DNA of 64,000 nucleotides from Methanothrix sp. GTDB lineage: Archaea > Halobacteriota > Methanosarcinia > Methanotrichales > Methanotrichaceae. Where the stretch lies: positions 1,408,001-1,472,000 of the forward strand of contig OY821645.1 of the NCBI GenBank assembly GCA_963682135.1. The letters run 5' to 3'. Positions within the stretch are counted from its first letter, which is position 1. Every line of letters begins with the position of its first letter. The position numbers were made by a program, and so were the translations under genes. Below the pieces are notes generated by a model that saw only the letters and a list, made by a program, of their open reading frames with translations, was not told where the DNA came from and did not search any database. Below, piece by piece: positions 1 through 64,000 of this stretch.

Positions 1-120
1 ACAGAGGCTGCATTTTATGCATTTCACATGATCGAATACAGGTACGAACGTACGCCAGGCACCAGTCTTTGTTATGCGGGTGCTGCAGGCATCAACCAAA
101 CTCCCGGCTTTTGTTGCCAT
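1..120 (-). CDS. porD: Pyruvate:ferredoxin oxidoreductase delta subunit (partial, runs off window)
   Basis: Manual translation MATKAGSLVDACSTRITKTGAWRTFVPVFDHVKCIKCSLC has the KTGxWR motif and CxxCxxC. The ATG overlaps the porC stop (TAATG). Confidence 0.85.
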   Translation of the reverse strand, partial: MATKAGSLVDACSTRITKTGAWRTFVPVFDHVKCIKCSLC

Positions 121-656
121 TAAGATACCCTCTCGAAGGCGGCTTTGATGGCGAGCAGGTTCTTCTTGCCCAGCTCCCCTTTGAAGCGTTCTGAAATGGC
201 TTTGTTCATGCTCTCCAGACCCACCTCTTTGCTCGCTCCGCAAAATGCTCCCAGCATGGTGGTGTTGACAATAGGCCGCTTTAGAATCTCCATGGCGATC
301 TTGGTAGCGTCGATAGTGATGACCTCTGCATCCGTCTTGAGATTGAGCGCCTTACCAGTCCGATCGGTATTTATTATTATCTTCCCGGTCGATTTAAGTC
401 CTGCCGCCACATCTACCACATCGAGCAAGGTTACATCCTGCACAATGACATAATCCGGCTCATAGATCTGACTTCTGACCCTGATGGGCTTGTCGGCAAT
501 TCTGGCAAAGGCCATTACCGGCGCACCTCTGCGTTCCACTCCAAAGGCCGGAAATGCCTGTGAGAACCTTTTGTCCTCAAAAGCAGCAACGGCAATCATT
601 TCGGCTGCAGTGACCGATCCCTGACCACCACGACCATGTAAGCGTATTTCTTTCAA
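120..656 (-). CDS. porC: Pyruvate/2-oxoacid:ferredoxin oxidoreductase gamma subunit
   Basis: EIRLHGRGGQG, FPAFGVERRGAPV and NTTMLGA motifs. TTG start at 656 with GGAGG upstream. Confidence 0.92.
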   Translation of the reverse strand: MKEIRLHGRGGQGSVTAAEMIAVAAFEDKRFSQAFPAFGVERRGAPVMAFARIADKPIRVRSQIYEPDYVIVQDVTLLDVVDVAAGLKSTGKIIINTDRTGKALNLKTDAEVITIDATKIAMEILKRPIVNTTMLGAFCGASKEVGLESMNKAISERFKGELGKKNLLAIKAAFERVS

Positions 657-825
657 GGGCTGACCTCCAAATAGTTCGCGCTTTCTGTCTACTCTTCTCC
701 GCGAAAAAGTGATGAGTAAATATATCTCTTTCGGAGCCACGGCAAGTTCTTATGTAAGATGCTCTTCTTACACACCAGTTCAAGCCGCCCGGGCACCAGG
801 CTCTTTGGCGTATGAAGGATAGTCT

Positions 826-1509
826 ATGGATAACAGGAATGAAATACTCTTTGCGGTCCGAGAAGCCAAGAGGAACCTAGGGGAAGCAGCAGACTTTCGC
901 GTCGCAGATGCTCTGACCATCTTGGAGGGCATCGCGCCGTTCCTGGATAAGGAAGTTGTCATTGGGATGAAGTGCAAGAGTTGCGATAATTATGCAACTG
1001 CCACATTTCCTCTGAGCCGGGATTTCTGGGCAGTAGATGAAAGCGAATACTGCCATGCCAAAGATGCGTCCCTAAAGAACCTCACTGCTTCCAAGCTGGC
1101 TGGATGCCCCCAATACTCCAGCCAGGCTTCCCGGGATCTGATCGCATTGGGTACAGCCATAATGGAGGAAGATCTGCGGCCTGCTTTTCAGGAGAGAAAG
1201 CTCTATGATCGAAGCAAATTTGCCAGCTATAGTGTGGCCTTTAGGCTGCAATCTTCCCCAGGAAATGTCCGCATTGAACTGGGGCATAGAACCAATGATG
1301 GCTTTGCCTGCAGTGACATAAAGCTCTACATATTAAGAAGGCTGGATCCCGGGTTTGGGGCAGTGGCCTCTCAGAAGATAGCCGAGGCTACAAAGAGCAG
1401 TCCGATCATAGTAGTACAGTCCAGTCTGCAGACAAGAAGACAACTGGACATAGACTACGTGCTGGAATGGATAGCTGAAAAGCGAAAGATGGATATAGTC
1501 TATCTCTAG
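826..1509 (+). CDS. Hypothetical protein with a CxxC motif and further Cys (possible metal binding)
   Basis: 227-aa ORF filling the gap between porC and the PIN-ATPase; no family recognised. Confidence 0.6.
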   Translation: MDNRNEILFAVREAKRNLGEAADFRVADALTILEGIAPFLDKEVVIGMKCKSCDNYATATFPLSRDFWAVDESEYCHAKDASLKNLTASKLAGCPQYSSQASRDLIALGTAIMEEDLRPAFQERKLYDRSKFASYSVAFRLQSSPGNVRIELGHRTNDGFACSDIKLYILRRLDPGFGAVASQKIAEATKSSPIIVVQSSLQTRRQLDIDYVLEWIAEKRKMDIVYL

Positions 1510-1553
1510 CGTTATTCTAGATGATAAATGATGATTAAAGGATGTTTTAGACA

Positions 1554-3368
1554 ATGGCGCAACCGTTAGTGCCAGATACCAGCGTGGTAATTGATGGCAG
1601 AGTCTCTGCCAAGATCAAAGCAGGGGAGCTGCAGGGTCGCAGGATCGTGGTACCTGAAGCAGTGGTAGCCGAGCTGGAAGCTCAGGCCAATCATGGACGA
1701 GATATCGGTCTTAGAGGATTGGAAGAACTAAGGAAGCTCTCTGAACTTGCCAAGACAGGCAAGATCGAGCTGGAATACGTGGGCATCAGGCCCAATTTGG
1801 ACCAAATCAAGCTCGCCGGTGGAGGAGAAATCGACGCCATGATTCGGGATGTAGCCCTGGAACTTGGCGCCTCCTTCCTTACCAGCGATCAGGTTCAGTT
1901 CCGAGTGGCAGAAGCTATGGGCCTGGATGTGGAATACGTCCGCCCGCAACGAGAGGCTATCAAGCCCTTAAGCCTGGAGAAATACTTCACAGAGGATACT
2001 CTTTCCGTGCATCTCAAAGAAGGTGCCATGCCCATGGCCAAACGCGGCCGGGTGGGAGACTTTTCCCTGGTTCGTATAGGAGAGAGGCCGCTATCGGAAA
2101 GAGAGCTAAGAGACCTCTCTCGAGAGATCTACGAGAGGACCAAGGCGGATCCGGAAGGCTATGTGGAGATGGAAAAGATTGGTGCGGCTGTAATTCAACT
2201 AGGGCCCATGAGAATCGCGATAGCCAAACCCCCGTTCTCTGACGGCCTGGAGATAACAGCCGTTCGGCCTGTAGCTAAGGTGAGCTTTGACTCTTACCGC
2301 CATAGCGGCATGCTAAAGGAGAGGCTGAAGGAGAGTCAGAGGGGCATCCTCATCGCCGGCCCGCCGGGATCAGGAAAATCCACCTTCGCCGCAGGAGTTG
2401 CCGAGTATCTCTTAAGCTGCAACTATGTGGTCAAGACCCTGGAATCGCCTCGCGATCTGCAAGTTCCCGACGAGATCACCCAGTACGGGCCGCTGGAAGG
2501 CAGCATGGAAGCCTCGGCAGATATCTTGCTCCTGGTCAGGCCGGACTACACCATCTACGATGAGGTCCGAAAGACGCGCGATTTCCAGGTCTTTGCAGAT
2601 ATGCGATTGGCAGGCGTGGGCATGATAGGTGTGGTGCATGCCAACAAGCCCATCGATGCCTTGCAGCGTCTTCTCGGTCGCGTGGACATGGGCATGATTC
2701 CCCAGGTGGTGGATACGGTGGTCTTCATCGAGAAAGGCGAGGTCACCCATGTCCTGGATGTGGAGTTCGTGGTCAAGGTTCCCGCCGGCATGGTAGAAGC
2801 GGACTTGGCCCGGCCGGTGATTGTGGTCAAGGACTTTGAGACGGGCCAGGCGGAGTATGAGCTATACTCCTATGGCGAGCAGATCGTGGTCATGCCTGTA
2901 TCCAAAGAGAGCCGGAAGCCCGCACCATCCTGGAAGCTGGCCAGTCGGGAGATAGAGAAGGAGATATCGCATCATGTGCGAGGACCCTTCCAGGTGGAGA
3001 TGCTCACCGACTCATCCGCAGTTATCCACGTTCCCCAGGACGAAGCTGCGAGAGTGATTGGCAAGGCCGGCAAGAACATCGATCAGATCGAGAAGAACCT
3101 GGGACTGCACATTGACGTGCGCACTCAAGATGCGCCGGTCCTGGCAACGCCCAAGGTGGAAGAGACGGCCAAGCATCTCATCATCTGGTTAGAGGGCATG
3201 GCAGGAGAGTCTGTAGAGGTCTTCGTAGGCGAGGAGCCAGTCTTCACTGCCACCGTGGGCCGAAGAGGTGATATCCGGGTGGCCAAGTCCTCGGAGATGG
3301 CCAAACGCATCATCAAGCGCATGAAGGTCGGAGAGAAGATCGTGGTGCAAAAGGCAAGCTCGGATTGA
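1554..3368 (+). CDS. PINc/VapC-domain ATPase with C-terminal KH domain (PINA-type)
   Basis: N-terminal PIN (PDTSVVIDG), Walker A GPPGSGKST, DEVR, KH motif VIGKAGKNI. Confidence 0.92.
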   Translation: MAQPLVPDTSVVIDGRVSAKIKAGELQGRRIVVPEAVVAELEAQANHGRDIGLRGLEELRKLSELAKTGKIELEYVGIRPNLDQIKLAGGGEIDAMIRDVALELGASFLTSDQVQFRVAEAMGLDVEYVRPQREAIKPLSLEKYFTEDTLSVHLKEGAMPMAKRGRVGDFSLVRIGERPLSERELRDLSREIYERTKADPEGYVEMEKIGAAVIQLGPMRIAIAKPPFSDGLEITAVRPVAKVSFDSYRHSGMLKERLKESQRGILIAGPPGSGKSTFAAGVAEYLLSCNYVVKTLESPRDLQVPDEITQYGPLEGSMEASADILLLVRPDYTIYDEVRKTRDFQVFADMRLAGVGMIGVVHANKPIDALQRLLGRVDMGMIPQVVDTVVFIEKGEVTHVLDVEFVVKVPAGMVEADLARPVIVVKDFETGQAEYELYSYGEQIVVMPVSKESRKPAPSWKLASREIEKEISHHVRGPFQVEMLTDSSAVIHVPQDEAARVIGKAGKNIDQIEKNLGLHIDVRTQDAPVLATPKVEETAKHLIIWLEGMAGESVEVFVGEEPVFTATVGRRGDIRVAKSSEMAKRIIKRMKVGEKIVVQKASSD

Positions 3369-3529
3369 GCCTGCCTTTTGATCCGAGGATCTTTTTTGCG
3401 CTCATTTTTTCCCTTTCCGCTAAATGCATTTTGCCGGACAAAGCGCCATATTTATGTCCCTTCGTTCGATAACTCTGATTGATTACTACGATTATTATAG
3501 GACTTGAGAAACTTAAGGGGAGGTTAAAG

Positions 3530-4096
3530 ATGATGAAAAAGACAAATATTAATTCTCTGGCAGGCATTATGATGCTCATCTTCCTGGCAACCACTGTGGT
3601 GGCAGTGGATGATCCGCTGAATCCCACGAGCGATGGTGCCCTGCAGGACATAAAAAATACCATGGGGGACGACATCTTCAGCAAGAGTCAGCAGGACCAG
3701 TTAGGCAATGCCACACCAGTGATAACAGGAAAGAATCTTCCCGGCTCTATTGCCAGCTCGCAGTCTTCCCTGCCCAAGGCGAGGCTAATCAGCCCCACCA
3801 GCACCTGGAGCCTGAAGCTGCTGGACAGCCAGGAGCGATCTGTCGCTTTGCAGATGTACCAGTCAAATGACATCGTATTCGGCAAAGGCACAATTGCAGT
3901 AGGAATTAACACTCAAAATGCCATGGCAACCGGGACCGTCACCGGGAATAAGCTGAATCTGGACGTTTTATCCGACGACTTAACGCTCTTTCGTCTTTCT
4001 CTAACCATGAACGGAAAATCACTATCAGGCGACTATCATGGTTACAGCGTCAGCTATGTGCCCTGGAAAGGAATCGCCATGGGAAAGATCAATTAA
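3530..4096 (+). CDS. Secreted hypothetical protein with beta-rich C-terminal domain
   Basis: Signal peptide MMKKTNINSLAGIMMLIFLATTVVA; C-terminal domain paralogous to the next gene. Confidence 0.75.
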   Translation: MMKKTNINSLAGIMMLIFLATTVVAVDDPLNPTSDGALQDIKNTMGDDIFSKSQQDQLGNATPVITGKNLPGSIASSQSSLPKARLISPTSTWSLKLLDSQERSVALQMYQSNDIVFGKGTIAVGINTQNAMATGTVTGNKLNLDVLSDDLTLFRLSLTMNGKSLSGDYHGYSVSYVPWKGIAMGKIN

Positions 4097-4209
4097 AACT
4101 AGCAAGTATTTTTTTTTTGATAAATTTTATTAATATATCGTTGTTTGTCGTATAACCATCAAGCTTATCAACTAATAATTTGATTTCATTCATAAAAGGT
4201 CGATGTATC

Positions 4210-4908
4210 ATGAAATTTAAATTGCTAGTAGTATCATCAATGTTTCTCATTGCCTTCCAGGTTATGATGGCTCTTTGTGCTGATTGGTCCAATCAACAAA
4301 GTCTCAGCGCTGACGAATTGCTAAGCGGAGGAGAAGTTACCGTATATAAGAATCCGACTGGCTTTGCAGCGACACCCCAGGCGCAAAGAGAGCTTGACAA
4401 GAATAAGAGCTCATTGGACTGGACCATGCCCAGCACCCTTACTGGCGGCGGCAACAGCGCTAAGGATTCCAGGACTCAAGCAGAGACGGCCAGTGAAGAA
4501 ACTGCAGCCAGCACAGCCACAGAAGAGACAGCAACATCCGCGAACACATCCGCAGCCACAGATACGGAGCTGCCCCCTGCCCAGCCACAGGTCACCACCG
4601 TGGGTGGAAGCTGGTATTTTACGCTCAATGACAGTCTGGAGAGAGATCTGGCCATGGTCCTCTTCCAGAATGGAAATGATGTCTTTGGAGCCGGCAAGAT
4701 CAAAGAGGGCAACAGCACACTGGATGTAACGGTATCAGGCAGCGTTGCAGATTCAGCCTTAGATCTAAATGTAGTCTCCCTGGGAACCATCAGCCTCTAC
4801 AAGCTCAAGCTCGATCTGAGCGAAGATTGGGCCAGCGGAGAGTACCAGGCATTTTCCTCGGGCAGCGACTCCTGGACAGGAAGCGCCGAGGGCGAGAAGA
4901 CGGCTTAG
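4210..4908 (+). CDS. Secreted hypothetical protein with Thr/Ala/Ser/Glu linker and beta-rich domain
   Basis: Signal peptide; shares a W-x-[LF]-x-L-x-DS-x-ER...Q...VFG-x-G-x-I pattern with 3530-4096. Confidence 0.75.
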   Translation: MKFKLLVVSSMFLIAFQVMMALCADWSNQQSLSADELLSGGEVTVYKNPTGFAATPQAQRELDKNKSSLDWTMPSTLTGGGNSAKDSRTQAETASEETAASTATEETATSANTSAATDTELPPAQPQVTTVGGSWYFTLNDSLERDLAMVLFQNGNDVFGAGKIKEGNSTLDVTVSGSVADSALDLNVVSLGTISLYKLKLDLSEDWASGEYQAFSSGSDSWTGSAEGEKTA

Positions 4909-5006
4909 TTGAGATGCGAATCAAGTGCCGGGATACCGGCACCTGTTTATCTATTTTATGAGCACCGAAAGCGATATGAGAAGAGAAGCACGAGCATAAA
5001 CGGATT

Positions 5007-7652
5007 ATGTCCAAGCTCTCTCCTCTCATGGAGCAGTATTACCGGGAAAAAAAGCTGTACCCGGATGCATTGCTGCTATTTCGGGTGGGCGACTTTTACG
5101 AGACCTTTGCCGAGGATGCCGTTGTCGTCGCCCGCGATCTGAACATCACTCTCACCTCCCGCCAAAAGGACGACGAAGGGAACAAAATCCCGCTGGCAGG
5201 CGTTCCCTACCATGCTCTGGAGGTCTACCTGGCCAAGCTCATCCGGGCAGGGCACAAGGTAGCCATCTGCGATCAGGTGGAGGACCCCAAGCTGGCCAAA
5301 GGGCTGGTAAAGAGGGAGATCACTCGCGTGGTGACACCAGGCACAATAATTGAGCCAGCCATGCTCGACGAAGCCAGCAACAATTTTCTCGCCTCAGTAG
5401 TACAGGACGGGGACAAGATAGGGCTGGCTTTTGTGGACGTCTCCACGGGAGAGTTTCTGACCACAGAGATTGCTGCCGAGCGGCTATCTTCCGAGATGGC
5501 CAAGTTTCGGCCTGCGGAATTGGTCGCATCTTTTCCTGTGGATTGGCAGGGAAGCAGTCTGCAGATTCTGGACGAGGCTGCATTCTCAAAGGAAAGCACA
5601 TCCTCCGCCCTGGTGAGCCGCTTTGGTCCCGACTGGAAAGAGCGGCTGCAGCTCTCGGACCGGCCCCTTGCCGCCCGCGCCTCTGGCGCCATTCTCACCT
5701 ACCTGCACTCCGCTCATTTCGATGCTCTGGGGCACCTGCATGACATTCGCTTCTACAGCGCCGCCGAGTTCATGGTCCTGGACGAAGTCACCTTGCGCAA
5801 TTTAGAGATCGTCCGCAACATCCGGGACCGCTCTCGGAGAGGAACGCTGCTGGAGTTCCTGGCCCGGACAAAGACCCCCATGGGGGCACGCACCCTGGCC
5901 CGCTGGATCCAGATGCCTCTGCTTTCCCTGGAAGCAATCGACCGAAGGCATCAGGCAGTAGAAGAGCTCTGCAATAATCCCGTGCTGCGGGAAAGCCTGA
6001 CAGAGGAGCTGAAGGGCGTATGTGATTTGGAGAGGCTGATGAGCAGGGTTACCTGCCGCTCTGCCGGTCCCAAAGAGCTGGTGGTGCTGAAGAGCACACT
6101 GGCAAGGCTGCCCAGGCTGCAAGAGATCCTGGAGGACGGCGCATCACCCTACCTGGTCGAGCAACACGGTCGGCTCAGCCCCTGTGGAGATATCGTCTCT
6201 CTCCTGGAAAGATCGATAGTTGAAGACCCGCCCACCCATCTGCGAGACGGCGGCGTGATCAAAGACGGCTACGACGGCAGGATCGACGAGCTTCATACTC
6301 TCTTGCGGGACGGAAGGGGCTGGATTGCCCGCCTGGAGGCTTCCGAGAAAGAGAAGACAGGCATCAAATCTCTCAAGATCTCCTACAACAACGTCTTCGG
6401 CTATTATCTGGAGGTCACCCGAACAAACCTGCATCTTGTGCCGCAGGAGTATATCCGCAAGCAGACCCTGGCAAATGTGGAGCGTTTCATCACCCCGGAG
6501 CTGAAAGAGATGGAAGCAAAGGTCCTATCCGCCCAGGAGATGTCCATATCTCTCGAGCAGGAGATCTTTGCCGACCTGTGCAGCCAAATAGCAGCCGCGG
6601 CCCGCACCATCCAAGAGAAGGCCACAGCGCTGGCCGAGCTGGACGTAGTTGTGGCTCTGGCCAATGTGGCCTCTGAGAGTGGTCTCGTGAGGCCCCAGTT
6701 CAACAATGAGGGCAAGCTGTTCCTGCGAAGCCTCAAGCATCCTGTTCTGGATAGAAGCATGCGAGGCGGCTTTGTGCCCAACGATGTGCTCCTGGATAGT
6801 GATCATAACCGTTTTATAATTCTCACCGGCCCCAACATGGCAGGAAAATCCACCTTCATGCGCCAGATAGCCCTGGCGGTAATCCTGGCCCAGGCAGGCT
6901 CCTTTGTGCCCGCCGCTTTCGCCTCCCTGTGCCTCGTCGACCGCATCTTCACCCGTGTGGGAGCTTACGACGATCTATCTGCCGGGCAGAGCACCTTCAT
7001 GGTAGAGATGACGGAGCTGGCCACCATCCTCGCCGCAGCGAGCAGGGACAGCCTGGTGCTGCTCGACGAGGTGGGGAGAGGCACCAGCACCTTTGACGGC
7101 CTATCCTTAGCCTGGGCGATATCCGAGTATCTGCACAGCACTATCAAATGCAAATCGGTCTTTGCCACTCACTACCATCAACTCACGCAGCTGGAAGGCA
7201 TCCTGCCGGGGGTGAAGAACTACAGCATCGCCGTAAAGGAGGAGAAAGGGAGCATCACCTTCCTGCGCACTGTGGTGCCCGGAGCCACAGACAAGAGCTA
7301 CGGCGTGCATGTGGCCCGCCTGGCCGGAGTGCCGGAGGCCGTGACAAAGAGGGCGGACCAGATTCTAAAGGAGATAGAGAAAGAAGCGGTGATTGAGCCA
7401 CTGTCAGGGAATAAAAAAAGCAGGAAGTCATCCCAGTACACCCAGCTCATATTCTTCGATGCGCCTACACCGGAAGGAAAGGCAGAATGCGAAGTGGGAA
7501 AGATACTTCAGCCCCAAAAGGATGATGTAATTCTGCAAGAGATACGGGCTCTGGAGATTGATTCCATGACGCCTCTACAGGCGCTAAACCGTCTTGTCGA
7601 ATACCAGAGGCGTCTGGGAGAGAAAAGAGGTGAAAGCCATGGCCCGGATTAG
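5007..7652 (+). CDS. mutS: DNA mismatch repair protein MutS
   Basis: FRVGDFYETF, TGPNMAGKST, STFMVEM, DEVGRGTST, ATHYH. Confidence 0.97.
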   Translation: MSKLSPLMEQYYREKKLYPDALLLFRVGDFYETFAEDAVVVARDLNITLTSRQKDDEGNKIPLAGVPYHALEVYLAKLIRAGHKVAICDQVEDPKLAKGLVKREITRVVTPGTIIEPAMLDEASNNFLASVVQDGDKIGLAFVDVSTGEFLTTEIAAERLSSEMAKFRPAELVASFPVDWQGSSLQILDEAAFSKESTSSALVSRFGPDWKERLQLSDRPLAARASGAILTYLHSAHFDALGHLHDIRFYSAAEFMVLDEVTLRNLEIVRNIRDRSRRGTLLEFLARTKTPMGARTLARWIQMPLLSLEAIDRRHQAVEELCNNPVLRESLTEELKGVCDLERLMSRVTCRSAGPKELVVLKSTLARLPRLQEILEDGASPYLVEQHGRLSPCGDIVSLLERSIVEDPPTHLRDGGVIKDGYDGRIDELHTLLRDGRGWIARLEASEKEKTGIKSLKISYNNVFGYYLEVTRTNLHLVPQEYIRKQTLANVERFITPELKEMEAKVLSAQEMSISLEQEIFADLCSQIAAAARTIQEKATALAELDVVVALANVASESGLVRPQFNNEGKLFLRSLKHPVLDRSMRGGFVPNDVLLDSDHNRFIILTGPNMAGKSTFMRQIALAVILAQAGSFVPAAFASLCLVDRIFTRVGAYDDLSAGQSTFMVEMTELATILAAASRDSLVLLDEVGRGTSTFDGLSLAWAISEYLHSTIKCKSVFATHYHQLTQLEGILPGVKNYSIAVKEEKGSITFLRTVVPGATDKSYGVHVARLAGVPEAVTKRADQILKEIEKEAVIEPLSGNKKSRKSSQYTQLIFFDAPTPEGKAECEVGKILQPQKDDVILQEIRALEIDSMTPLQALNRLVEYQRRLGEKRGESHGPD

Positions 7653-9366
7653 ACTTCTAGATGCAGATACTATCAATAAGATCGCCGCCGGAGAGGTCAT
7701 CGAGCGGCCCGCTTCCGTGGTCAAGGAGCTGGTGGAAAACTCCATCGACGCCGGAGCCGGCAAGGTGCTCATTGAGCTTGGCGACGGGGGAAAGAGCTTC
7801 ATCAAGATAACCGATGACGGCTGCGGCATAGATGCCCAGGATCTGCCCTTGGCCTTTCAAAAGCATGCCACCTCCAAGATCAGCGGGGCCAAAGATCTGG
7901 ACAATATCGCCACCCTGGGATTTCGGGGTGAGGCCCTGGCCAGCATTGCCAGCGTCTCTCGGAGCGTCGAGGTAAAAACCAAGACGCGAGGGTCGCTCTC
8001 CGGCACTTACCTGCGCATGGAGGGCGGCAAGATTGCCGAGGTCAAGGAGATCGGCTCTCCGGTGGGCACCACCATCACCGTCTGGGATCTCTTCTACAAT
8101 GTTCCCGCCAGAAAAAAGCACCTCAAAGGGGTGGAGGCGGAGATCGTCCACATCACAGATACAGTTACGGAGCTGGCCCTCATCCACTACGGCATCTCCT
8201 TCGAGCTATTCTCAGGCAAAAAAACCATCTTCAAGTCCGCAAAATCATCCAGCTGGGATGATGTGCTCTTCCGGCTCTTCGGCCTGAAGACCTTGAAAGG
8301 CATGGCCCGGCTGGAGGGGACAGGGCAAGGCTGGAGCCTCTCCGGCGTCGTCGGAGATCCCCTGGCGGTGCGAAGCAGCCCGGACAGGATATTCATCTTT
8401 GTTAACGAAAGAGCGGTCTACTCTCGGGCCCTCTCTGCTGCGGTGCGGGAAGCCTATCGAAATATCATTCCCCAGGGAAAAAGCCCGGTTGCCGTCATCT
8501 CCCTGCAGATAAGGCCGGAGCTGGTGGACGTGAATGTTCACCCGGCCAAGAGAGAGATCCGCCTCTTGCATGAGGAGGAGATCGCCAGCGAGCTTACGCG
8601 GGCCGCGGCCAGGGCGCTGGAGGAGCATGCCCGCTCTGCACCGGCAGGTATACCGGAAGGGGTATCGGATGAAATGTCGAGCGAAGGTGAAGCCATAGCG
8701 CCGCTGCGCCAATCCACCATCGCACAAAGTTTTGATCAGAGTACTCTTCCTCTCGACCCGGTGGAAGAGGAGCCTGCCCCGCAGCAGCCCGGTCCCAGTC
8801 TGCGTATCCTTGGCCAGATCAAGAAGCTATACATCGTCGCCGAGGGCCAGGAGGGACTGGTGCTCATCGACCAGCATGCCGCAGCAGAGCGCATTCGTTT
8901 TGAGATGCTGCAAGAACGCTACCAGAACAAAAAGATCCGTCAGGAACTGGCCGAGCCCATCTCCCTGGAGCTATCCCCAAGCGAGATAATCATGATGACC
9001 TCCTGGCGGGAGACGCTGCAGGAGATTGGCTTTGATGTCGCGCCCTTTGGGGGAAACACCTACACCATCCGGGCCGTTCCCGCCCTGGGCCGAAGGCTGG
9101 AGAGCGCAGATGCGGTGCATGACATCCTCAGAGACCTTTTCTCCCAGGGAAAGGCAAGCCCTAACTCGTCCAATAAAGATGAGATCCTCAGGCTTCTGGC
9201 CTGCCGGGGCTCTATCAAATCTGGAAAAGAGCTGAGCTTTGCTGAGATGAAAAAGCTTGTCGATGACCTGCACCACTGCAATAATCCCCTCACCTGCCCG
9301 CACGGCAGGCCGGTGATGGTGACGATGGGCCAGAACCAGCTGGAGCGGCTCTTTGGAAGGAGATAG
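7639..9366 (+). CDS. mutL: DNA mismatch repair endonuclease MutL
   Basis: IAAGEVIERPASVVKELVENSIDA, GFRGEAL, endonuclease motif DQHAAAERIRFE, CPHGRP. Confidence 0.97.
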   Translation: MARIRLLDADTINKIAAGEVIERPASVVKELVENSIDAGAGKVLIELGDGGKSFIKITDDGCGIDAQDLPLAFQKHATSKISGAKDLDNIATLGFRGEALASIASVSRSVEVKTKTRGSLSGTYLRMEGGKIAEVKEIGSPVGTTITVWDLFYNVPARKKHLKGVEAEIVHITDTVTELALIHYGISFELFSGKKTIFKSAKSSSWDDVLFRLFGLKTLKGMARLEGTGQGWSLSGVVGDPLAVRSSPDRIFIFVNERAVYSRALSAAVREAYRNIIPQGKSPVAVISLQIRPELVDVNVHPAKREIRLLHEEEIASELTRAAARALEEHARSAPAGIPEGVSDEMSSEGEAIAPLRQSTIAQSFDQSTLPLDPVEEEPAPQQPGPSLRILGQIKKLYIVAEGQEGLVLIDQHAAAERIRFEMLQERYQNKKIRQELAEPISLELSPSEIIMMTSWRETLQEIGFDVAPFGGNTYTIRAVPALGRRLESADAVHDILRDLFSQGKASPNSSNKDEILRLLACRGSIKSGKELSFAEMKKLVDDLHHCNNPLTCPHGRPVMVTMGQNQLERLFGRR

Positions 9367-9430
9367 AAGTGCCGGTGGGACTCATTTGCGGTCCTCCGGA
9401 TCTTTGGTAACTCCCGCAGGCGCTCTCTAG

Positions 9431-9745
9431 CTAGCAGCGGAACTTAACGCCCCGGTTACTGCGCATGCAGTAGCCAATGGCCAGAATCATCTCCAGGCTG
9501 TAGAAGTCCACCAGCCGCTCAACCTGGCGGATGCCCTCGGTTTGAACTAACCGGAATTTCCGGATAGTTGCCTCTGGGATCTGCTCATGGTCGCTGTAGA
9601 TGTTGATGATATGCTCGCGGATGGTGCGCGTCGATACCTGGTAAAGCTCAGCCAAGAGCCTCGGCTGAGCCAGACGGTACCGTCCTGCAGCCGAACCTGA
9701 ATTCTGGATTTGCCATACTCGGTCTGGTAGAAGATGATCCCATAC
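9431..9745 (-). pseudogene. RhuM-family DNA-binding protein fragment, frameshifted and truncated
   Basis: IIFYQTEYGKSRIQVRLQDGTVWLS, a frameshift near 9660, then AELYQVSTRTIREHIINIY...ATIRKFRLVQTEG...FYSLEMILAIGY...GVKFR and a premature stop. Confidence 0.85.
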
Positions 9746-9953
9746 AGGCGCAACTGCGCCCTAGTTCGAACTAATCGGAATTTCCGAATAGTTGCCCCTT
9801 GAGATAATTTTTGAAAGCTGTAGATGAGGCAGCGGGCTTCGTTGATGGTCGGCACTAACATTAGATAAAAATCAGCCAGAGGCTCAGCCTGCAATTGCCA
9901 GAAAAGAAAGCCTCGCCAAATACTTTACTACAAGTGAGAAACAACTCCGCCCC

Positions 9954-11264
9954 ATGGATCTGGAAGGATTTACCAAGAGGGGCCTGCTGCGTGAGGATCC
10001 CGAGATAAAGTCCAAGCTCATATCACTGATCAGAGAGGTCAAGCGAATACCCGAGGACAAAGCCCTCATCCTGGCGCAGGCGGTCCTGGAGGAAGCAAAG
10101 GCGACGCTGCATCCGAGAGGCGAAGTCTTCCGGCTGGAAGAGGTGGGCGTCACCATGGGCGACTATGGGGTCGGCTCGCGAGGATCAGGCGATTTTTATA
10201 CGCATACCAAGATTGCCGAGGTCATAGGTCGTACCAATGCCGAGGTGGACTCCCGCCAGCTGGACGACTCGGGCGTGGTTAGAGCCAGCGGGGAATTCAT
10301 CACCGTCACGGTAGACGGCATGCACTCCCGCCTCAGCGACTATCCATTCCTGGCTGGATTTCATGTAACTCGCGCCGCTCTTCGCGATGTCTACGTCATG
10401 GGCGCCCGGCCCGTCGCACTTCTCTCCGACGTTCACCTGGCCGATGATGGGGACGTATCCAAGCTCTTCGACCACATCGCCGGCATTGCTACCGTCTCTG
10501 AGCTGATCGGCGTTCCCCTCATCACCGGCAGCACGCTGCGCATCGGCGGAGATATGGTCATCGGCGACCGGCTGACAGGTTGTGTGGGCGCGGTGGGCGT
10601 CTCAAATAAGCTCACGGCCAGAAAAAGCGCCCGTCCAGGAGACGTGATCATGATGAGCGAGGGGGCTGGCGGTGGCACAGTCTGCTCGGCTGCGCTCTAT
10701 TATGATCGGCATGAGGTGGTGGATGAGACGTTGAATATCAAATTCCTGGAGGCCTGCGAGGCTCTGCTCAAGGAGGACCTCACTATTCACGCCATGACCG
10801 ACGTGACCAATGGCGGCATTCGCGGCGACGCCAAGGAGATCTCCTACACGGCGGGAGTGAAGCTGCACTTCGAGGAAGAGAGGATGCGCCGCCTGGTAAA
10901 TCCGCGAGTTCTGGAGATGCTCGACGACTTGCAGATCGACTATCTGGGCGTCTCCATCGATGCCCTGCTCATAATAGCTCCCGAGGAAGAGGCAAAAGAG
11001 ATCGCCAAGACCATTGGCAAAGCCGGCGTGGCGGTGGATGAGATCGGCACAGTTGAAGCAGGAGAGGGCGCATTGCTCCACATGGACGGCAAGGTTACTG
11101 ACTTTTCCCCGCGCTTTAGGGAAGCTGCTTACACGCCCATAAAGAAGGCGATAGGCCAGGACGCGAAAAGAGATGTGGCCGAGATGACTGCAAAAGTCGA
11201 TCGGGCAGCTAGGAATGCTGTGGAGAAAAAGATGAAATTTATTGAGAAGATAAAAAGAAGCTAA
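9954..11264 (+). CDS. AIR synthase-related protein (PurM/HypE/ThiL fold)
   Basis: DDSGV, VDGMHSRLS and MTDVTNGG motifs; MDLEG N-terminus typical of the archaeal family. Confidence 0.85.
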   Translation: MDLEGFTKRGLLREDPEIKSKLISLIREVKRIPEDKALILAQAVLEEAKATLHPRGEVFRLEEVGVTMGDYGVGSRGSGDFYTHTKIAEVIGRTNAEVDSRQLDDSGVVRASGEFITVTVDGMHSRLSDYPFLAGFHVTRAALRDVYVMGARPVALLSDVHLADDGDVSKLFDHIAGIATVSELIGVPLITGSTLRIGGDMVIGDRLTGCVGAVGVSNKLTARKSARPGDVIMMSEGAGGGTVCSAALYYDRHEVVDETLNIKFLEACEALLKEDLTIHAMTDVTNGGIRGDAKEISYTAGVKLHFEEERMRRLVNPRVLEMLDDLQIDYLGVSIDALLIIAPEEEAKEIAKTIGKAGVAVDEIGTVEAGEGALLHMDGKVTDFSPRFREAAYTPIKKAIGQDAKRDVAEMTAKVDRAARNAVEKKMKFIEKIKRS

Positions 11265-11409
11265 TTCAAATTTTTACAAAGTTATTTATTTTTGATACGT
11301 TTACCGAATGTAATAATAATAGTAAAAATTTTTTTTACATAAATAAACTATTTATATCATAACGTACTTCATTTATTGCAAGGGAGCAAAAATAAGGGAG
11401 AAGATAACA

Positions 11410-11799
11410 ATGAAGGAATCGTTCGTAATGAGATTTGACGAAAAAGATATTGAAGTTGTAGAGACTCTGAAAAGCCTGGGAGTGCCAAGAAAAGTCTCCA
11501 ATATGATCGCCTACCTGGCCAGCGGCACAGAGGCCACCTCCCGCGAGATTGAGAGAGGCTCCGATCTGCGCCAGCCGGAGGTGAGCATCGCTCTTCGCAC
11601 GCTTAGAAAGAACAACTGGGTAGAGGAGAAGATGAGCAGGAGCGATGGCACCGGCCGGCCTATGAAGGTCTACCGCCTCAAAGCACCAATTGAAGACATT
11701 CTTCAGCACTATGAGCAGGAAAAGCTCAACGAGGCTAACCAGGCTCTTCAGTCGATACAAAGGCTCAAAGCACTCTTGGGGGAGGCGGGGTCTAGCTAA
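11410..11799 (+). CDS. Winged-helix transcriptional regulator (ArsR-like archaeal family)
   Basis: SREIERGSDLRQPEVSIAL...GRPMKVY. Confidence 0.85.
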   Translation: MKESFVMRFDEKDIEVVETLKSLGVPRKVSNMIAYLASGTEATSREIERGSDLRQPEVSIALRTLRKNNWVEEKMSRSDGTGRPMKVYRLKAPIEDILQHYEQEKLNEANQALQSIQRLKALLGEAGSS

Positions 11800-12226
11800 G
11801 GCTATAAAAATGAGCCAACCTTAAAACATTTTTCTAAAAAAATATATTTTTTATTTCTGAGTGTTTTTGCAAACATATAGACATGTTGCAGCATTATTAT
11901 TAATTGGAATATAAAAATAACTAAGATATGATAATTTGTTATAGATTATTTATTTAGTGTGCATCTCAGGACAGAGGTATTGAGAGTATATAGCTTCAAT
12001 GATAAACAGCGGCAGGCGAATACTTAATCCAAAATAGTTTTAAGTTGAGCGACTGAAAAATAATGCAGAGCCGCTTTCAATTACCAAAAAAATCTTCACG
12101 ATGGTGATATATAGAAGAAAAACCTAATATAAATCTAAAGCAAACTCCGGGCATTGTGTGACATTGCTCCAGATGAAGCAGCAAGCAAATCGGATATTAG
12201 CTAGCTTATATGTAGGTAGTGATTCA

Positions 12227-12724
12227 TTGACGGTCATAGAAGAGTCTATTCATCGAGCATATCTAAACAAGCTTGTAGGGGAAGACGGCTTAAGAATTGT
12301 GGAATGCATACCAGGCGAAGAGATCACTGACGAGAAGCTGGCAGAGCTTACCGGCATCAGCCTGAATACAGTTAGACGCACCCTTTACCTGCTTTACGAA
12401 CACAGGCTGGCCATATATCGACGCAAGCGCGATCCTGATTCCGGCTGGCTCACCTATTTGTGGCAATTATGTCCCGAAAATTTTGAGAAGGCACTGGAAT
12501 CGGAAGCTAAAAGGCTACTGCGCAAATTAGACGAAAGGCTGGCCTATGAGAAGGAAAACATATTTTATGCCTGCACAGAAGGCTGCGCCCGGTTCATCTT
12601 CGACGAAGCGAGCGAGGCTAATTTCATCTGTCCCTTCTGTCAGGGGAGCCTCGAATTTATGGAGAATGCCAAAGTAGTGGAGACCATAGAAAAACAGATG
12701 ATTGAATTAAAAGCTTGCTTATAG
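12227..12724 (+). CDS. tfe: Transcription initiation factor E alpha subunit
   Basis: wHTH TDEKLAELTGISLNTVRRTLY, GWLTYLW, zinc ribbon C..C...FICPFC. TTG start inferred. Confidence 0.93.
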   Translation: MTVIEESIHRAYLNKLVGEDGLRIVECIPGEEITDEKLAELTGISLNTVRRTLYLLYEHRLAIYRRKRDPDSGWLTYLWQLCPENFEKALESEAKRLLRKLDERLAYEKENIFYACTEGCARFIFDEASEANFICPFCQGSLEFMENAKVVETIEKQMIELKACL

Positions 12725-13120
12725 GTTTTCCAGGTTGTTGCCAAGAATCGCCGTCCACCACCAACGAGCCATGTCCATAAGATCGCGGCTGAACACCCCG
12801 GAGAGCCGGTACTCTCCGCCCTTGTTTGTTATCAGGCCCGCACCTAGTAGCTTGTTTCTCATGGCATAGAAAGCAGATCGACTAACATCGAGATCAATCA
12901 GAAGCTGCTCCCACTCCTCCGTCTTTAATGGATCGCCACCCTTCTGGCGATCCTCCACAATTGACAGGAATTTCCGTCCGCGAAGTGCCGTGGTTTCTTC
13001 CTGAAAAAGGCGAAGCATTAGCTCATGATACGGATCACGAGAGCGGCTTATTGCGTATTCTGATTTAGAGCGGACCTTGAGTGTTGTGGCAGTCCGGGGA
13101 GCGGTCTTAACATTGGTCAT
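12719..13120 (-). CDS. Conserved hypothetical protein, probable winged helix
   Basis: SRSAFYAMRNKLLGAGLI segment; overlaps the adjacent DUF2551-like gene by 4 nt. Confidence 0.7.
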   Translation of the reverse strand: MTNVKTAPRTATTLKVRSKSEYAISRSRDPYHELMLRLFQEETTALRGRKFLSIVEDRQKGGDPLKTEEWEQLLIDLDVSRSAFYAMRNKLLGAGLITNKGGEYRLSGVFSRDLMDMARWWWTAILGNNLENL

Positions 13121-13449
13121 AGGCTGGCCAGAACTGCTCGGGCTATATCTGCATATTCATCCCTTAAAACATAGCTCATGGGAGCACGATATGACTTTTT
13201 ATTGACATGTAATATTCCCAGACGTGAACAAATGTAGCCGATCATGGAGGCTACCACCTTCTTGGAAACATCAATCTTCTTGCATACGCTTTCATGAATA
13301 GAGGCTACCGTAAACTCCTTAGCATCAACTATCGACTCAAGAACAACACGCCTCAGGCCATCTGTGTCCAGATTGAGGAACTGGATCATCCGGCCCAATA
13401 TCTCGGACCTCTGCGGTTTCATTGTACCCCTCCAAGACTTATCCCCCAT
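13117..13449 (-). CDS. DUF2551-like methanogen winged-helix protein
   Basis: D.DGLRRVVL...VASMIGYICSRLGIL. Confidence 0.75.
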   Translation of the reverse strand: MGDKSWRGTMKPQRSEILGRMIQFLNLDTDGLRRVVLESIVDAKEFTVASIHESVCKKIDVSKKVVASMIGYICSRLGILHVNKKSYRAPMSYVLRDEYADIARAVLASL

Positions 13450-13605
13450 ACATTCGGCATTACTTTAGTAATACGTATAATATATACTTTACTATATGAT
13501 CCAACGCTTTAATTCCGGTTCATCGGAAACCTTAATTGCATCGCCATGAGCTTAAGCTGGCTGACGATTATTTACGAGGATAAACAGCTTGCGGTCTGGA
13601 ATAAT

Positions 13606-14328
13606 ATGATTGAAGATGAAAATGCAAAGGCAGAAGCATACTATGCCCTGGGAAATTACGAGGAGGCACTCTCCATCTGGGAGAAGGCGGATGGAGCCGT
13701 CCCATGTAGCTTCGCCTTGTGCTTTCAAAAAGCAGCGGCCCTGCGAAAGCTTGGCAGGTACGATGAGGCGGCAGCAGTCCTGGAGAAGGCTCTGCAGCTC
13801 GAACCTGAAAATGCTGATGCCAGGAGGGCTTATGCCTGGGTCTGCTGCCAGCTGGAGAGAAATGCGGATGCAGTGGCATCCTGTGAAAAAGCCATAGCCC
13901 TCGATCCGCACAATGCCAGAACCTGGATAGTAAGAGGCTTTGCCCTGCACCGATTGGGAAAATATGAGAAAGCGGTGGAAAGCTATGCCCGAGCCATTCT
14001 GTGCAATCCGTTCGGTCCGGATGGCAGAAGGGCCTGGAACAACCGGGGCGCAGCTCTGGACAATCTCAATAGACATGAAGAGGCGATTGACAGCTATGAT
14101 GAGGCTCTGCTGATCGATCCTTTCGACATCTATGCCTGGAACAACAAAGGTGTGGCCTTAGGTGTTTTGGCCAGGCACGAAGAGGCCATAAGCTGCTTCC
14201 TAAAGGCCATACAGATCGAGCCGGAATATGCAACTGCCTGGAAGAATCTGGGGGTAGCCTACCAATCACTGCATCGTAACGATGAGGCAGAAGAAGCTTT
14301 TAGGCGAGCTGGGGAATTGGGGCTCTGA
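13606..14328 (+). CDS. Tetratricopeptide repeat protein
   Basis: Repeated AW.N.G..L..L.R.EEA...Y..A motifs. Confidence 0.9.
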   Translation: MIEDENAKAEAYYALGNYEEALSIWEKADGAVPCSFALCFQKAAALRKLGRYDEAAAVLEKALQLEPENADARRAYAWVCCQLERNADAVASCEKAIALDPHNARTWIVRGFALHRLGKYEKAVESYARAILCNPFGPDGRRAWNNRGAALDNLNRHEEAIDSYDEALLIDPFDIYAWNNKGVALGVLARHEEAISCFLKAIQIEPEYATAWKNLGVAYQSLHRNDEAEEAFRRAGELGL

Positions 14329-14340
14329 TTGGCGATGGAC

Positions 14341-14856
14341 CTATCTCTTGCCAGACAGGGCGAGAGCAATCTCGTCGACGAGAGAGTCTCGATTCTCTCG
14401 GGTTACGGTTATCACCTCAAATGTACTGCGAATTTTCTTGGCCAGGCGGTGATTGGACCACTCGTGCAGCACAACAAGCATGGGCCGGGATGAGGCAATG
14501 GCATTCTCCACGGCTGAGACAAACCTGTGACTGGTAAGCTCCATTGGACCCACCTCGTCCACCACGATCAGCTCGCACTTCAGGGCGTTTTCTATGGCCT
14601 TTGCACCGAGGCCATCCAGGTCTTCCGGGTGGACACGGTACTTGCCAAGTTGCGGCCCGCTGCCCGTCTCATCGGCTAGCATGCCCACCGCGCCCGAGGC
14701 AAGATCGAGCAGCTCAAAGCCTATGCGCCGATCCTTGTAACGCTTATCCCGCGCCAGCACTCCTCCCACCCGCATACCTGTGCGGGTGGTCACTTTCCCA
14801 ACCAATGTGGATTTGCCAATGCCGGGCGATCCGGTAACTGCTATCCTAGACACCAT
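14341..14856 (-). CDS. Nucleoside-triphosphatase (THEP1/NTPase_1 family)
   Basis: TGSPGIGKST and VDEVGPMEL. Confidence 0.9.
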   Translation of the reverse strand: MVSRIAVTGSPGIGKSTLVGKVTTRTGMRVGGVLARDKRYKDRRIGFELLDLASGAVGMLADETGSGPQLGKYRVHPEDLDGLGAKAIENALKCELIVVDEVGPMELTSHRFVSAVENAIASSRPMLVVLHEWSNHRLAKKIRSTFEVITVTRENRDSLVDEIALALSGKR

Positions 14857-15292
14857 ATTGCTCCCTCATCTTTTCCGCGTAACGACTAAGGCTCTCTACG
14901 TCCTTTATCTCTTTCTTGACCAGTTTTCCAAGCCGGCATCGAATCTCTTTGTCCGGTCGCGAGCCAACGGAGCGTAGATGCAACTCGATTGCCTTGCACA
15001 TCTCATCACCTTTCCGATCCCAATCGGTAAGGAGTATGATCTGAGAATAACTGCGAGCTGCCTCCTCTGCCAGCTCAAGCGCCGGTCGGCGGGATGCCAA
15101 GATCACGGGCCCAGGCAGACCCAGAGCACGCAAGGCCTGCAAGTCGCGCCTTCCTTCCACAATGACGGCGGCACCCTGGTAGGAAGCATCAATAAGTGAA
15201 GCGATCAGCTCCTCCAGTGCCTCCAGATCATAAGTCCTCTTGGGACGTATCTCCTGCAGAGCTCTACCCCAAGCCATATCTCTCCCAATCAT
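14846..15292 (-). CDS. Toprim-domain protein (small primase-like)
   Basis: IVEGRRD, LTDWDRKG, KDVE. Confidence 0.88.
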   Translation of the reverse strand: MIGRDMAWGRALQEIRPKRTYDLEALEELIASLIDASYQGAAVIVEGRRDLQALRALGLPGPVILASRRPALELAEEAARSYSQIILLTDWDRKGDEMCKAIELHLRSVGSRPDKEIRCRLGKLVKKEIKDVESLSRYAEKMREQYGV

Positions 15293-15603
15293 CTCATTTT
15301 CTGCATTAATACCGAGACGGCTTCACCCGCGGCCATTCCTTTTACCAGGAGAAGCTTTCTGGCGCTCTTCTGGCCGCTCAAGACCGCAATCCTTGCTTCA
15401 CAAATGCCAAGCGTTCGGGCCAGCTCCTCGGCAAGCTGCCGATTGGCCCGCCCTCGCGACGGCTCCTCTGTCAGATGAGCTTCGACGGATCTTCGCCAGG
15501 GATTGTAGCCGGAGGGCACAGCCAGCCGGGAGGAACCGGGCACCACCTCAAAGCTTATGGTGCAGCCCAGTGGATGAGATTTAACCGCCTCACAAATGTT
15601 CAT
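15289..15603 (-). CDS. DUF167 (YggU/UPF0235) protein
   Basis: V.PGS...P..GRAN...LSG.KS.RK pattern. Confidence 0.85.
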   Translation of the reverse strand: MNICEAVKSHPLGCTISFEVVPGSSRLAVPSGYNPWRRSVEAHLTEEPSRGRANRQLAEELARTLGICEARIAVLSGQKSARKLLLVKGMAAGEAVSVLMQKMR

Positions 15604-15692
15604 CGCTGCTAAAAAGTGGTGTCCTGGAGCTTAAAGCTTATGTTTTTGGCAAAAAGTTAAAATAGCGTCAGCGACGAAATGAAAGAGGTTCG

Positions 15693-17039
15693 ATGGAGAT
15701 CAAGAAAGTCGTCGTCCCAGCAGGTTATTCTCTGCTGGCAGGATCCATTCTTCCCGGCTTGGAGCAGCTTGGCCTGCAAATCTGCGACCAATTGCCAAAC
15801 CCAGGAAAGGATTGCCTTTTAATATGCGACCCAGGATATGTTACAATACCTGAAGGCTCACTGTTTATTCGCCTGGCTTTGGCGAATGGAAGTGCCGTTT
15901 TATTGGACAATGCCAACTGCTCATCCACATTGGAAGAGATCACGCAAACGAAGGCTCTTTCTCAAGAGACCAGAAATAACCTGGAAGCAGCCGTCCTTTT
16001 CAGATGTCTGCAAAGCGACTCAGAGCGACTTTCCGCCCTTCAGGCTGGCACGAACGCCATGCCTCGCTATGCCGCCACAGCCTATGAGAAAGTACAGGAC
16101 CTTCGTTATGGCGAGAACTGGCATCAAAAGGCTGCACTCTACAGCAAGCAAAATGGCCTGGGCCTGCAGGCCGCCAGGAAGCTGAATGGACGGGAGATGT
16201 CCTATAACAACATGGTCGATGCAGAAACGGTACTTGAGATGCTCATCGACCTATCGGAGTACGACGGCGTCACGGCTGGAACGCCACTCTCCGTAATTGT
16301 AAAGCATGCCAATCCCTGCGGCGTGGCCTATGGCAATAGTCTTGCTGATGCCTATCGTCTCTCTTTTGCCACCGACCCCAAATCCGCTTTTGGGGGCGTT
16401 ATAGGATTTAATCGGCCGGTGGACGCAGACACCGCTCGCGCCATCGGCGACAGCTTCGTAGAGGTGCTGCTGGCCCCAGGATACGAGCCTGAGGCCCTGA
16501 AGCTGCTCATGGAAAAAAAGCCCAATCGCAGAATATTAGATATTGGAGATCTGCTGGCCCGAAAGGACGAACTTTATCAAGGATTTTATCAAAGGAACAT
16601 CTTTGGAGGCATGATGCTCCAGAATTATGATACCGGAGATCTTCAGGAATGGAAAGTTGTAACCAAGAGGGCCCCCACTGAATGGGAGAGCAAAGCCCTC
16701 CGATTTGCCTGGAAAGTCTCCAAATATGTCAAATCCAATGCCCTGGTTTATACCACCGACTGCCAGACCATCGGCATAGGATCGGGCCAGGTGAGCCGGG
16801 TGGATTCGGCGCGTTTCGGTGCGGAAAAGGCAGAAGAGCACGGGCTTAACACCAGAGGGACGGTCGCAGCCACTGATTCATTCTTCCCCTTCAGAGACGG
16901 CCTGGATCAAACCTTCCAGGCAGGAGCCGTTGCCGTAATTCATCCCGGCGGGTCCATACGGGATGCAGAGGTAATTGATGCCGCCAATGAGCACAACATG
17001 GCCATGGTCTTTACCGGCATGCGCCATTTCAGACATTAA
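15693..17039 (+). CDS. purH: PurH-type AICAR formyltransferase with degenerate N-terminal IMP cyclohydrolase domain
   Basis: LRYGENWHQ, SYNN, KHANPCG, SAFGG, VKSNA, GQVSRVDS, FFPF, PGGSIRD, RHFRH. Confidence 0.9.
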   Translation: MEIKKVVVPAGYSLLAGSILPGLEQLGLQICDQLPNPGKDCLLICDPGYVTIPEGSLFIRLALANGSAVLLDNANCSSTLEEITQTKALSQETRNNLEAAVLFRCLQSDSERLSALQAGTNAMPRYAATAYEKVQDLRYGENWHQKAALYSKQNGLGLQAARKLNGREMSYNNMVDAETVLEMLIDLSEYDGVTAGTPLSVIVKHANPCGVAYGNSLADAYRLSFATDPKSAFGGVIGFNRPVDADTARAIGDSFVEVLLAPGYEPEALKLLMEKKPNRRILDIGDLLARKDELYQGFYQRNIFGGMMLQNYDTGDLQEWKVVTKRAPTEWESKALRFAWKVSKYVKSNALVYTTDCQTIGIGSGQVSRVDSARFGAEKAEEHGLNTRGTVAATDSFFPFRDGLDQTFQAGAVAVIHPGGSIRDAEVIDAANEHNMAMVFTGMRHFRH

Positions 17040-18510
17040 ATCTCCCAGCAAAAAAACTCCCAGCATTATTTTCACGCTTCTAGCTATTGCCATTTTCATT
17101 TTCATACCATTTTATCCCGCCAGTGCAAGCATTATCCAGGCAGGTGCCGATATCCAGACGGCCATAAACTCAGCCAAAGCAGGAGACACGATAATAGTAG
17201 GTCCCGGAGAAGTAAGCCGTTTCCAGGTGGACCGGCCGCTAACCATTGAGGGACGGGGCCTTCCAATCGTCAATGCCGCTCTACAAAAACCGGCTATAAA
17301 AGTGCTCAGCGACGACGTCACCATCACGGGATTTCGCATCATCGGCATAGGCAAGGACACCACTGCTAAGTTCAATTACTACATGCAAAATCCGACTGAG
17401 GCAGCGGGGAGTAGCTTCGATGAGCCCAATTCGGCCGTAGTTGTAATGGGCAACGGCTTTTCTCTGAAAAATTGCAGCATATTTGGAGCGCAGCTGGCAG
17501 TTTCTGCGGAAAATGTACGGGACCTGGCCATTCAGAACACAACCATAGAAGGCTGCGATACGGGAGCTTCCATCCTGCAAAGTGCCCAGGTAAGAGTTAC
17601 TGCCTGCCGCATTACCAACTGCAGGAAATACGGGCTTGATATTGAAAAGTCAAGCGATGTGATGCTTGACAATAACAGCATTGTGAACAACACCAACATA
17701 GGAATACTGCTCAAGGAGACGGACGAAGACATTGTAGTGGATAATATCTTCTCCATGAACACCTTTGGACTCTCCCTCTGGAATGCTTCATATAATCAGA
17801 TAAGAAGAAATCGGGCTGATCATAATTATTACGGAATACTGGTGACTGCCTCATCCAACTACAACAACCTGACCGATAATCTGGCAGAAGATAACAGTAG
17901 AAGCGAAATCGTGAGCGGATTTGGCATAGGCATCAGCTTGCAGGAGAATAGCAGCCACAACATGCTGATTCGAAACACAGCTAAAGGCAACTACAATGGT
18001 CTGGAGATATCAAAAGGCTGCAAGTATAATGCCGTCTATGATAACAATGCCTCGGACAATAAACACGGCATAAGGCTCAACGAGAACCGCAATAACCTTA
18101 TCTTCGCAAACAACTTCTATAGAAACGATATCAATGCCTATGAGAATACCAGCCTCAATATATGGAATACCACTATAGGCAACTACTACAACGATTATCA
18201 GGGCAAAGATGGAAATAATGATGGCATAGGCGATCAGCCCTATTCTCTTCCCGGACCCGAGTCGCATTCCTTTGACTATAGGCCCTTCATCCGTCCTTAC
18301 CGGGAAGCAGTACTTAACAGCACGCAGATAAGAGATGAAGTTAAGAAATATGCCGTGTATGGGCCTGCTGATTATGAATATCCCACTATTAGCAAACAAA
18401 ATGGTGTCATGGTGATATCTCGTAAAACACCCAGCACCCCGCCCAAATGGACGGACTCGCGGGCCTTTGATGCCAGCGCACCGCCCTTTCAAAAAGAGAA
18501 TAGTTTCTAG
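16987..18510 (+). CDS. Secreted NosD/CASH parallel beta-helix protein (start uncertain)
   Basis: Signal peptide, IQTAINSA..GDTI.V.PG, repeated N..GI.L..S..N units, GNYY.DY.G.D.N.DGIGD.PY. Confidence 0.85.
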   Translation: MSTTWPWSLPACAISDIKSPSKKTPSIIFTLLAIAIFIFIPFYPASASIIQAGADIQTAINSAKAGDTIIVGPGEVSRFQVDRPLTIEGRGLPIVNAALQKPAIKVLSDDVTITGFRIIGIGKDTTAKFNYYMQNPTEAAGSSFDEPNSAVVVMGNGFSLKNCSIFGAQLAVSAENVRDLAIQNTTIEGCDTGASILQSAQVRVTACRITNCRKYGLDIEKSSDVMLDNNSIVNNTNIGILLKETDEDIVVDNIFSMNTFGLSLWNASYNQIRRNRADHNYYGILVTASSNYNNLTDNLAEDNSRSEIVSGFGIGISLQENSSHNMLIRNTAKGNYNGLEISKGCKYNAVYDNNASDNKHGIRLNENRNNLIFANNFYRNDINAYENTSLNIWNTTIGNYYNDYQGKDGNNDGIGDQPYSLPGPESHSFDYRPFIRPYREAVLNSTQIRDEVKKYAVYGPADYEYPTISKQNGVMVISRKTPSTPPKWTDSRAFDASAPPFQKENSF

Positions 18511-18707
18511 CTGATGCTGCAATGATTTTAGATTAGGTTATCATAGCGACAGTCGCTCACGCGTACCCCCGCATTTGCGAGGGACGTGCAAGCGTTCTCA
18601 CCCACAATCCACGCTGCGCATTAACGTGAGCGGTGCGAAAATAATTCCATTCTGCAAAAGATTGATCTTCCAGAACCGCCACCTCCCCACAAGAATAGGT
18701 GCGAAGC

Positions 18708-19907
18708 ATGATTCATACCGAGGCCATAGAAAAGGCGAAGGACCACTTCGCCAGGCTGCTGGAGGAGCAGCTCCTACGCGTTGATCAGATTAAGGCGGGA
18801 GATACTTGGGTTGACTACAGCAAACTGCACCCCCTCATCATCGGCGTGGTGGGCGGCGACGGCATCGGCCCCTACATCACAGAGCAAGCGGTTCGCGTCC
18901 TGAAGTATGTTCTGGCAAAGGAAATCGCGGAAGGAAAGGTAGAGCTGCGTGACATTCCCGGCCTGGATATCGAGTCGCGGGTCAAAGTGATGAAGGCCCT
19001 GCCGCAGTCCGTCCTGGCGGCGCTAAAAGAGTGCCACGTCATCCTCAAGGGCCCCCTCACCACGCCCAAAAAGGGTGACAAGTGGCCCAACCTGGAGAGC
19101 GCCAATGTCTCCATGCGCCGTGAGCTGGACCTCTTCGCCAACGTCCGTCCCGTCAAGGTTCCCGAGAAGGGCATCGACTGGATCTTCTACAGGGAGAACA
19201 CCGAGGGCGAGTATGTCCTGGGAAGCAAAGGCTACAATGTCACCGACGATCTGGCGGTGGACTTCAAGGTAATAACCACTCCCGGCGCAGAGAGGATTGT
19301 GCGCCTGGCTTTTGAGTATGCCAAGAAGAACGGCATCAAAAGGGTCTCGGCGGTCACCAAGGCCAACGTTATCAAGGCCACGGACGGCAAATTCCTGGAG
19401 ACGGCCCGGCGTGTCGCCCGGGAATACCCGGACATTGCCTTTGATGACTGGTTTGTGGACATAATGGCAGCCAAGCTGGTGGATGAGAAGCGCAGGAAGG
19501 ATTTCAAGGTCATAGTGCTGCCCAATCTCTACGGCGACATCCTTACCGACGAGGCAGCCGAGTTTCAGGGCGGCGTGGGCACAGCAGGAAGCGCCAACAT
19601 CGGCAAGCGTTATGCCATGTTTGAGGCCATCCACGGTTCCGCTCCGCGCATGGTAGAGGAAGGCAGAGCAATCTATGCCGATCCGGCCAGCATGATGCGA
19701 GCCAGCGTCATGCTGCTGCGCCATATCGGCTTTGTGAGCCATGCGGCCAGAATGGAGAATGCACTCGATATCTGCGGCCAGTTGGAGAGAAAGGTTGTCC
19801 TCACCGGCAGATCCGATGGGGCAACTGGAGCACAGTATGCTGATTATGTCATGCAGACCCTTCAGGACCCCAATCTGGAGAGCCGCGCCGGGGAGGGCAA
19901 GCTTTAG
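18708..19907 (+). CDS. Isocitrate/isopropylmalate dehydrogenase family protein
   Basis: GDGIGP, LKGPLTTP, RENTEGEY, KANVIK, PNLYGDILTD, FEAIHGSAP. Confidence 0.92.
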   Translation: MIHTEAIEKAKDHFARLLEEQLLRVDQIKAGDTWVDYSKLHPLIIGVVGGDGIGPYITEQAVRVLKYVLAKEIAEGKVELRDIPGLDIESRVKVMKALPQSVLAALKECHVILKGPLTTPKKGDKWPNLESANVSMRRELDLFANVRPVKVPEKGIDWIFYRENTEGEYVLGSKGYNVTDDLAVDFKVITTPGAERIVRLAFEYAKKNGIKRVSAVTKANVIKATDGKFLETARRVAREYPDIAFDDWFVDIMAAKLVDEKRRKDFKVIVLPNLYGDILTDEAAEFQGGVGTAGSANIGKRYAMFEAIHGSAPRMVEEGRAIYADPASMMRASVMLLRHIGFVSHAARMENALDICGQLERKVVLTGRSDGATGAQYADYVMQTLQDPNLESRAGEGKL

Positions 19908-19932
19908 CTAAAATAATAGCATAATAGCATCT

Positions 19933-20799
19933 GTGGAAAATCTGGCTGAAGCATTATCGGGCCTGAGCAAGGACGACCGCTCCCTGCTCAGTGCTATTGA
20001 AACCGGGATGAAGACTCACGAATGGGTTCCACCCTTTGTTATCTCAGAGCTATCCGGCCTGCCGGTCCGCAAGGTGGAGTTTCGGCTAGGCCAGCTTTTC
20101 GAAAAGAAGCTGGTAGAGCGGGAGAGCATGCATTACCTCGGCTACCGCATAGATTTTGACGCCTATGATCTTCTGGCGCTATCCGATTTTGTGAAACGGG
20201 GGAAATTATCGGCCTTTGGCGAGAGAATTGGAGTCGGCAAAGAGTCGGTGGTCTACGAAGCCCTCGGAGAAATGCACCTGGCAGTCAAATTTCACCGCCA
20301 GGGAAGAACCAGCTTCAAACATATTCGCCGCCTGCGCGATCACCTCACCGATAAACCTAAGGTCCCATGGCTTTATGCCGCCGCTCTGGCCGCTCGCCAC
20401 GAGTTTGCCATCATGGAGAAGCTCTACCCAAAGGTATCCATTCCCAGGCCGGTCGCATGCAGTCGTCATGCTCTGGTCATGGAATTTGTAAGCGGCCCCG
20501 CCCTCAACCATATCACTCTTTCCGATCCCGAGAACGGATTGAACATGATCTTGGGAGAGGTGGCAGCCGCCCGCAGGCTGGGCATTATTCACGCCGACCT
20601 GAGCGAGTTTAACATAATGGTCGATGAATCCGGCCCCAAGATCATCGACTGGCCTCAGGCGGTAGAGGTCACCCACCCCCATGCTCAGGAGCTATTGGAG
20701 AGGGACCTGGTCAACGTCTTGCGCTTCTTCGAGCGAAAATACAGGATAGAAATGCCACTGGATAGAGCGCTCATGATTGTAGCACAGCCGGGAGGCTAA
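19933..20799 (+). CDS. rio2: RIO2-type serine/threonine kinase
   Basis: N-terminal wHTH, IGVGKES, KFHR.GRTSF, HADLSEFNI, IDWPQ. Confidence 0.92.
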   Translation: MENLAEALSGLSKDDRSLLSAIETGMKTHEWVPPFVISELSGLPVRKVEFRLGQLFEKKLVERESMHYLGYRIDFDAYDLLALSDFVKRGKLSAFGERIGVGKESVVYEALGEMHLAVKFHRQGRTSFKHIRRLRDHLTDKPKVPWLYAAALAARHEFAIMEKLYPKVSIPRPVACSRHALVMEFVSGPALNHITLSDPENGLNMILGEVAAARRLGIIHADLSEFNIMVDESGPKIIDWPQAVEVTHPHAQELLERDLVNVLRFFERKYRIEMPLDRALMIVAQPGG

Positions 20800-20805
20800 G
20801 GGCAG

Positions 20806-22818
20806 TTGAGCATATTCGGTGTGGATATTGCCAGTGGCTCGCCATCCGCTAGACGGATGCCCAGCTACTCTTTGGTGATCCTGGACGAGGGAAACGTGGC
20901 TGGTTTTCACATGATCAGCCGGCATAAGCTCATTCGGCTCATCAGGGAGCGCCAGCCTGAGATCGTGGCCATGGACAATCTGCACGAGCTGGCTGCAGAT
21001 CGAAGGGAGCTGATCGATATCTTGCGCCGGATGCCTCCCACTACAAAAATGGTGCAGGTAACGGGCTCAGAGAGGCCGCAGTCCCTCATCAAGCTGGCCC
21101 GCTATCACGGCATCACCTTCGATCGCACCAACCCCTTGCAAGAGGCGGAGGTCTGCGCTCGGCTGGCGGCCAAAGGTGTGGGCGTTGTTCTCTCTGCCTT
21201 CCAGGAGAGGACATGGATCAAGGTCAGCCGGAGGCGCTCTTTAGGCCGGGGCGGCTGGAGCCAGAACCGCTATACCCGCAAGATCCACGGCGCTGTGATG
21301 GGTCTGGCGCGAGAGGTGGAAAAGCAGCTACGTGAGGCCGGACTGCAGTACACCACGCGGGCCGTGGAGGGCCTGGGCGGATATACTCGGGCCGAGTTTG
21401 TGGTGGAAGCGCCCCGCGAGATGGTGCGCATCAATCCCGGCTACTACAGCGATGCTCAGCTCTTGGTGCAGAGCATGGAGCGGCCCGAGCTGCAGTACCA
21501 ACCGCTCATGCAAAGGCGCGGTTACATCATCGTGGGGCTGGACCCGGGAACGACGACGGGCATCGCCGCGCTGAACCTATCCGGCGAGCTGGTGGACCTG
21601 ACCAGCTCCAGGGGCCTGTCCTCCTCAGATGTGATTGAATGGATCGCTGCGCGGGGCAGATCGCTGCTGGTCGCCACAGATGTATTCCCTACGCCAGGCG
21701 GAGTGGAGAAGGTCAAGCGCGCTTTTAATGCCGTTCTCTACTCTCCGGGTGGAGACATTCCGGCGGAAGAGAAGATCGCTTTGGGAAAGGAATTTAGCTA
21801 CAAGAACGATCACGAACGCGATGCTCTGGCGGCAGCCATCAGCGCATTTAAAAAATATAAAAATAAGTTTTTGCTGGTGGAAAAAAAGTCGCCTCCCGAG
21901 GTCGATCCCGATGAGGTGAAAGCGTTGGTGGTGCGAGGCTACTCCATCGAAAACGCCATCGCCGAATTTGTGCCCTCTTCGGTTACTTCAGTTCAAAAGG
22001 GAGCGCCGCGGGATATGGCGGAGGAAATTCTTGATCATCCCCTCGATGCCTCTCCTGATGTCGCAGCCCTGCGCCAGCATAGCCAGCAGCTTGCCGAGCA
22101 GGTCAGAACGTTACGCTCTTATGTGGATGAGCTTCGCTCCCGTTTAGCGGAAAAAGAGGCAGCTCTCAATATCGCGAATGGCAAACTGGATCGAATGAGG
22201 GACAAGACGGCGCGAGAGATTAAACGGCAGCATGAGATCAAGATCCGGGACAAAGAGATCGAACGCCTCCGGGCGGTTCTGCGTTCGGAGAGAAAATATA
22301 TCAAGAAACTGAAAAAAATATTGGAGCGTCAGAAGAAGGCGGAGGTCATCGAGGAGACACGCGGCCTGCAAAGGCTCAAGCCGCTGGCGGCCTTTACCCG
22401 CGAGTCTATTCAGCAATCTATCGAGCAGCATCGTTTGGGAAAGGGTGATTGGGTCTTTCTGGAAGATGCCAGCGGCGGCGGCAGGAGCACGGTTGAGCTT
22501 CTGCGAGAGCTGGAAATTTCCGGTTTGGTGGCCGGGGGCGATCCCGGTCCTGCCATGCGTGAGCACTTCTTGCAGATGGGCATTCCCATTTTCACCCGCA
22601 TGAATCTGCCTGTGCAGATGGTCAATAACATGCCATTTGTGCGCAAGGAAGATGTAGCTGCCGCCAGCGCTGCCTGGGAGGAGGAGATGAAGGATCGCCA
22701 GGCCAGGCTGCAGGCGGAGCGGCTGGAGAGCCTTTTCCAGGAGTACCGGGTGGAGAGACAGAAAGAGGAGAAGCGAAAGCAAAAGCTTGCCCGAGGCCCC
22801 CCTGGCTCTGAGAATTGA
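20806..22818 (+). CDS. DUF460 domain protein (RNase H-like domains plus coiled coil)
   Basis: GVDI, GGWSQNRY.R, GLDPGTTTGIA, NDHERDALAAA, long coiled coil. Confidence 0.9.
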   Translation: MSIFGVDIASGSPSARRMPSYSLVILDEGNVAGFHMISRHKLIRLIRERQPEIVAMDNLHELAADRRELIDILRRMPPTTKMVQVTGSERPQSLIKLARYHGITFDRTNPLQEAEVCARLAAKGVGVVLSAFQERTWIKVSRRRSLGRGGWSQNRYTRKIHGAVMGLAREVEKQLREAGLQYTTRAVEGLGGYTRAEFVVEAPREMVRINPGYYSDAQLLVQSMERPELQYQPLMQRRGYIIVGLDPGTTTGIAALNLSGELVDLTSSRGLSSSDVIEWIAARGRSLLVATDVFPTPGGVEKVKRAFNAVLYSPGGDIPAEEKIALGKEFSYKNDHERDALAAAISAFKKYKNKFLLVEKKSPPEVDPDEVKALVVRGYSIENAIAEFVPSSVTSVQKGAPRDMAEEILDHPLDASPDVAALRQHSQQLAEQVRTLRSYVDELRSRLAEKEAALNIANGKLDRMRDKTAREIKRQHEIKIRDKEIERLRAVLRSERKYIKKLKKILERQKKAEVIEETRGLQRLKPLAAFTRESIQQSIEQHRLGKGDWVFLEDASGGGRSTVELLRELEISGLVAGGDPGPAMREHFLQMGIPIFTRMNLPVQMVNNMPFVRKEDVAAASAAWEEEMKDRQARLQAERLESLFQEYRVERQKEEKRKQKLARGPPGSEN

Positions 22819-22829
22819 GAACGAATCAT

Positions 22830-22914
22830 TTAAGATCTTTTCATACATCTTATGAATCCTGACTTAAGATCTTTTCATACACCTTGTGAATTATACATAA
22901 TTCGTCCTAAATAT
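22830..22914 (+). promoter_or_regulatory. Two tandem TTCATA-N5-TRTGAA palindromes followed by a TATA-like box, upstream of the first amt
   Basis: TTCATA-CATCT-TATGAA (22840-22856) and TTCATA-CACCT-TGTGAA (22874-22890) in a 34-bp-period direct repeat; TAAATAT at 22908. Confidence 0.65.
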
Positions 22915-22952
22915 GCTTATTAGATAGGATTATGTCTTACTTATTGGTGGTC

Positions 22953-24233
22953 ATGTTGCTTTCCGTCCGTTCGCTACTATTATTATGTTTACTAATATCA
23001 ACACTGCTGGCCGGCGCAGCTTCGGCTGAAGAATCTGCTATCAATGGCGCTGATAATGCCTGGGTGCTCATCAGTGCTGCTCTCGTCCTGATCATGATTC
23101 CCGGCGTGGGCCTCTTCTACGGAGGCATGGTTAGAAAGAAGAATGCCATTTCAACGATCATCTTCAGCTTTGCCGTTATGGGCATCATAAGCCTGCAGTG
23201 GATCTTGTACGGCTATACCCTGGTCTTCGGAAAAGACATAGGCGGCCTCATCGGTGGCCTGGACTTCCTGGGACTGGCGGGTGTTGGCATGGGCGTGAAA
23301 GAGGGGCTGACTATTCCCTCGCTCACCTTTATGATCTTTCAGGCCATGTTCGCCATCATCACCGTCTCTCTTATCACGGGTTCCTACGTGGAGCGGATCA
23401 AGTTCAGCTCATTTCTCGTCTTCTCCTTAGCCTGGGCTACTCTGGTCTACGATCCTGTGGCTCACTGGGTTTGGGGCGGGGGCTGGCTGCAGCAGATGGG
23501 CGCCCTGGACTTTGCCGGCGGCATAGTGGTGCACATCACGGCAGGCGTCTCTGCCATGGCCGTAGCTATGGTTATCGGTGTGCGTAAGGGCTTTGGCACG
23601 GACCCGATGGAGCCGCATAACATTCCCACCACTGTGATTGGCGCGGCTCTGCTCTGGTTTGGATGGTTTGGTTTTAACGCGGGCTCCGCTCTGGCGGCAA
23701 ACGGCATCGCCGCCAATGCTTTTGTCACCACCAACACCTCCGCCGCGGCTGCAGCCACCACCTGGATGCTCCTCTCCTGGCGGCAGAGAGCGCCTTCTGC
23801 CTTGGGCATGGTGACGGGCGCAGTGGCAGGCCTCGCGGCAATAACGCCCGCCGCAGGCTATGTGACGCCCCTGGCGGCCATTCCCATTGGCATCGTAGCT
23901 GCCATTGTTGGCTACTATGCCATCGTCCTCATCCGAGGAAGCGCCAGGGTGGACGATTCACTGGACGTTTTAGCCTGTCATGGCATTGGCAGCACCTGGG
24001 GGGTACTGGCTACGGGCATCTTTGCCACCATCGGAGCTACGGGTCTGCTCTCCGGAAATTCTCATCAATTAATGGTGCAGGCCGCATCTGTGGCGGTAAC
24101 CTGGGGCTACTCATTTATTGTCACCTATGGCCTGGCCAGGATCATCGATGCGGTCATGGGGTTGCGGGTGCGGGATGATGAAGAATCGGTGGGCCTGGAC
24201 ATCAGCCAGCATGGCGAAGGCGCTTACATGTAA
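22953..24233 (+). CDS. amt: Ammonium transporter (first copy)
   Basis: [37 protein letters not shown] (twin His intact). Confidence 0.96.
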   Translation: MLLSVRSLLLLCLLISTLLAGAASAEESAINGADNAWVLISAALVLIMIPGVGLFYGGMVRKKNAISTIIFSFAVMGIISLQWILYGYTLVFGKDIGGLIGGLDFLGLAGVGMGVKEGLTIPSLTFMIFQAMFAIITVSLITGSYVERIKFSSFLVFSLAWATLVYDPVAHWVWGGGWLQQMGALDFAGGIVVHITAGVSAMAVAMVIGVRKGFGTDPMEPHNIPTTVIGAALLWFGWFGFNAGSALAANGIAANAFVTTNTSAAAAATTWMLLSWRQRAPSALGMVTGAVAGLAAITPAAGYVTPLAAIPIGIVAAIVGYYAIVLIRGSARVDDSLDVLACHGIGSTWGVLATGIFATIGATGLLSGNSHQLMVQAASVAVTWGYSFIVTYGLARIIDAVMGLRVRDDEESVGLDISQHGEGAYM

Positions 24234-24244
24234 AGTGGGGGAAT

Positions 24245-24583
24245 ATGAAGAAGATTGAAGCCATAATTCGGCCTGAAAAGCTGCACCTTTTGCGTGGCAA
24301 GCTGGACAGTAAGGGCTTTTCGGGAATGACTGTGAGCGAGGTCAAGGGCCGGGGCCGGCAGAAGGGTGTCACCTTGCAGTGGCGGGCCGGTGATTACCGG
24401 GTGGAGTTCTTGCCCAAGATGAAGCTGGAGATGGTAGTGGATGACAAGGATGCGGAAGCTGTCATCGACCTCATCTGCGAGCATGCCCAAACGGGCGAAG
24501 CAGGGGACGGCAAGATCTTCATCTATCCGGTGGATGATGTGGTGCGTGTGCGCACGAAGGAGCGGGGGTGCGGGGCGGTATAG
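24245..24583 (+). CDS. glnK: P-II family nitrogen regulator
   Basis: AIIRP, GRGRQKG, TGEAGDGKIF, RVRT. Confidence 0.95.
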   Translation: MKKIEAIIRPEKLHLLRGKLDSKGFSGMTVSEVKGRGRQKGVTLQWRAGDYRVEFLPKMKLEMVVDDKDAEAVIDLICEHAQTGEAGDGKIFIYPVDDVVRVRTKERGCGAV

Positions 24584-24985
24584 CCGCGCGCCCTCTTTTA
24601 GCGATCTATTTTCCTTAATGCGCCTCCCGCTATTATCCTTGTCATTCTCTCATCGGGATTTCGCGTCTTTATGCCTTCGCCTGAAAACTTTTTGCGTCTG
24701 ACGCGAAGGGCGCGAAGAAGACAACCATTGATCGCCGATCCTCACGTTCTTTCTTCATAGTAATATTTGTACGGAATAGATGATGGAAGGGCGATGTCCA
24801 TCCTTCAGCCAGGATGCTGATGCAGTCCAAGGATGGACGGACCCGGTCTGCGCTGCCCCTGTGGGCAAGGCTCATCGGAGACGAGCGCATTCGTTCTCCC
24901 AGAGGCCGAGCCGAGAGGCATTGCAGAAGATCACACTTCCTCGGGATTACTGTCTTGCCGTAAAAAAGTGACCAGGGTATTCTTC

Positions 24986-25981
24986 TTACCTTGGAAACTC
25001 GGCCCCTTTTGGAGCCTTGAAGCAGGTGCAATCAAAGACGCCAGTCACATCTGAGCCGAATCCGTTGATGCCCTTCTGGTATGTTTCGGGCATGCTCAGA
25101 TATCCGCCGGAGCAGCAGGGCAGCCAATCGTCGTCTTCCTCTATCTCTTCTACCGATGCCGTGAGGTTCATCAGCTTCTCAATGTGGTAGGTTCCCCAGT
25201 AGTCTTCATCCACATCCACCAGCGGCTTCTTCCAGGCTGTGTTTACGATGAACTCATTTTCGTCGTCGTCTTCTTGGGATACGATATCAGGATCTCCCTG
25301 CAATAGCCCGATGTGCGCACGGCCTTCTGTCATATCCTCAGAGATGTTCATCATGCTCACGCTGGGGTCCTCCTCAGAGATGAAGTCCTTGGCCAGGACT
25401 TCCAGTTCCTTGTCCAGGGCATGGGCATATTCCACTTCGTGGTGCATTAGCGTGAAAGATCCGCGATTCTTAAGCCAGGTCTTCTCCTTGAGCAGGGAGT
25501 TGAACTGCAGCGGACTGGCAGCGTAAAATCCCGTACCTATGCTGAGGGCTATTGGACTATATGTCATGGTGTTATCTTCTTTAAGTTGAATGCAGCTTAG
25601 CGCCTCCGTATAGTCCGGTTCATAGTTGTCGCTCTGATCGACTCCATAATTGGTATAATCGGAACTTTCTGTGGACAGCATCGATTCTGTATCGATCGTG
25701 CCGCTGCCGTGGCTGTAGTCCAGAACTTCAACTCCATTGTTGCCCGTTCCGTTGAGTCCCAGGGTATTGGGCATCTTCGCGTACTTGTAGTTCATGAAGT
25801 AGCCCGAGCCGGTCACGCTCTGTTGTATATCCAGAGTGAGGTTGTTCTTAAGGGTATATTCCGCTGATGCAATACTGGTCAAGAAGGCCACTAATAATAG
25901 TATCATCCCTAGCTTCTTCGTATCTATCCCTCCTGTGAATTGCGCCTGACCTTCACCAGAATTGCCTTCTAAGAAGGTCAA
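24986..25981 (-). CDS. Secreted acidic hypothetical protein with Cys-rich C-terminus (start may be 25906)
   Basis: Signal peptide KKLGMILLLVAFLTSIASA; C-terminal WLPCCSGG...FDCTC. Confidence 0.75.
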   Translation of the reverse strand: MTFLEGNSGEGQAQFTGGIDTKKLGMILLLVAFLTSIASAEYTLKNNLTLDIQQSVTGSGYFMNYKYAKMPNTLGLNGTGNNGVEVLDYSHGSGTIDTESMLSTESSDYTNYGVDQSDNYEPDYTEALSCIQLKEDNTMTYSPIALSIGTGFYAASPLQFNSLLKEKTWLKNRGSFTLMHHEVEYAHALDKELEVLAKDFISEEDPSVSMMNISEDMTEGRAHIGLLQGDPDIVSQEDDDENEFIVNTAWKKPLVDVDEDYWGTYHIEKLMNLTASVEEIEEDDDWLPCCSGGYLSMPETYQKGINGFGSDVTGVFDCTCFKAPKGAEFPR

Positions 25982-26144
25982 GTAATCTTACTTACTGATC
26001 ACGTATATGATATTATTGGATGAAAAATCATAACGATTACAGTAATTATCACAACAGTTATGAATTAGCATCTAATACATTGAGATAAAAATAAAAATTT
26101 CTGCTCATAGGAAGCTCCGAGGCAGTAAGAAAAATCACGGCAGG

Positions 26145-27934
<1,790 letters not shown>

Positions 27935-27977
27935 GCTCTATCACGTTCCTCGATGGAAGACCAACGAGCTGCAGATG

Positions 27978-28018
27978 ATATAAAAACTTTGTTAAAATAT
28001 TTTCATACTTGTTATGAA
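27978..28018 (-). promoter_or_regulatory. Perfect TTCATA-N5-TATGAA palindrome and TATA box of the second amt
   Basis: Palindrome at 28002-28018; TTTATAT on the minus strand at 27984-27978. Confidence 0.65.
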
Positions 28019-28084
28019 GAGCGCATAACTACATCACATTCTAAAAAGTGCCGATTATCTCTCTATAATATGCTGTGTCGCAGG

Positions 28085-28590
28085 ATTATTATAACCAAGC
28101 AGCTGCGGCCAACCACAAAGGCACGAAGGCACAAAGGACGCACAAAGAGATTCGCAGCGGCCCTCCAGCTTTGCGATTTTTGCAGATATGTAAGCCAGTC
28201 GAGCCTGATAGCCAGTCGACCTGTACCGGACCGTCCGGGCCTGCTGCTATTTCGTCAGGGTGAGATGGATTACCTAACAAGCGCTCGTATTCAGGGTAGT
28301 AGGCCGTTCGAGCTGAGATCAGGAATTTCATGTGAAGGTGGAAAGCCGCGAAGTTCCGATGAGAGAAGGACAATTTTTCCCAGATCCCTCAGGTCGCGCC
28401 GTTGGAGACGTTTCTCGACAAAGCCATTCGGGACGACTTCTGCCATCCGCCAGGCGGGCCGGGCTGCCTGGCGAGTTTGCAGCTGTTCTTGCTGGGGCCC
28501 GCGGTCTGCGGAGCCGGGTTTGCTGTGATGCGGTCCGAGTGGGCAGGTTTTTGGAAATGATGGCAGTCTACGTTTATTATTAACAGATAA
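28085..28590 (+). repeat. ~500-bp GC-rich repeat unit, copy 1 (diverged)
   Basis: TTATAA at 28089, ACCACAAAGGCACGAAGGCACAAAG at 28112, GAAGTTCCGATGAGAGA at 28350, GGAGACGTTTCTCGACAAAG. Confidence 0.85.
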
Positions 28591-29060
28591 ATATAACTAA
28601 ACAACTATGGTCAAACCACAAAGCACACAAAGATCACAAAGGACGCACAAAGACGTTTCAAGGACAATTATCGGCAGTATCCGGCTGGCCGATCTTTGCG
28701 TGACTGTGAGCCAGCCGCGCTCGGCACGCTCGACCGTGGGCCGGGCCGTCCGGGCTCGCTTCACTCGTCTCCGGACGGGCGCTCGGGCGGGCTCTCGCAT
28801 GGGCGCGCGGGCCTGCGTGGGCTTGTGGCCTGGGGGGCCGGTCGGGCCGAGATCACGGATTTCACGCGAAGGCGCGAAGCCGCGAAGTTCCGATGAGAGA
28901 TGGACAATTTTTCCCAGAGCCCCCGGGCCGCGCCGTTGGAGACGTTTCTCGACAAAGGCCATTCGGGGCGACTGCCGTCGTCTGCCAGGCGGGCCAAGCT
29001 GCCGGGCAAGCGCTCGTGCCAGGTGGGCCAGGAGGAAGGATGGCGGAAAGCATGCTGAGG
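28591..29060 (+). repeat. ~500-bp GC-rich repeat unit, copy 2
   Basis: ATATAA at 28591 (502 bp after copy 1); same ordered modules. Confidence 0.9.
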
Positions 29061-29068
29061 CATGAGCC

Positions 29069-29545
29069 TCAATCTAACTTGCCCTTAAGCGTATTGAGAT
29101 CATTACCTCTTATCAAAATTGAGTTGACATCGACCTCTTTGGCATGTTGATGCATTCCGGAGTCATCTGTGAATAATATGGCATCTTCTCTCTTGGCCAA
29201 AGCTATAAAATACGAGTCAAACCCGGAACAACCGGTCTCTAATGCCACATCCCACGCGACATTGAAAATAGCCTCTTCATCTGCTACGTTATATGATTTT
29301 AGGATTCCTTTTGATGCTCTTGCGGCCAGAGTTCTGCCAGCGAGCCGCTTGGCTACCGCAGCGGTTTCCACTACACAGACCTTAGGAACATGAACTTCTA
29401 CATCTCGCTCTTCTATAAGCTTGATGAGAGCTTTGCATTTTTCGTGGGTTTCCTGCTCTCTGGAATAGGCCTCTTGGGAGAGTGACCGGAGTGGTTTGAA
29501 GATGCTCTTAACTATAACGGATGTATCTAAAACGGCCCTAATCAT
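29069..29545 (-). CDS. vapC: VapC-family PIN-domain toxin
   Basis: VLDTSV, E(TAAV), FDSYFIALA, LFTDD acidic PIN residues. Confidence 0.9.
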   Translation of the reverse strand: MIRAVLDTSVIVKSIFKPLRSLSQEAYSREQETHEKCKALIKLIEERDVEVHVPKVCVVETAAVAKRLAGRTLAARASKGILKSYNVADEEAIFNVAWDVALETGCSGFDSYFIALAKREDAILFTDDSGMHQHAKEVDVNSILIRGNDLNTLKGKLD

Positions 29546-29732
29546 AGTATATTCTTGTCCGCGTCTCTTTCAGGACTGCGTCAATATCTTCCCTGGCTTC
29601 AGGCTCGCCCAGATCGTCCAGAAGATCGCTGAAGCTCTCATGAATGGTGATGCTCACCCGAGAATTATTGGGGAGATTCAGGCCCCCGAGAGGCTTGAGC
29701 ACATTATTTTCATAAATAGCTTTTATTTTCAT
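29538..29732 (-). CDS. Antitoxin, DUF104/AF2212-like
   Basis: IKAIYENNVLKPL...L.....V.I.I; overlaps the toxin start. Confidence 0.88.
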   Translation of the reverse strand: MKIKAIYENNVLKPLGGLNLPNNSRVSITIHESFSDLLDDLGEPEAREDIDAVLKETRTRIYYD

Positions 29733-29844
29733 ATCGGCACCTGATATTTAGGCGAAATGTAAACTGATATATGGACATGATCAATATTTAGAGCTGCCGA
29801 TGATGTCTTTTTTTCTTCATAACTCGGAAATTTGCTGCTACGTG

Positions 29845-30453
29845 GGACCGGGAGGCCGGTCGGGCCAGGTGTGCCAGCTTCTGGCAAGGGAGGTTTCCGG
29901 GCGCCGGATTTTGAGAAACGATGTCAGTTTTTAATACTATTAGCTGATAATTATAACCTGGCAACCACGGCCAACCACAAAGGCACGAAGGCACAAAGGA
30001 TGCAAAAAGAGATGCGCGGCGGCCCTCCAGCTTTGCGATCCTTGCGGGCCACCGCCTGTGGGCCGGGCCGTCCGGGCTCGCGTCGCTCGTCTGCGGACGG
30101 GCGCTCGGGCGGGCTCCCGCATGGGCGTGCGTGCCTGCGTGGGCTTGCTGCCTGGGGGCTGGTCGGGCTGAAATCACGGAATTCACGCGAAGGCGCGAAG
30201 ATTCGATGAGAGATGGACAATTTTTCGCCATGGCCCTCGGGCCGCGCCGATGGAGTCGTTTCTCGACAAAGGCCCATCCGGGGCGACAGCCGTCGTCCGC
30301 CAGGCGGGCCAGGCTGCCAGGCAAGCGCTCGTGTCAGGAGACTTGGAGGCCGGTCGGGCCCGATGGCCAGGTGTGCCAGCTTCTGGTAAAGGGAGTTTTC
30401 CGGGCGCAGGATTTTGGGGGCAGCCTCATTTCACCATTATTATTAGATAATAA
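29845..30453 (+). repeat. Tail of a unit plus ~500-bp repeat unit, copy 3
   Basis: Tail module GGCCAGGTGTGCCAGCTTCTGG at ~29863 and ~30365; TTATAA at 29951. Confidence 0.9.
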
Positions 30454-30510
30454 TTATAACCGAGCAGCTACGGCCAACCACAAAGGCACTAAGGCACAAA
30501 GGACGCACAC
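30454..30510 (+). repeat. Repeat head only (copy 4), interrupted by the hicBA cassette
   Basis: TTATAA at 30454 (503 bp after copy 3), then ACCACAAAGGCACTAAGGCACAAAGGACGCAC. Confidence 0.85.
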
Positions 30511-30540
30511 GATGATATATGTTACTAACAAAAATTATGG

Positions 30541-30762
30541 CTAATCATCCGAGAGCCACTCTTCACGAGAGATTCTTCCTTCTCGAAGAATCTCTGAGAT
30601 GAGATTTGCGCCGATCTCTCGTTTATGGTAGTTCGGTATGCGCACGAAGTTGTCTCCGCGGACCATGTAATCGTGATCCGAACCTGGAAATGGTCCTTCG
30701 AACCCTATTTTTTTCAATCGCCTAATGAGCTTGGCTCTTGAAACCGGTCCTAGTTTACTCAA
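30541..30762 (-). CDS. hicA: HicA-family toxin
   Basis: LIRRLKKIGF..P..GSDH..M......IPNYH...I....I..IL. Confidence 0.9.
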   Translation of the reverse strand: MSKLGPVSRAKLIRRLKKIGFEGPFPGSDHDYMVRGDNFVRIPNYHKREIGANLISEILREGRISREEWLSDD

Positions 30763-31012
30763 TTGCAGTCACCGGTTCTATTGATGCGGTTATCACATGC
30801 CCGCCTATTGGTGGAATGGACCGTCCCATGCGGAGCCTGAGTGCTATCCAGCCTTCGATAACCGAGATGAGCTCTTTGCGCGTCTCCTCGATAGTCTTGC
30901 CTGTGGCCCAAGCGCCCTGAAGCTCGGGTACTGAGGCGAAGATTGGTTCCTCATCATCGATAATCTTGTAAACAGCCAGTTCTAGAGCAGCCTCGATATA
31001 TTCAGAGAACAT
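30755..31012 (-). CDS. hicB: HicB-family antitoxin (short form, upstream of toxin)
   Basis: ASVPELQGAWATGKTIEETRKEL..VIEGW....IP. Confidence 0.9.
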   Translation of the reverse strand: MFSEYIEAALELAVYKIIDDEEPIFASVPELQGAWATGKTIEETRKELISVIEGWIALRLRMGRSIPPIGGHVITASIEPVTAIE

Positions 31013-31100
31013 GTTATGCTTCTATTGAGAGATGATGGAAAATATAACTTGCGCCAATGCTAATTCACCGGTGCTGGCTGAGATGTGGATTGCAGGAGCT

Positions 31101-31710
31101 GGATTTTTGGAAATGATGGTGGTTCGCCATTAATATTGGCTGAGAATTATAACCGAGCTGCTACTGGCACCACAAAGACACAAAGCGCACAAAGACGTTC
31201 AAAGAGCAATTCTCGGCAGTCTCCGGCTGGCCGATCTTTGCGTGTCTGTGGTCCAGCCGCGCTCGGCACGCTCGACCGTGGGCCGGGCCGTCCGGGCTCG
31301 CGTCACTCGTCTGCGGATGGGCGCGCGGGCGGGTTCCCGCATGGGCGCGCGGGCCTGCGTGGGCTTGCGGCCTGGGGGGCTGGTCGGGCCTAGATCACGG
31401 ATTTCACGCGAAAGCGCGAAGCTGCGAAGTTCCGATTAGAGAAGGACAATTTTTCGCCATAGCCCTCGGGCCGCGCCGTTGGAGGCGTTTCTCGACAAAG
31501 GCCATCCGGGGCGACAGCCATCGTCCGCCAGGCGGGCCAGGTGTGCCAGGCAAGCGCTCGTGCAGGGTGGGCCGGTATGGGCTTCATTGCGGGCTTTGGG
31601 CCAGCCGTTCTCGGCTGCTCCTCGACTGTGAACCAGGCCGTCCGGGCTCGCGTCACTCGTCTGCGGATGGGCGCGCGGGCCTGCGTGGGCTTGTGGCCTG
31701 GGGGGCCGTA
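31101..31710 (+). repeat. ~500-bp repeat unit, copy 5, plus partial internal duplication
   Basis: TTATAA at 31147; full module order; GGCCGTCCGGGCTCGCGTCACTCG...GGGGGCCG repeated at ~31635-31708. Confidence 0.9.
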
Positions 31711-32160
31711 TGGGTTTGGAAAAGATAGATGCAGAAGAGATCTATGGATAGACAAACCTGTCAGGAGTCGTGGCAAGCTATGGATCAATTTTAATATGAA
31801 TCAGATCATTTAGATTTTTGTTTTGCCGGTTGTGCTAACATGCATCTACCCAAAGGAGGAGTTCCCTCATTCCCGAAGAGATACAAGCGCAGTACTACGA
31901 TCTAAATGATAATCAGATGCCCTATGGCGGAGCCACTGACATTCACGGCTAGATCCTCAGGAAAGTCTCCAAAGAAGAGCAAGACAAGATGATGGCTCGC
32001 ATAAAAAAAGCCTTTGGAAAAGAGTAATCGCTATGTTGCGGGCGGCCATTGACGCGGATATATTCGTTTTCTCCATCAGTTAAAAAAAGCGAGAGTCTAA
32101 CCAAGCGGGAAATCAACCCATATGACATCAAAAAATTCTTATTTCATTTGAGCCCAACCT

Positions 32161-33499
32161 CCCGAAAAGTTCAGGCGCACAAGTTTAGCGCCTGAAGAAT
32201 ATCTCTCTGTTTTTTTGTCATTTCGGTGACGATTATCTGTCCGTCCGCAAGCGCAATTTTCCTTAATTTCTCCAATTGCAAAAGAAGAAGTTCAACGGAA
32301 TATTTGTCTAGTATCTCTGCTTTCCTCATCATATTCATCAGTCGTGACCTGATGATCAGACTCAGGAAAGCGATAAAAATGAATCCTCTTGTTGTCTCTT
32401 CGCCATGAGTATTCAATGGAAGGATGTCAATTTCGCTTTTCAATGCCTTGAAGCTCTTTTCAATTTCATCGCGTTCGCGATAGAGAGAAAGGCACTTCAT
32501 CTCGTCAAAGTTTCCTGAGTAGAATATAATATACTTGCCCATTTTGTTCATTCTTTGTGCAACTGCGTTTTGTTTTATCGTAACTTCAAAGCGATTATCC
32601 ATAACATTCCAGTCGAAGAAGTTTCCAAATCCGTGTGCTTTATCTTTGAAAACTACGTGGGGGTTACTGTTCTTATTCAAGCGCACCTTGAGCAACTCTT
32701 CACGAATATCATAGAGTCTGCTTAGGAGTGTCTGCTTCTCGGTTTGCTCTAATTTGGGATCATAATAAACATACCCCCTGATTTCAATTGAATCAATAAT
32801 ATATGAAATTGGTTTGGCAAAAATGGGATCCTTGTTAAACTTGTGGAGATATTTTACATCATCAAGATCCTTTTGCACTTCCGTCAGCAGGTGCTTCAAA
32901 TCATTCAACTGCAATCTGGCCGCCATAATAAATGAGATTTTATTCGTCATCAGCTCGCGAAGGTTGCTCAAGCTGAAAAATCCACGATCCATCACAGCAA
33001 CATAATTTTGGATGCCATGCGCTTTTATCTTTTTTAGAGTGCCGGAAAGCGTACTGACATCGGAAATACTGCCGGGGAAGATGTCATACATCACGGGTAT
33101 CCCTTTATCCTTATCCAGAATCAGGGACAGATTGATTTGCGGAAGAGACTCGCCATCACGATTGTACCCGTACTCAAGAATATTGATGAGTTGAGAGTAA
33201 CTTGACAGGCTCGTAATATCGTAAATGAGTGTGTCTTTCGTACCGGTTCCCTCGATAAGCTGGGACATGAACCTGTCTGGAATATTGCTTTCACCCAATC
33301 GACCAAGAAGCTCACTCACTCGCTGACTGGTTAGATTGATTTGCGGGGATTCAAGGGCAAGAGAAGTTCCTTCATACCAGGAATCTACATTTCTCATTGC
33401 AGTAGGCCGAATAATCCGGTTGAATGCCAATGCACGAACCATGGACACCTCCGAAGGAGGCAATAAAACCTCTAGATAGCGTTCCAGATTAAGCTCTTC
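32161..33499 (-). mobile_element. IS1634-family element, 5'-truncated by IS66
   Basis: YDITS, GYNRDG..LPQINL, DRGFFS, Y.ERDEIEKSF..LK. The frame stays open up to the IS66 left end. Confidence 0.88.
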
Positions 33500-33960
33500 G
33501 TACGTGTTTAGCCCTCACCTAAATTTTTAAATTTTGCATCAAAATTCATTTAGACCAGAAAAATTAAGTAATATAATCGTAATAATCTTTTATTGGGAGT
33601 ATGGACGAAGGAGAAATTATCAAGCAGCATCGTGAGCTTGTTGAGCAATTAAAGCATGAGAATGAGCTGCTTAAGTTAAGGGTTATCGAACTTGAGTCTC
33701 GCTTAGCTCAATATGAGAATGCACATACCCCACCAAGTCTAAGACGTGGCGGCAATCGCAAAAAAGATCAGGACAAGAAAAACAATGGAAAGCCCGGCCA
33801 AAAAATCGGCCACAAAGGCGTAACAAGACCTTATGCTGCTCCTGATGAGCAAGTGGAAGTCACAATGGACAGATGTCCCGATTGCGGGGCAAAGCTTGGT
33901 TCTCCTTTTCGAATTGATTCCAAGATCATTGAGGAAATCCCTGAACCTGAGCCGATTATA

Positions 33961-35101
33961 GAGGATTCCTATAAACCAGCCCAATTCTTAATATAGAAAT
34001 GTTTATATACTATTAACACCATTATATGTTATGAATTCTTTTACCACTTGGGTATTGCGAGGGCTTAGCGAGACGCAAGGTAAATCTCGGTTATCGCAGA
34101 TATCGGATTTGATCGACTGGTTACCCATTCGCCGGATACTGGATGAGATGTATGACAATAAGAGCGAAAAGGGTGGAAGGCCCAACTGCGATGTAATTTT
34201 GATGTTCAAGATCCTGATACTCCAACAATGGTACGGCTTGAGCGATTTGGAAATTGAGCGACAAATGGCTGACCGCATCTCGTTTATGTCATTTCTTGGT
34301 TTCCCTGATATGTTCCCCGATTCTAGGACGATATGGCTATTTAGAGAGCGCATGGCCAATGCTGGAAAAGATGAAGTTGTCTGGGCAGAACTTCAGAGGC
34401 AATTGGATGCTATGGGTTTACAGGTCAAACATGGAACGATCCAAGATGCCACGTTCATTGAAGCAGATCCCGGAAAGTTCAAGAAACCACGTGGAAAAGA
34501 TGCTAAGACCCGCCGCAGTAGGGATGGGACAATAGCCAAGAAGGGCAATGAATTCCATTTTGGCTACAAACTGCATCAAAAAACCGATATTGATTATTGC
34601 CTGATTCGTGAAATCGAGACTTCCACGGCTTCGTTGCATGATAGTCAGGTTGATCTCTCAATTGAGGATGAAGTGGTGTTAAGAGACAGGGGGTATTTTG
34701 GGGCAAAGGCCAGGGGAATAGATTTTACAATGAAGCGCAGGACAACCGATAAGCCACTGGAGGAACTTGATAAGGAGCGAAATCGATTGATCAGCAAGCT
34801 AAGATCCCCAGGTGAGCGCCCCCATGCAGTGATCAAGAGAATTTTTAACTCGGGCTGGGTGTTGGTTACAACGATAAAGAGGGTTCATATAAAAATGATG
34901 GCTACCGCCTTTGCTTTCAATTTATATCAGCTCTGCACTCTGAAAAAAGCCGGAATCATTTGAGCCTAGCGGACGCTGTCGAAGAATGATCAGAAAAGGG
35001 GGCTGACGAATGAAGTATTTAGCGAAATTGCCTCCTCGTGAAGCGAATTATGCATGAATTTCTGAAAACAATCTCTTAAACCGAAGTAAATAGGAATCCT
35101 C
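33961..35101 (+). mobile_element. IS5-family element nested in IS66
   Basis: TIR GAGGATTCCTAT / ATAGGAATCCTC; 4-bp TSD TATA at 33957-33960 and 35102-35105. Confidence 0.95.
34031..34963 (+). CDS. IS5-family transposase
   Basis: GGRP, LQQWYGLSD, PDSRTIWLFRE, QDAT, FGYKLH, DRGY, RSPGERP. Confidence 0.93.
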   Translation: MNSFTTWVLRGLSETQGKSRLSQISDLIDWLPIRRILDEMYDNKSEKGGRPNCDVILMFKILILQQWYGLSDLEIERQMADRISFMSFLGFPDMFPDSRTIWLFRERMANAGKDEVVWAELQRQLDAMGLQVKHGTIQDATFIEADPGKFKKPRGKDAKTRRSRDGTIAKKGNEFHFGYKLHQKTDIDYCLIREIETSTASLHDSQVDLSIEDEVVLRDRGYFGAKARGIDFTMKRRTTDKPLEELDKERNRLISKLRSPGERPHAVIKRIFNSGWVLVTTIKRVHIKMMATAFAFNLYQLCTLKKAGII

Positions 35102-36071
35102 TATAGTCACCGAATACAAAATTGCGCACTACAGATGTCCCTGTTGCTTGAAAGAAGTTGCTGCAAAAGATCCCGGCTGTCCACATGAAGGCAAATTCGG
35201 AAACAATGTAATTGCGCAGGCGACACTGCTAAGATATGATGGCAGAATGCCTCATAGAAAGATTCACGACGCAATGATGAGACTCTTTGGTCTGAAAATA
35301 AGTCCAGCTACGATACTCGATTTAACTCGTCGCGCTGCTGATGCGGTTCAATCGGAATACGACGCGATTCTAAAGATGATTCGAGGTGCTCCAATCCTGT
35401 ATGTGGATGAAACTTCAATCCATGTCCAGGGAGAAAGACATTGGATCTGGACCTTCTCCACGCCATCGGAGTCTTTTTTCGTGATCCGGAAGAGTCGAGG
35501 CATGAAGGTTCTGAACGGAAGTCTTAACTCGGAGATTCAAGGGAATAATCGTGTGCGATGGTTGGAAACCCTATGCCAGGTTCACAAATCGCATTCAGCG
35601 ATGTTGGGCGCATCTACTTAGAGAGTCAAAAGAGATTGCTGAGAAGTTTGAGGAAGCAATTCCGCTACATAACATGCTCAAAGAGCTTTACGAGACACTA
35701 ACCGAAGCTCTAGAAAGCGATCCTCCGCCAAAAGTCAGAAAGACTCTATGGCAATTGGCGCGAAAAGCGCTTCGGCACTGGGTCATGAAAGAGTATTCTA
35801 TCGAGAAAGTCCGGAAATTTATCGGGAAAATCAACAACGGATTTGACTACTGGTTCACCTTTATCGTAATTCCCGGTGTAGAGCCGACTAATAATCGAGC
35901 GGTGAGAGCGTTGCGACCCCATGTTGTTTTGAGAAAGATCCTGGGCACACTGCGCAATGACAAAGGAACTTCGATTCATGAGCGAATCATGACGACACTG
36001 GCCACCTGGGGACAGAGAGGATTGAATTGCCTCCAAATGCTAACTACGAAGCTGACCAGCTAAACACGTAC

Positions 36072-36184
36072 CCCATAGACATTGATGTTCCCGCGCCGAA
36101 AAAGAAACCTATACGTTTTGCAGAAGATAGCTGACTCTTTAGTTCATCTATTTCTCGTGCAATATCATATTTCTTTTCGGACAT
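36072..36184 (-). pseudogene. SIR2-family protein N-terminal fragment truncated by IS66
   Basis: MSEKKYDIAREIDELKSQLSSAKRIGFFFGAGTSMSMG ends exactly at the IS66 TIR; GAGxS is the sirtuin NAD-binding motif. Confidence 0.75.
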
Positions 36185-36246
36185 GAATAAGTATTCTCCC
36201 AGAAAGGAGAAAATCGTTCTTAAATATATACCTATCTGAAAACAAT

Positions 36247-37580
36247 GGTAGTGTGCCCGCTTTGCTGTAAAATCTCGGTTAAATCCCACGTCAAGAGCCG
36301 ACGTGCTGTGAACGAGATAACAGCAAGTTATTTCTTCACAAGATTTAATAATTAGCCCTGTATCCCCAAAGTTGTCGAAACCTAAGGAGGGACACAGAGC
36401 TATGAATATGGTAGACTTAGCAGAAGATTATCTTATCGATCCAAAAGAGGGTATGAGGAAGTTAATAGCTGGCTATCTAAATGAAGTAATGCAACTTGAA
36501 GCCCAAAAACAAATTCAGGCAGGACCTTACGAGCGCACCGGCAAGAGAAAAGGCCATCGTAACGGATCAAGACCGCGATCACTTAAGACCATTCACGGTG
36601 ACATAACTCTCGATAAACCTGAAATCCGGGAGTTCCCATTCAAGTCAAAAGTATTCGAGAGATATTCTCGTGTAGAGGATTCTGTAAGAGTCGCTGTTGC
36701 GGAATCGTATTTAGAGGGTGTATCAACCAGAAAAGTCGAGAAGATATTCTCGAAATTTGGATTGCATGGCATCTCTGCTTCGGAAGTCTCACGAATAACC
36801 AAACGTCTTGATAAACAGGTTAAAGAGTTCCTTAACAGGCCCATTGAAGGAGCCATCCCTTATTTGTTCGCGGATGCAAGCTATTTCAAGGTTAGAACAG
36901 ATGGCAGGTATATCAACAAGGCATTACTCGTTGTAACCGGCATTCGCGAAGACGGCTATCGTGAGATTCTGAGTGCGGCGGTTGCTGATAGCGAAGAAGA
37001 GTATTGTTGGGAAAGCTGCTTTGAAGATTTGAAAGCCAGAGGACTTGACGGCGTCAAATTAGTGATATCCGATGGTCACAAAGGGATACAGGCTGCGGTT
37101 GAAAAGGTATTCGTTGGTGCATCTTGGCAAATGTGCAATGTCCATTTTATGCGTGCAGTGCTCAAAAACATATCGAAAAAGGATAAAAAAGAAGTTGCGT
37201 ACCTGCTGAAAGATGCTCTTGAAGATGAGCGCAAAATGCAGGAAACAGCAGTAATCCTTGATGGAATGGGTTATAAAAAGTCTGCAGACACAATCGATAG
37301 GTTCCGGTTCGATCTCTGGAATTACAAATCATTTCCAAGATCGCACTGGAGAAAGATCCGGACTACTAACGGTCTGGAAAGAATCAACAAAGAGCTGAAG
37401 CGAAGAAGTCGTGAATCTGGAGCGTACTCTAATGATCAATCACTCCTGAGAGTTGCAGTCTGCATCATGATGGACATCCATGAGGATTGGATAACTGGTA
37501 ATAGGTATTTATCCTTGGAAGAGTAAAAAGAACCAGGATATAGGGCTACTGCGATTTTACAGCAAAGCGGGCACGCTACC
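36247..37580 (+). mobile_element. Intact IS256-family element
   Basis: ~28-bp TIR GGTAGTGTGCCCGCTTTGCTGTAAAATC / GATTTTACAGCAAAGCGGGCACGCTACC; 8-bp TSD AAAACAAT at 36239-36246 and 37581-37588. Confidence 0.96.
36402..37526 (+). CDS. IS256-family transposase
   Basis: RNG.R.R, GVSTRKV, DASYFKVR, SDGHKG, Q.C.VHF, TTNGLERINKELKRR. Confidence 0.95.
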   Translation: MNMVDLAEDYLIDPKEGMRKLIAGYLNEVMQLEAQKQIQAGPYERTGKRKGHRNGSRPRSLKTIHGDITLDKPEIREFPFKSKVFERYSRVEDSVRVAVAESYLEGVSTRKVEKIFSKFGLHGISASEVSRITKRLDKQVKEFLNRPIEGAIPYLFADASYFKVRTDGRYINKALLVVTGIREDGYREILSAAVADSEEEYCWESCFEDLKARGLDGVKLVISDGHKGIQAAVEKVFVGASWQMCNVHFMRAVLKNISKKDKKEVAYLLKDALEDERKMQETAVILDGMGYKKSADTIDRFRFDLWNYKSFPRSHWRKIRTTNGLERINKELKRRSRESGAYSNDQSLLRVAVCIMMDIHEDWITGNRYLSLEE

Positions 37581-37941
37581 AAAACAATCAAATTTTAATT
37601 AAATTTCAGTTCCATTGAATAGAAGACCGATAAAAGCGATCTTCGTCTGCAATCCCGTTCGCTTCCTTTAAGCTCCCACGTTCATATCTTTTCACAATCC
37701 CTCTGCACAATTCCGACATCTGCCGCCATCTTCTCAAATAATTCCTTATATCCTCGCTCTCACCGCAATCTTGGAGGTGAGGCCAAGACCAGCAGACACG
37801 AGCAAGCACTCCTTTCAAGGGCAAATTCCGAGAAGTTGGGGTTCTCCTCCCCCCAACTCTTCCAGCATGGCGGCGGAGCCAGTGCTAAAAACCGGCAGCT
37901 CCCCAGAAATAAATATTAAATATAAAATAAAATCAAGGTGA

Positions 37942-39074
<1,133 letters not shown>

Positions 39075-39075
39075 A

Positions 39076-39429
39076 ATGAAAGAAGTCCTGGCGGTCATCC
39101 AGATGAACAAGATGGAGTGCACCAAAGACGCCCTGGAGGTCATAGGCATCCCATCCATCACCGTCTACAAAGCCAGCGGCCGGGGAAAGCAGAAAGGTCT
39201 GCAAATCCCCCATCCATCCCAGCTTGATTCGTCGAACAGGAACATGTTATTCATTCCCAAGAGGATGATCTCGGTCATGGTGGAGGACGAATTCGTCCCG
39301 GCAGTGGTGGCAGTTATCACTAAGATCAATCGCACCGGCAACTTCGGTGACGGCAGGATCTTCGTCTGCCCGGTGGAAGAGTCAGTTCGCATAAGGACCG
39401 GTGAGAGAGGGAGCGTGGCCATATCATGA
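39076..39429 (+). CDS. nifI2: P-II family nitrogenase regulator NifI2
   Basis: [31 protein letters not shown]. Confidence 0.93.
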   Translation: MKEVLAVIQMNKMECTKDALEVIGIPSITVYKASGRGKQKGLQIPHPSQLDSSNRNMLFIPKRMISVMVEDEFVPAVVAVITKINRTGNFGDGRIFVCPVEESVRIRTGERGSVAIS

Positions 39430-41075
39430 GCGGAGTTGAAAAAACTGTGGAGAGCGTAGTGGATAGTCCGATCCCCGGCGCAAAAGAGCCGATTTCAATC
39501 GCCCACAGCAAACAGGTGGTGGAGGGAATGCTGAAAAGCCTTCCCAAGAAGACGATTGAGGTGAGAAGCAAGCATGTGGTGGTCAAAGATTCCTGCGAGG
39601 TCGAGCAGAAGATCGATGCCAACAGTCGCACCATCCCCGGCATCCTCACCAACCGGGGCTGCGCTTACGCCGGCTCCAAAGGCGTGGTCTTCGGGCCCAT
39701 CAAGGATATCCTGCATATCACACATGGGCCCATCGGATGCGCTTACTTCACCTGGGGAACCAGAAGAAATCTCATGAGCAAAGAAGACGGCAGAGACAAT
39801 TTCGCCGGCTACTGCTTGAGCACTGACGTCAAGGAGACCGATATCGTCTTTGGAGCCGAGAAAAAGCTGGCAGCCGCCATTCGAGAGGCTTATGCCATCT
39901 TCAAGCCCCAGTGCATCTCGGTCTTCTGTACCTGCCCCATCGGCCTCATCGGCGACGATATCGAATCGGTCTGCAAGAAGGCGGAAGCGGATCTGAGAAT
40001 CAAGGTCATCCCCGTGCGCTGTGAGGGCTACCGCGGCGTCAGCCAATCGGCAGGCCACCACATCGCCTCTAATTCACTGATGGAGCACCTGGTGGGCAGC
40101 GAAGAGCTGGAAGACCCCGGGCCCTTCGACGTTAACGTCTTCGGCGAATACAACATCGGTGGAGACTACTGGGTGGTCAAGGATCTGCTGGAGAAGGTGG
40201 GATACAGAGTCGTCAGCCCCTTCACGGGAGATGCTTCCTTCCACGATATCGCCAAAGCTCACCGGGCCAAGCTCAACATCCTGCTCTGCCACCGCTCCAT
40301 CAACTACACCAATCGCATGATGGAAGAGAAGTACGGTATTCCCTGGTTGAAGGTCAACTATCTGGGGGTAGAAGACACCATCAAAACCCTGCGTGACATG
40401 GCCGCCTTCTTCGACAACCCGGATCTGACCAAAAAGACCGAGGCAGTGATCGCCGAGGAGATGGCCAAAATCCAGCCGGTTATCGATATGTACCGCAAGA
40501 GGCTGGCCGGAAAGAGGGTCATGATCCTGGTGGGAGGATCACGCGCTCATCATGTCCGCAATATGTTCGAGACCCTGGGCATGGATGTGGTCGTGGCCGG
40601 CTACGAGTTCGCCCATCGGGATGACTATGAGGGTAGACGTGTGCTCTCCAGCATCGTTCATACCGGACAGTCCAAGGTACTGGCCGATATCCATTACAAA
40701 CGCGATCCCAACGTGGTTTCGCCCTACGACGATGCCGCTATCCAGAAGAAGAAAGAAAAAATTCCAAGACTGATGGACTATGAAGGCCTGCTGCCCCATA
40801 TGAAAGACGGCCAGGTCATGATAGATGACTACAGCCATCACGAGTGCGAGCGCCTGGTGAAGGATCTGGGAATAGATCTCTTCTGTTCGGGAATCAAAGA
40901 CAAGTACGTCTTCCAGAAGATGCACATCCCCTCCCGGCAGATGCACTCCTATGACTACAGCGGACCCTACACCGGCTTTGAAGGCTTCGTGCAGTTTGCC
41001 AAGGACATCGACATGTCTGTGAACAGCCCAACCTGGAAATTCATAAACCCGCCCTGGAGGCAGAACAATGCTTGA
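39426..41075 (+). CDS. nifD: Nitrogenase MoFe protein alpha subunit
   Basis: P-cluster Cys in GCAYAG, HGPIGC and TCPIG; GVSQS.GHH; cofactor ligands CHRS and MHSYDY; YEFAH with a long insertion. Confidence 0.97.
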   Translation: MSGVEKTVESVVDSPIPGAKEPISIAHSKQVVEGMLKSLPKKTIEVRSKHVVVKDSCEVEQKIDANSRTIPGILTNRGCAYAGSKGVVFGPIKDILHITHGPIGCAYFTWGTRRNLMSKEDGRDNFAGYCLSTDVKETDIVFGAEKKLAAAIREAYAIFKPQCISVFCTCPIGLIGDDIESVCKKAEADLRIKVIPVRCEGYRGVSQSAGHHIASNSLMEHLVGSEELEDPGPFDVNVFGEYNIGGDYWVVKDLLEKVGYRVVSPFTGDASFHDIAKAHRAKLNILLCHRSINYTNRMMEEKYGIPWLKVNYLGVEDTIKTLRDMAAFFDNPDLTKKTEAVIAEEMAKIQPVIDMYRKRLAGKRVMILVGGSRAHHVRNMFETLGMDVVVAGYEFAHRDDYEGRRVLSSIVHTGQSKVLADIHYKRDPNVVSPYDDAAIQKKKEKIPRLMDYEGLLPHMKDGQVMIDDYSHHECERLVKDLGIDLFCSGIKDKYVFQKMHIPSRQMHSYDYSGPYTGFEGFVQFAKDIDMSVNSPTWKFINPPWRQNNA

Positions 41076-42426
41076 TTACACACCCAAACAGATGGCCGAG
41101 CGCGAGACATTGGTCATAAACCCAGCCAAGATCTGCCAGCCGATAGGGGCCATTCTTGCCTACAAAGGCATCCACAACTGTATGCCTATCACTCATGGCT
41201 CGCAGGGTTGCTCGTCTTACCTGCGCATGGTGCTGGCCCGCCACTACCGCGAGCCCACGCTGGCGGCAACCTCCTCCTTCACTGAGGATTCGGTGGTCTT
41301 TGGAGGCAGGAACAACCTCAAGGAGGCTGTAGACAACGTGGTCAACATCTACCATCCTGATGTGCTGGCCATAAACACTACCTGCTCCTCTGAAACCATA
41401 GGCGACGATGTGAGCAGCTTCATGGAGGAGATCAAGGAAGAGGAGTTCTTCGATCCCAAGACGAAAGTGGTCATAGCCAATACCCCCAGCTACGTTGGCT
41501 CGCACATCACCGGATACGATAATGCAGTCAAAGCCATCGCCCAGACCTTTCCCAGGAAGAGCAAGCCCAACGGAAGACTGAACATCATTCCCGGTTTCGT
41601 GGACCCGGGAGACATCCGGGAGATCAAGAGGCTGCTTTCCATCATGGGAGTCTCCACGATCGTATTCCCCGATACCACCGATGTCTTCGACGCGCCTCTC
41701 ACCCCGCAGTCAGGCGGCCTGTACCCGCCGGGTGGAACGACTATCCCGGATCTGGTTGACGCCGGCAACTCCCGTGCCACCATCGCTTTGGGAAGAACCG
41801 CCGGAGCTTCTGGTGCTATGGTGCTGAAGGGCAAGTTCGGCATACCTGCGGTCATAGGCCCCATGCCCATCGGCATCAGAAACAGCGATGCCTTCGTCAT
41901 GTCTGTGTCCAGCCTCATGGATGTCCCAATTCCGCAAGATATCGAGTACGAACGGGGCCGGCTGGTGGACATGATGACCGACGCTCATCCTCATTTCCAT
42001 GGCAAGGACCTGGCCATATTCGGAGACCCGGATACCGTTATCGGTCTGGTTAGCCTGGCGGTGGAGATGGGCATGAATCCGGTCTTTGCTCTCACCGGAA
42101 CGCCGGACAAGAAGTTCGCAGAGGAGGTGCATAACCTGGCATCCGATTGCGAAGCACTGCAAGGTGACACCTTCCTTCTCCATCAAAAGATCAAGAACCA
42201 TCCCGTGGATATGCTGATTGGAAACACCTATGGGAAATTGATCGCCCGGGCGGAGGACATCCCGCTGGTACGGGTGGGCTTCCCCATCACCGATCGGGCC
42301 AACCTGCATTATTTCCCAATCATTGGATACGCGGGAACGGCTCGATTGGTGGAGATAATCGGCAACACCTTCCTGGAAAGAAGGGATCGAGACTCGGATG
42401 ACACGCACTTCGAGATGATCCTTTAG
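41068..42426 (+). CDS. nifK: Nitrogenase MoFe protein beta subunit
   Basis: INPAKICQP, HGSQGC, TTCSSETIGDD, TPSYVGSH, GFPITDR. Confidence 0.97.
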   Translation: MLDYTPKQMAERETLVINPAKICQPIGAILAYKGIHNCMPITHGSQGCSSYLRMVLARHYREPTLAATSSFTEDSVVFGGRNNLKEAVDNVVNIYHPDVLAINTTCSSETIGDDVSSFMEEIKEEEFFDPKTKVVIANTPSYVGSHITGYDNAVKAIAQTFPRKSKPNGRLNIIPGFVDPGDIREIKRLLSIMGVSTIVFPDTTDVFDAPLTPQSGGLYPPGGTTIPDLVDAGNSRATIALGRTAGASGAMVLKGKFGIPAVIGPMPIGIRNSDAFVMSVSSLMDVPIPQDIEYERGRLVDMMTDAHPHFHGKDLAIFGDPDTVIGLVSLAVEMGMNPVFALTGTPDKKFAEEVHNLASDCEALQGDTFLLHQKIKNHPVDMLIGNTYGKLIARAEDIPLVRVGFPITDRANLHYFPIIGYAGTARLVEIIGNTFLERRDRDSDDTHFEMIL

Positions 42427-42435
42427 GGGACTGGC

Positions 42436-43851
42436 ATGAGCATTGTTAACATCTTTGAGGGCAGAGAGGGGCATATTGCCCAGAAGGGCGAACAGAGCGT
42501 TCCTTTGGCCTGCAATAGCGATAGCCTGGCCGGAGCGGTGAGCCAGAGGGCATGCGTCTACTCCGGAGCGAGGGTGGTGCTCAATCCCATCACAGACGCT
42601 CTGCATCTGGTGCATGGGCCGATCGGCTGCGCCAGCTACACCTGGGACATTCGGGGCAGCACCTCCTCAGGCCCGGATCTCTATAGGAACAGCTTCTCCA
42701 CGGATATGAAGGAGTTGGATGTGATCTTTGGCGGAGAGAAGAAGCTGGCGGCATCTTTGCGGGAACTGGCAAAGAAGTATCATCCGCCTGCCATCTTTGT
42801 CTATTCCACCTGCATCGTAGGAATTATTGGAGACGATCTGACATCCATCTGCAAGAAGGCCTGCCTGGAATTGGGCATTCCAGTATTGCCTGTGAAATCG
42901 GAAGGATTTAGGGGAAGCAAGAACGAGGGCTACAAGGCGGCATGCAATGCACTTACAGAACTTATCGGAATGAAGGACTACAGCCCCAAAGGGCCTTCCA
43001 TCAACCTGCTCGGCGAATACAACGTGGCTGGCGACCTGAGCTTCGTCAAGCCCTTCTTCGAAGAGATGGGCCTGGAAGTGGTGGCCACTTTCACCGGCGA
43101 CTCCAGGGTAGAAGAGCTCGAGAGGGCTCATAGCGCACAGCTCAACTTAGTGCAGTGCAGCGGCTCCATGACCTATCTGGCCAAGAAGATGGAAGAGAAA
43201 TACGGCATTGCCTACCGGCGGATAAGCTTCTTTGGATTGCAGGACATGTCCGACGCTCTTCGTACTGCTGCTGAGTTCTTCGGCTCGGCGGCCATGAAAG
43301 AAAAGGCTGAGGAGATAATTCGCCGGGAGACGGAACGGGTGAGCCCGGAGATCGAAGCCTATCGATCTAACGTTGCCGGAAAGAAGGCCGCCATCTACAT
43401 GGGCGGAGCCGCCAAGGCCGTCTCGCTGGTAAAAGCTTTTCAGGAGCTGGAAATGGAGGTCGTGATAATTGGAACGCAGACTGGAAATCGAGAGGACTAT
43501 GAGAAGATCGCTTACATCATAAAGAGAGGTACCGTAATCATTGATGATGCCAATCCCCTGGAGCTGAAGGAGCTTCTCATCAAACAGAACGCGGACCTGT
43601 TGGTGGCAGGCGTAAAAGAGCGTTTCCTGGCCTACAAAATGGGTATCGCGTTCTGTGACTTTAATCACGATCGAACCACCAGCTTCGAGGGCTATACAGG
43701 AATGATAAATTTTGCCAGAGAGGTATCTATCACCATCAACAGTCCAGTCTGGCAGCTTCCTGTAAAAAGAGAATGCTGCGATGGCAGAGGATCACAATTA
43801 GCGTCTATTCGAGGAGTGAATGATGATATCGAGGAGCCTTGCCACAGTTAA
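42436..43851 (+). CDS. nifE: FeMo-cofactor scaffold NifE
   Basis: SQRACVYSGARVVL, HGPIGCASYTWDIRGS, STCIVGIIGDD, QCSGS. Confidence 0.95.
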   Translation: MSIVNIFEGREGHIAQKGEQSVPLACNSDSLAGAVSQRACVYSGARVVLNPITDALHLVHGPIGCASYTWDIRGSTSSGPDLYRNSFSTDMKELDVIFGGEKKLAASLRELAKKYHPPAIFVYSTCIVGIIGDDLTSICKKACLELGIPVLPVKSEGFRGSKNEGYKAACNALTELIGMKDYSPKGPSINLLGEYNVAGDLSFVKPFFEEMGLEVVATFTGDSRVEELERAHSAQLNLVQCSGSMTYLAKKMEEKYGIAYRRISFFGLQDMSDALRTAAEFFGSAAMKEKAEEIIRRETERVSPEIEAYRSNVAGKKAAIYMGGAAKAVSLVKAFQELEMEVVIIGTQTGNREDYEKIAYIIKRGTVIIDDANPLELKELLIKQNADLLVAGVKERFLAYKMGIAFCDFNHDRTTSFEGYTGMINFAREVSITINSPVWQLPVKRECCDGRGSQLASIRGVNDDIEEPCHS

Positions 43852-45139
43852 TCCCTGCTCTATGTGCATGCCCATGGGCAGCGTGCTGGTCTTCCGGGGA
43901 GTTGAGGGCTGCATGCCCCTCTTCCACGGCTCGCAGGGATGCAGCACCTACATGCGCCTCTACCTGGCCCATCACTTCCGTGAGCCTGTGGACATTGCAT
44001 CCACTGCTCTAAGCGAGAAGGGCGCAGTCTATGGTGGATCAGCTAATCTTATGCAGGGGCTGAAGAATGTTATAAGAGGCTACAACCCGAAGGTGATAGG
44101 CATTGCCACCACCTGTCTGGCCGAGACCATCGGGGATGATGTGCCCCAAATAGTTCGCGAGTTTCAGGCACAGGAACCCCTGGCGAGAGATGTAATCATA
44201 GTCCCCGTATCGACACCCAGCTACGCTGCCTCTCATGAAGTTGGATATCGGGTAGCTCTGAAGGGTCTGGTCCAGACGTTGGCCAGGAAATCGAAGCCCA
44301 GCGGACGGATCAACATGCTGGTGGGATCCATCATCTCGCCTGCTGATGTTCGTTTTCTGCGGCGGCTCTTTGATGACTGGGGCCTGGGGTATATTCTGAT
44401 GCCGGATATATCCGAGACCTTTGATGCCACCCTCAGCCAAGATCTGCCACTCATCCCCAAGGGCGGAACGCCCCTGGAAGACATCCGGGATACGGCTAAC
44501 TCAAAAGCGACACTGACCATAGGCGGATGGGTGCAAGAGCCGGGAGCGGGAGACTATTTAGAAAAGGAATTCAAAGTTCCCCATGTTGCTCTGCCTCTGC
44601 CCATAAGTTTAGAATTCACCGATCGTCTGGCTGCAAATCTGGAAGAGCTGACGGGGCTATCCATGCCGGAGAGCTACGAACGGGAGAGGGGACGATTGCT
44701 GGATACAATGGTCGATGCCCATAAGATCCTAGCTGATGTTAAGACGGCGGTCTACGGAGATACCGAGATGGTCTTGGGCATAACCCGCATCATGATGGAA
44801 CTGGGCATGAAACCGCAGATAGTGGCCACGGGAGCCGCAAATCCTGCGTTTGCGGAAAATGCCGCGGAGATTGCACCCGGATCCAAGGTTTCCATGGGGG
44901 CTGATTTCTCACAGATCGCAGAAGAAGCGGTGAGCCGGGATATCGAGCTGATGGTAGGCCCCTTCACAGGAAGAGGGATTGCCAGAAGAGAGAATATTCC
45001 GCTCTTGCGGGTGGGACTGCCCAATCATGATCGCTACGGAGCCTCCCACCAGTTGTTCCTCGGATATGAGGGCTCGATGAATTTGGTGGAAGGAATGGCC
45101 AACGCCCTGCTTGAAAGCAAAGAGAGGGCAGCGACATGA
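43820..45139 (+). CDS. nifN: FeMo-cofactor scaffold NifN
   Basis: NPCSMCMPMG, HGSQGCSTY, HFREPVDIAS, TTCLAETIGDD. Confidence 0.95.
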   Translation: MMISRSLATVNPCSMCMPMGSVLVFRGVEGCMPLFHGSQGCSTYMRLYLAHHFREPVDIASTALSEKGAVYGGSANLMQGLKNVIRGYNPKVIGIATTCLAETIGDDVPQIVREFQAQEPLARDVIIVPVSTPSYAASHEVGYRVALKGLVQTLARKSKPSGRINMLVGSIISPADVRFLRRLFDDWGLGYILMPDISETFDATLSQDLPLIPKGGTPLEDIRDTANSKATLTIGGWVQEPGAGDYLEKEFKVPHVALPLPISLEFTDRLAANLEELTGLSMPESYERERGRLLDTMVDAHKILADVKTAVYGDTEMVLGITRIMMELGMKPQIVATGAANPAFAENAAEIAPGSKVSMGADFSQIAEEAVSRDIELMVGPFTGRGIARRENIPLLRVGLPNHDRYGASHQLFLGYEGSMNLVEGMANALLESKERAAT

Positions 45140-45513
45140 GAGATGACTACAAGCTGGAGCAATTTCAGAATAAAGAGTATATAAGACTTGAAACCGTTAA
45201 AAGGAACGGACAGATGGTCCCGACGCCCGTATGGTTTGTTGTAGATGAGGGCAGGCTCTTCATTCGGTCCTATGCCAATAGCGGCAAGGTCAAACGGATG
45301 TGCAATAACCCTCATGTCCGGGTTACACCTTCGGATGCAGTGGGCAAATCTCGCGGCGTGACCATCGATGGCACTGCAGTTCGAGCTAATGGTGATATGG
45401 AGATCAAGATAAGTCAGCAGCTCTACCGCAAATACGGTTTGATGAAGATGTCCTTTGATCTCTGGGGCGCCATTAAGCAGTTCGACTGGGCAGTATTTGC
45501 CATTGAGGTTTGA
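45136..45513 (+). CDS. PPOX-class putative F420-dependent oxidoreductase
   Basis: YI.LET.KRNG..VPTPVWF....GKVKR..NNP.V; ATGA overlap with nifN. Confidence 0.85.
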   Translation: MRDDYKLEQFQNKEYIRLETVKRNGQMVPTPVWFVVDEGRLFIRSYANSGKVKRMCNNPHVRVTPSDAVGKSRGVTIDGTAVRANGDMEIKISQQLYRKYGLMKMSFDLWGAIKQFDWAVFAIEV

Positions 45514-45520
45514 AAAAAAC

Positions 45521-46393
45521 ATGGCTTCCAACCAGGCGGAATTAATACATCAGCGCGAGATAGCAAACAGAGAACCAGAGTTCATCGGTATTTCAGACCG
45601 CTTAGCGGAGGTCTCCTTGAAAGCCGGCCTTGCAACCTTGCTGATTTTGGCCATGGCTTTCATAGCCTTGCCGGTGGTTGCGCTCTTCCTGAAGAGCCCG
45701 CTGGATACGACTCTGCGATCACTGCATGATCCGATGGTGTTGGATGCCCTCCGTCTGTCTCTTATGACTTCGACCTTGACTACAATGGTTGTGGTCATTA
45801 TGGGGACGCCCATTGCCTACGTCAGCGCTCGCTTCCACTATTTCGGCAAAGAGATAGCTGATTCTCTAATCGATCTGCCAGTTATCATGCCGCCTGCCGT
45901 AGCCGGGATTGCTCTGCTTATGGCCTTTGGAAGGATGGGTATTGTGGGCCACTACCTGAGCGCCTTTGGAATAAGCATCGCCTTTACCACCCTGGCCGTG
46001 ATCATAGCCCAGGTCTTCGTCTCCTCGCCTTTTTATATCCGCCAGGCAAGGACGAGCTTTGAAGACGTGGACCTGGCCTTTGAGAATGCAGCCCGCACTT
46101 TAGGCGCCTCCCGGGTTTACACCTTCTTCCATGTGATCCTGCCCATAGCTATGAGCGGCCTTATCTCCGGTGCCATCATGGCCTTCGCTCGATCTTTGGG
46201 TGAATTCGGTGCTACCATCATGTTTGCTGGAAACTTCCAGGGCCGCACGCAGACCATGCCTCTGGCCATCTACACCGCCATGCAGGGTGATCTGGATGTC
46301 TCGCTCTGTCTATCCATAATACTGGTAGCTATCTCCTTTGTGGTCATCATTATCGTAAAAACAATGACCAGGCGGGTGATTAAGAGATGCTAG
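45521..46393 (+). CDS. modB: Molybdate ABC transporter permease
   Basis: DLPVIMPPAVAG, AARTLGAS, FARSLGEFGATIMFAGN, TQTMPLAIY. Confidence 0.92.
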   Translation: MASNQAELIHQREIANREPEFIGISDRLAEVSLKAGLATLLILAMAFIALPVVALFLKSPLDTTLRSLHDPMVLDALRLSLMTSTLTTMVVVIMGTPIAYVSARFHYFGKEIADSLIDLPVIMPPAVAGIALLMAFGRMGIVGHYLSAFGISIAFTTLAVIIAQVFVSSPFYIRQARTSFEDVDLAFENAARTLGASRVYTFFHVILPIAMSGLISGAIMAFARSLGEFGATIMFAGNFQGRTQTMPLAIYTAMQGDLDVSLCLSIILVAISFVVIIIVKTMTRRVIKRC

Positions 46394-47094
46394 AGATTGA
46401 TATCAAGAAGAGGCTGCGAGATTTCGATTTACGGGTCCAGCTGGACATCGCCAGAGGCAAGACGCTTATGCTGGTGGGAGATAACGGCTGCGGCAAGACC
46501 ACGTTGCTTAACCTGGTGGCGGGGCTCGATAATCCCGATAAAGGGAGAATTGCGCTCGACGGCAGAGTGCTTTATGATTCCGAGAATGGCACGAATGTTC
46601 CTCCGGAGGCCAGGGGCATTGGATATGTCTTTCAGAGCTACGCCCTCTTTCCTCACATGAGCCTCTACGACAATGTGGCATTTGGACTGCGTACCCGGAG
46701 GATGGCGGACGGCGAGATCAAAATCCTAGTAAAAGAGCATCTAGAGGCGGCTGGGCTTTGGGAGATAAGAACTGCAAAGGCGGCAGATATCTCGGGCGGC
46801 CAGAAGCAGAGGGTGGCATTGGCCAGGGCGCTCATCATCGAGCCTCGCCTCCTTCTGCTGGACGAACCGCTTTCCGCCCTGGATGTCAGGAAGCAAGCTT
46901 CTATGAGAAAAGAGCTCCGAGAGACAATTCGCGCCTGCGGCGTTCCCTGCATCATCGTAACTCATGACCTGAGGGATGTGGCCTGCATGGGAGATCAGGC
47001 CTGCCTTCTGGAGCAGGGAATGATTGCTCAACACGCAGGCGCCGAAGAGGTTCTCAGCTGGGGATTGAGCACGGACTTAATAAGCCAGAGATAA
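46387..47094 (+). CDS. modC: Molybdate ABC transporter ATP-binding subunit
   Basis: GDNGCGKTT, VFQSYALFPH, ISGGQKQR, LLDEP, THD. Confidence 0.9.
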   Translation: MLEIDIKKRLRDFDLRVQLDIARGKTLMLVGDNGCGKTTLLNLVAGLDNPDKGRIALDGRVLYDSENGTNVPPEARGIGYVFQSYALFPHMSLYDNVAFGLRTRRMADGEIKILVKEHLEAAGLWEIRTAKAADISGGQKQRVALARALIIEPRLLLLDEPLSALDVRKQASMRKELRETIRACGVPCIIVTHDLRDVACMGDQACLLEQGMIAQHAGAEEVLSWGLSTDLISQR

Positions 47095-47513
47095 CTGTCT
47101 TCTGATCATCTATTGCGCTGACCTTTTCCTGCTATAATGGAAAGATACTCCATTTTACTCTTCTAAATTGTTGTAGCCAGTCTTAAAAAAGATTACTTTA
47201 TTAATATCGTAAATGTTATATGATATCTCAGATGCTCTGTATTCATACAAGAATCACTATTTTATGTGATACTAAGAAATGTTCTCAAAAATATATTTAA
47301 GTTTGTAATCTCAGTACGGATGATTGTAGGGGTTTCGCGATTATGAATGAATATGAATAGATCAGATCAATTCCGATTTTCTATTAAATACCCTTTTAAC
47401 TGCCACGATTAAGTCCCTTGCAGCGATGTGCCAATGGATCTCGTTGCACAGGCCTCAGAGTTAATACAAAAATTAAATAGGTTTGACTAGACAATTGATT
47501 AAGGGTGATGTAG

Positions 47514-48722
47514 TTGGAAATTAATAGTGGAGACACAGCGTGGGTTCTGGTTTCAACAGCCATGGTCATGCTCATGACACCCGGCGTGGGTTTGTTCTAT
47601 GGCGGCTTGGTACGCAGCAAGACCGTCGTCTCGATGATCGGTCTGTCCTTCCTGGCTTTTGCTCTAGCCAGCATACAATGGGTGCTGTTCGGCTACAGCC
47701 TGTCCTTTGGGTCCGATATATCCGGAATTATCGGCGGGCTGAACTACTTTGCGTTGAGCGGCGTGGGTCTGGGTGCGGCACCCTTAGCCGGAAATCTGCC
47801 TCATCTCATCTATGTGGCCTTCCAGTTGGTCTTCGCAGCTGTGACTCTTGCCATCCTCACTTCTGCCGTGGCAGAAAGGGTCCGTCTCAGCTCGTTCATC
47901 GTGCTGGCTCTCCTCTGGACCACTCTGGTCTATGATCCACTGGCTCATTGGGTTTGGGCGGGCGGTTGGATGGCCCAGATGGGGGCGCTCGACTTTGCCG
48001 GCGGAACGGTGGTGCACATCAGCTCCGGCTTTTCCGCCCTGGCCATCGCGTTGGTCATAGGCAAGAGAATGGGCTATGGCGCCTATGTCATGGAGCCGCA
48101 TAACATTCCCATGGCCATGATCGGAGCGGGCCTGCTCTGGTTCGGATGGTTCGGCTTCAACGCCGGCTCCGCCCTTGCTGCCAATGGTTTGGCTGCCTCC
48201 GCTCTGTTGGTCACCAACACCTCCGCCGCTGCCGGCGCACTCACCTGGCTTTTTGCCAGCTGGCTGAAAGGAAAGCCCAGCGCTCTGGGAATGGTGAGCG
48301 GCGGCATAGCCGGTCTGGTGGCCATAACGCCTGCTGCGGGATATGTTGATGTGACTGGTGCCCTGGTCATTGGTGCCGTCTCCGGTGTGATCTGCTACAT
48401 GGCCCTGCTCTTTCGCGTGGGTCGCGGCCTGGATGAGAGCTGCGATGCCTGGGCGGTGCACGGCATGGGCGGCCTGTGGGGCGCTATTGCCACAGGCATA
48501 TTCGCCACCGCCTCAGTTAACAGCTACACCGGCCTGATCTACGGCAACTTTCATCAATTCGCAGTACAGATAATGGCAGCCGGTGCATCTGTGGTCTATG
48601 CCTTCGTGATGACGCTTATCCTGGCCAAGATCGTTGATCGCGTCATGGGCTTGAGAGTCACAGAGGAGGAAGAATATGTTGGCCTTGATATCTCCCAGCA
48701 CGGCGAGAAGGCCTATGCTTAA
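47514..48722 (+). CDS. amt: Ammonium transporter (third copy)
   Basis: [34 protein letters not shown]. Confidence 0.96.
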
Positions 48723-48733
48723 AGGTGATATGA

Positions 48734-49063
<330 letters not shown>

Positions 49064-49080
49064 GAAATCTTTTTTGCTAA

Positions 49081-50205
49081 TCACAGTGTTCGCAGCAAGT
49101 TCATGGGAAGTCTGGGGAGCAGCCAGCACATGAAATCCTTGTAAGATATCTTGGCTGCAGCAATCTCGATATACATGTCCAAAACCTCTTCCTGGCAGGC
49201 CAGGATGCGCAGAAATATTTCCGGATAGCGATGCATCATTTTAGAGAAGAATAATGCATACTTCAGCTCTTCGCCGAAATCCTTCATGCATCTCTCCTGG
49301 TAGGTCTGGGCCACTTCGTGGGCAGATACTTCCCCGATCACCTGGCCTGCTATCTTTCCGGAGGCAAGAGCATAGCAGATGCCTTCACCTGTGAAAGCAT
49401 CCACAAATCCGGCTGAGTCTCCCGCGAGGAGTACTCTGCCAAGAGCTGCTCTTGTCTTATTGCCGCCTTGAGGTATTAGGTGGCCATGAAGCTTCTGCCT
49501 TTGCGAAAAACCATTTTTCGTGAGGAACTGCAACATGGCCCGGCGAGGATGAAGCAGGCGAGAAGAAAGGCCGCCTATGCCCACCGAATAGTATCCCCTG
49601 TGCGGAAAGATCCATCCGTATCCTCCTTCTGCCACACCAAAGTGGATGTCCAGTGTGCCCGCCAGCTGCTCTTCAATCTTCTCACCATCTTCCACGATAT
49701 CGGCAACCAGGCATATTCCGGTGCTTTCTTTCCTGTCCGGGCCTAGTATTCTGTTTTTCAGTTTATCCTGGCATCCCGAGGCGATCACCAGAAACCTGCA
49801 ATGATAAATCCCGGCATTGGTCTTCACACAGACATGTCCATCTTTTTCCTGGAAGTCCATGGCCTTTTGCGTTTTAATTCCAGCTCCGGCCTCTTCTGCC
49901 TTTTTCAGGAGATGATTATCGAAGCGGCAACGATCTATTAATGTGGTGAGATTGTAGCCCTTGTGCGTCTCTAATACTCTATCTTGAAAATGGACACGCG
50001 CTCCGGTTATGGTCCTCTCGCAAATATGATCGGGAAGCGGAAAGTCCAGAAGCGATTCCGCTTTGCTGGAGAGAGCGCCTCCGCATGGCTTGTACCTGGG
50101 AAAAGTCTCTTTTTCCAGGATGAGCGTATCCAACCCCAGCAAAGCAGCTGCTCGGGCAGCCGTTGATCCGGCCGGCCCGGCACCCGCGACGATCAGATCG
50201 TACAT
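49081..50205 (-). CDS. Geranylgeranyl reductase-family FAD oxidoreductase
   Basis: GAGPAGS, PRYKPCGG, YGWIFP, GDSAGFVD.FTGEGI. Confidence 0.9.
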   Translation of the reverse strand: MYDLIVAGAGPAGSTAARAAALLGLDTLILEKETFPRYKPCGGALSSKAESLLDFPLPDHICERTITGARVHFQDRVLETHKGYNLTTLIDRCRFDNHLLKKAEEAGAGIKTQKAMDFQEKDGHVCVKTNAGIYHCRFLVIASGCQDKLKNRILGPDRKESTGICLVADIVEDGEKIEEQLAGTLDIHFGVAEGGYGWIFPHRGYYSVGIGGLSSRLLHPRRAMLQFLTKNGFSQRQKLHGHLIPQGGNKTRAALGRVLLAGDSAGFVDAFTGEGICYALASGKIAGQVIGEVSAHEVAQTYQERCMKDFGEELKYALFFSKMMHRYPEIFLRILACQEEVLDMYIEIAAAKISYKDFMCWLLPRLPMNLLRTL

Positions 50206-50217
50206 TGCAATAGAATG

Positions 50218-50700
50218 CTAGCCGAAGAATAGGCTATAGCCGAACTGAAGGAAGCTGGTGCTGGAGAGAAGGGCCTTTATCTTGGCATTTGCCAGCCAGG
50301 TTTTCCCCTCGAAGCGAATTTGGCCTGCGTCCGCCTGGTTTTTAAAAGCGGCTATTCTATCCTTCGATTTTACTACCTCGTTTAAGGCGCTTTGTGTGGT
50401 GGTTACTATGATTGTGGGATTGCTAATGCCACCATCAACGGTTCTCTCGATCCGTGCGCTCACTATATCCATACCCACACGAAACACACTACCATCTTCT
50501 CGGGTTACGATTATGTTAACCTTCTCGCTGCCGAGCATGCTCTTTACGACGGTAGGAACATTATTAATCTGGGTATTATACGTGTCGACATATTTTTGTG
50601 TGGTCGGCATGTCAAATGAAAACGCATCTGCAAAGGAGATGGAGAGCATCATCAGAACGACTAGATAAAGGATCGTTTGTCTTCTAACAGGCATCCGCAT
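50218..50700 (-). CDS. Secreted hypothetical protein
   Basis: C-terminal part of the 327-aa ORF; ATG at 50700 followed by a signal peptide. Confidence 0.7.
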   Translation of the reverse strand: MRMPVRRQTILYLVVLMMLSISFADAFSFDMPTTQKYVDTYNTQINNVPTVVKSMLGSEKVNIIVTREDGSVFRVGMDIVSARIERTVDGGISNPTIIVTTTQSALNEVVKSKDRIAAFKNQADAGQIRFEGKTWLANAKIKALLSSTSFLQFGYSLFFG

Positions 50701-50779
50701 AACGTATACTTCACTTTGATTAGATATATATCTTATCTCCACAGAATCCTTTAAGTACAATCTTTTCAAATAGTAGCCT

Positions 50780-51883
50780 ATGGATGTCCTGGTGCTCTGT
50801 ATTGACCGTGACAATGATTTAGGCCGCAAGGGTGGAGTCGTAAGTCCGGTTGTGGGCAGGCAGGAAAATATCGATGCCGCACTCAAGCTGGGCTTGGCCG
50901 ATCCGGAGGATTCGGATGTAAATACTATCTTCGGAGGCATAAAGGTCTTGGATGAGCTTGCCCTTTCCGGTAAGACCGTGGAGATCGCCTCCCTGGCTGG
51001 CGACCTGAAAGTGGGATTGGTCTCTGACAGCAAGCTTGCCGCACAGTTGGAAATGTTACTGGAGCGCCTGCATCCCGATGGAGTGATCGTAGTCTCAGAC
51101 GGAGCCGAGGACGAGGCCATCTTGCCTATCATCCATTCTCGCATCAAAGTGAACGGCGTACGTCGTGTGCTGATCAAACAAAGTCCCAACTTGGAGAGCA
51201 CTTACTATCTTCTCAAGCAGGTCTTTAACGATCCCAAGATCAGCCATACCGTCTTTATTCCTCCCGCTTTGGCTCTGCTCATGTTTGCCATCTTCAGCTT
51301 GCTGGGTTACCCAAACGGCGCTGTAGTGGCCATTACCGGTGCAGTGGGCCTTTATCTCCTATTTCGGGGCCTGGGGTTGGACGATTCTATGGAAGAGGCC
51401 AAGCAGACTCTGAGAAAATCCCTTTATGCCGGAAAAATCGCATTCATAACCTATATTTTGGCGGCTATGCTGGTGGTCATAGCCACGGTAAGGGGATTTG
51501 CCTATTCCTGGCAGTATTACCATGAACCCATATCACCCGGAGTCTTTATCTTGGTGATGATTTACCTTCATGAAAGCATCTGGTGGTATGTTGTAGCCGC
51601 CCTGTGTGTGGATCTGGGAAAGATTATGGACATGTACCTGGAGGGCTTAAAAGATGCTCGCACCATTTCCTATCTCTTTTTCTTGCTGGCAACGGGTCTT
51701 ATCATTTGGTCTGCAACCGGCTTCATCCTGGCCAGCAATTCCGACCTGAAATTCGGCATCGGCATGGTGGAATCTGTGCAAAATCTGGCCATATCAGCGA
51801 TAGTCGCTATCCTCATAACCGTAATTGGAGTCAATGTATCCAAGCGTATCGCTGGAGACGTACCTGAGCAGATTGTTAAGTGA
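50780..51883 (+). CDS. DUF373 family membrane protein
   Basis: LCIDRDNDLG, DPEDSDVN, VSDGAEDE, C-terminal TM helices. Confidence 0.9.
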   Translation: MDVLVLCIDRDNDLGRKGGVVSPVVGRQENIDAALKLGLADPEDSDVNTIFGGIKVLDELALSGKTVEIASLAGDLKVGLVSDSKLAAQLEMLLERLHPDGVIVVSDGAEDEAILPIIHSRIKVNGVRRVLIKQSPNLESTYYLLKQVFNDPKISHTVFIPPALALLMFAIFSLLGYPNGAVVAITGAVGLYLLFRGLGLDDSMEEAKQTLRKSLYAGKIAFITYILAAMLVVIATVRGFAYSWQYYHEPISPGVFILVMIYLHESIWWYVVAALCVDLGKIMDMYLEGLKDARTISYLFFLLATGLIIWSATGFILASNSDLKFGIGMVESVQNLAISAIVAILITVIGVNVSKRIAGDVPEQIVK

Positions 51884-52797
51884 TTAAAATGCTGCGAATC
51901 GATGCCTCGGGCGAGAAATGTCTTTGCGATTTTACCTTCGATTTCTTCTGGCAGCATAAAGGCACAAGACTCGACATGGATCAGACGGTAAGCGGCATCA
52001 GCTTTCGCAGAATGGTGCAGGCCCTGCGCCAGGGTGAGACTGTTGAGATCGTGGGGGATGCCGGCAGCCGCCTGGGTTCGAGTATGGGTGTGGATCTGCT
52101 GCGACTGGGGGGAAAGGGCGGGCCTGTAGAGGGGACAGGCAAGATAATCGTGGACGGCAATGTAGGCAGCCATATGGGAATCTCCATGCTGCGTGGAGCA
52201 ATCTATGTCTCAGGGGAGATAAAATCACCACTGGGAAACGTTGTGCAGGTACAATCCGATATGAGCGGTTACCGAAAGTTCGTATCCGCCACGCAAATAT
52301 TGGAAAAAAGCCTGACCGTCCTGGAGCCAAATACAGCCGATAAAAATGGCCTGACCATTTGTGACGGCATTTTAAGGGATACTCTGGGGGCCAGAAATCC
52401 CACAGATAAAACCATTTGTCTGCAAGCTGATGCGGGAATGAGTACAGGAATACTCATGCGCTCCGGCCTAATTGAGGTTTTGGGTGATGCCGGCCAAAAC
52501 ACGGGCGTGCTCATGCAGGGTGGCAGAATTGTAGTCAGGGGCAAATGCGGCGACTTTACAGGCGTAGAGATGCGTCGTGGCGAGATCATAGTGGGTCATG
52601 ATGCGGGAAGCTTCACCTGTGCTCGAATGAGGGGCGGAGCCGTTTATGCGAGGGATGCCAAGAGCCTGCCGCCTATTATGGTACAGATGCCTTCTTCCCA
52701 GGAGCTGTCAGCCATTGCCCAGGCTCTGAAGATTCCAATGCTACATGCCATGATGTACCGTAAAATGTGCCTGCCAGACGCGGATAAAATAAGATAA
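51880..52797 (+). CDS. GXGXG beta-helix protein (FwdC / glutamate synthase domain 3-like)
   Basis: Repeated G..M..G.I.V.G units. Confidence 0.8.
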   Translation: MIKMLRIDASGEKCLCDFTFDFFWQHKGTRLDMDQTVSGISFRRMVQALRQGETVEIVGDAGSRLGSSMGVDLLRLGGKGGPVEGTGKIIVDGNVGSHMGISMLRGAIYVSGEIKSPLGNVVQVQSDMSGYRKFVSATQILEKSLTVLEPNTADKNGLTICDGILRDTLGARNPTDKTICLQADAGMSTGILMRSGLIEVLGDAGQNTGVLMQGGRIVVRGKCGDFTGVEMRRGEIIVGHDAGSFTCARMRGGAVYARDAKSLPPIMVQMPSSQELSAIAQALKIPMLHAMMYRKMCLPDADKIR

Positions 52798-52823
52798 CAA
52801 AGAGCCTGCGCTCTTGTTATTTT

Positions 52824-53189
52824 CTACTGCCTGATCTTCTCAATAGCCAGGTCGCCATCAACCCCGATCACTATAGAGAATATCCACTCACTGAGCTTGG
52901 CGCAATGCTCAGGAATGCACTCTTCGATGCAGCCAGCGCAGGGTTCGAAGGCGTCAAGAGCCAGCAATGGATCGAAACGCCTGCCGCGAGGCTTAACCGT
53001 GCAACTAAGTCGATAGGTCCTGATGCCTTCTGCCGACTCCACCTCTCTGGTGATGAGATTATCTTTGAGGAGCTTGGCCACGATACGGGAGCATTTTCGA
53101 GAATCGATCTTCAAAATCTTCCATAGATCGCTTTGCAGGGCTCCTTCAGGACGCGACTTTATATACTCCAGCGCCTCCTCAGCAGACAT
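52824..53189 (-). CDS. wHTH plus Cys-cluster protein (RPC34/TFE-beta-like)
   Basis: QSDLWKIL.IDSRKCSRIV..L....LI.R; PCAGC...C.P..C..L..W; adjacent to the LSm gene. Confidence 0.75.
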   Translation of the reverse strand: MSAEEALEYIKSRPEGALQSDLWKILKIDSRKCSRIVAKLLKDNLITREVESAEGIRTYRLSCTVKPRGRRFDPLLALDAFEPCAGCIEECIPEHCAKLSEWIFSIVIGVDGDLAIEKIRQ

Positions 53190-53210
53190 TTCCTACCTCT
53201 CTAGTCATCT

Positions 53211-53435
53211 TCATTCAATTGGACTTATGAGAATAATGTTGTTGCCACGCAGGATAACCGATCCTAAAGAGCGAGTCTTCTCGCCGCCTATCAGCTCCAC
53301 GGTCTCCTGGAGGTGAAGGTTCAAGTATTCATCCACACTGTTAAGAATTCCTTCCAGAACATAACGAGGTGAACCCTTCATCTCTACCTGAATCTTGCTG
53401 CCTACCAGACTCTGTACCTTTTTAGTTGGGAACAT
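53211..53435 (-). CDS. Sm-like (LSm) RNA-binding protein
   Basis: G.L...DEYLNLHL and LGSVILRGNNI (Sm1/Sm2 motifs). Confidence 0.93.
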   Translation of the reverse strand: MFPTKKVQSLVGSKIQVEMKGSPRYVLEGILNSVDEYLNLHLQETVELIGGEKTRSLGSVILRGNNIILISPIE

Positions 53436-53523
53436 AAATCAGACTCCTCAGTAATTTGTTTGAGCGAATATTAGCATATCTGAATGTTTTCTCAATTTGC
53501 GCGAATAAAATTGAGCGCAATCC

Positions 53524-53751
53524 TCAGGCGGAAATCACGCCTTTTACGCCCGCTACGTTCTTCATGAGTTCTTTCTCGATGAAATTTTTAAGCGTCATCT
53601 GAGAGAAGGGACAACCTGCACAGTGCCCTTGCAGCTTTACCTTCACTATTCCATCTACTATATCGACGAGCTCTACATCTCCACCGTCTACGCGAAGACC
53701 TTGCCTGATCTTTTCCAGAGCGAACTCGACGTCATCTTTGAGGTTTTCCAT
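53524..53751 (-). CDS. NifU C-terminal/NfuA-like Fe-S carrier
   Basis: DGGDVELV...LQGHCAGCP.S..TL. Confidence 0.92.
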   Translation of the reverse strand: MENLKDDVEFALEKIRQGLRVDGGDVELVDIVDGIVKVKLQGHCAGCPFSQMTLKNFIEKELMKNVAGVKGVISA

Positions 53752-53758
53752 GAGTATT

Positions 53759-54085
53759 TCAATCTCCTTTTACCTTTATAGATGTGACTTTGTGACCAAT
53801 GATCGTGTACCTAATCCCTTTTAAAGCTTCCTCGAGCTGCTTTATGAGTCTTTCGCACTTGTCGGAGCCGACTACAGTGTTGACCATAACTCCCGGCTCG
53901 GAGTGGTCCCGGATCGCTTTCAATGCCATATCAAGGTTCTCGCTCAGTCGGAAGGTCTTCCAGGTATTTGGCGCCATTCCTTGATACTCCACGAGGTAAA
54001 ATCCGGTAATCCCCAGCTCGGTTAAGGTATTTATGACTCGAACCAAATGCTCGTGATCCACAAAAATCTTGACCATCGTCTTCAT
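53759..54085 (-). CDS. MJ1244-like protein (P-II-like fold)
   Basis: IN.L...GITGFYL.EY.GM.P..W pattern. Confidence 0.7.
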   Translation of the reverse strand: MKTMVKIFVDHEHLVRVINTLTELGITGFYLVEYQGMAPNTWKTFRLSENLDMALKAIRDHSEPGVMVNTVVGSDKCERLIKQLEEALKGIRYTIIGHKVTSIKVKGD

Positions 54086-54183
54086 AGAGTTCCCCTATGT
54101 CTATTGTGCAATCAGACCTTAAATAACTTCGCGATTTTAACCAGATATTTTTTTATCCTACTACGGCTAACTCGTGTCTTACC

Positions 54184-54663
54184 ATGGCCATGAGAGATAT
54201 CAGAGATGTGCTGGATAGCATGGGAATACACGAAGACGATGTCGTATCCGCGGCAATGCAGCTTTACTTTCCTCATCCGGGTGTGGAGACCCGCGAGAAG
54301 GCGGAGGCTGTGTTTTTGCGGGAATTGGCTCTTGCCTTGTCCGATCCCAATCTGGCGCTCCTTATTTATGCCGGAGTTTTGCTGGAATCGGAGGGAGAGA
54401 GATGCAATCTTCCCAATCTGCGGTCCGACGACTATGAAAACGATCTAACCTGCCTTATCGCGGATGAGGTCTTGGGTCTTTCTATTGCTAAATATGTGGG
54501 TGGCTACAAAGGGCTTTTCGATTACGTTCGCTACGACAAGGCCAAGCCGGGAATCCTCTCCCGCCTGGGCCCCTTCATGGATGATGTAGTTGCCGGGCTC
54601 ATCGGTGGAGTGTCCGCCAATATGTATACCCGAGCAGCTCTGTCCGAAGGGAGCCAAGATTGA
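54184..54663 (+). CDS. cobZ: Alpha-ribazole phosphatase CobZ (PgpA-like)
   Basis: DPN..LL, LIADE.LG, YD..KPGIL..LGPFMDD; upstream of cobS. Confidence 0.85.
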   Translation: MAMRDIRDVLDSMGIHEDDVVSAAMQLYFPHPGVETREKAEAVFLRELALALSDPNLALLIYAGVLLESEGERCNLPNLRSDDYENDLTCLIADEVLGLSIAKYVGGYKGLFDYVRYDKAKPGILSRLGPFMDDVVAGLIGGVSANMYTRAALSEGSQD

Positions 54664-55424
54664 AAGACCTGCTCTTTGCTCTTAAGTCCGGATTTGGCTG
54701 GCTGTCTACCATACCGGTAGGTATATCCATGGAAGGCATCGAGGCCCTGATGAGGCATGTCTACGTATTTCCTCTGGTAGGCCTGGTTCTGGGAGCCATT
54801 TTGGGCGCTTTGGCTTATCTGGCAGGCCTTGTGCTATCTGCCAATCTGGTGGCCATCGCGGTGATTGTTGCCATCTACAAACTCTGCGGCATAAATCATA
54901 TCGATGGGCTGGCCGATTTTGGGGATGGGGTGATTGCTCATGGCCCTCGTGAGAAGAAAATCGCAGCCATGAAGGATGTCTCCCTTGGCACGGGGGGCGC
55001 AGTTTTCATGGCCATAATCCTGCTGGCCGCATTCGCGACTCTATCGGAGGCGCCCCGTGCTCTTCTGCCTCTGGCACTGCTGGTTGCGGAGGTATCCGCC
55101 AAAGAGGCCATGATCTCTTTTGCTGCGTTCTCTACTTCTCTGCAGAAGGGCTTTGGCCAGATCATGATTGAGCGGACAGGGCCGCGGCAGTTTCTCCTGG
55201 GCCTGGCCATTTCTGCGATCTTGTGCGCGGCGGTTTTGGGCCCCCTGGGCCTGGCAGCTCTGGCTGCGGCTCAGGCGACGGCCTTTTACATGGTTCATGT
55301 GGCAAGATGCAATTTCGGAGGGGCCACAGGAGACGGGATAGGCGCGACCAACGAGATAGCGAGAGTGGTTGCCCTGGCAGTGACTCTGACTTTAGGAGGT
55401 GTTCTTCCCTGGATGCTCTGGTGA
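54660..55424 (+). CDS. cobS: Adenosylcobinamide-GDP ribazoletransferase
   Basis: HIDGLADFGDG, MKD...G.GG, GGATGD..GA.NE. Confidence 0.93.
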   Translation: MKDLLFALKSGFGWLSTIPVGISMEGIEALMRHVYVFPLVGLVLGAILGALAYLAGLVLSANLVAIAVIVAIYKLCGINHIDGLADFGDGVIAHGPREKKIAAMKDVSLGTGGAVFMAIILLAAFATLSEAPRALLPLALLVAEVSAKEAMISFAAFSTSLQKGFGQIMIERTGPRQFLLGLAISAILCAAVLGPLGLAALAAAQATAFYMVHVARCNFGGATGDGIGATNEIARVVALAVTLTLGGVLPWMLW

Positions 55425-56011
55425 TGGCCGGGGGTCGCGGCTCGCGGCTGCGTATGGGAGAAAAGCCGCTCGCGACTCTCTTTGGCAGGCCGCTCATTGA
55501 GTATGTGGCCTTGGCTATCGAGGACAGCACCATAGACAGGATATTTGTAGCCACCACAGACAATGTGCCCCGTACCCGTGAGTGGGCTGTGCACAGGGGG
55601 CTTTGCGTGGTGGAGACGGCTGGATATGGCTATGTGGCGGACATGATTGAAGCCGTGAAGAATGCAAGGGTTATTGATCCCATAATGATCATCATGGCCG
55701 ACCTTCCTCTGGTAACTTCTGATTTGATTGACGACATCATCGAGGTTTATGAGGATCGACCCGAGCCGGCACTCTCTACACATACGCCTCTCGATCTGCA
55801 CAGTCGTCTTGGCCGAAGGCCTGATTCCCTCTTCAACTACGGCGGCCGGCTCATCGTTCCGGCAGGCATAAATGTTCTGGATGGTTCTGAGATAGAACGT
55901 GAGCAGGAGGACTTTCACCTGATATTGGAGAGAATCGAGCTTGCGGTGAATGTAAATGTAGCTGGGGACCTCATGCTCTGCGAGAGAATAATGCAAGGTG
56001 ATTTCCTTTGA
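55409..56011 (+). CDS. cobY: GTP:adenosylcobinamide-phosphate guanylyltransferase
   Basis: DALVMAGGRGSRL...EKP, ADLP, NVN...DL; probable CTG start. Confidence 0.85.
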   Translation: MDALVMAGGRGSRLRMGEKPLATLFGRPLIEYVALAIEDSTIDRIFVATTDNVPRTREWAVHRGLCVVETAGYGYVADMIEAVKNARVIDPIMIIMADLPLVTSDLIDDIIEVYEDRPEPALSTHTPLDLHSRLGRRPDSLFNYGGRLIVPAGINVLDGSEIEREQEDFHLILERIELAVNVNVAGDLMLCERIMQGDFL

Positions 56012-56379
56012 ATAATTCCATAGCTATAGATGGCGAAAAGTTCCCCCTCGAAGACCTTCTGCTACTTTCCGGAGCAGATGAGATCAAGGAGCCAGGTAAG
56101 ATCAAGAGCTACATCCTGCTCGTGGCCAGGGCTCTGAGAAATCCCATGAGGCTGCCGTGGCTGCTCAAGGATATCTTCAGCCTCTGCATCCAGGAGGAGG
56201 ACCAACGGGATCTGAGGCTGTGCCTGATCCGGGTGCAGGTGGAGGCGGAGCTGAAGATGAACCAGGACATTCAGAGGTATCAGCAGAGGCGCTATGTGGC
56301 CCAGGTGATCGAGATCCTGCTCTTCAATGAGCTCTTGCTTGCACCGCGCGAGCCGGTGGAAGAGGGCGAGGTGGAGTAG
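56008..56379 (+). CDS. Hypothetical protein
   Basis: 123-aa ORF overlapping the cobY stop by 4 nt. Confidence 0.65.
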   Translation: MNNSIAIDGEKFPLEDLLLLSGADEIKEPGKIKSYILLVARALRNPMRLPWLLKDIFSLCIQEEDQRDLRLCLIRVQVEAELKMNQDIQRYQQRRYVAQVIEILLFNELLLAPREPVEEGEVE

Positions 56380-56581
56380 GGCCTAAACCGTTTTCTCCTC
56401 CACTTGATCGCTCGCTGTTGAGGACGACTTCGATTTCGGGGCGAATCTGATGCCGGTGATCTCTCGTAGCTTACGCTGAAGGGAGATGAACTGAGAGAGC
56501 GTGGGGCACTTGCTCGAACTCTACTAGAATATCAAGATCGCTACGCTTATGCTGCTCGCCCCTGACATATTGGATCGCGTC

Positions 56582-57442
56582 TCAGAAGTATTTTTTATTT
56601 CGTGGTCCTTCTATCGGACCTAATGCCCGTGGATTCTTGCCGGAGTTTGGCTTTTCCGCCAACACCTCCAAGCGCATCATCTGCACGTGGGTCTGTCCTT
56701 TTTCATCCAGTGGGTATATCTCCAGATACTTTCCTGCTATCTCCTTTACGAACCGGTCTTGCAGATGGACAGGCAGCCTCTGGGTATAAGGCAGCCAGGT
56801 ATTCCTGATTATGCCCTCCAGGCCTGCTTGACCCTGATGGATCATCTCCTTGGCTACAAGCTCTGCCCGCAGGGGCAGCAGTCCCGCTTCATCCAGCCAG
56901 GTTCTATACTCTACCGGCCCGTAAAAGTGGTAGGGAAAGGAAAAGCCTGAGAAGTAGTTCTTCCACGGCGGGCTCTTGATGAGCTCGCCGGTCAGATCCA
57001 GGATCTGGGCGGCGTTTCCCCTTCCCCCGCACTGCATAAGAAAGCGACCTCCAGGCACCAGGCTCTGCTGGACGGCTTTCAGAACGGGCAGATGTTCTTT
57101 AATCCAGTGCAGGCAAGCAAAGGACACCACCAGATCAAATTCCTCGATGAAGTGCAGCGCTGAGGCATCGCTCACCCGAAAAGAGAGATGGGGATGATCT
57201 GCATACTTGCCGGCAGCAAAGCCGATCATTTCCGGGGAGAGATCTATTCCCAGGACGCTGCCGTTGGGCACCATGTCGGCCAGGTGGGCGGTAATCCGGC
57301 CATCTCCACATCCGATATCCAGGATGCGTTCATCGCCGTCAAGCAACAGATCGTCAATTAGAGCCATGGCCCAATTGTACTGGGCTGAGGAGCTCTTCTC
57401 ATAGTCTGCTGGATTCCATTTGTGCATTTCAGGAGATCTCAT
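56582..57442 (-). CDS. Class I SAM-dependent methyltransferase (Tam-like)
   Basis: ILDIGCGDG, GIDLS.EMI, FD.V.S...LHW. Confidence 0.9.
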   Translation of the reverse strand: MRSPEMHKWNPADYEKSSSAQYNWAMALIDDLLLDGDERILDIGCGDGRITAHLADMVPNGSVLGIDLSPEMIGFAAGKYADHPHLSFRVSDASALHFIEEFDLVVSFACLHWIKEHLPVLKAVQQSLVPGGRFLMQCGGRGNAAQILDLTGELIKSPPWKNYFSGFSFPYHFYGPVEYRTWLDEAGLLPLRAELVAKEMIHQGQAGLEGIIRNTWLPYTQRLPVHLQDRFVKEIAGKYLEIYPLDEKGQTHVQMMRLEVLAEKPNSGKNPRALGPIEGPRNKKYF

Positions 57443-57445
57443 ATT

Positions 57446-57847
57446 TCAGTTGCTCTCATCATCACCCTTAATCTGCACATGCGTCTCTTTCTTGCGAGTC
57501 AGACCTTCCAGAAGCTTGGGCACAGTGTCTGCCACATGCTCTAATAGTGTATGTTGAGTTTCCTTTAGCCGCTCCACTCTCACCCCATCCTGGTCGATTA
57601 TTATGACGGCTACGGGCTTCATGCCCAATGCACCTGCGCCTCCTCCGGGATTATCGGCCTTTCCCGAGCTTGAACCTGCACCAAAGCCCATGCCCATGCT
57701 CATCAGAGGAATTACTGTCTTGCCATCCACGGTGACGGGGTCACCCACCGCATTCTTGGCAGATAAGGCCTTTTGCATCTCTCCGGTTATGGTTTTCAGT
57801 ATCTCGGATAGTTCCTGCGTCTTCTCACTGCCTGCCAATAATTTCAC
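57446..57847 (-). CDS. GerW/YtfJ family protein
   Basis: VGDPV...GKTVIP.....GFGAG....GGG......PVA.I. Confidence 0.85.
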   Translation of the reverse strand: MKLLAGSEKTQELSEILKTITGEMQKALSAKNAVGDPVTVDGKTVIPLMSMGMGFGAGSSSGKADNPGGGAGALGMKPVAVIIIDQDGVRVERLKETQHTLLEHVADTVPKLLEGLTRKKETHVQIKGDDESN

Positions 57848-57854
57848 ACTCCTG

Positions 57855-58856
57855 TTAATAATTGTCCTGGATAGATGAAAAAGCTTTCTTCTTCTCCTTG
57901 AACTTTATCAGGGCGGTGAGAAGGTCATTGTAGGGTGTACTGATACCATAATCCCGAGCATACGAAGAGATGGCCCCGTTCAAAACATCGATCTCCGTTT
58001 GCCTGCCCAGCAGAATATCCTGCAGCATGCTGGCGCGATGGCCAACTGTGGGGGGAAGCTGCTTTTCCAGCAGATAATGGTAATACTCATCAGCATCCTG
58101 ATAAGGAACTTTTACGCCTTTGGCCCTTAAAACCCGAAAGATCTCTTCAATTATGACCTTGATGATACCTCTCGTCTCTTCATTTTCGCCCAGATCGCCA
58201 TAAGCCACACCCAACAATGCACCCAGAGGATTTAATGAGCAGTTGTAGAGCACCTTTCCCCAGATGGCTGCCCAAATCTCGTCCTTGCTCACAATTCTGC
58301 AGGGAATACCGCAATGAGTTAGATCCGTCTCTAATGCCTGCAAAAGCGGTCGGTTCACGGCCTGGAATGGCTCGCCCAGCAGGACATCGTCAGCGTTGAC
58401 TGTAACATTAGCATGGCCCGGCTCAAGAATCTCGGCTCCAAAGATGACGCGCGCTCCCACGGTGCGATCTTCCCCAACCTGATGGGCGATGGTCTCCCAG
58501 TTATTCAGGCCGTTTTGCATGGAGACTATGATGCCGTCCTCTTCAAGCAGCGTCTTCGCCTCGATTGCTGCCGCATAGGTGTCTTTGGCTTTTACGCAGA
58601 GCAGGATGATGGAAAATTGCTTTTTCCCGGCAGAGGTGGAAGGTGCCTTGGAAGGAATCTGCATCTCTTTTGCCAAGATAAAGTGCTCTCCCCAGATGCC
58701 CGTGATCCTCAATCCCTTTTTGGAAAAAGACCGAAAGTGTTCGCCTCTGCCTATGTAGGTGACAGGACGACCCAATTTTTGCAGAAATCCACCTAAAACG
58801 CTGCCTATGGCTCCTGCACCGTAGATGAGATAGTCGGGGCTTATGCCAGGTTTCAT
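57855..58856 (-). CDS. panE: Ketopantoate reductase family protein
   Basis: GAGAIG, VKA, QNGL, W.K...N...NP, SMLQD...GR.TEID.LNG. Confidence 0.9.
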   Translation of the reverse strand: MKPGISPDYLIYGAGAIGSVLGGFLQKLGRPVTYIGRGEHFRSFSKKGLRITGIWGEHFILAKEMQIPSKAPSTSAGKKQFSIILLCVKAKDTYAAAIEAKTLLEEDGIIVSMQNGLNNWETIAHQVGEDRTVGARVIFGAEILEPGHANVTVNADDVLLGEPFQAVNRPLLQALETDLTHCGIPCRIVSKDEIWAAIWGKVLYNCSLNPLGALLGVAYGDLGENEETRGIIKVIIEEIFRVLRAKGVKVPYQDADEYYHYLLEKQLPPTVGHRASMLQDILLGRQTEIDVLNGAISSYARDYGISTPYNDLLTALIKFKEKKKAFSSIQDNY

Positions 58857-59188
58857 AAACGGGAAAAGGATTTGGTCCCTTAAGAGGGTTTCGAAAACGA
58901 TTTGCATCTAAGGTAGGTTCATCAATCAAGGTGCTGATGGGATTCAAGAGACCTTTTCAGTAAATCAAGTACAAGACAGGCTATTGCCCATATCGCCAAA
59001 GATTCCGATCAGCCAAAAGGGTAGAGTCGCACCAATTCGCCTCTATGGGGGGAAATGTTTTTAAACAAATTGCTCGACAAAGATCATTGTAGTACATCTT
59101 AGTACATAGTGGGGAGTAGATATATGAATATGCTTATGATTTCACGCAGTGTCGGAACTTATCTGCACTAATGGGAGGAAAAAAGATT

Positions 59189-59281
59189 ATGCCTTTACCT
59201 TATTTCGCTTTGCTGGTATCAATTATTATTATGCTCTCTATAACACTCTTCGTTCTGATGAGGAGGTACCATGATCAATGA
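59189..59281 (+). CDS. 30-aa single-TM small protein, putative symporter accessory subunit
   Basis: MPLPYFALLVSIIIMLSITLFVLMRRYHDQ; GGAGG upstream; overlaps the symporter start; below the ORF-track cutoff. Confidence 0.65.
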   Translation: MPLPYFALLVSIIIMLSITLFVLMRRYHDQ

Positions 59282-60698
59282 ACTGCTGCTCGTAGCCTAT
59301 GTAGCATTCATAGTCCTGCTCTCGTTCAAGCTGCGCCAGGGGACTTTCTCGGGCTTCGTTATCTCCGATCGCAATGTCGCCTATCCGGCAGTCATTGGCA
59401 TCGCCTTTACCGCTGCCTATTTCAGTGCAGCCTCCTTCCTGGGCGGGGGAGGATACGGCCTGATCGCCGGCATGCCATGGGTCGTATTCTGTACCTTCTT
59501 TCATGTGGCCTTCGCGTGCCTCGCCTGGCTCATGGCAGGAAAGATCTGGGCCATGGCCAAGCAGTATGATGCCAAGACCGTGCCCCAACTGCTGGAAAAG
59601 AGGTACAACTCCCCCACCGGCAAGGTAATCCTGGCAGCGATCATGCTGCTACTCTATACTGTATATCTGGTGCCGATCTTCAAAGGATGCGCTACCCTCT
59701 TTCAGGGATTGATCGGCGTCACCTACCTGGAAGGTCTCATGATCGCTGTGGCTATTGTGGCCGTCTACTACGCCATCGGCGGACTGCCGGCTATCATCTG
59801 GATCGGCTTTATTCAGGGCGTTCTTATGCTCGCAGGAGCCGTCTTGCTCTACGGCGGGATCTTCTCTGTCGGCGGCGGCATGCAGATATGGGACCACATC
59901 CCTGCAAATGTGCTCTCCATGCAAGGCCTCAATGTGCCCTGGCAAAAGACCCTGGGAATGGCCTTTTCCATCAGCCTGGGCCTCTTGGCGCTCCCTGATT
60001 TGCTCATCATGATATTCTCGGCCAAAGACCGAAGAGTGGTCCGCTTTGCCGGCGTCTGGGGGCCGCTCTCCATTGCCGTCTACGCTCTTTGCATCTTCTC
60101 CCTGGGAATTCTGGCCTATGGAGTCTTGAGTGCCGAGCAGCTGGCACCATTCCTCAAGAATCCAGATGGTCTGGTGCCATTCCTGGCGACGACCTTCCTT
60201 CCGCAGGGATTTGACGGCATCATTCTGCTGGCGGCAATCTCGGCAGCAATGTCCACCATGAGCGCTATTGTGCTGGTTACCACTACCTCCCTCACCTCAG
60301 ATATTCTGCTCTACCTGCATCCCGAAATCTCCGACAAAAAGACGCTGCTGCTCACTCGCATCGTAGGAGTGACCATCCTTATGATCGCCGCCATATCGGC
60401 GGTCGATGTTCCCCAGCAGATCGTGCCCCTGGTCTCTGTGAGCATGGGCGTCATCGCCTGCTGCGTCTTTGTTCCGCTTATCTTCGGCATTTACTGGGAC
60501 CGAGGGACACAAACGGGCTTTGTCGCCAGCCTGCTGGCTTCTTTCTCTTCCGTTGTCGCCTGGAACTTTTACGGCAATCCGCTCATCCACCCTGTCTTCA
60601 TAGGCCTGGTGTGCGCCGCGGTGGCTTATGTGCTGGGAAGTCTGGCGACGAGCCGCCCCAGTAGAGTGCAGGAGGCACTGGGGGACAAAGCCGCCTAA
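59271..60698 (+). CDS. Sodium:solute symporter (PanF/PutP-like)
   Basis: SAASFLGG.G, GG..A..W..FIQG, AAISAAMST, multiple TM helices. Confidence 0.9.
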   Translation: MINELLLVAYVAFIVLLSFKLRQGTFSGFVISDRNVAYPAVIGIAFTAAYFSAASFLGGGGYGLIAGMPWVVFCTFFHVAFACLAWLMAGKIWAMAKQYDAKTVPQLLEKRYNSPTGKVILAAIMLLLYTVYLVPIFKGCATLFQGLIGVTYLEGLMIAVAIVAVYYAIGGLPAIIWIGFIQGVLMLAGAVLLYGGIFSVGGGMQIWDHIPANVLSMQGLNVPWQKTLGMAFSISLGLLALPDLLIMIFSAKDRRVVRFAGVWGPLSIAVYALCIFSLGILAYGVLSAEQLAPFLKNPDGLVPFLATTFLPQGFDGIILLAAISAAMSTMSAIVLVTTTSLTSDILLYLHPEISDKKTLLLTRIVGVTILMIAAISAVDVPQQIVPLVSVSMGVIACCVFVPLIFGIYWDRGTQTGFVASLLASFSSVVAWNFYGNPLIHPVFIGLVCAAVAYVLGSLATSRPSRVQEALGDKAA

Positions 60699-60899
60699 GG
60701 AATGGCAAAGGGAAGAACTCATCAGGCTCTTTGCTAATTCTATTTTTAGATAATTTATTTTTTGCTGAAACATATTCCGAATTGGCAAAAGCGTTTGCGG
60801 CAAAGTCCTATACCTCTTTTGCCCCTTTTTAGGGTACACTTGGATTAAATTAATATACCGAATCAGAGAGGCTATTCATATCCACGAAGGAGGAAAAAT

Positions 60900-61166
60900 A
60901 TGGCTGAGATGAGAAATTTCGCCCTGCGCGATGCTGAGGGAAATGAGATTGGAGTTTTTACGGGAAAATCACCCAGACAGGCAGCTCTGAAGGCAGCTAA
61001 CCGGGGCTACACCGATATCAAGCTGCGTGAACGCGGTACCAAGAAGGTGCATGTGTTTACAGGAGAGCGAGTGCAGGTGGACAAGCCCGCTGGTGCACCG
61101 GCCTGGATGCCGGACAAGATTTGGAAGCCAAAGGTAAAGAAGGTAGGCATCGAGAAACTGGAATAA
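60900..61166 (+). CDS. Non-histone chromosomal protein MC1
   Basis: RNFALRD..G.E.GVFTG..PRQAALKAANRG...LRERGTKKVH...P.WMP. Confidence 0.95.
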   Translation: MAEMRNFALRDAEGNEIGVFTGKSPRQAALKAANRGYTDIKLRERGTKKVHVFTGERVQVDKPAGAPAWMPDKIWKPKVKKVGIEKLE

Positions 61167-61297
61167 ATCCAAAAGATGCTCGCGCATGTTGATCTACGGC
61201 TAGTCCGTTGAATATTAGGCTTCTAGCGCCTAAATGTTATGGGATGATGAGGGCCAGGTTGGCCTCATCCCCCGCGTACCAGCTTCGTTGCGGGAAA

Positions 61298-62467
61298 TTA
61301 TCCCATCCGTGCTTTTTTCGCATTCTTGCCTGGCTTAAAGGCACATATTGTTTCGAAATACCTCCAGCCACTCCACGGGCCATCAATTCCGCCATCGTTG
61401 CTGGCATGTATGCGCCAGAAGTAAACTGGATCGTCATCAGGCAGGGATCCCAATGAGCCTGAACATCTGAATCCTTTTGTCACTTTATTGGCTTCAAACC
61501 ATCCCTCATCCACTAGAATGAAATCGTCCGCTGGGCTTCTATTGCGATTATAGACCTCTAAATGGTACTCAGTGGCAGCAGAGGCTGCCGTCCAGACAAA
61601 GGTTGGCGAGTCGGTGGAGATGAGGCCCTGAGGGGATATAGGAGTAGGCTTGCCGGGAGGCACTATCATGTATCTGAAGTCATTATAATAGCTCCAAGGC
61701 CCTTCTCCCTTGCAATTGATAGCCTGAATCCACCATCTGTAATAGGTTTTTTCTTCGAGATCCGGGGACAGGACGGGCCCTACGGAGCAAGTCTGGTCCG
61801 TATTTGAGAACACATCTTCGGCATCATAGGTCTTATCGAAGATGGACGCATCCGGACTGCCGGCCTTGGCCACCTTTAGGCGATACCGGGTGCATCCACT
61901 CACGGGCATCCATACAAAGATCGGATTCCTGCTGCCGATGGTATCTTTAGGCGAGATGAGGGTCGCCTTGCCGGGTAAAGATGTGCAAACTGTAAATTCC
62001 ATCTCTTCGCTCAACTGATAATGGCCGCGGTTTCGGCATAAGATGCTCCAGGTATAGACTCCGGAAGGCAGGCTTTTGCTTGGTGTCTTGGAGTATATCG
62101 TTTTAATTGGCAAGGCATTATACAATTGGTTTATGAATACCTTTTTCTGATCGTTCTTCACCACCAGGCAGTAGCTCTGGCTTGTGCTCACGCCCTTCCA
62201 GGTGTAGGTGAGCTTTCCGCTGTTCTGGATTCCAAATGGCGATACAAGCTCGGGTGGAGCAAGATCCAGGCTGATCGATGAATTCGACAAATCAGTATCA
62301 TCCAAGATTTGCAGACGGGGGTCATTGGCATTGCAGTTCGTGCAGCTCTCCTGTCCACTATTCTGTAGTGGTGTCTGGGCGAAACACGGCGTCGCCAGGA
62401 GCAGCATCAGCATCCCTGCCAATGCCGCAATTGCCAGATTCTTTTTCAGCGATTCTCGTCTAATCAT
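61298..62467 (-). CDS. Secreted protein with three fibronectin-III-like repeats
   Basis: Signal peptide; repeated L.SP......P.F.W......Y.L.V...Y.W.I.A.N....GPWS. Confidence 0.8.
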   Translation of the reverse strand: MIRRESLKKNLAIAALAGMLMLLLATPCFAQTPLQNSGQESCTNCNANDPRLQILDDTDLSNSSISLDLAPPELVSPFGIQNSGKLTYTWKGVSTSQSYCLVVKNDQKKVFINQLYNALPIKTIYSKTPSKSLPSGVYTWSILCRNRGHYQLSEEMEFTVCTSLPGKATLISPKDTIGSRNPIFVWMPVSGCTRYRLKVAKAGSPDASIFDKTYDAEDVFSNTDQTCSVGPVLSPDLEEKTYYRWWIQAINCKGEGPWSYYNDFRYMIVPPGKPTPISPQGLISTDSPTFVWTAASAATEYHLEVYNRNRSPADDFILVDEGWFEANKVTKGFRCSGSLGSLPDDDPVYFWRIHASNDGGIDGPWSGWRYFETICAFKPGKNAKKARMG

Positions 62468-62696
62468 GAGATCATCTCTTTTCGTATGAAGTAATTTGTA
62501 GACAAGTAATATATATTTTTTCCTTAAAGAATTGGAATTCATCGAATTAGATACTTAGAATAACTACCAAAACCAGATAAAAATAATCTCTGTATGACAA
62601 TTTTATGTTTGATGGCTTAGCCGCAAAATTGGTTTGAAATATCCTAAGAAATTCAAAAAAGAAAGAATGCAGCTAAATTTGAAAGCGCCTGTGCCT

Positions 62697-64000
62697 CTAG
62701 GGCACCAGCCGTCTTCTATCCCTTGGGAAAAGAACTGCATCGCGAATATTTTCCAGCTTGAGCATGGTCATGACCAGCCGGGAGAGTCCCAATCCCCAGC
62801 CGGCATGCGGCGGCATGCCATAGCGGAAGGCCTTGAGGTAGAACTCAAATCCGTCCGGGTCCAGCCCTTTTTCTTTTATGCGCTCTACCAGCTGGTTGTA
62901 GTCATGAACTCTTTGCGCCCCGCTGGCCAGCTCCATGGTGGGATGCATGAGATCAAATCCCCGGCAAACCTCCGGCTTGTCCTCATAGGGCAAAGTGTAG
63001 TAGGGTTTTATGGAGGAAGGCCAGTCGGTGAGGAAGTAGTGCTCGCCTATGGTCTCGCCCAAGAACCTCTCGGTCTCGGTATCCAGATCATCTCCCCACT
63101 GCATCTTAACGCCTGCCTTCTTTGCAGCCAGATCCAGTGCCTCAGAATAAGTGATTCTTTTGAAGGGAAGCTTCGGAACCTGCAGGTCCAGGCCCAGGAC
63201 CTCCAACTGGTAGCGGCAGTTCTCGGCCACATGCTGATAGCACCCAGCCACCGCCTCTTCCAAGATCTCCATAACGTCCTTGTCATCGACAAAGCTGACC
63301 TCAATATCTATGGAGATGGCCTCATTGAGGTGTCGGCGGGTGTCGTGCTCCTCAGCCCGGAAGATGGGGCCGATCTCAAAGACCCGATCCATACCTGCAC
63401 CCATGAGCATCTGTTTGAAGAGCTGGGGGCTCTGATTGAGGAAAGCCTCCTTCTCAAAGTAGCTGATAGGGAAGAGATCAGTTCCACCCTCTGTAGCCGC
63501 AGCCACAATCTTGGGGGTGAAGACCTCGGTCAATCCTTTTTGAGAGAAGAAGCTTCTCAGATATTGCAGGACCGCGCTCTCGATCTCGAAGGCGGCCAGA
63601 ACGCAGGGCCTTCTAATATCCATGAATCTGGCATCGAGTCGTGTGTCCAGCTCGCACTCCACCTTCTCTGTGGGATCCAGGGGCAAAGGCACCTGTGCAG
63701 CGTTCAACACCTGTATTTCGGTAGGAAGGATCTCGTATCCGCGAGGAGCTTTCGGCTCTGCCTTGACATTTCCTCGTACCAGTACTACGCTCTCTCTGCT
63801 GATGGAGCGGGCACTCTTGAAAGCCTCTTTTCCCAAAAGCTTCTTGACGAGAGTCACCTGTGCCAGCCCTTTTCTGTCCCGCAGTACCAGGAAGGCTATA
63901 CCTCCCAGGTCGCGCATCTCGTGAGCAAAGCCGGTTAAAATAACCTCTTTGCCATCCAACTGCGCGTTAATATCGCCTGAATAATGAGTTCTAAGGATCA
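62697..64000 (-). CDS. aspS: Aspartyl-tRNA synthetase, probably non-discriminating (start just outside the window)
   Basis: [49 protein letters not shown]. Confidence 0.95.

Follow-up and report, generated by a model that had tools for sequence, protein, structure and literature searches.

The window analysed here, a 64,000-nt stretch of Methanothrix DNA (1408-1472 kb of genome G000), contains an array of modules that are arranged head to tail in a single orientation. They belong to three types: gene cargo, which mostly encodes type II toxin–antitoxin (TA) pairs and mostly lies antisense, and two non-coding types, J and C. Our preferred reading, to which we give about even credence, is that Methanothrix/Methanotrichaceae possess a cassette system of their own, that this array is one of several belonging to it, and that its modules are exchanged by recombination at or near a 16-nt motif, GGAGGCCGGTCGGGCC. 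We infer that the modules recombine, by either a site-specific or a homologous route.

Anatomy of the array beside amt

A repeat search of the window returns five copies of an AT-rich/CACAAAG head (family D7) at 28089, 28591, 29951, 30454 and 31147, the same positions that an earlier sequence-only reading had listed. Their start-to-start spacings are 502, 1360, 503 and 693 nt, which bears out the claim that neighbours without an insert are 502 and 503 nt apart. The AT-rich core TATTAGCTGATAATTATA, allowing up to three mismatches, matches at 28578, 29938, 30441 and 31134 (four matches vs 0.04 expected from 100 shuffles) and is the best-conserved part of the junction. The first head retains the right half of the core and lacks the left half. 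Unit 1 (28084..28586, plus strand), a decayed and AT-enriched copy with CACAAAG heptads followed by degraded A, B and C, starts at this right half, GATTATTATAACC, and abuts the unique flank of the ammonium transporter gene amt (26480..27934, minus strand; PF00909, E=4e-122). Its assignment is based on junction HMM positions 55-122 at 28084-28147 and unit HMM positions 23-679, and G033, G068 and G055 show the same boundary with the amt flank at their orthologous loci.

Four further junctions follow, all on the plus strand. Junction 2 (28534..28652; nhmmer E=1.5e-25) comprises a tail, the core at 28578-28595 and four CACAAAG heptads, with its head at 28591, and junction 3 (29894..30009; E=8.4e-26) contains an exact core match at 29938-29955 with its head at 29951. 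Junction 4 (30396..30509; E=2.3e-25; core 30441-30458, head 30454) is interrupted directly after the heptads by hicAB cargo, as judged by sequence inspection, and junction 5 (31090..31204; E=3.6e-26) has its core at 31134-31151 and its head at 31147. Imperfect inverted core halves abut at each junction. Where two units meet, the sequence forms an imperfect palindrome (8/11 in an 11-6-11 layout); the earlier statement that terminal inverted repeats are missing is therefore not strictly true.

The ~500-bp unit is a composite of a J module of ~320 nt (tail, AT-rich core, CACAAAG heptads and GC-rich A/B) and a C module of ~176 nt, both non-coding. The site proposed earlier, analogous to integron sites and much longer, is not a single element; the recurrent boundary is the 16-nt motif. 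Module C of unit 2 (28849..29018, plus strand) includes a CGCGAAG run, TTCCGATGAGAGATGGACAATTTTTC and GAGACGTTTCTC and terminates at CAAGCGCTCGTG, the motif that usually follows being deleted. Module C of unit 3 (30170..30344, plus strand) belongs to a complete 'empty' unit, and with module C of unit 5 (31391..31583, plus strand) the unit-HMM match ends (positions 2-525 at 31090-31583). An extra partial module B (31584..31709, plus strand; unit HMM positions 162-326; fourth copy of repeat D1) forms the right end of the array. Next to it lies a DDE_Tnp_1 transposase gene (32171..33463, minus strand), the first of several IS transposase genes that precede nifH (37945-38760); five different ones adjoin the array.

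The module order proposed from the sequence alone was recovered in an alignment of seven units that includes three other species. The units are mutually ~74% identical, with patchy but strong conservation of the core, the heptads, GATGAGAGnGGACAATTTTT and plus-strand T5 runs. In agreement with the earlier claim, no reading frame is conserved: 10/10 unit ORFs are without a Pfam match at E<=1, and of 820 indel runs between pairs of module C copies, only 79 have a length divisible by three. Rfam gave no match at E<=1 in 27500-32500. Neither the junction nor head+A yielded a predicted consensus structure on either strand, and RNAalifold on 44 junctions returned 0 pairs on either strand; the unit body has a weak plus-strand consensus fold (-26.6 kcal/mol over 450 nt) with unconvincing compensatory changes. 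The unit does not correspond to an IS, a MITE partner, an Rfam family or a decayed gene. It is not an assembly artefact either: run X3 yields unitigs that cover 27900-31800 without a single difference, in several pieces none of which covers the whole region alone, and similar arrays occur in 14 of the 15 congeners searched. The array first noticed from the sequence alone is hereby confirmed.

The delimiter motif and the cargo

J, C and cargo segments are bounded by the 16-nt motif. Within the window, these copies are on the plus strand: GGGGGCCGGTCGGGCC separates modules B and C of unit 2 (28833..28848), GGAGGCCGGTCGGGCC stands right after the vapBC cargo, ahead of a tail (29851..29866), and again ahead of the tail of junction 4 (30345..30360), and the variants GGGGGCTGGTCGGGCT (30154..30169) and GGGGGCTGGTCGGGCC (31375..31390) precede module C of units 3 and 5, respectively. 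In a census of de-duplicated array loci, 147 copies are co-oriented with the junctions and one is opposite, a count that is conditional because the loci were gathered through their junction/core sequence. Exactly one module type is found in 60 of the 93 inter-motif segments, namely J in 31 (median 323 nt), cargo in 17 (median 733 nt) and C in 12 (median 176 nt), motif and module counts being non-independent because the genomes are related. Distances between motifs range from 164 to 2570 nt, and in one interval (L055, 4130-6691) nothing but the motif stands between three cargos.

Alignment of 96 copies shows at least 90% conservation at 13 positions of the motif and unconserved flanks; RNAalifold on the 96 motif contexts gave 0 pairs. 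A semi-conserved, GC-rich element of ~50 nt on the 5' side of the motif ends the modules, and the 12-mers after the motif are cassette-specific and travel with the next module. In a second G000 array (591.6-597.1 kb) the place of the motif is mostly taken by variant sequence, with only two copies at <=2 mismatches.

Both larger gaps between heads carry a TA operon antisense to the heads, and Pfam upholds the earlier assignment as vapBC-like and hicAB. The first combines a vapC-like PIN toxin gene (29069..29545, minus strand; PF01850, E=1.9e-10) with an AF2212-like antitoxin gene (29538..29732, minus strand; PF01954, E=4.6e-10). The second combines a hicA-like toxin gene (30541..30762, minus strand; PF07927, E=1.8e-5), which at 25.2 bits is below the Pfam cut-off of 27 and is paired with hicB, and the hicB/UPF0150 antitoxin gene itself (30755..31012, minus strand; PF21748, E=2.9e-26). 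As adjacent PIN + AF2212-like and HicA + UPF0150 pairs, both qualify as type II TA.

Across eight genomes, Pfam detects TA-type domains in 22/31 cargo intervals, and in 25/31 the ORFs are antisense to the heads. Other repeat copies in G000 are likewise enriched in TA genes: of its 36 PIN/HepT/UPF0150 matches, 13 are no farther than 1.5 kb from a repeat vs 1.1 expected, with a maximum of six in 2000 randomisations. Cargo elsewhere includes MNT/HepT, ParE/YafQ-like, DUF4258 with MqsA-like, PIN with DUF2281, and TumE; a recurrent pair of 173-176-aa and 109-118-aa proteins and a 131-aa gene are without a match in Pfam, NCBIfam and PADLOC. On one side of the cargo, tail and junction always come next, and the other side is variable. 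Junctions and motifs in an array share one orientation, and the description as co-oriented non-coding repeats interleaved with TA cassettes is supported.

Cassette turnover and its possible causes

All 75 exact core matches fall within Methanothrix/Methanotrichaceae, and no plasmid match was found for the arrays. Cassette content, order and location differ between species, the order being 131aa, 176aa, MNT-HepT in G027; DUF4258, 173aa, 131aa in G051; MNT-HepT, 173aa in G049. An array of G039 contains another copy of the window vapBC cassette (88-93% identity), with homology beginning at 29007, and a GNAT cassette located at 938 kb in G000 is present in the amt-locus array of G033 (84% identity). 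A comparison of the orthologous amt locus, proposed in the sequence-only reading, shows varying content, from five units in G000 through other cargo in G033 and one unit in G068 to none in G061. At the 938-kb locus, four other species simply differ from G000.

Our preferred reading of these differences is that modules would be gained, lost and shuffled via recombination at or beside the motif, performed by a trans-acting enzyme encoded away from the arrays, with microhomology deletions supplying further variation. The TA cargo may stabilise the arrays via post-segregational killing, as in large chromosomal integrons. A more specific version, a Methanotrichaceae cassette-capture system, is put forward only tentatively. 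It would employ either a trans-acting recombinase that recognises GGAGGCCGGTCGGGCC together with the ~50-nt module-end element, or a Cas1/casposase-type integrase that duplicates a fixed 16-bp target; either enzyme would stockpile and shuffle TA and defence cassettes and also handle dedicated non-coding cassettes, perhaps promoters or insulators.

The earlier reading proposed to look for a co-occurring recombinase, and none is linked to the arrays (53 array-internal or flanking proteins; PF00589 in eight genomes). The window lacks an integrase, as had been noted: the four PF00589 matches of G000 fall outside it, at 912 kb (the one intact gene), 1635 kb and 2807 kb. PF00589 was never near arrays in G000, G039, G051, G033, G027 or G074 and was undetected anywhere in the array-rich genomes G049 and G073. 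No serine recombinase was found in G000, no integrase or transposase beside the arrays, and no cas gene among the 53 array-associated proteins. HUH Y1 transposase genes are present in G000. The genome also has two Cas1 genes: one belongs to an ordinary type I-B locus, with a solo head and a vapBC pair simply lying next to it, and the second is at 73 kb. The lack of an array-linked recombinase and boundaries that are not always at the motif both speak against the cassette reading, as do the variant sequence in the second G000 array and the HicB cassette, whose end is a B-like element in G039 and a C-like one in G051.

The main rival, which we consider rather unlikely, is homology-driven shuffling of passive repeats. 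Selfish or neutral J, C and CGCGAAG-hairpin repeats of the REP/BOX type would pile up in defence/TA islands and be rearranged by homologous recombination, unequal crossing-over and microhomology deletions, with no dedicated site or enzyme. Modules are indeed also solitary across the genome, heads stand alone at several loci, and CGCGAAG-type matches number 42 vs about seven expected; in 26 of the 42 an inverted arm is present. The left breakpoints of cargo are scattered over HMM positions 117-628, and homology blocks often begin or stop inside A/B instead of at the motif. One G049/G051 indel is a deletion between 15-nt direct repeats that are not motif copies, arrays coincide with synteny breaks, and the searches gave no recombinase; all of this fits passive repeats. 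An invariant 16-nt island within poorly conserved flanks, co-oriented to the extent described above, would however be unexpected if neutral, and the three cargos with the motif alone between them also argue against this explanation. Units of such low mutual identity are a poor substrate for homologous recombination. Moreover, junction identity is 0.778 within an array vs 0.735 between genomes, and because frequent local homologous exchange would raise the within-array value, there is little sign of homogenisation by gene conversion.

The non-coding modules could instead be expression elements, an unlikely explanation that is compatible with either recombination model. The J core would be an archaeal TATA/BRE promoter, possibly bidirectional, and the heptads protein-binding sites; head transcripts would run antisense into toxin genes, or J would insulate or drive its neighbours, the array structure being secondary. 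The patchy conservation of core, heptads, GATGAGAGnGGACAATTTTT and T5 runs, the mostly antisense cargo and its constant position ahead of tail and junction agree with such a role, and gene-less cassettes with promoter activity are reported from Vibrio superintegrons (PMC11014356). By inspection, 125-300 nt separate the core from the start codons of the antitoxin genes, and every cargo possesses an AT-rich upstream region of its own, so the core is unlikely to be the TA promoter; the lack of an Rfam match, of a consensus structure for junction and head+A, and of more than a weak fold in the body likewise disfavours this role.

It is less likely still that the unit is a MITE-like, cargo-capable, non-autonomous transposon that inserts adjacent to itself with a transposase in trans, its ends being the core halves (left (T)GATAATTATAACC, right GGTTATTATTAGC). 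The core is both palindromic and well conserved, the right half marks the exact start of several arrays or solo copies (those at the amt locus, 939 kb and 2814 kb and in L049), the left half marks the end of some units (for example L051 at 5670), and several IS transposase genes adjoin the window array. Yet 8/11 palindromicity is weak evidence in AT-rich sequence, no IS in G000 has these ends (12-mer matches outside arrays are scattered singletons), and IS200-type ends are unrelated to the core halves; a MITE with an autonomous partner was accordingly rejected. In 16 homologous cargo pairs (82-96% identity), flanking junction parts are 0.71-0.81 identical against a background of 0.67-0.75. Cargo homology remains linked past the next core, as far as the head that follows (0.81 vs 0.75), and not to the previous head (0.73), a pattern that core-to-core elements do not fit.

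A canonical integron/CALIN or Xer/dif-module system is close to refuted, given that junction and motif are without a conserved hairpin, an adjacent intI or tyrosine recombinase is absent and all sites are direct and chromosomal, even though the co-orientation and the wealth of TA and acetyltransferase genes in the cargo speak for it; cargo of this sort is reported both for archaeal integrons (PMC9668308) and for dif modules of Acinetobacter.

Significance and comparison with known systems

Methanothrix ranks among Earth's most abundant methane producers, and to our knowledge almost nothing is known of gene exchange among its genomes. If active, the cassette system would represent a second, independent route to integron-like gene stockpiling, in archaea, and the arrays would indicate a new recombinase or integrase together with the site that it recognises. 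They offer a catalogue of candidate new TA/defence modules, such as the 173-176-aa + 109-118-aa pair and the 131-aa gene. Even if only passive repeats are shuffled, the arrays mark hot spots of synteny breaks in Methanothrix, one of which adjoins the nif cluster.

CRISPR arrays combine regular 23-50-nt repeats with ~30-40-nt spacers and adjacent cas genes. Like these, and like tandem casposon insertions, the Methanothrix arrays have a short direct repeat, constant in both sequence and orientation, between heterogeneous inserts, a pattern that is expected if each insertion duplicates a fixed target. The inserts are, however, 176-2500 nt instead of about 35 nt, irregularly spaced and without terminal inverted repeats, and no Cas1 gene is linked to the arrays, as judged from array-associated proteins and the type I-B Cas1 locus of G000. 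A CRISPR array was rejected on the inter-motif distances and the absence of cas genes at arrays.

REP/BIME and BOX elements are modular intergenic repeats of bacteria, and like them the Methanothrix modules are lineage-specific, non-coding, dispersed as well as clustered, and partly palindromic (the solo CGCGAAG hairpins), and HUH Y1 transposase genes occur in the genome. The modules differ in the strict co-orientation of the arrays, the interleaved gene cargo and one invariant motif as boundary.

A dif site is a 28-bp sequence, bound by Xer recombinases, in which a 6-bp spacer separates inverted arms of 11 bp each; the AT-rich core gives 8/11 when set out as 11-6-11. In pdif modules, the sites alternate in orientation and are typically on plasmids. 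Three papers describe Acinetobacter pdif modules as small, often TA-encoding and bounded by short sites (PMC13141974, PMC6449649, PMC12907356), and as shuffled between replicons by a housekeeping enzyme in trans, with no module-encoded recombinase; both features resemble the Methanothrix arrays. The Methanothrix sites differ from the 28-bp XerC/XerD sites in being direct throughout, GC-rich and chromosomal, and two array-rich genomes (G049, G073) are without any PF00589 match.

Integron cassettes end in attC sites, imperfect inverted repeats (R''-L''...L'-R') that fold into a hairpin, and CALINs do not require IntI beside the array. The analogy with integrons, drawn from the sequence alone and most apt for sedentary chromosomal integrons and CALINs, holds for the long co-oriented arrays of small, varying, TA-rich modules that each end in a recombination-site-like element, for gene-less cassettes, for an order shuffled between relatives and, in the case of CALINs, for arrays that often lack an adjacent integrase. 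It does not extend to the attC-type hairpin, which is not conserved (0 pairs by RNAalifold in 44 junctions and 96 motif contexts); by eye, the attC consensus RYYYAAC/GTTRRRY is absent too. The likeness includes the cargo, made up chiefly of TA, acetyltransferase and defence genes, many of them unassigned. TA and acetyltransferase cargo is reported in the paper on archaeal integrons (Ghaly et al. 2022, PMC9668308), where Methanothrix, Methanosaeta and Methanosarcin- have no occurrence. The boundary in Methanothrix is instead a GC-rich 16-nt primary-sequence motif with a ~50-nt GC-rich element, IntI is nowhere near the arrays, the cargo is mostly antisense and by inspection apparently has its own promoter region, about half of the modules are the two recurrent non-coding types J and C, and the system is restricted to one archaeal family. 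A cassette-capture system of this kind, which we advance with considerable reserve, would be a previously undescribed one that works like an integron while sharing none of its parts.

Repeat units of the window array and their distribution

The array at window 28085..31710 comprises a five-copy repeat family (D7) with head spacings of 502, 1360, 503 and 693 nt, so that the repeat search recovers the five heads of the sequence-only reading; the GC-rich bodies are covered by several longer repeat families of 88–92% identity. With at most three mismatches allowed, the window has four copies of the AT-rich core, TATTAGCTGATAATTATA (0.04 expected), and head 1 retains the right half of the core alone. 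Both long gaps carry a toxin–antitoxin (TA) operon on the minus strand, as had been read, and Pfam assigns them to PIN/AF2212-like (PF01954) and HicA/UPF0150 (HicB), the HicA match of 25.2 bits lying slightly below the Pfam cut-off of 27. Ammonium transporter and P-II genes flank the array on the left; on the right come IS transposase genes of four kinds and then nifH. This IS pile-up between array and nifH (32171-37526) holds an IS4-like DDE gene, a DUF772/DDE (IS5-like) gene, an IS66-family transposase split over two ORFs and an IS256/Mutator-family gene. Just past the array, on the plus strand at ~31850-32030, a short frame read by eye and ending ...KEEQDKMMARIKKAFGKE has an in-frame TAG and may reflect either a disrupted small gene or read-through; the stretch 31447-32153 shares 81% identity with the related genome G033 (L037 120-862).

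The window belongs to a complete 3.04-Mb genome (G000). An isolate-like run supplies unitigs that tile 27900-31800 with 0 differences, no single unitig spanning all of it, which speaks against an assembly artefact; most joints between the short Logan unitigs (runs X5, X3, X6, X7) are cross-matches with other copies of the repeat and could not be taken as signs of excised cassettes. A search with unit 2 gives 36 matches in G000, including clusters at 463 kb, 591.6-597.1 kb, 686-688 kb and 938-939.5 kb. Within a family-level sample of 61 genomes, 22 contain matches, G000 included, and 14 of the 15 congeners are among them; four other genera show short weak matches only, and the two best-sampled genera show none (0/15 and 0/7). 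The exact core 21-mer, with two degenerate positions, was searched in one genome per species (185,579 species) and found at 75 loci, all 75 records being labelled Methanothrix or Methanotrichaceae. The repeats are thus restricted to this lineage. The unit has no match among PLSDB plasmids (distant blastn), and the exact core has 0 matches in IMG/VR. The literature searched, drawn largely from outside subscription journals, gives no account of these repeats, and none of its papers contains any of four characteristic motif strings. The cassette-array architecture is real, lineage-wide and so far undescribed.

Module borders and the delimiter motif

The arrays consist of co-oriented modules bordered by a short, invariant motif. 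A junction profile of ~123 nt (tail, AT-rich core and four CACAAAG-type heptads) finds co-oriented copies in every fetched array, at varying spacing. Among 48 inter-junction intervals, 17 are 'empty' (<500 nt, GC-rich) and 31 contain a lower-GC stretch. On the unit profile of 680 positions, cargo-bearing units retain the head side to variable points, clustered at HMM ~245-335 and 565-628, and resume at ~459-513, and the short empties are missing just the part that lies between those points, a second non-coding module termed C. The variable breakpoints and the missing C are both explained by a 16-nt motif, GGAGGCCGGTCGGGCC: one copy closes module B and a second opens the tail, and C, cargo or both are enclosed between the two. 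In the window array the motif lies at 28833, 29851 and 30345, with variants at 30154 and 31375.

A census allowing two mismatches, de-duplicated over all fetched array loci and five G000 regions, counts 147 motif copies co-oriented with the junctions and 1 opposite. The 93 inter-motif segments include 31 J modules (tail, core, heptads and GC-rich A/B; median 323 nt), 17 cargo segments (733 nt) and 12 C modules (176 nt), the remainder being combinations (J+cargo 15, JC+cargo 8, C+cargo 5, JC 4) and 1 other. One interval in the related genome G039 contains HicB, ParE-like with a partner, and MNT cargos parted by the motif alone. In the alignment of 96 contexts, conservation reaches at least 90% at 13 positions of the motif; the ~50 nt upstream are only semi-conserved and fall into B-type and C-type variants, and the 12 nt downstream vary with cassette type. 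In the second G000 array a variant of the motif predominates.

A dispersed hairpin element of CTTCGCG/CGCGAAG repeats, one half of which forms the left part of module C, has 42 matches in G000 (~7 expected), 26 of them with an inverted arm. One GC-rich hairpin copy sits between convergent genes at window 24639-24687; ~35 other genome sites include G000 746607/746635, 1958946/1958977, 2011374/2011412 and 2616747/2616785.

The absence of a conserved reading frame noted earlier is borne out: no Pfam domain was found in 10 unit ORFs, and only 79 of 820 pairwise indel runs in module C (10%) are multiples of three, which together indicate that the modules are non-coding. A decayed gene was rejected as the origin of the unit on the same Pfam result. 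The Rfam scan of window 27500-32500 (E<=1) returned no family. RNAalifold predicted no consensus structure, on either strand, for junctions or for head plus module A, and none for motif contexts; the unit body (plus strand only) gave a weak structure and no convincing compensatory changes.

Cargo and its turnover between species

TA cargo is enriched in other copies of the repeat as well: 22 of 31 cargo intervals (13 arrays, 8 genomes) carry TA-type domains, and the intervals are not independent, since the set includes homologues from related genomes. The domains comprise MNT/HepT, HicA/HicB-UPF0150, PIN with AF2212-like or DUF2281, ParE/YafQ-like, DUF4258 with an MqsA-like zinc ribbon, TumE and two GNAT genes. 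ORFs run antisense to the head direction in 25 of the 31. Of all PIN, HepT and UPF0150 matches in G000, 13 of 36 are found no more than 1.5 kb from a repeat match, a zone covering 3.1% of the genome; in 2000 trials, random placement gave 1.1 on average and never more than 6.

The other nine intervals have no domain match, and five of them represent two recurrent cassettes of no assigned family, with nothing in NCBIfam or PADLOC either. Recurrent cassettes without a Pfam or NCBIfam match, all on the minus strand, are a pair of 173-176 and 109-118 aa (L051:4146-4673, L049:7227-7580), a 131-aa gene (L051:2963-3355) and a pair of 152 and 122 aa (L052:4109-4948), for which PADLOC gave one weak match, PDC-M05B, to the 122-aa protein. 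All are candidates for new modules of the TA or defence type. Defence-type genes are often found at array flanks (SIR2-STAND, SIR2_2, Fic, RelA/SpoT-like, AAA+ with subtilase), and the SIR2-STAND gene matches SIR2 defence models. A 1123-aa SIR2-like/nSTAND3 NTPase gene of ~30% GC abuts the second G000 array (L031:134-3502, G000 588133-591501), which itself contains a 370-aa membrane-protein gene of 27% GC; both look like recent acquisitions.

Cassettes are permuted and relocated between species. The orthologous amt locus, where the sequence-only reading had proposed comparing the amt-nifH interval across strains, differs in content by species: five units with vapBC and hicAB in G000, a GNAT cassette first in G033, and in G068 one unit followed by DNA located 510 kb away in G000. 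In G061 (L063) the amt flank joins directly to a homologue of window 47257-56286; array and nif cluster are therefore both absent there, and ~19 kb (window 28018-47257: array, IS elements, nif cluster) constitute a between-species indel. The G033 GNAT cassette corresponds to the one at 938 kb in G000 (84% identity), the window vapBC cassette recurs, degraded, beside a beta-lactamase-fold gene in a G039 array, and cassette order is permuted among G027, G049 and G051. The 938-kb slot (ftsY to next gene) holds unrelated DNA in four other species and thus yields no end-defining empty site.

For 16 homologous cargo pairs, cargo identity is 82-96%, while flanking junction parts reach 0.71-0.81 against a background of 0.67-0.75; some residual linkage is left with the following junction, and the preceding head shows none. 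Junction identity is 0.778 within an array, hardly above the values for separate arrays of one genome (0.742) or for different genomes (0.735), and junction subtypes are common to several species.

Recombination and relation to known systems

None of 53 array-associated proteins is a recombinase and, as the sequence-only reading had noted, no integrase lies in the window. Genes for tyrosine recombinase, IS110 DEDD, Y1 and Cas1 were located in G000, and none adjoins an array; serine recombinases are absent from that genome. PF00589 matches never lie near arrays in the genomes checked, none being detected in G049 or G073, and the IS110 and Y1 genes of G000 lie away from arrays. One of two G000 cas1 genes has a solo head and a vapBC pair just upstream but belongs to an ordinary type I-B-like cas locus (L151, G000 2291000-2303000). 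This locus has a cas8b (TM1802) split into two ORFs, two cas2-like genes and no CRISPR-type direct repeat in the 12 kb examined. Five near-identical IS200-type elements with a Y1 transposase gene (G000 36, 410, 1037, 1233 and 2467 kb) share one TTTATTAC sequence immediately ahead of the element and bear a GC-rich hairpin on either side; their ends are unrelated to the units.

Motif-directed cassette exchange, in which a trans-acting enzyme would recombine at or beside the motif, has about an even chance of being correct. Against a simple site-specific picture stand the missing linked recombinase, the variable left cargo borders, the occurrence of the same cargo with either a B-type or a C-type cassette 3' end, one indel that is a deletion between 15-nt direct repeats, and the motif variant prevailing in the second G000 array. 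That passive repeats are shuffled by homology or microhomology is somewhat unlikely, though it is the main rival. A role of J as an expression element, compatible with either motif-directed exchange or homology shuffling, is improbable. Slightly less probable still are MITE-like units: the core is a weak palindrome (8/11) and several arrays begin exactly at its right half, as would suit a MITE end or an Xer-like site, but the partner IS is absent from G000, where a search for an IS with core halves as termini gave scattered singletons only. The linkage of cargo to the following head persists across the core, a result that does not favour crossover there.

Canonical integrons or dif modules are very unlikely, since neither attC hairpins nor IntI of integrons and CALINs, nor the alternating Xer sites of dif modules, were found in or with the Methanothrix arrays; membership in any of these classes is not supported. 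In functional terms the nearest systems are chromosomal integrons and CALINs (PMC9668308), together with Acinetobacter dif modules.

Follow-up and report, generated by a model that had tools for sequence, protein, structure and literature searches.

The region between the amt-glnK operon and the nif operon of this Methanothrix genome contains five clustered copies of a mosaic, non-coding interspersed repeat, which lie amid toxin-antitoxin genes (28.07-31.71 kb of the window, the whole 64,000-nucleotide stretch that was analyzed). The question raised by this locus is what kind of element such a repeat represents. A preliminary description took each unit to be a promoter followed by a structured RNA of about 450 nt. 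Judged by their sequence features, the repeats look like mobile repeat DNA with promoter-like and terminator-like signals, and not like a gene for a large structured RNA.

Anatomy of the repeat cluster

Four of the copies are long and one consists of the head only. They are 62-92% identical in register, and all are on the + strand. Copy 1 (28065..28560) has diverged furthest and has no tail module. The TATAA of its AT box is at 28090-28094, its CACAAAG/CACGAAG array is at 28112-28148, and its degenerate CGCGAAG-type array (28326-28378) ends in a T5 tract (28374-28378). Copy 2 (28567..29068), the unit that the preliminary description addressed, has the TATAA of its AT box at 28592-28596, four CACAAAG heptamers within 28615-28653 and an inverted heptamer, CTTTGCG, at 28694-28700. 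Its body comprises a GGGCC-rich block (28731-28836) and the array TCACGCGAAGGCGCGAAGCCGCGAAG (28862-28887); the T5 tract (28908-28912) sits between the putative start and vapC. The tail of copy 2 is shortened at ~29030-29068 by a cassette of two genes on the - strand, a vapC-like gene for a PIN-domain toxin (29069..29545; Pfam PF01850, E 1.9e-10) and the gene for its AF2212-like antitoxin partner (29538..29732; PF01954, E 4.6e-10). This vapBC cassette is itself inserted in a repeat unit, the interrupted tail of which resumes at 29846.

The resumed tail (29846-29925) belongs to copy 3 (29846..30430), in which the TATAA of the AT box is at 29952-29956 and the heptamer array at 29974-30010. The CGCGAAG array of this copy (~30177-30225) is one octamer shorter, and is accompanied by a T5 tract (30220-30224) and a complete tail (30300-30430). 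Copy 4 (30430..30509) is composed of the AT box and the heptamer array only, with ACCACAAAG at 30477, and ends after the fourth heptamer, 32 nt short of the stop codon of a hicA-like toxin gene. This gene (30541..30762, - strand) matches PF07927 with an E of 1.8e-5 and 25.2 bits, slightly below the 27-bit cut-off; a hicB-like (UPF0150) antitoxin gene is found next to it on the same strand (30755..31012; PF21748, E 2.9e-26). Copy 5 (31065..31710) contains a partial tail, the TATAA of the AT box at 31148-31152, the heptamer array at 31169-31205 and a CGCGAAG-type array (31399-31454) with its T5 tract (31450-31454). Its GGGCC-rich block is duplicated internally at 31584-31708.

The repeat unit is a mosaic of separable modules: T, the AT box, H, the inverted heptamers, B2 and M. 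T is the GC-rich tail, and the AT-rich box is TTATAACC. H comprises 3 or 4 tandem heptamers (CACAAAG/CACGAAG), the first of which is at ACCAC. It is followed by one or two inverted heptamers (CTTTGCG..CTTGCGG), and the loop holds B2, the GGGCC-rich block. M is a TCAC(GCGAAGNN)3 array, followed by GATGAGAG..GACAATTTTT, and there is a T5 tract after every M array of the cluster. H and M are variants of a single element type, with arms made of tandem 8-9-nt units; elsewhere, both are found either solitary or in inverted (foldback) pairs. The order of the modules varies among genomes, and the gap from H to M is ~80 nt at two loci of relatives (L052 and L054) compared to ~170-210 nt in the window. 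In the relative G005, H occurs as tandem palindromic units of ~155 nt each.

The sequence features given in the preliminary description are all present, that is, the TATA-type heads, the GC-rich bodies and the self-complementary pieces GCACAAAG (28646-28653), CTTTGCG (28694-28700) and GAGACGTTTCTC. The GC content peaks at 0.735 (28700-28899), 0.71 (30000-30199) and 0.73 (31200-31399), compared to 0.35-0.50 in the flanks and 0.501 in the genome. The head-first unit of ~450-500 nt is just one way among others of dividing the mosaic. In relatives, the contiguous blocks that are conserved are 'tail + AT box + heptamer array' (30300-30509) and 'CGCGAAG array + ~150 nt' (28833-29030). A coding function was rejected because the copies differ by 1-nt and 8-nt indels and the ORFs across the repeat body have no Pfam match; ORFs called across the GC-rich units should be treated as spurious in annotation. 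Contigs assembled from sequencing runs break at the repeats, and their joints are paralogous copies from other places in the genome.

Promoter-like heads and the structured-RNA question

The window holds exactly five matches to the pattern TATAAN{16,18}ACCACAAAG, at 28090-28120, 28592-28623, 29952-29982, 30455-30485 and 31148-31177. All five are on the + strand, and 100 dinucleotide shuffles gave no match. The ACCACAAAG starts thus fall at 28112, 28615, 29974, 30477 and 31169, as had been noted earlier, and the TTATAA or ATATAA hexamer 22-24 nt upstream was confirmed in all five heads. In the whole genome, TATAA-N16-18-ACCAC is found 12 times, with no match in the reversed control. An alignment of 83 hits showed that the spacing between the AT box and ACCAC is kept in relatives, which include divergent H pairs with one common GGTTATAACC box. 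Archaeal promoters have a TATA box ~25 nt upstream of the start at a fixed spacing, and the distance between the AT box and ACCAC fits this arrangement. The promoter of the preliminary description stands as a sequence feature, namely an AT box at a fixed distance from ACCAC, and promoter activity of the repeat heads is plausible. The spacing is conserved well beyond the need of a passive repeat. It suits either a functional promoter or a site for a protein, and counts against reading the repeats as mobile DNA.

The proposal that the unit is a conserved structured RNA of ~450 nt was not borne out: there is no Rfam match, no excess of folding energy and no covariation across the family. The 4227 Rfam covariance models gave no match at the gathering score in the whole window, and within 27900-31900 the sole match at E up to 10 was to a miRNA, a chance hit of 18 bits (E 8.5) where the gathering score is 48. 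Relative to dinucleotide shuffles, the z-scores of the folding energy are -0.93 and +0.68 for the + and - strands of copy 2, -0.93 for copy 5, -1.06 for 28615-28912 and 0.04 for the compact unit of L052. RNAalifold found no pairs in 37 head regions of the family and 11 pairs, with a covariation term of -0.01, in 26 M (middle) regions. The helix that had been suggested between GCACAAAG and CTTTGCG pairs in 68.5% of the cells, which is equal to the shuffles. The four local copies do have a common fold of 90 pairs with 8 double changes, a value reached by none of 500 shuffles, but this signal is weak because there are only four sequences, which also served to derive the structure. The repeats resemble the large RNAs of Rfam (OLE, GOLLD, HEARO and ROOL) in their length of several hundred nucleotides, in being non-coding and multicopy, and in being GC-rich compared to their surroundings; unlike these RNAs, they have no model match, excess folding energy or family-wide covariation. 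That the GC-rich units are a family of large structured RNAs is not supported, and a tempting false lead is thus removed from this region.

An RNA would not need a conserved fold to be made from these units. The AT box might drive a + strand transcript from the first heptamer, ending mostly at the T5 tract, with a predicted size of ~290 nt for copy 2; in relatives, the compact units would yield ~150 nt. The heptamers of such an RNA might act as a protein sponge, or the RNA might be antisense to the adjoining toxin genes. The fixed geometry of the heads, both here and in relatives, the T5 tract behind every M array, the G-rich + strand (GC skew of +0.1 to +0.19) and the similar fold of the four local copies are consistent with this proposal. 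So is the position of H, which faces the 3' end of a toxin gene or operon at several cassettes: hicA in the window (32 nt), PIN at L050 (~200 nt), HepT at L058 (~195 nt) and hicAB at L043. Against it, besides the structural results above, is the repeat box itself, GCTGATAATTATAACC, which, as read by eye, lacks the AAAG (a purine-rich, BRE-like element) of the AAAG[GC]-TTTAAAT-type boxes seen upstream of amt and of many of the 44 tRNA genes. For 11 of the 21 stand-alone H modules, a gene in the same orientation starts within 250 nt, compared to a fraction of 0.43 expected by chance, which is no enrichment (gene starts being crude longest-ORF calls), and H was rejected as a general gene promoter. 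The array type also occurs in bacteria, where an archaeal promoter would be meaningless, and modules are found singly, which an RNA gene could not tolerate. The orientation of the cassettes relative to the repeats varies among arrays; this likewise speaks against the proposal, and convergent antisense control of the toxins, which the preliminary description envisaged, is not supported as a rule. On balance, we regard a promoter-driven RNA of this kind as unlikely.

Dispersal in the genome, the genus and other phyla

Searched against its own genome, the 509-nt unit gave hits at 36 places, and for the most part these were to single pieces (12-95, 172-290 or 274-357 of the query). A search of the same genome with nhmmer at E up to 1 gave 31 H and 33 M sites, the weakest of which are marginal. 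Arrays of at least three heptamers number 43, compared to none in the reversed control; 24 are on the + and 19 on the - strand, with a weak GC skew and no replichore pattern. Outside the cluster, the modules recur singly or as inverted pairs at ~40 sites, and stand-alone inverted pairs are located at 171.3, 1270.4, 2485.0 and 2886.2 kb. Matches were found in 16 of 18 genomes of the same genus and in none of the 12 genomes searched from other genera. The plasmid and phage collections contained no match to the 509-nt unit in the distant mode of blastn.

Presence and absence could be compared at two orthologous loci, in five genomes each; a third locus, at 2011 kb, was unusable because the gene beside it has several copies in relatives. 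At 171.3 kb, both G000 and G015 carry the inverted H pair. G012, in which the flanks abut, lacks it, as do G017 and G005, which have 28 and 12 nt at this site instead of ~185-200 nt. At 1270.4 kb, G000 and G015 again have the pair, G017 has a longer version and G012 has none. Comparison with the empty site of G012 gives a possible target-site duplication of 5 bp (GAAAT) at 1270 kb and no clean one at 171 kb. Mobility of the pairs would account for this polymorphism, which could also be explained by deletion.

The M-type array extends far beyond the genus. The exact 25-mer of 28863-28887 is found at at least 124 loci in the collection of genome contigs. Among the 80 loci listed, the archaeal carriers are, by record title, Methanothrix/Methanotrichaceae and Methanoculleus, and the bacterial carriers belong to Planctomycetes, Verrucomicrobia, Lentisphaerae, Proteobacteria, Gemmatimonadetes, Chloroflexi and Bacteroidetes. 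Five carrier genomes contain 198, 45, 4, 17 and 248 copies (controls, 0). Sphingomonas gilva has a ~230-bp foldback element in which the array makes up both inverted arms; a CGCAGAG array is found in the same element. In Oligosphaera, the one bacterial carrier viewed for strand polarity, the array forms tandem units that switch strand almost completely along the chromosome. A further 61 loci are in phage contigs of IMG/VR, one of which also has a portal gene. That a CGCGAAG octamer array with a GGTTCAC lead is common to many bacterial phyla and phage contigs, with up to ~250 copies per genome, was unexpected. If the arrays are one mobile family, its range is unusually broad for such elements; if they instead reflect a shared partner protein, a search for it would be worthwhile.

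The heptamer-array modules (TCAC or ACCAC with tandem C-R-C-N-R-A-G units) might even constitute an undescribed class of palindromic mobile elements of Archaea, many bacterial phyla and phages, the insertion of which would proceed via single-stranded DNA at the replication fork. In the present methanogen genus, they would have grown into promoter-bearing mosaics that scaffold, insulate or regulate by antisense RNA the arrays of toxin-antitoxin and defence cassettes. Insertion at the fork would explain the strand switch in Oligosphaera. We put this broader idea forward tentatively, as one that may be true but is rather doubtful.

Probable mobile repeats, possible binding sites and cassette turnover

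The best reading of the locus, and probably the correct one, is that REP/BIME/MITE-like mobile mosaic repeats have gathered in an insertion hot spot. The elements would be non-autonomous mobile DNA that is gained and lost at intergenic sites, nests in one another and multiplies locally by duplication and recombination. Within the genus, they would pile up in permissive hot spots together with toxin-antitoxin cassettes and IS elements. Through the TATA-like box and the T5 tract, units may serve as promoters directed outward or as terminators (insulators), and individual copies, such as copy 4 towards hicA, might give rise to an antisense RNA.

The units share several properties with REP and BIME elements of enterobacteria and pseudomonads and with REPINs. 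They are short, imperfect intergenic palindromes in tens to hundreds of copies, which form mosaic clusters with units in alternating orientation and with other short motifs. Copies are often found between convergent or co-directional genes and are gained or lost between relatives. Unlike the single GC-rich stem of REP, the arms are tandem arrays of 8-9-nt units, and a GT[AG]G head together with a RAYT gene between inverted copies was not detected. Furthermore, REP families are usually confined to a single species or genus, whereas the present elements occur in an archaeon and their array type spans many phyla. The Correia/NEMIS elements of Neisseria are MITEs with regulatory signals, and the BOX elements of Streptococcus pneumoniae are modular. 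The present repeats resemble both in being small, non-coding and multicopy, with inverted ends and a modular build in which the number of internal sub-repeats varies, and they may likewise place promoter- or terminator-like signals beside genes. Small inverted pairs, in this genome and in S. gilva (~230 bp), and presence or absence at orthologous sites are traits of MITEs. In contrast to MITEs, the units of the window are direct repeats of a larger mosaic and not single elements bounded by terminal inverted repeats, and no cognate autonomous element was found. A full-text literature search, the coverage of which leaves out subscription journals, retrieved no description of these repeats. To our knowledge, archaeal counterparts of the REP, BIME and MITE repeats are poorly catalogued.

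No transposase or other mobilising gene was found linked to the elements. The genome has seven Y1_Tnp matches, five of which are near-identical open frames of 155-156 aa and were taken as IS copies. The match at 878 kb, the only one inspected in sequence, is a tnpA of the IS200/IS605 type inserted right after a truncated M and followed by a long second ORF, presumed to be tnpB. None of the Y1 genes was seen flanked by inverted arrays, and two bacterial carriers (45 and 17 copies) have no Y1_Tnp, so that a link to RAYT or IS200 was rejected as far as it was tested. The nhmmer lists of H and M in this genome contain no inverted pair at IS-like distances that would point to an autonomous element.

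The tandem 8-9-bp units might alternatively be operator- or centromere-like sites for a small cooperative DNA-binding protein, e.g. of the ribbon-helix-helix type, carried by mobile elements or toxin-antitoxin modules. If so, adjacent genes would be controlled or insulated by the arrays. Precedents are MetJ, with its tandem 8-bp met boxes, and omega, with its heptad arrays. In favor of this reading, conserved heptamers are separated by variable spacers of 1-4 nt, with the result that the arms of a pair are not fully complementary. All three relative orientations of the arrays (direct, convergent and divergent), their place directly downstream of a TATA-like box and their association with toxin-antitoxin islands fit as well. 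However, the heptamer differs by lineage (CACAAAG, CACAGAG, CGCAGAG or CGCGAAG), which would demand many co-evolving proteins, the spacing of the units within arrays is not fixed (8, 9 or 11 nt) and no candidate protein was found. Copy numbers of 198-248 per genome and the tandem units of Oligosphaera fit selfish repeats better than operators. This reading is quite improbable.

In support of a hot spot, the cassettes at the orthologous amt-adjacent array turn over. A contig of the relative G015 is colinear with 27000-28240 of the window at 86.6% identity, the head of copy 1 included. Beyond this part, the same modules surround different cassettes, one with GNAT and one with DUF4258 and a neighboring ORF, which has no Pfam hit and is presumed to be the antitoxin. 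Eight array loci of relatives contain 40 ORFs that have a Pfam hit of some kind, and 24 of these fall into families of the toxin-antitoxin type. The arrays are interleaved with varying toxin-antitoxin cassettes in variable orientation.

This arrangement invites comparison with integrons, and the repeats might be recombination sites at which toxin-antitoxin and defence cassettes are captured and shuffled. Integron arrays, including the chromosomal ones rich in toxin-antitoxin genes, likewise have small cassettes, often of this type, between repeated non-coding elements, and a cassette content that varies at an orthologous site. Both the orthologous amt-adjacent array of G015, with its different cassettes, and the alternation of arrays with small toxin-antitoxin operons at the eight loci would fit. 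The window repeats nevertheless lack an integrase and an attC architecture: the four PF00589 matches of the genome are at 912, 1635 and 2807 kb only, the nearest ~195 kb from the window (1408-1472 kb), and the units are mosaics of 300-600 nt. The junctions with the repeats are not uniform, as vapBC sits within the tail and hicAB behind the heptamer array; nor is the orientation of the cassettes, which have promoter-like boxes of their own, and the same modules are widespread away from cassettes. The integron reading was rejected on the grounds that there is no adjacent tyrosine-recombinase integrase and that neither orientation nor junction is uniform, and a capture platform of this kind is most improbable.

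Apparently, the modular repeat family marks hot spots of toxin-antitoxin and defence cassette turnover in a globally important lineage of acetoclastic methanogens. A second array of this genome, at 591-597 kb, holds MNT/HepT and adjoins a SIR2-STAND gene.

A repeat island between amt and nifH

The repeat is present in five copies, all on the plus strand, flanked on one side by an amt-glnK operon and on the other by four clustered IS elements upstream of nifH. The amt gene (26480-27934, minus strand, PF00909) has a glnK partner (PF00543). The copies are copy 1 (28065-28560), copy 2 (28567-29068), copy 3 (29846-30430), copy 4, which is a head only (30430-30509), and copy 5 (31065-31710). Two toxin-antitoxin pairs, both on the minus strand, are interspersed among them: a PIN/AF2212-like pair (vapBC, 29069-29545 and 29538-29732) and a HicA/HicB-like pair (30541-30762 and 30755-31012). 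The IS elements are of the DDE_Tnp_1 (32171-33463), DUF772/DDE (34031-34963), split IS66 (35148-36063) and IS256 (36372-37526) types, and nifH starts at 37945. The units are probably mosaic repeats of a REP/BIME/MITE-like kind, accumulated at an insertion hot spot alongside toxin-antitoxin cassettes and IS elements.

The surroundings deserve a brief description. Two amt-glnK pairs in opposite orientations occupy 22932-27934, and a nif operon with nifH, P-II genes and three Oxidored_nitro genes occupies 37945-43851; the repeat/IS island stands between amt and nif. In the related genome G008 the two amt operons sit side by side, divergently oriented and 416 nt apart, so one breakpoint of a rearrangement falls at the island. 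An inverted repeat, TTCC-N5-GGAA (TTCCTCGATGGAA, 27946-27958), is found 12-24 nt 5' of the amt start codon and 3' of a minus-strand AAAG-TTTTTATAT box, and is a candidate nitrogen-regulator operator.

The repeat unit is a mosaic of separate modules, whose parts are found singly in the same genome by whole-genome BLAST and nhmmer searches. In the H module an AT box and ACCAC come first, and three or four heptamers separated by 1-4 nt follow. The M module, an octamer array, consists of TTTCACGCGAAGGCGCGAAGCCGCGAAG followed by TTCCGATGAGAG..GACAATTTTT. A plain regular expression located 43 arrays of at least three heptamers in the genome (24 plus, 19 minus) and none of the reversed pattern. Stand-alone copies are frequently inverted pairs, convergent at 171.3 kb and 2485.0 kb and divergent at 1270.4 kb and 2886.2 kb. 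Many M sites have an inverted CTTCGCG arm on their 5' side, and the inverted heptamers CTTTGCG-ATC-CTTGCGG, 3' of H, are kept in relatives. When 28615-28912 is folded, CTTTGCGTGA is paired to the beginning of the M array, so that the GGGCC-rich block, a further module, sits in the loop of a foldback. We infer that the unit is built of nested palindromic elements.

Two blocks are contiguous across relatives: the GC-rich tail with the AT box and H (window 30300-30509), and M with about 150 nt. Their order and distance vary; H and M are ~80 nt apart in two loci of relatives (L052 and L054) and 167-204 nt apart in the window. The heptamer is CACAAAG, CACAGAG, CGCAGAG or CACGGAG depending on the lineage, and in the related genome G005 units of the H type are palindromic, ~155 nt long and arranged in tandem. 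At one locus there (L056, contig C1, 746000-760000), these CACAAAG units occupy the gaps among duplicated glycosyltransferase, PDDEXK_3 and PIN/UPF0175 genes; the CACAGAG flavor is also present. Within copy 5 the GGGCC-rich block is duplicated at 31584-31708, ~84% identical to 31235-31330, which points to slippage or recombination acting locally inside units.

RNA structure and transcription signals

The preliminary description had read each unit as a promoter followed by a structured RNA of ~450 nt. The features on which it drew are confirmed: the heads, searched as TATAAN{16,18}ACCACAAAG, give five matches in the window and none in 100 shuffles, and the GC content of the bodies rises to 0.71-0.735, compared to 0.50 for the genome. 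The units are genuine and far removed from what chance would give. A conserved structured RNA is not supported, with no Rfam match, no excess fold stability over shuffles and no family-wide covariation. Rfam gave zero matches at the gathering score in the whole window, and at a permissive threshold only a chance miRNA match (E 8.5) in 27900-31900. Five single-sequence folds were no more stable than dinucleotide shuffles, with z-scores of -0.93 (copy 2, plus strand), +0.68 (copy 2, minus strand), -0.93 (copy 5), -1.06 (putative start to T5, 28615-28912) and 0.04 (the compact unit of L052).

Comparative tests used repeat copies from this genome and its relatives. Head regions, spanning 52 nt on the 5' side and 105 nt on the 3' side of the heptamer array's end, yielded no consensus pairs across 37 of the 47 candidates; the ten omitted had no downstream block or belonged to a divergent CGCAGAG subfamily. 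The 26 middle modules that spanned at least 150 model positions, out of 56 nhmmer hits, gave 11 pairs at -8.5 kcal/mol with a covariation term of -0.01. The proposed GCACAAAG/CTTTGCG helix is paired in 68.5% of cells (37 rows), the same as in shuffles; of 500 shuffles, 302 attained the paired percentage and 448 the covariation score. A common fold of 90 pairs emerges when only the four long local copies are aligned, and eight of these pairs are changed on both sides (mean 2.4 in shuffles, none of 500 reaching 8). When the alignment is read by eye, most or all of these double changes appear to be in copy 1, the most diverged, and the RNAalifold covariation term of +0.19 gives no net support. 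With four sequences, and a structure derived from the same rows, the double changes are a weak signal for RNA structure.

A protein-coding reading of the repeat body was rejected, because the copies differ through 1-nt and 8-nt indels and the long ORFs spanning the body contain no Pfam family.

Archaeal promoters have a characteristic TATA-to-start geometry. The AT box is kept 16-20 nt from ACCAC, relatives included, and at some loci two divergent arrays share a single palindromic GGTTATAACC. Such conservation is greater than a passive repeat needs and fits promoter geometry. Against a strong promoter speaks the AAAG[GC] that, as judged by eye, precedes a TTTAAAT-type box in many of this genome's 44 tRNA upstream regions and at amt but is absent from the repeat box. 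The placement of stand-alone H sites, 11 of 21 of which lie upstream of co-oriented genes (0.43 expected, thus no enrichment), counts the same way. The promoter-like box belongs to the conserved module and is possibly active. That the units combine a promoter with an unstructured RNA is a reading we hold to be rather unlikely.

T5 follows every M, and archaeal RNA polymerase can treat T5 as a stop. A transcript from 28615 would thus be predicted to end mostly near 28912, 157 nt before vapC. There is no T5 between copy 4 and hicA, so antisense transcription into hicA from copy 4 would be possible.

Cassette turnover, gain and loss

Next to a second array of these repeats in the same genome (L058, 591.6-597.0 kb, minus strand), which contains an MNT/HepT pair, are a 1123-aa gene for a SIR2 + STAND NTPase and an AT-rich gene of 370 aa with no family assigned. 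Crude ORF calling at eight array loci of relatives gave 119 ORFs, many surely spurious, of which 40 had a Pfam match (E <= 1e-4). Toxin-antitoxin-type families account for 24 of these 40: PIN, AF2212-like, DUF2281, UPF0150, DUF4258, MqsA-like, ParE, MNT, HepT, UPF0175, DUF3368 and DUF2283. IS21 and IS110 transposases are also present.

Window 27000-28240, with the copy 1 head in it, has a colinear counterpart at 86.6% identity on a contig of the relative G015 (L045, C65:7000-10433). Beyond this part the same modules surround a GNAT gene and a DUF4258 gene with a neighboring ORF, which has no Pfam match and is a presumed antitoxin, whereas window 27000-31700 carries PIN/AF2212 and HicAB. Since the modules are the same and the cassettes differ, the amt-adjacent site is a conserved hot spot with cassette turnover. 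Together with its own flanking ~45 and ~110 nt, the vapBC pair splits a tail module, which resumes at 29846, and hicAB directly follows a truncated heptamer array. Cassettes vary in how they are oriented to the repeats and in their junction points, and no tyrosine recombinase was found near the window array or L058. That the repeats serve as a platform for cassettes is very improbable. This reading, the promoter reading and that of protein-binding arrays, to which the tandem heptamers would belong and which we also think improbable, if a little less so, are all compatible with mobile repeats.

Mobile mosaic repeats are also the reading to which the distribution of the units relates. The 509-nt unit used as query has matches in 16 of 18 genomes of the genus and in none of 12 from other genera of the class, several of the searched genomes being incomplete. 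Two orthologous intergenic sites carry inverted H pairs in certain species only; a third locus had no usable synteny. At 171 kb the pair is present in this genome and G015, the flanks abut in G012, and 28 nt (G017) or 12 nt (G005) replace the ~185-200 nt. At 1270 kb the pair is found in this genome and G015, is longer in G017 and absent in G012, and another short sequence substitutes in G005 and G008; the element is flanked by a possible 5-bp duplication, GAAAT. At ~877.9 kb an IS200/IS605-type element, with a Y1 tnpA and a long second ORF, presumed tnpB, starts directly after an M array cut off after two octamers (L062:1320-1345). This suggests that the M array, or its hairpin, is an insertion target.

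Heptamer arrays in other lineages

What most merits further study is how the heptamer-array module came to be spread across domains. In the portion of the literature searched, no description of these repeats was found. The CGCGAAG octamer array of the repeat, led by GGTTCAC, is interspersed at high copy number in bacterial genomes of many phyla and also occurs in phage contigs. The exact 25-mer of 28863-28887 occurs at no fewer than 124 loci in a collection of species-representative genomes, 80 of which were read. Among the matches listed, the longer extension TTCCGATGAGAG..GACAAT is confined to records with Methanothrix or Methanotrichaceae in the title. As a bare array, frequently accompanied by an inverted partner, the module appears in records whose titles name Methanoculleus, Planctomycetes (Pirellulaceae, Kuenenia), Verrucomicrobia/Opitutales, Lentisphaerae, Sphingomonas, Burkholderiales, Gemmatimonadetes, Caldilinea and Muribaculaceae.

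Copies of TCAC(GCGAAGNN)3 with at most one mismatch number 198 in Oligosphaera ethanolica, 45 in Sphingomonas gilva, 4 in a Kuenenia MAG, 17 in a Gemmatimonadetes MAG and 248 in a proteobacterial MAG (2.2 Mb); the reversed control gave 0 in all five. Seven S. gilva copies align as a foldback element of ~230 bp, in the order GGTTCAC(GCGAAGNN)3, (AAG)n, GGTTCAC with CGCAGAG/CGCGGAG units, center and inverted copy. By this layout two heptamer flavors are combined as in the methanogen.

Strand polarity is known for elements that move via single-stranded DNA at the fork, e.g. the IS200/IS605 family. Of four bacterial genomes searched for Y1 transposase genes, two had none, and in the loci inspected no such gene was flanked by arrays. 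The Oligosphaera arrays (contig C1, via locus L158) form tandem units of 110-165 nt. Among the exact matches listed, the minus strand carries 33 of 34 up to 1.69 Mb and the plus strand 63 of 66 at 2.42-3.60 Mb; many are tandem neighbors, so that independent loci are far fewer, and 46 further matches lie beyond those listed. This strand switch possibly reflects the direction of replication. IMG/VR contigs have the array pattern too, at 61 loci; in those inspected it lies in many intergenic gaps, and one contig also carries a portal gene.
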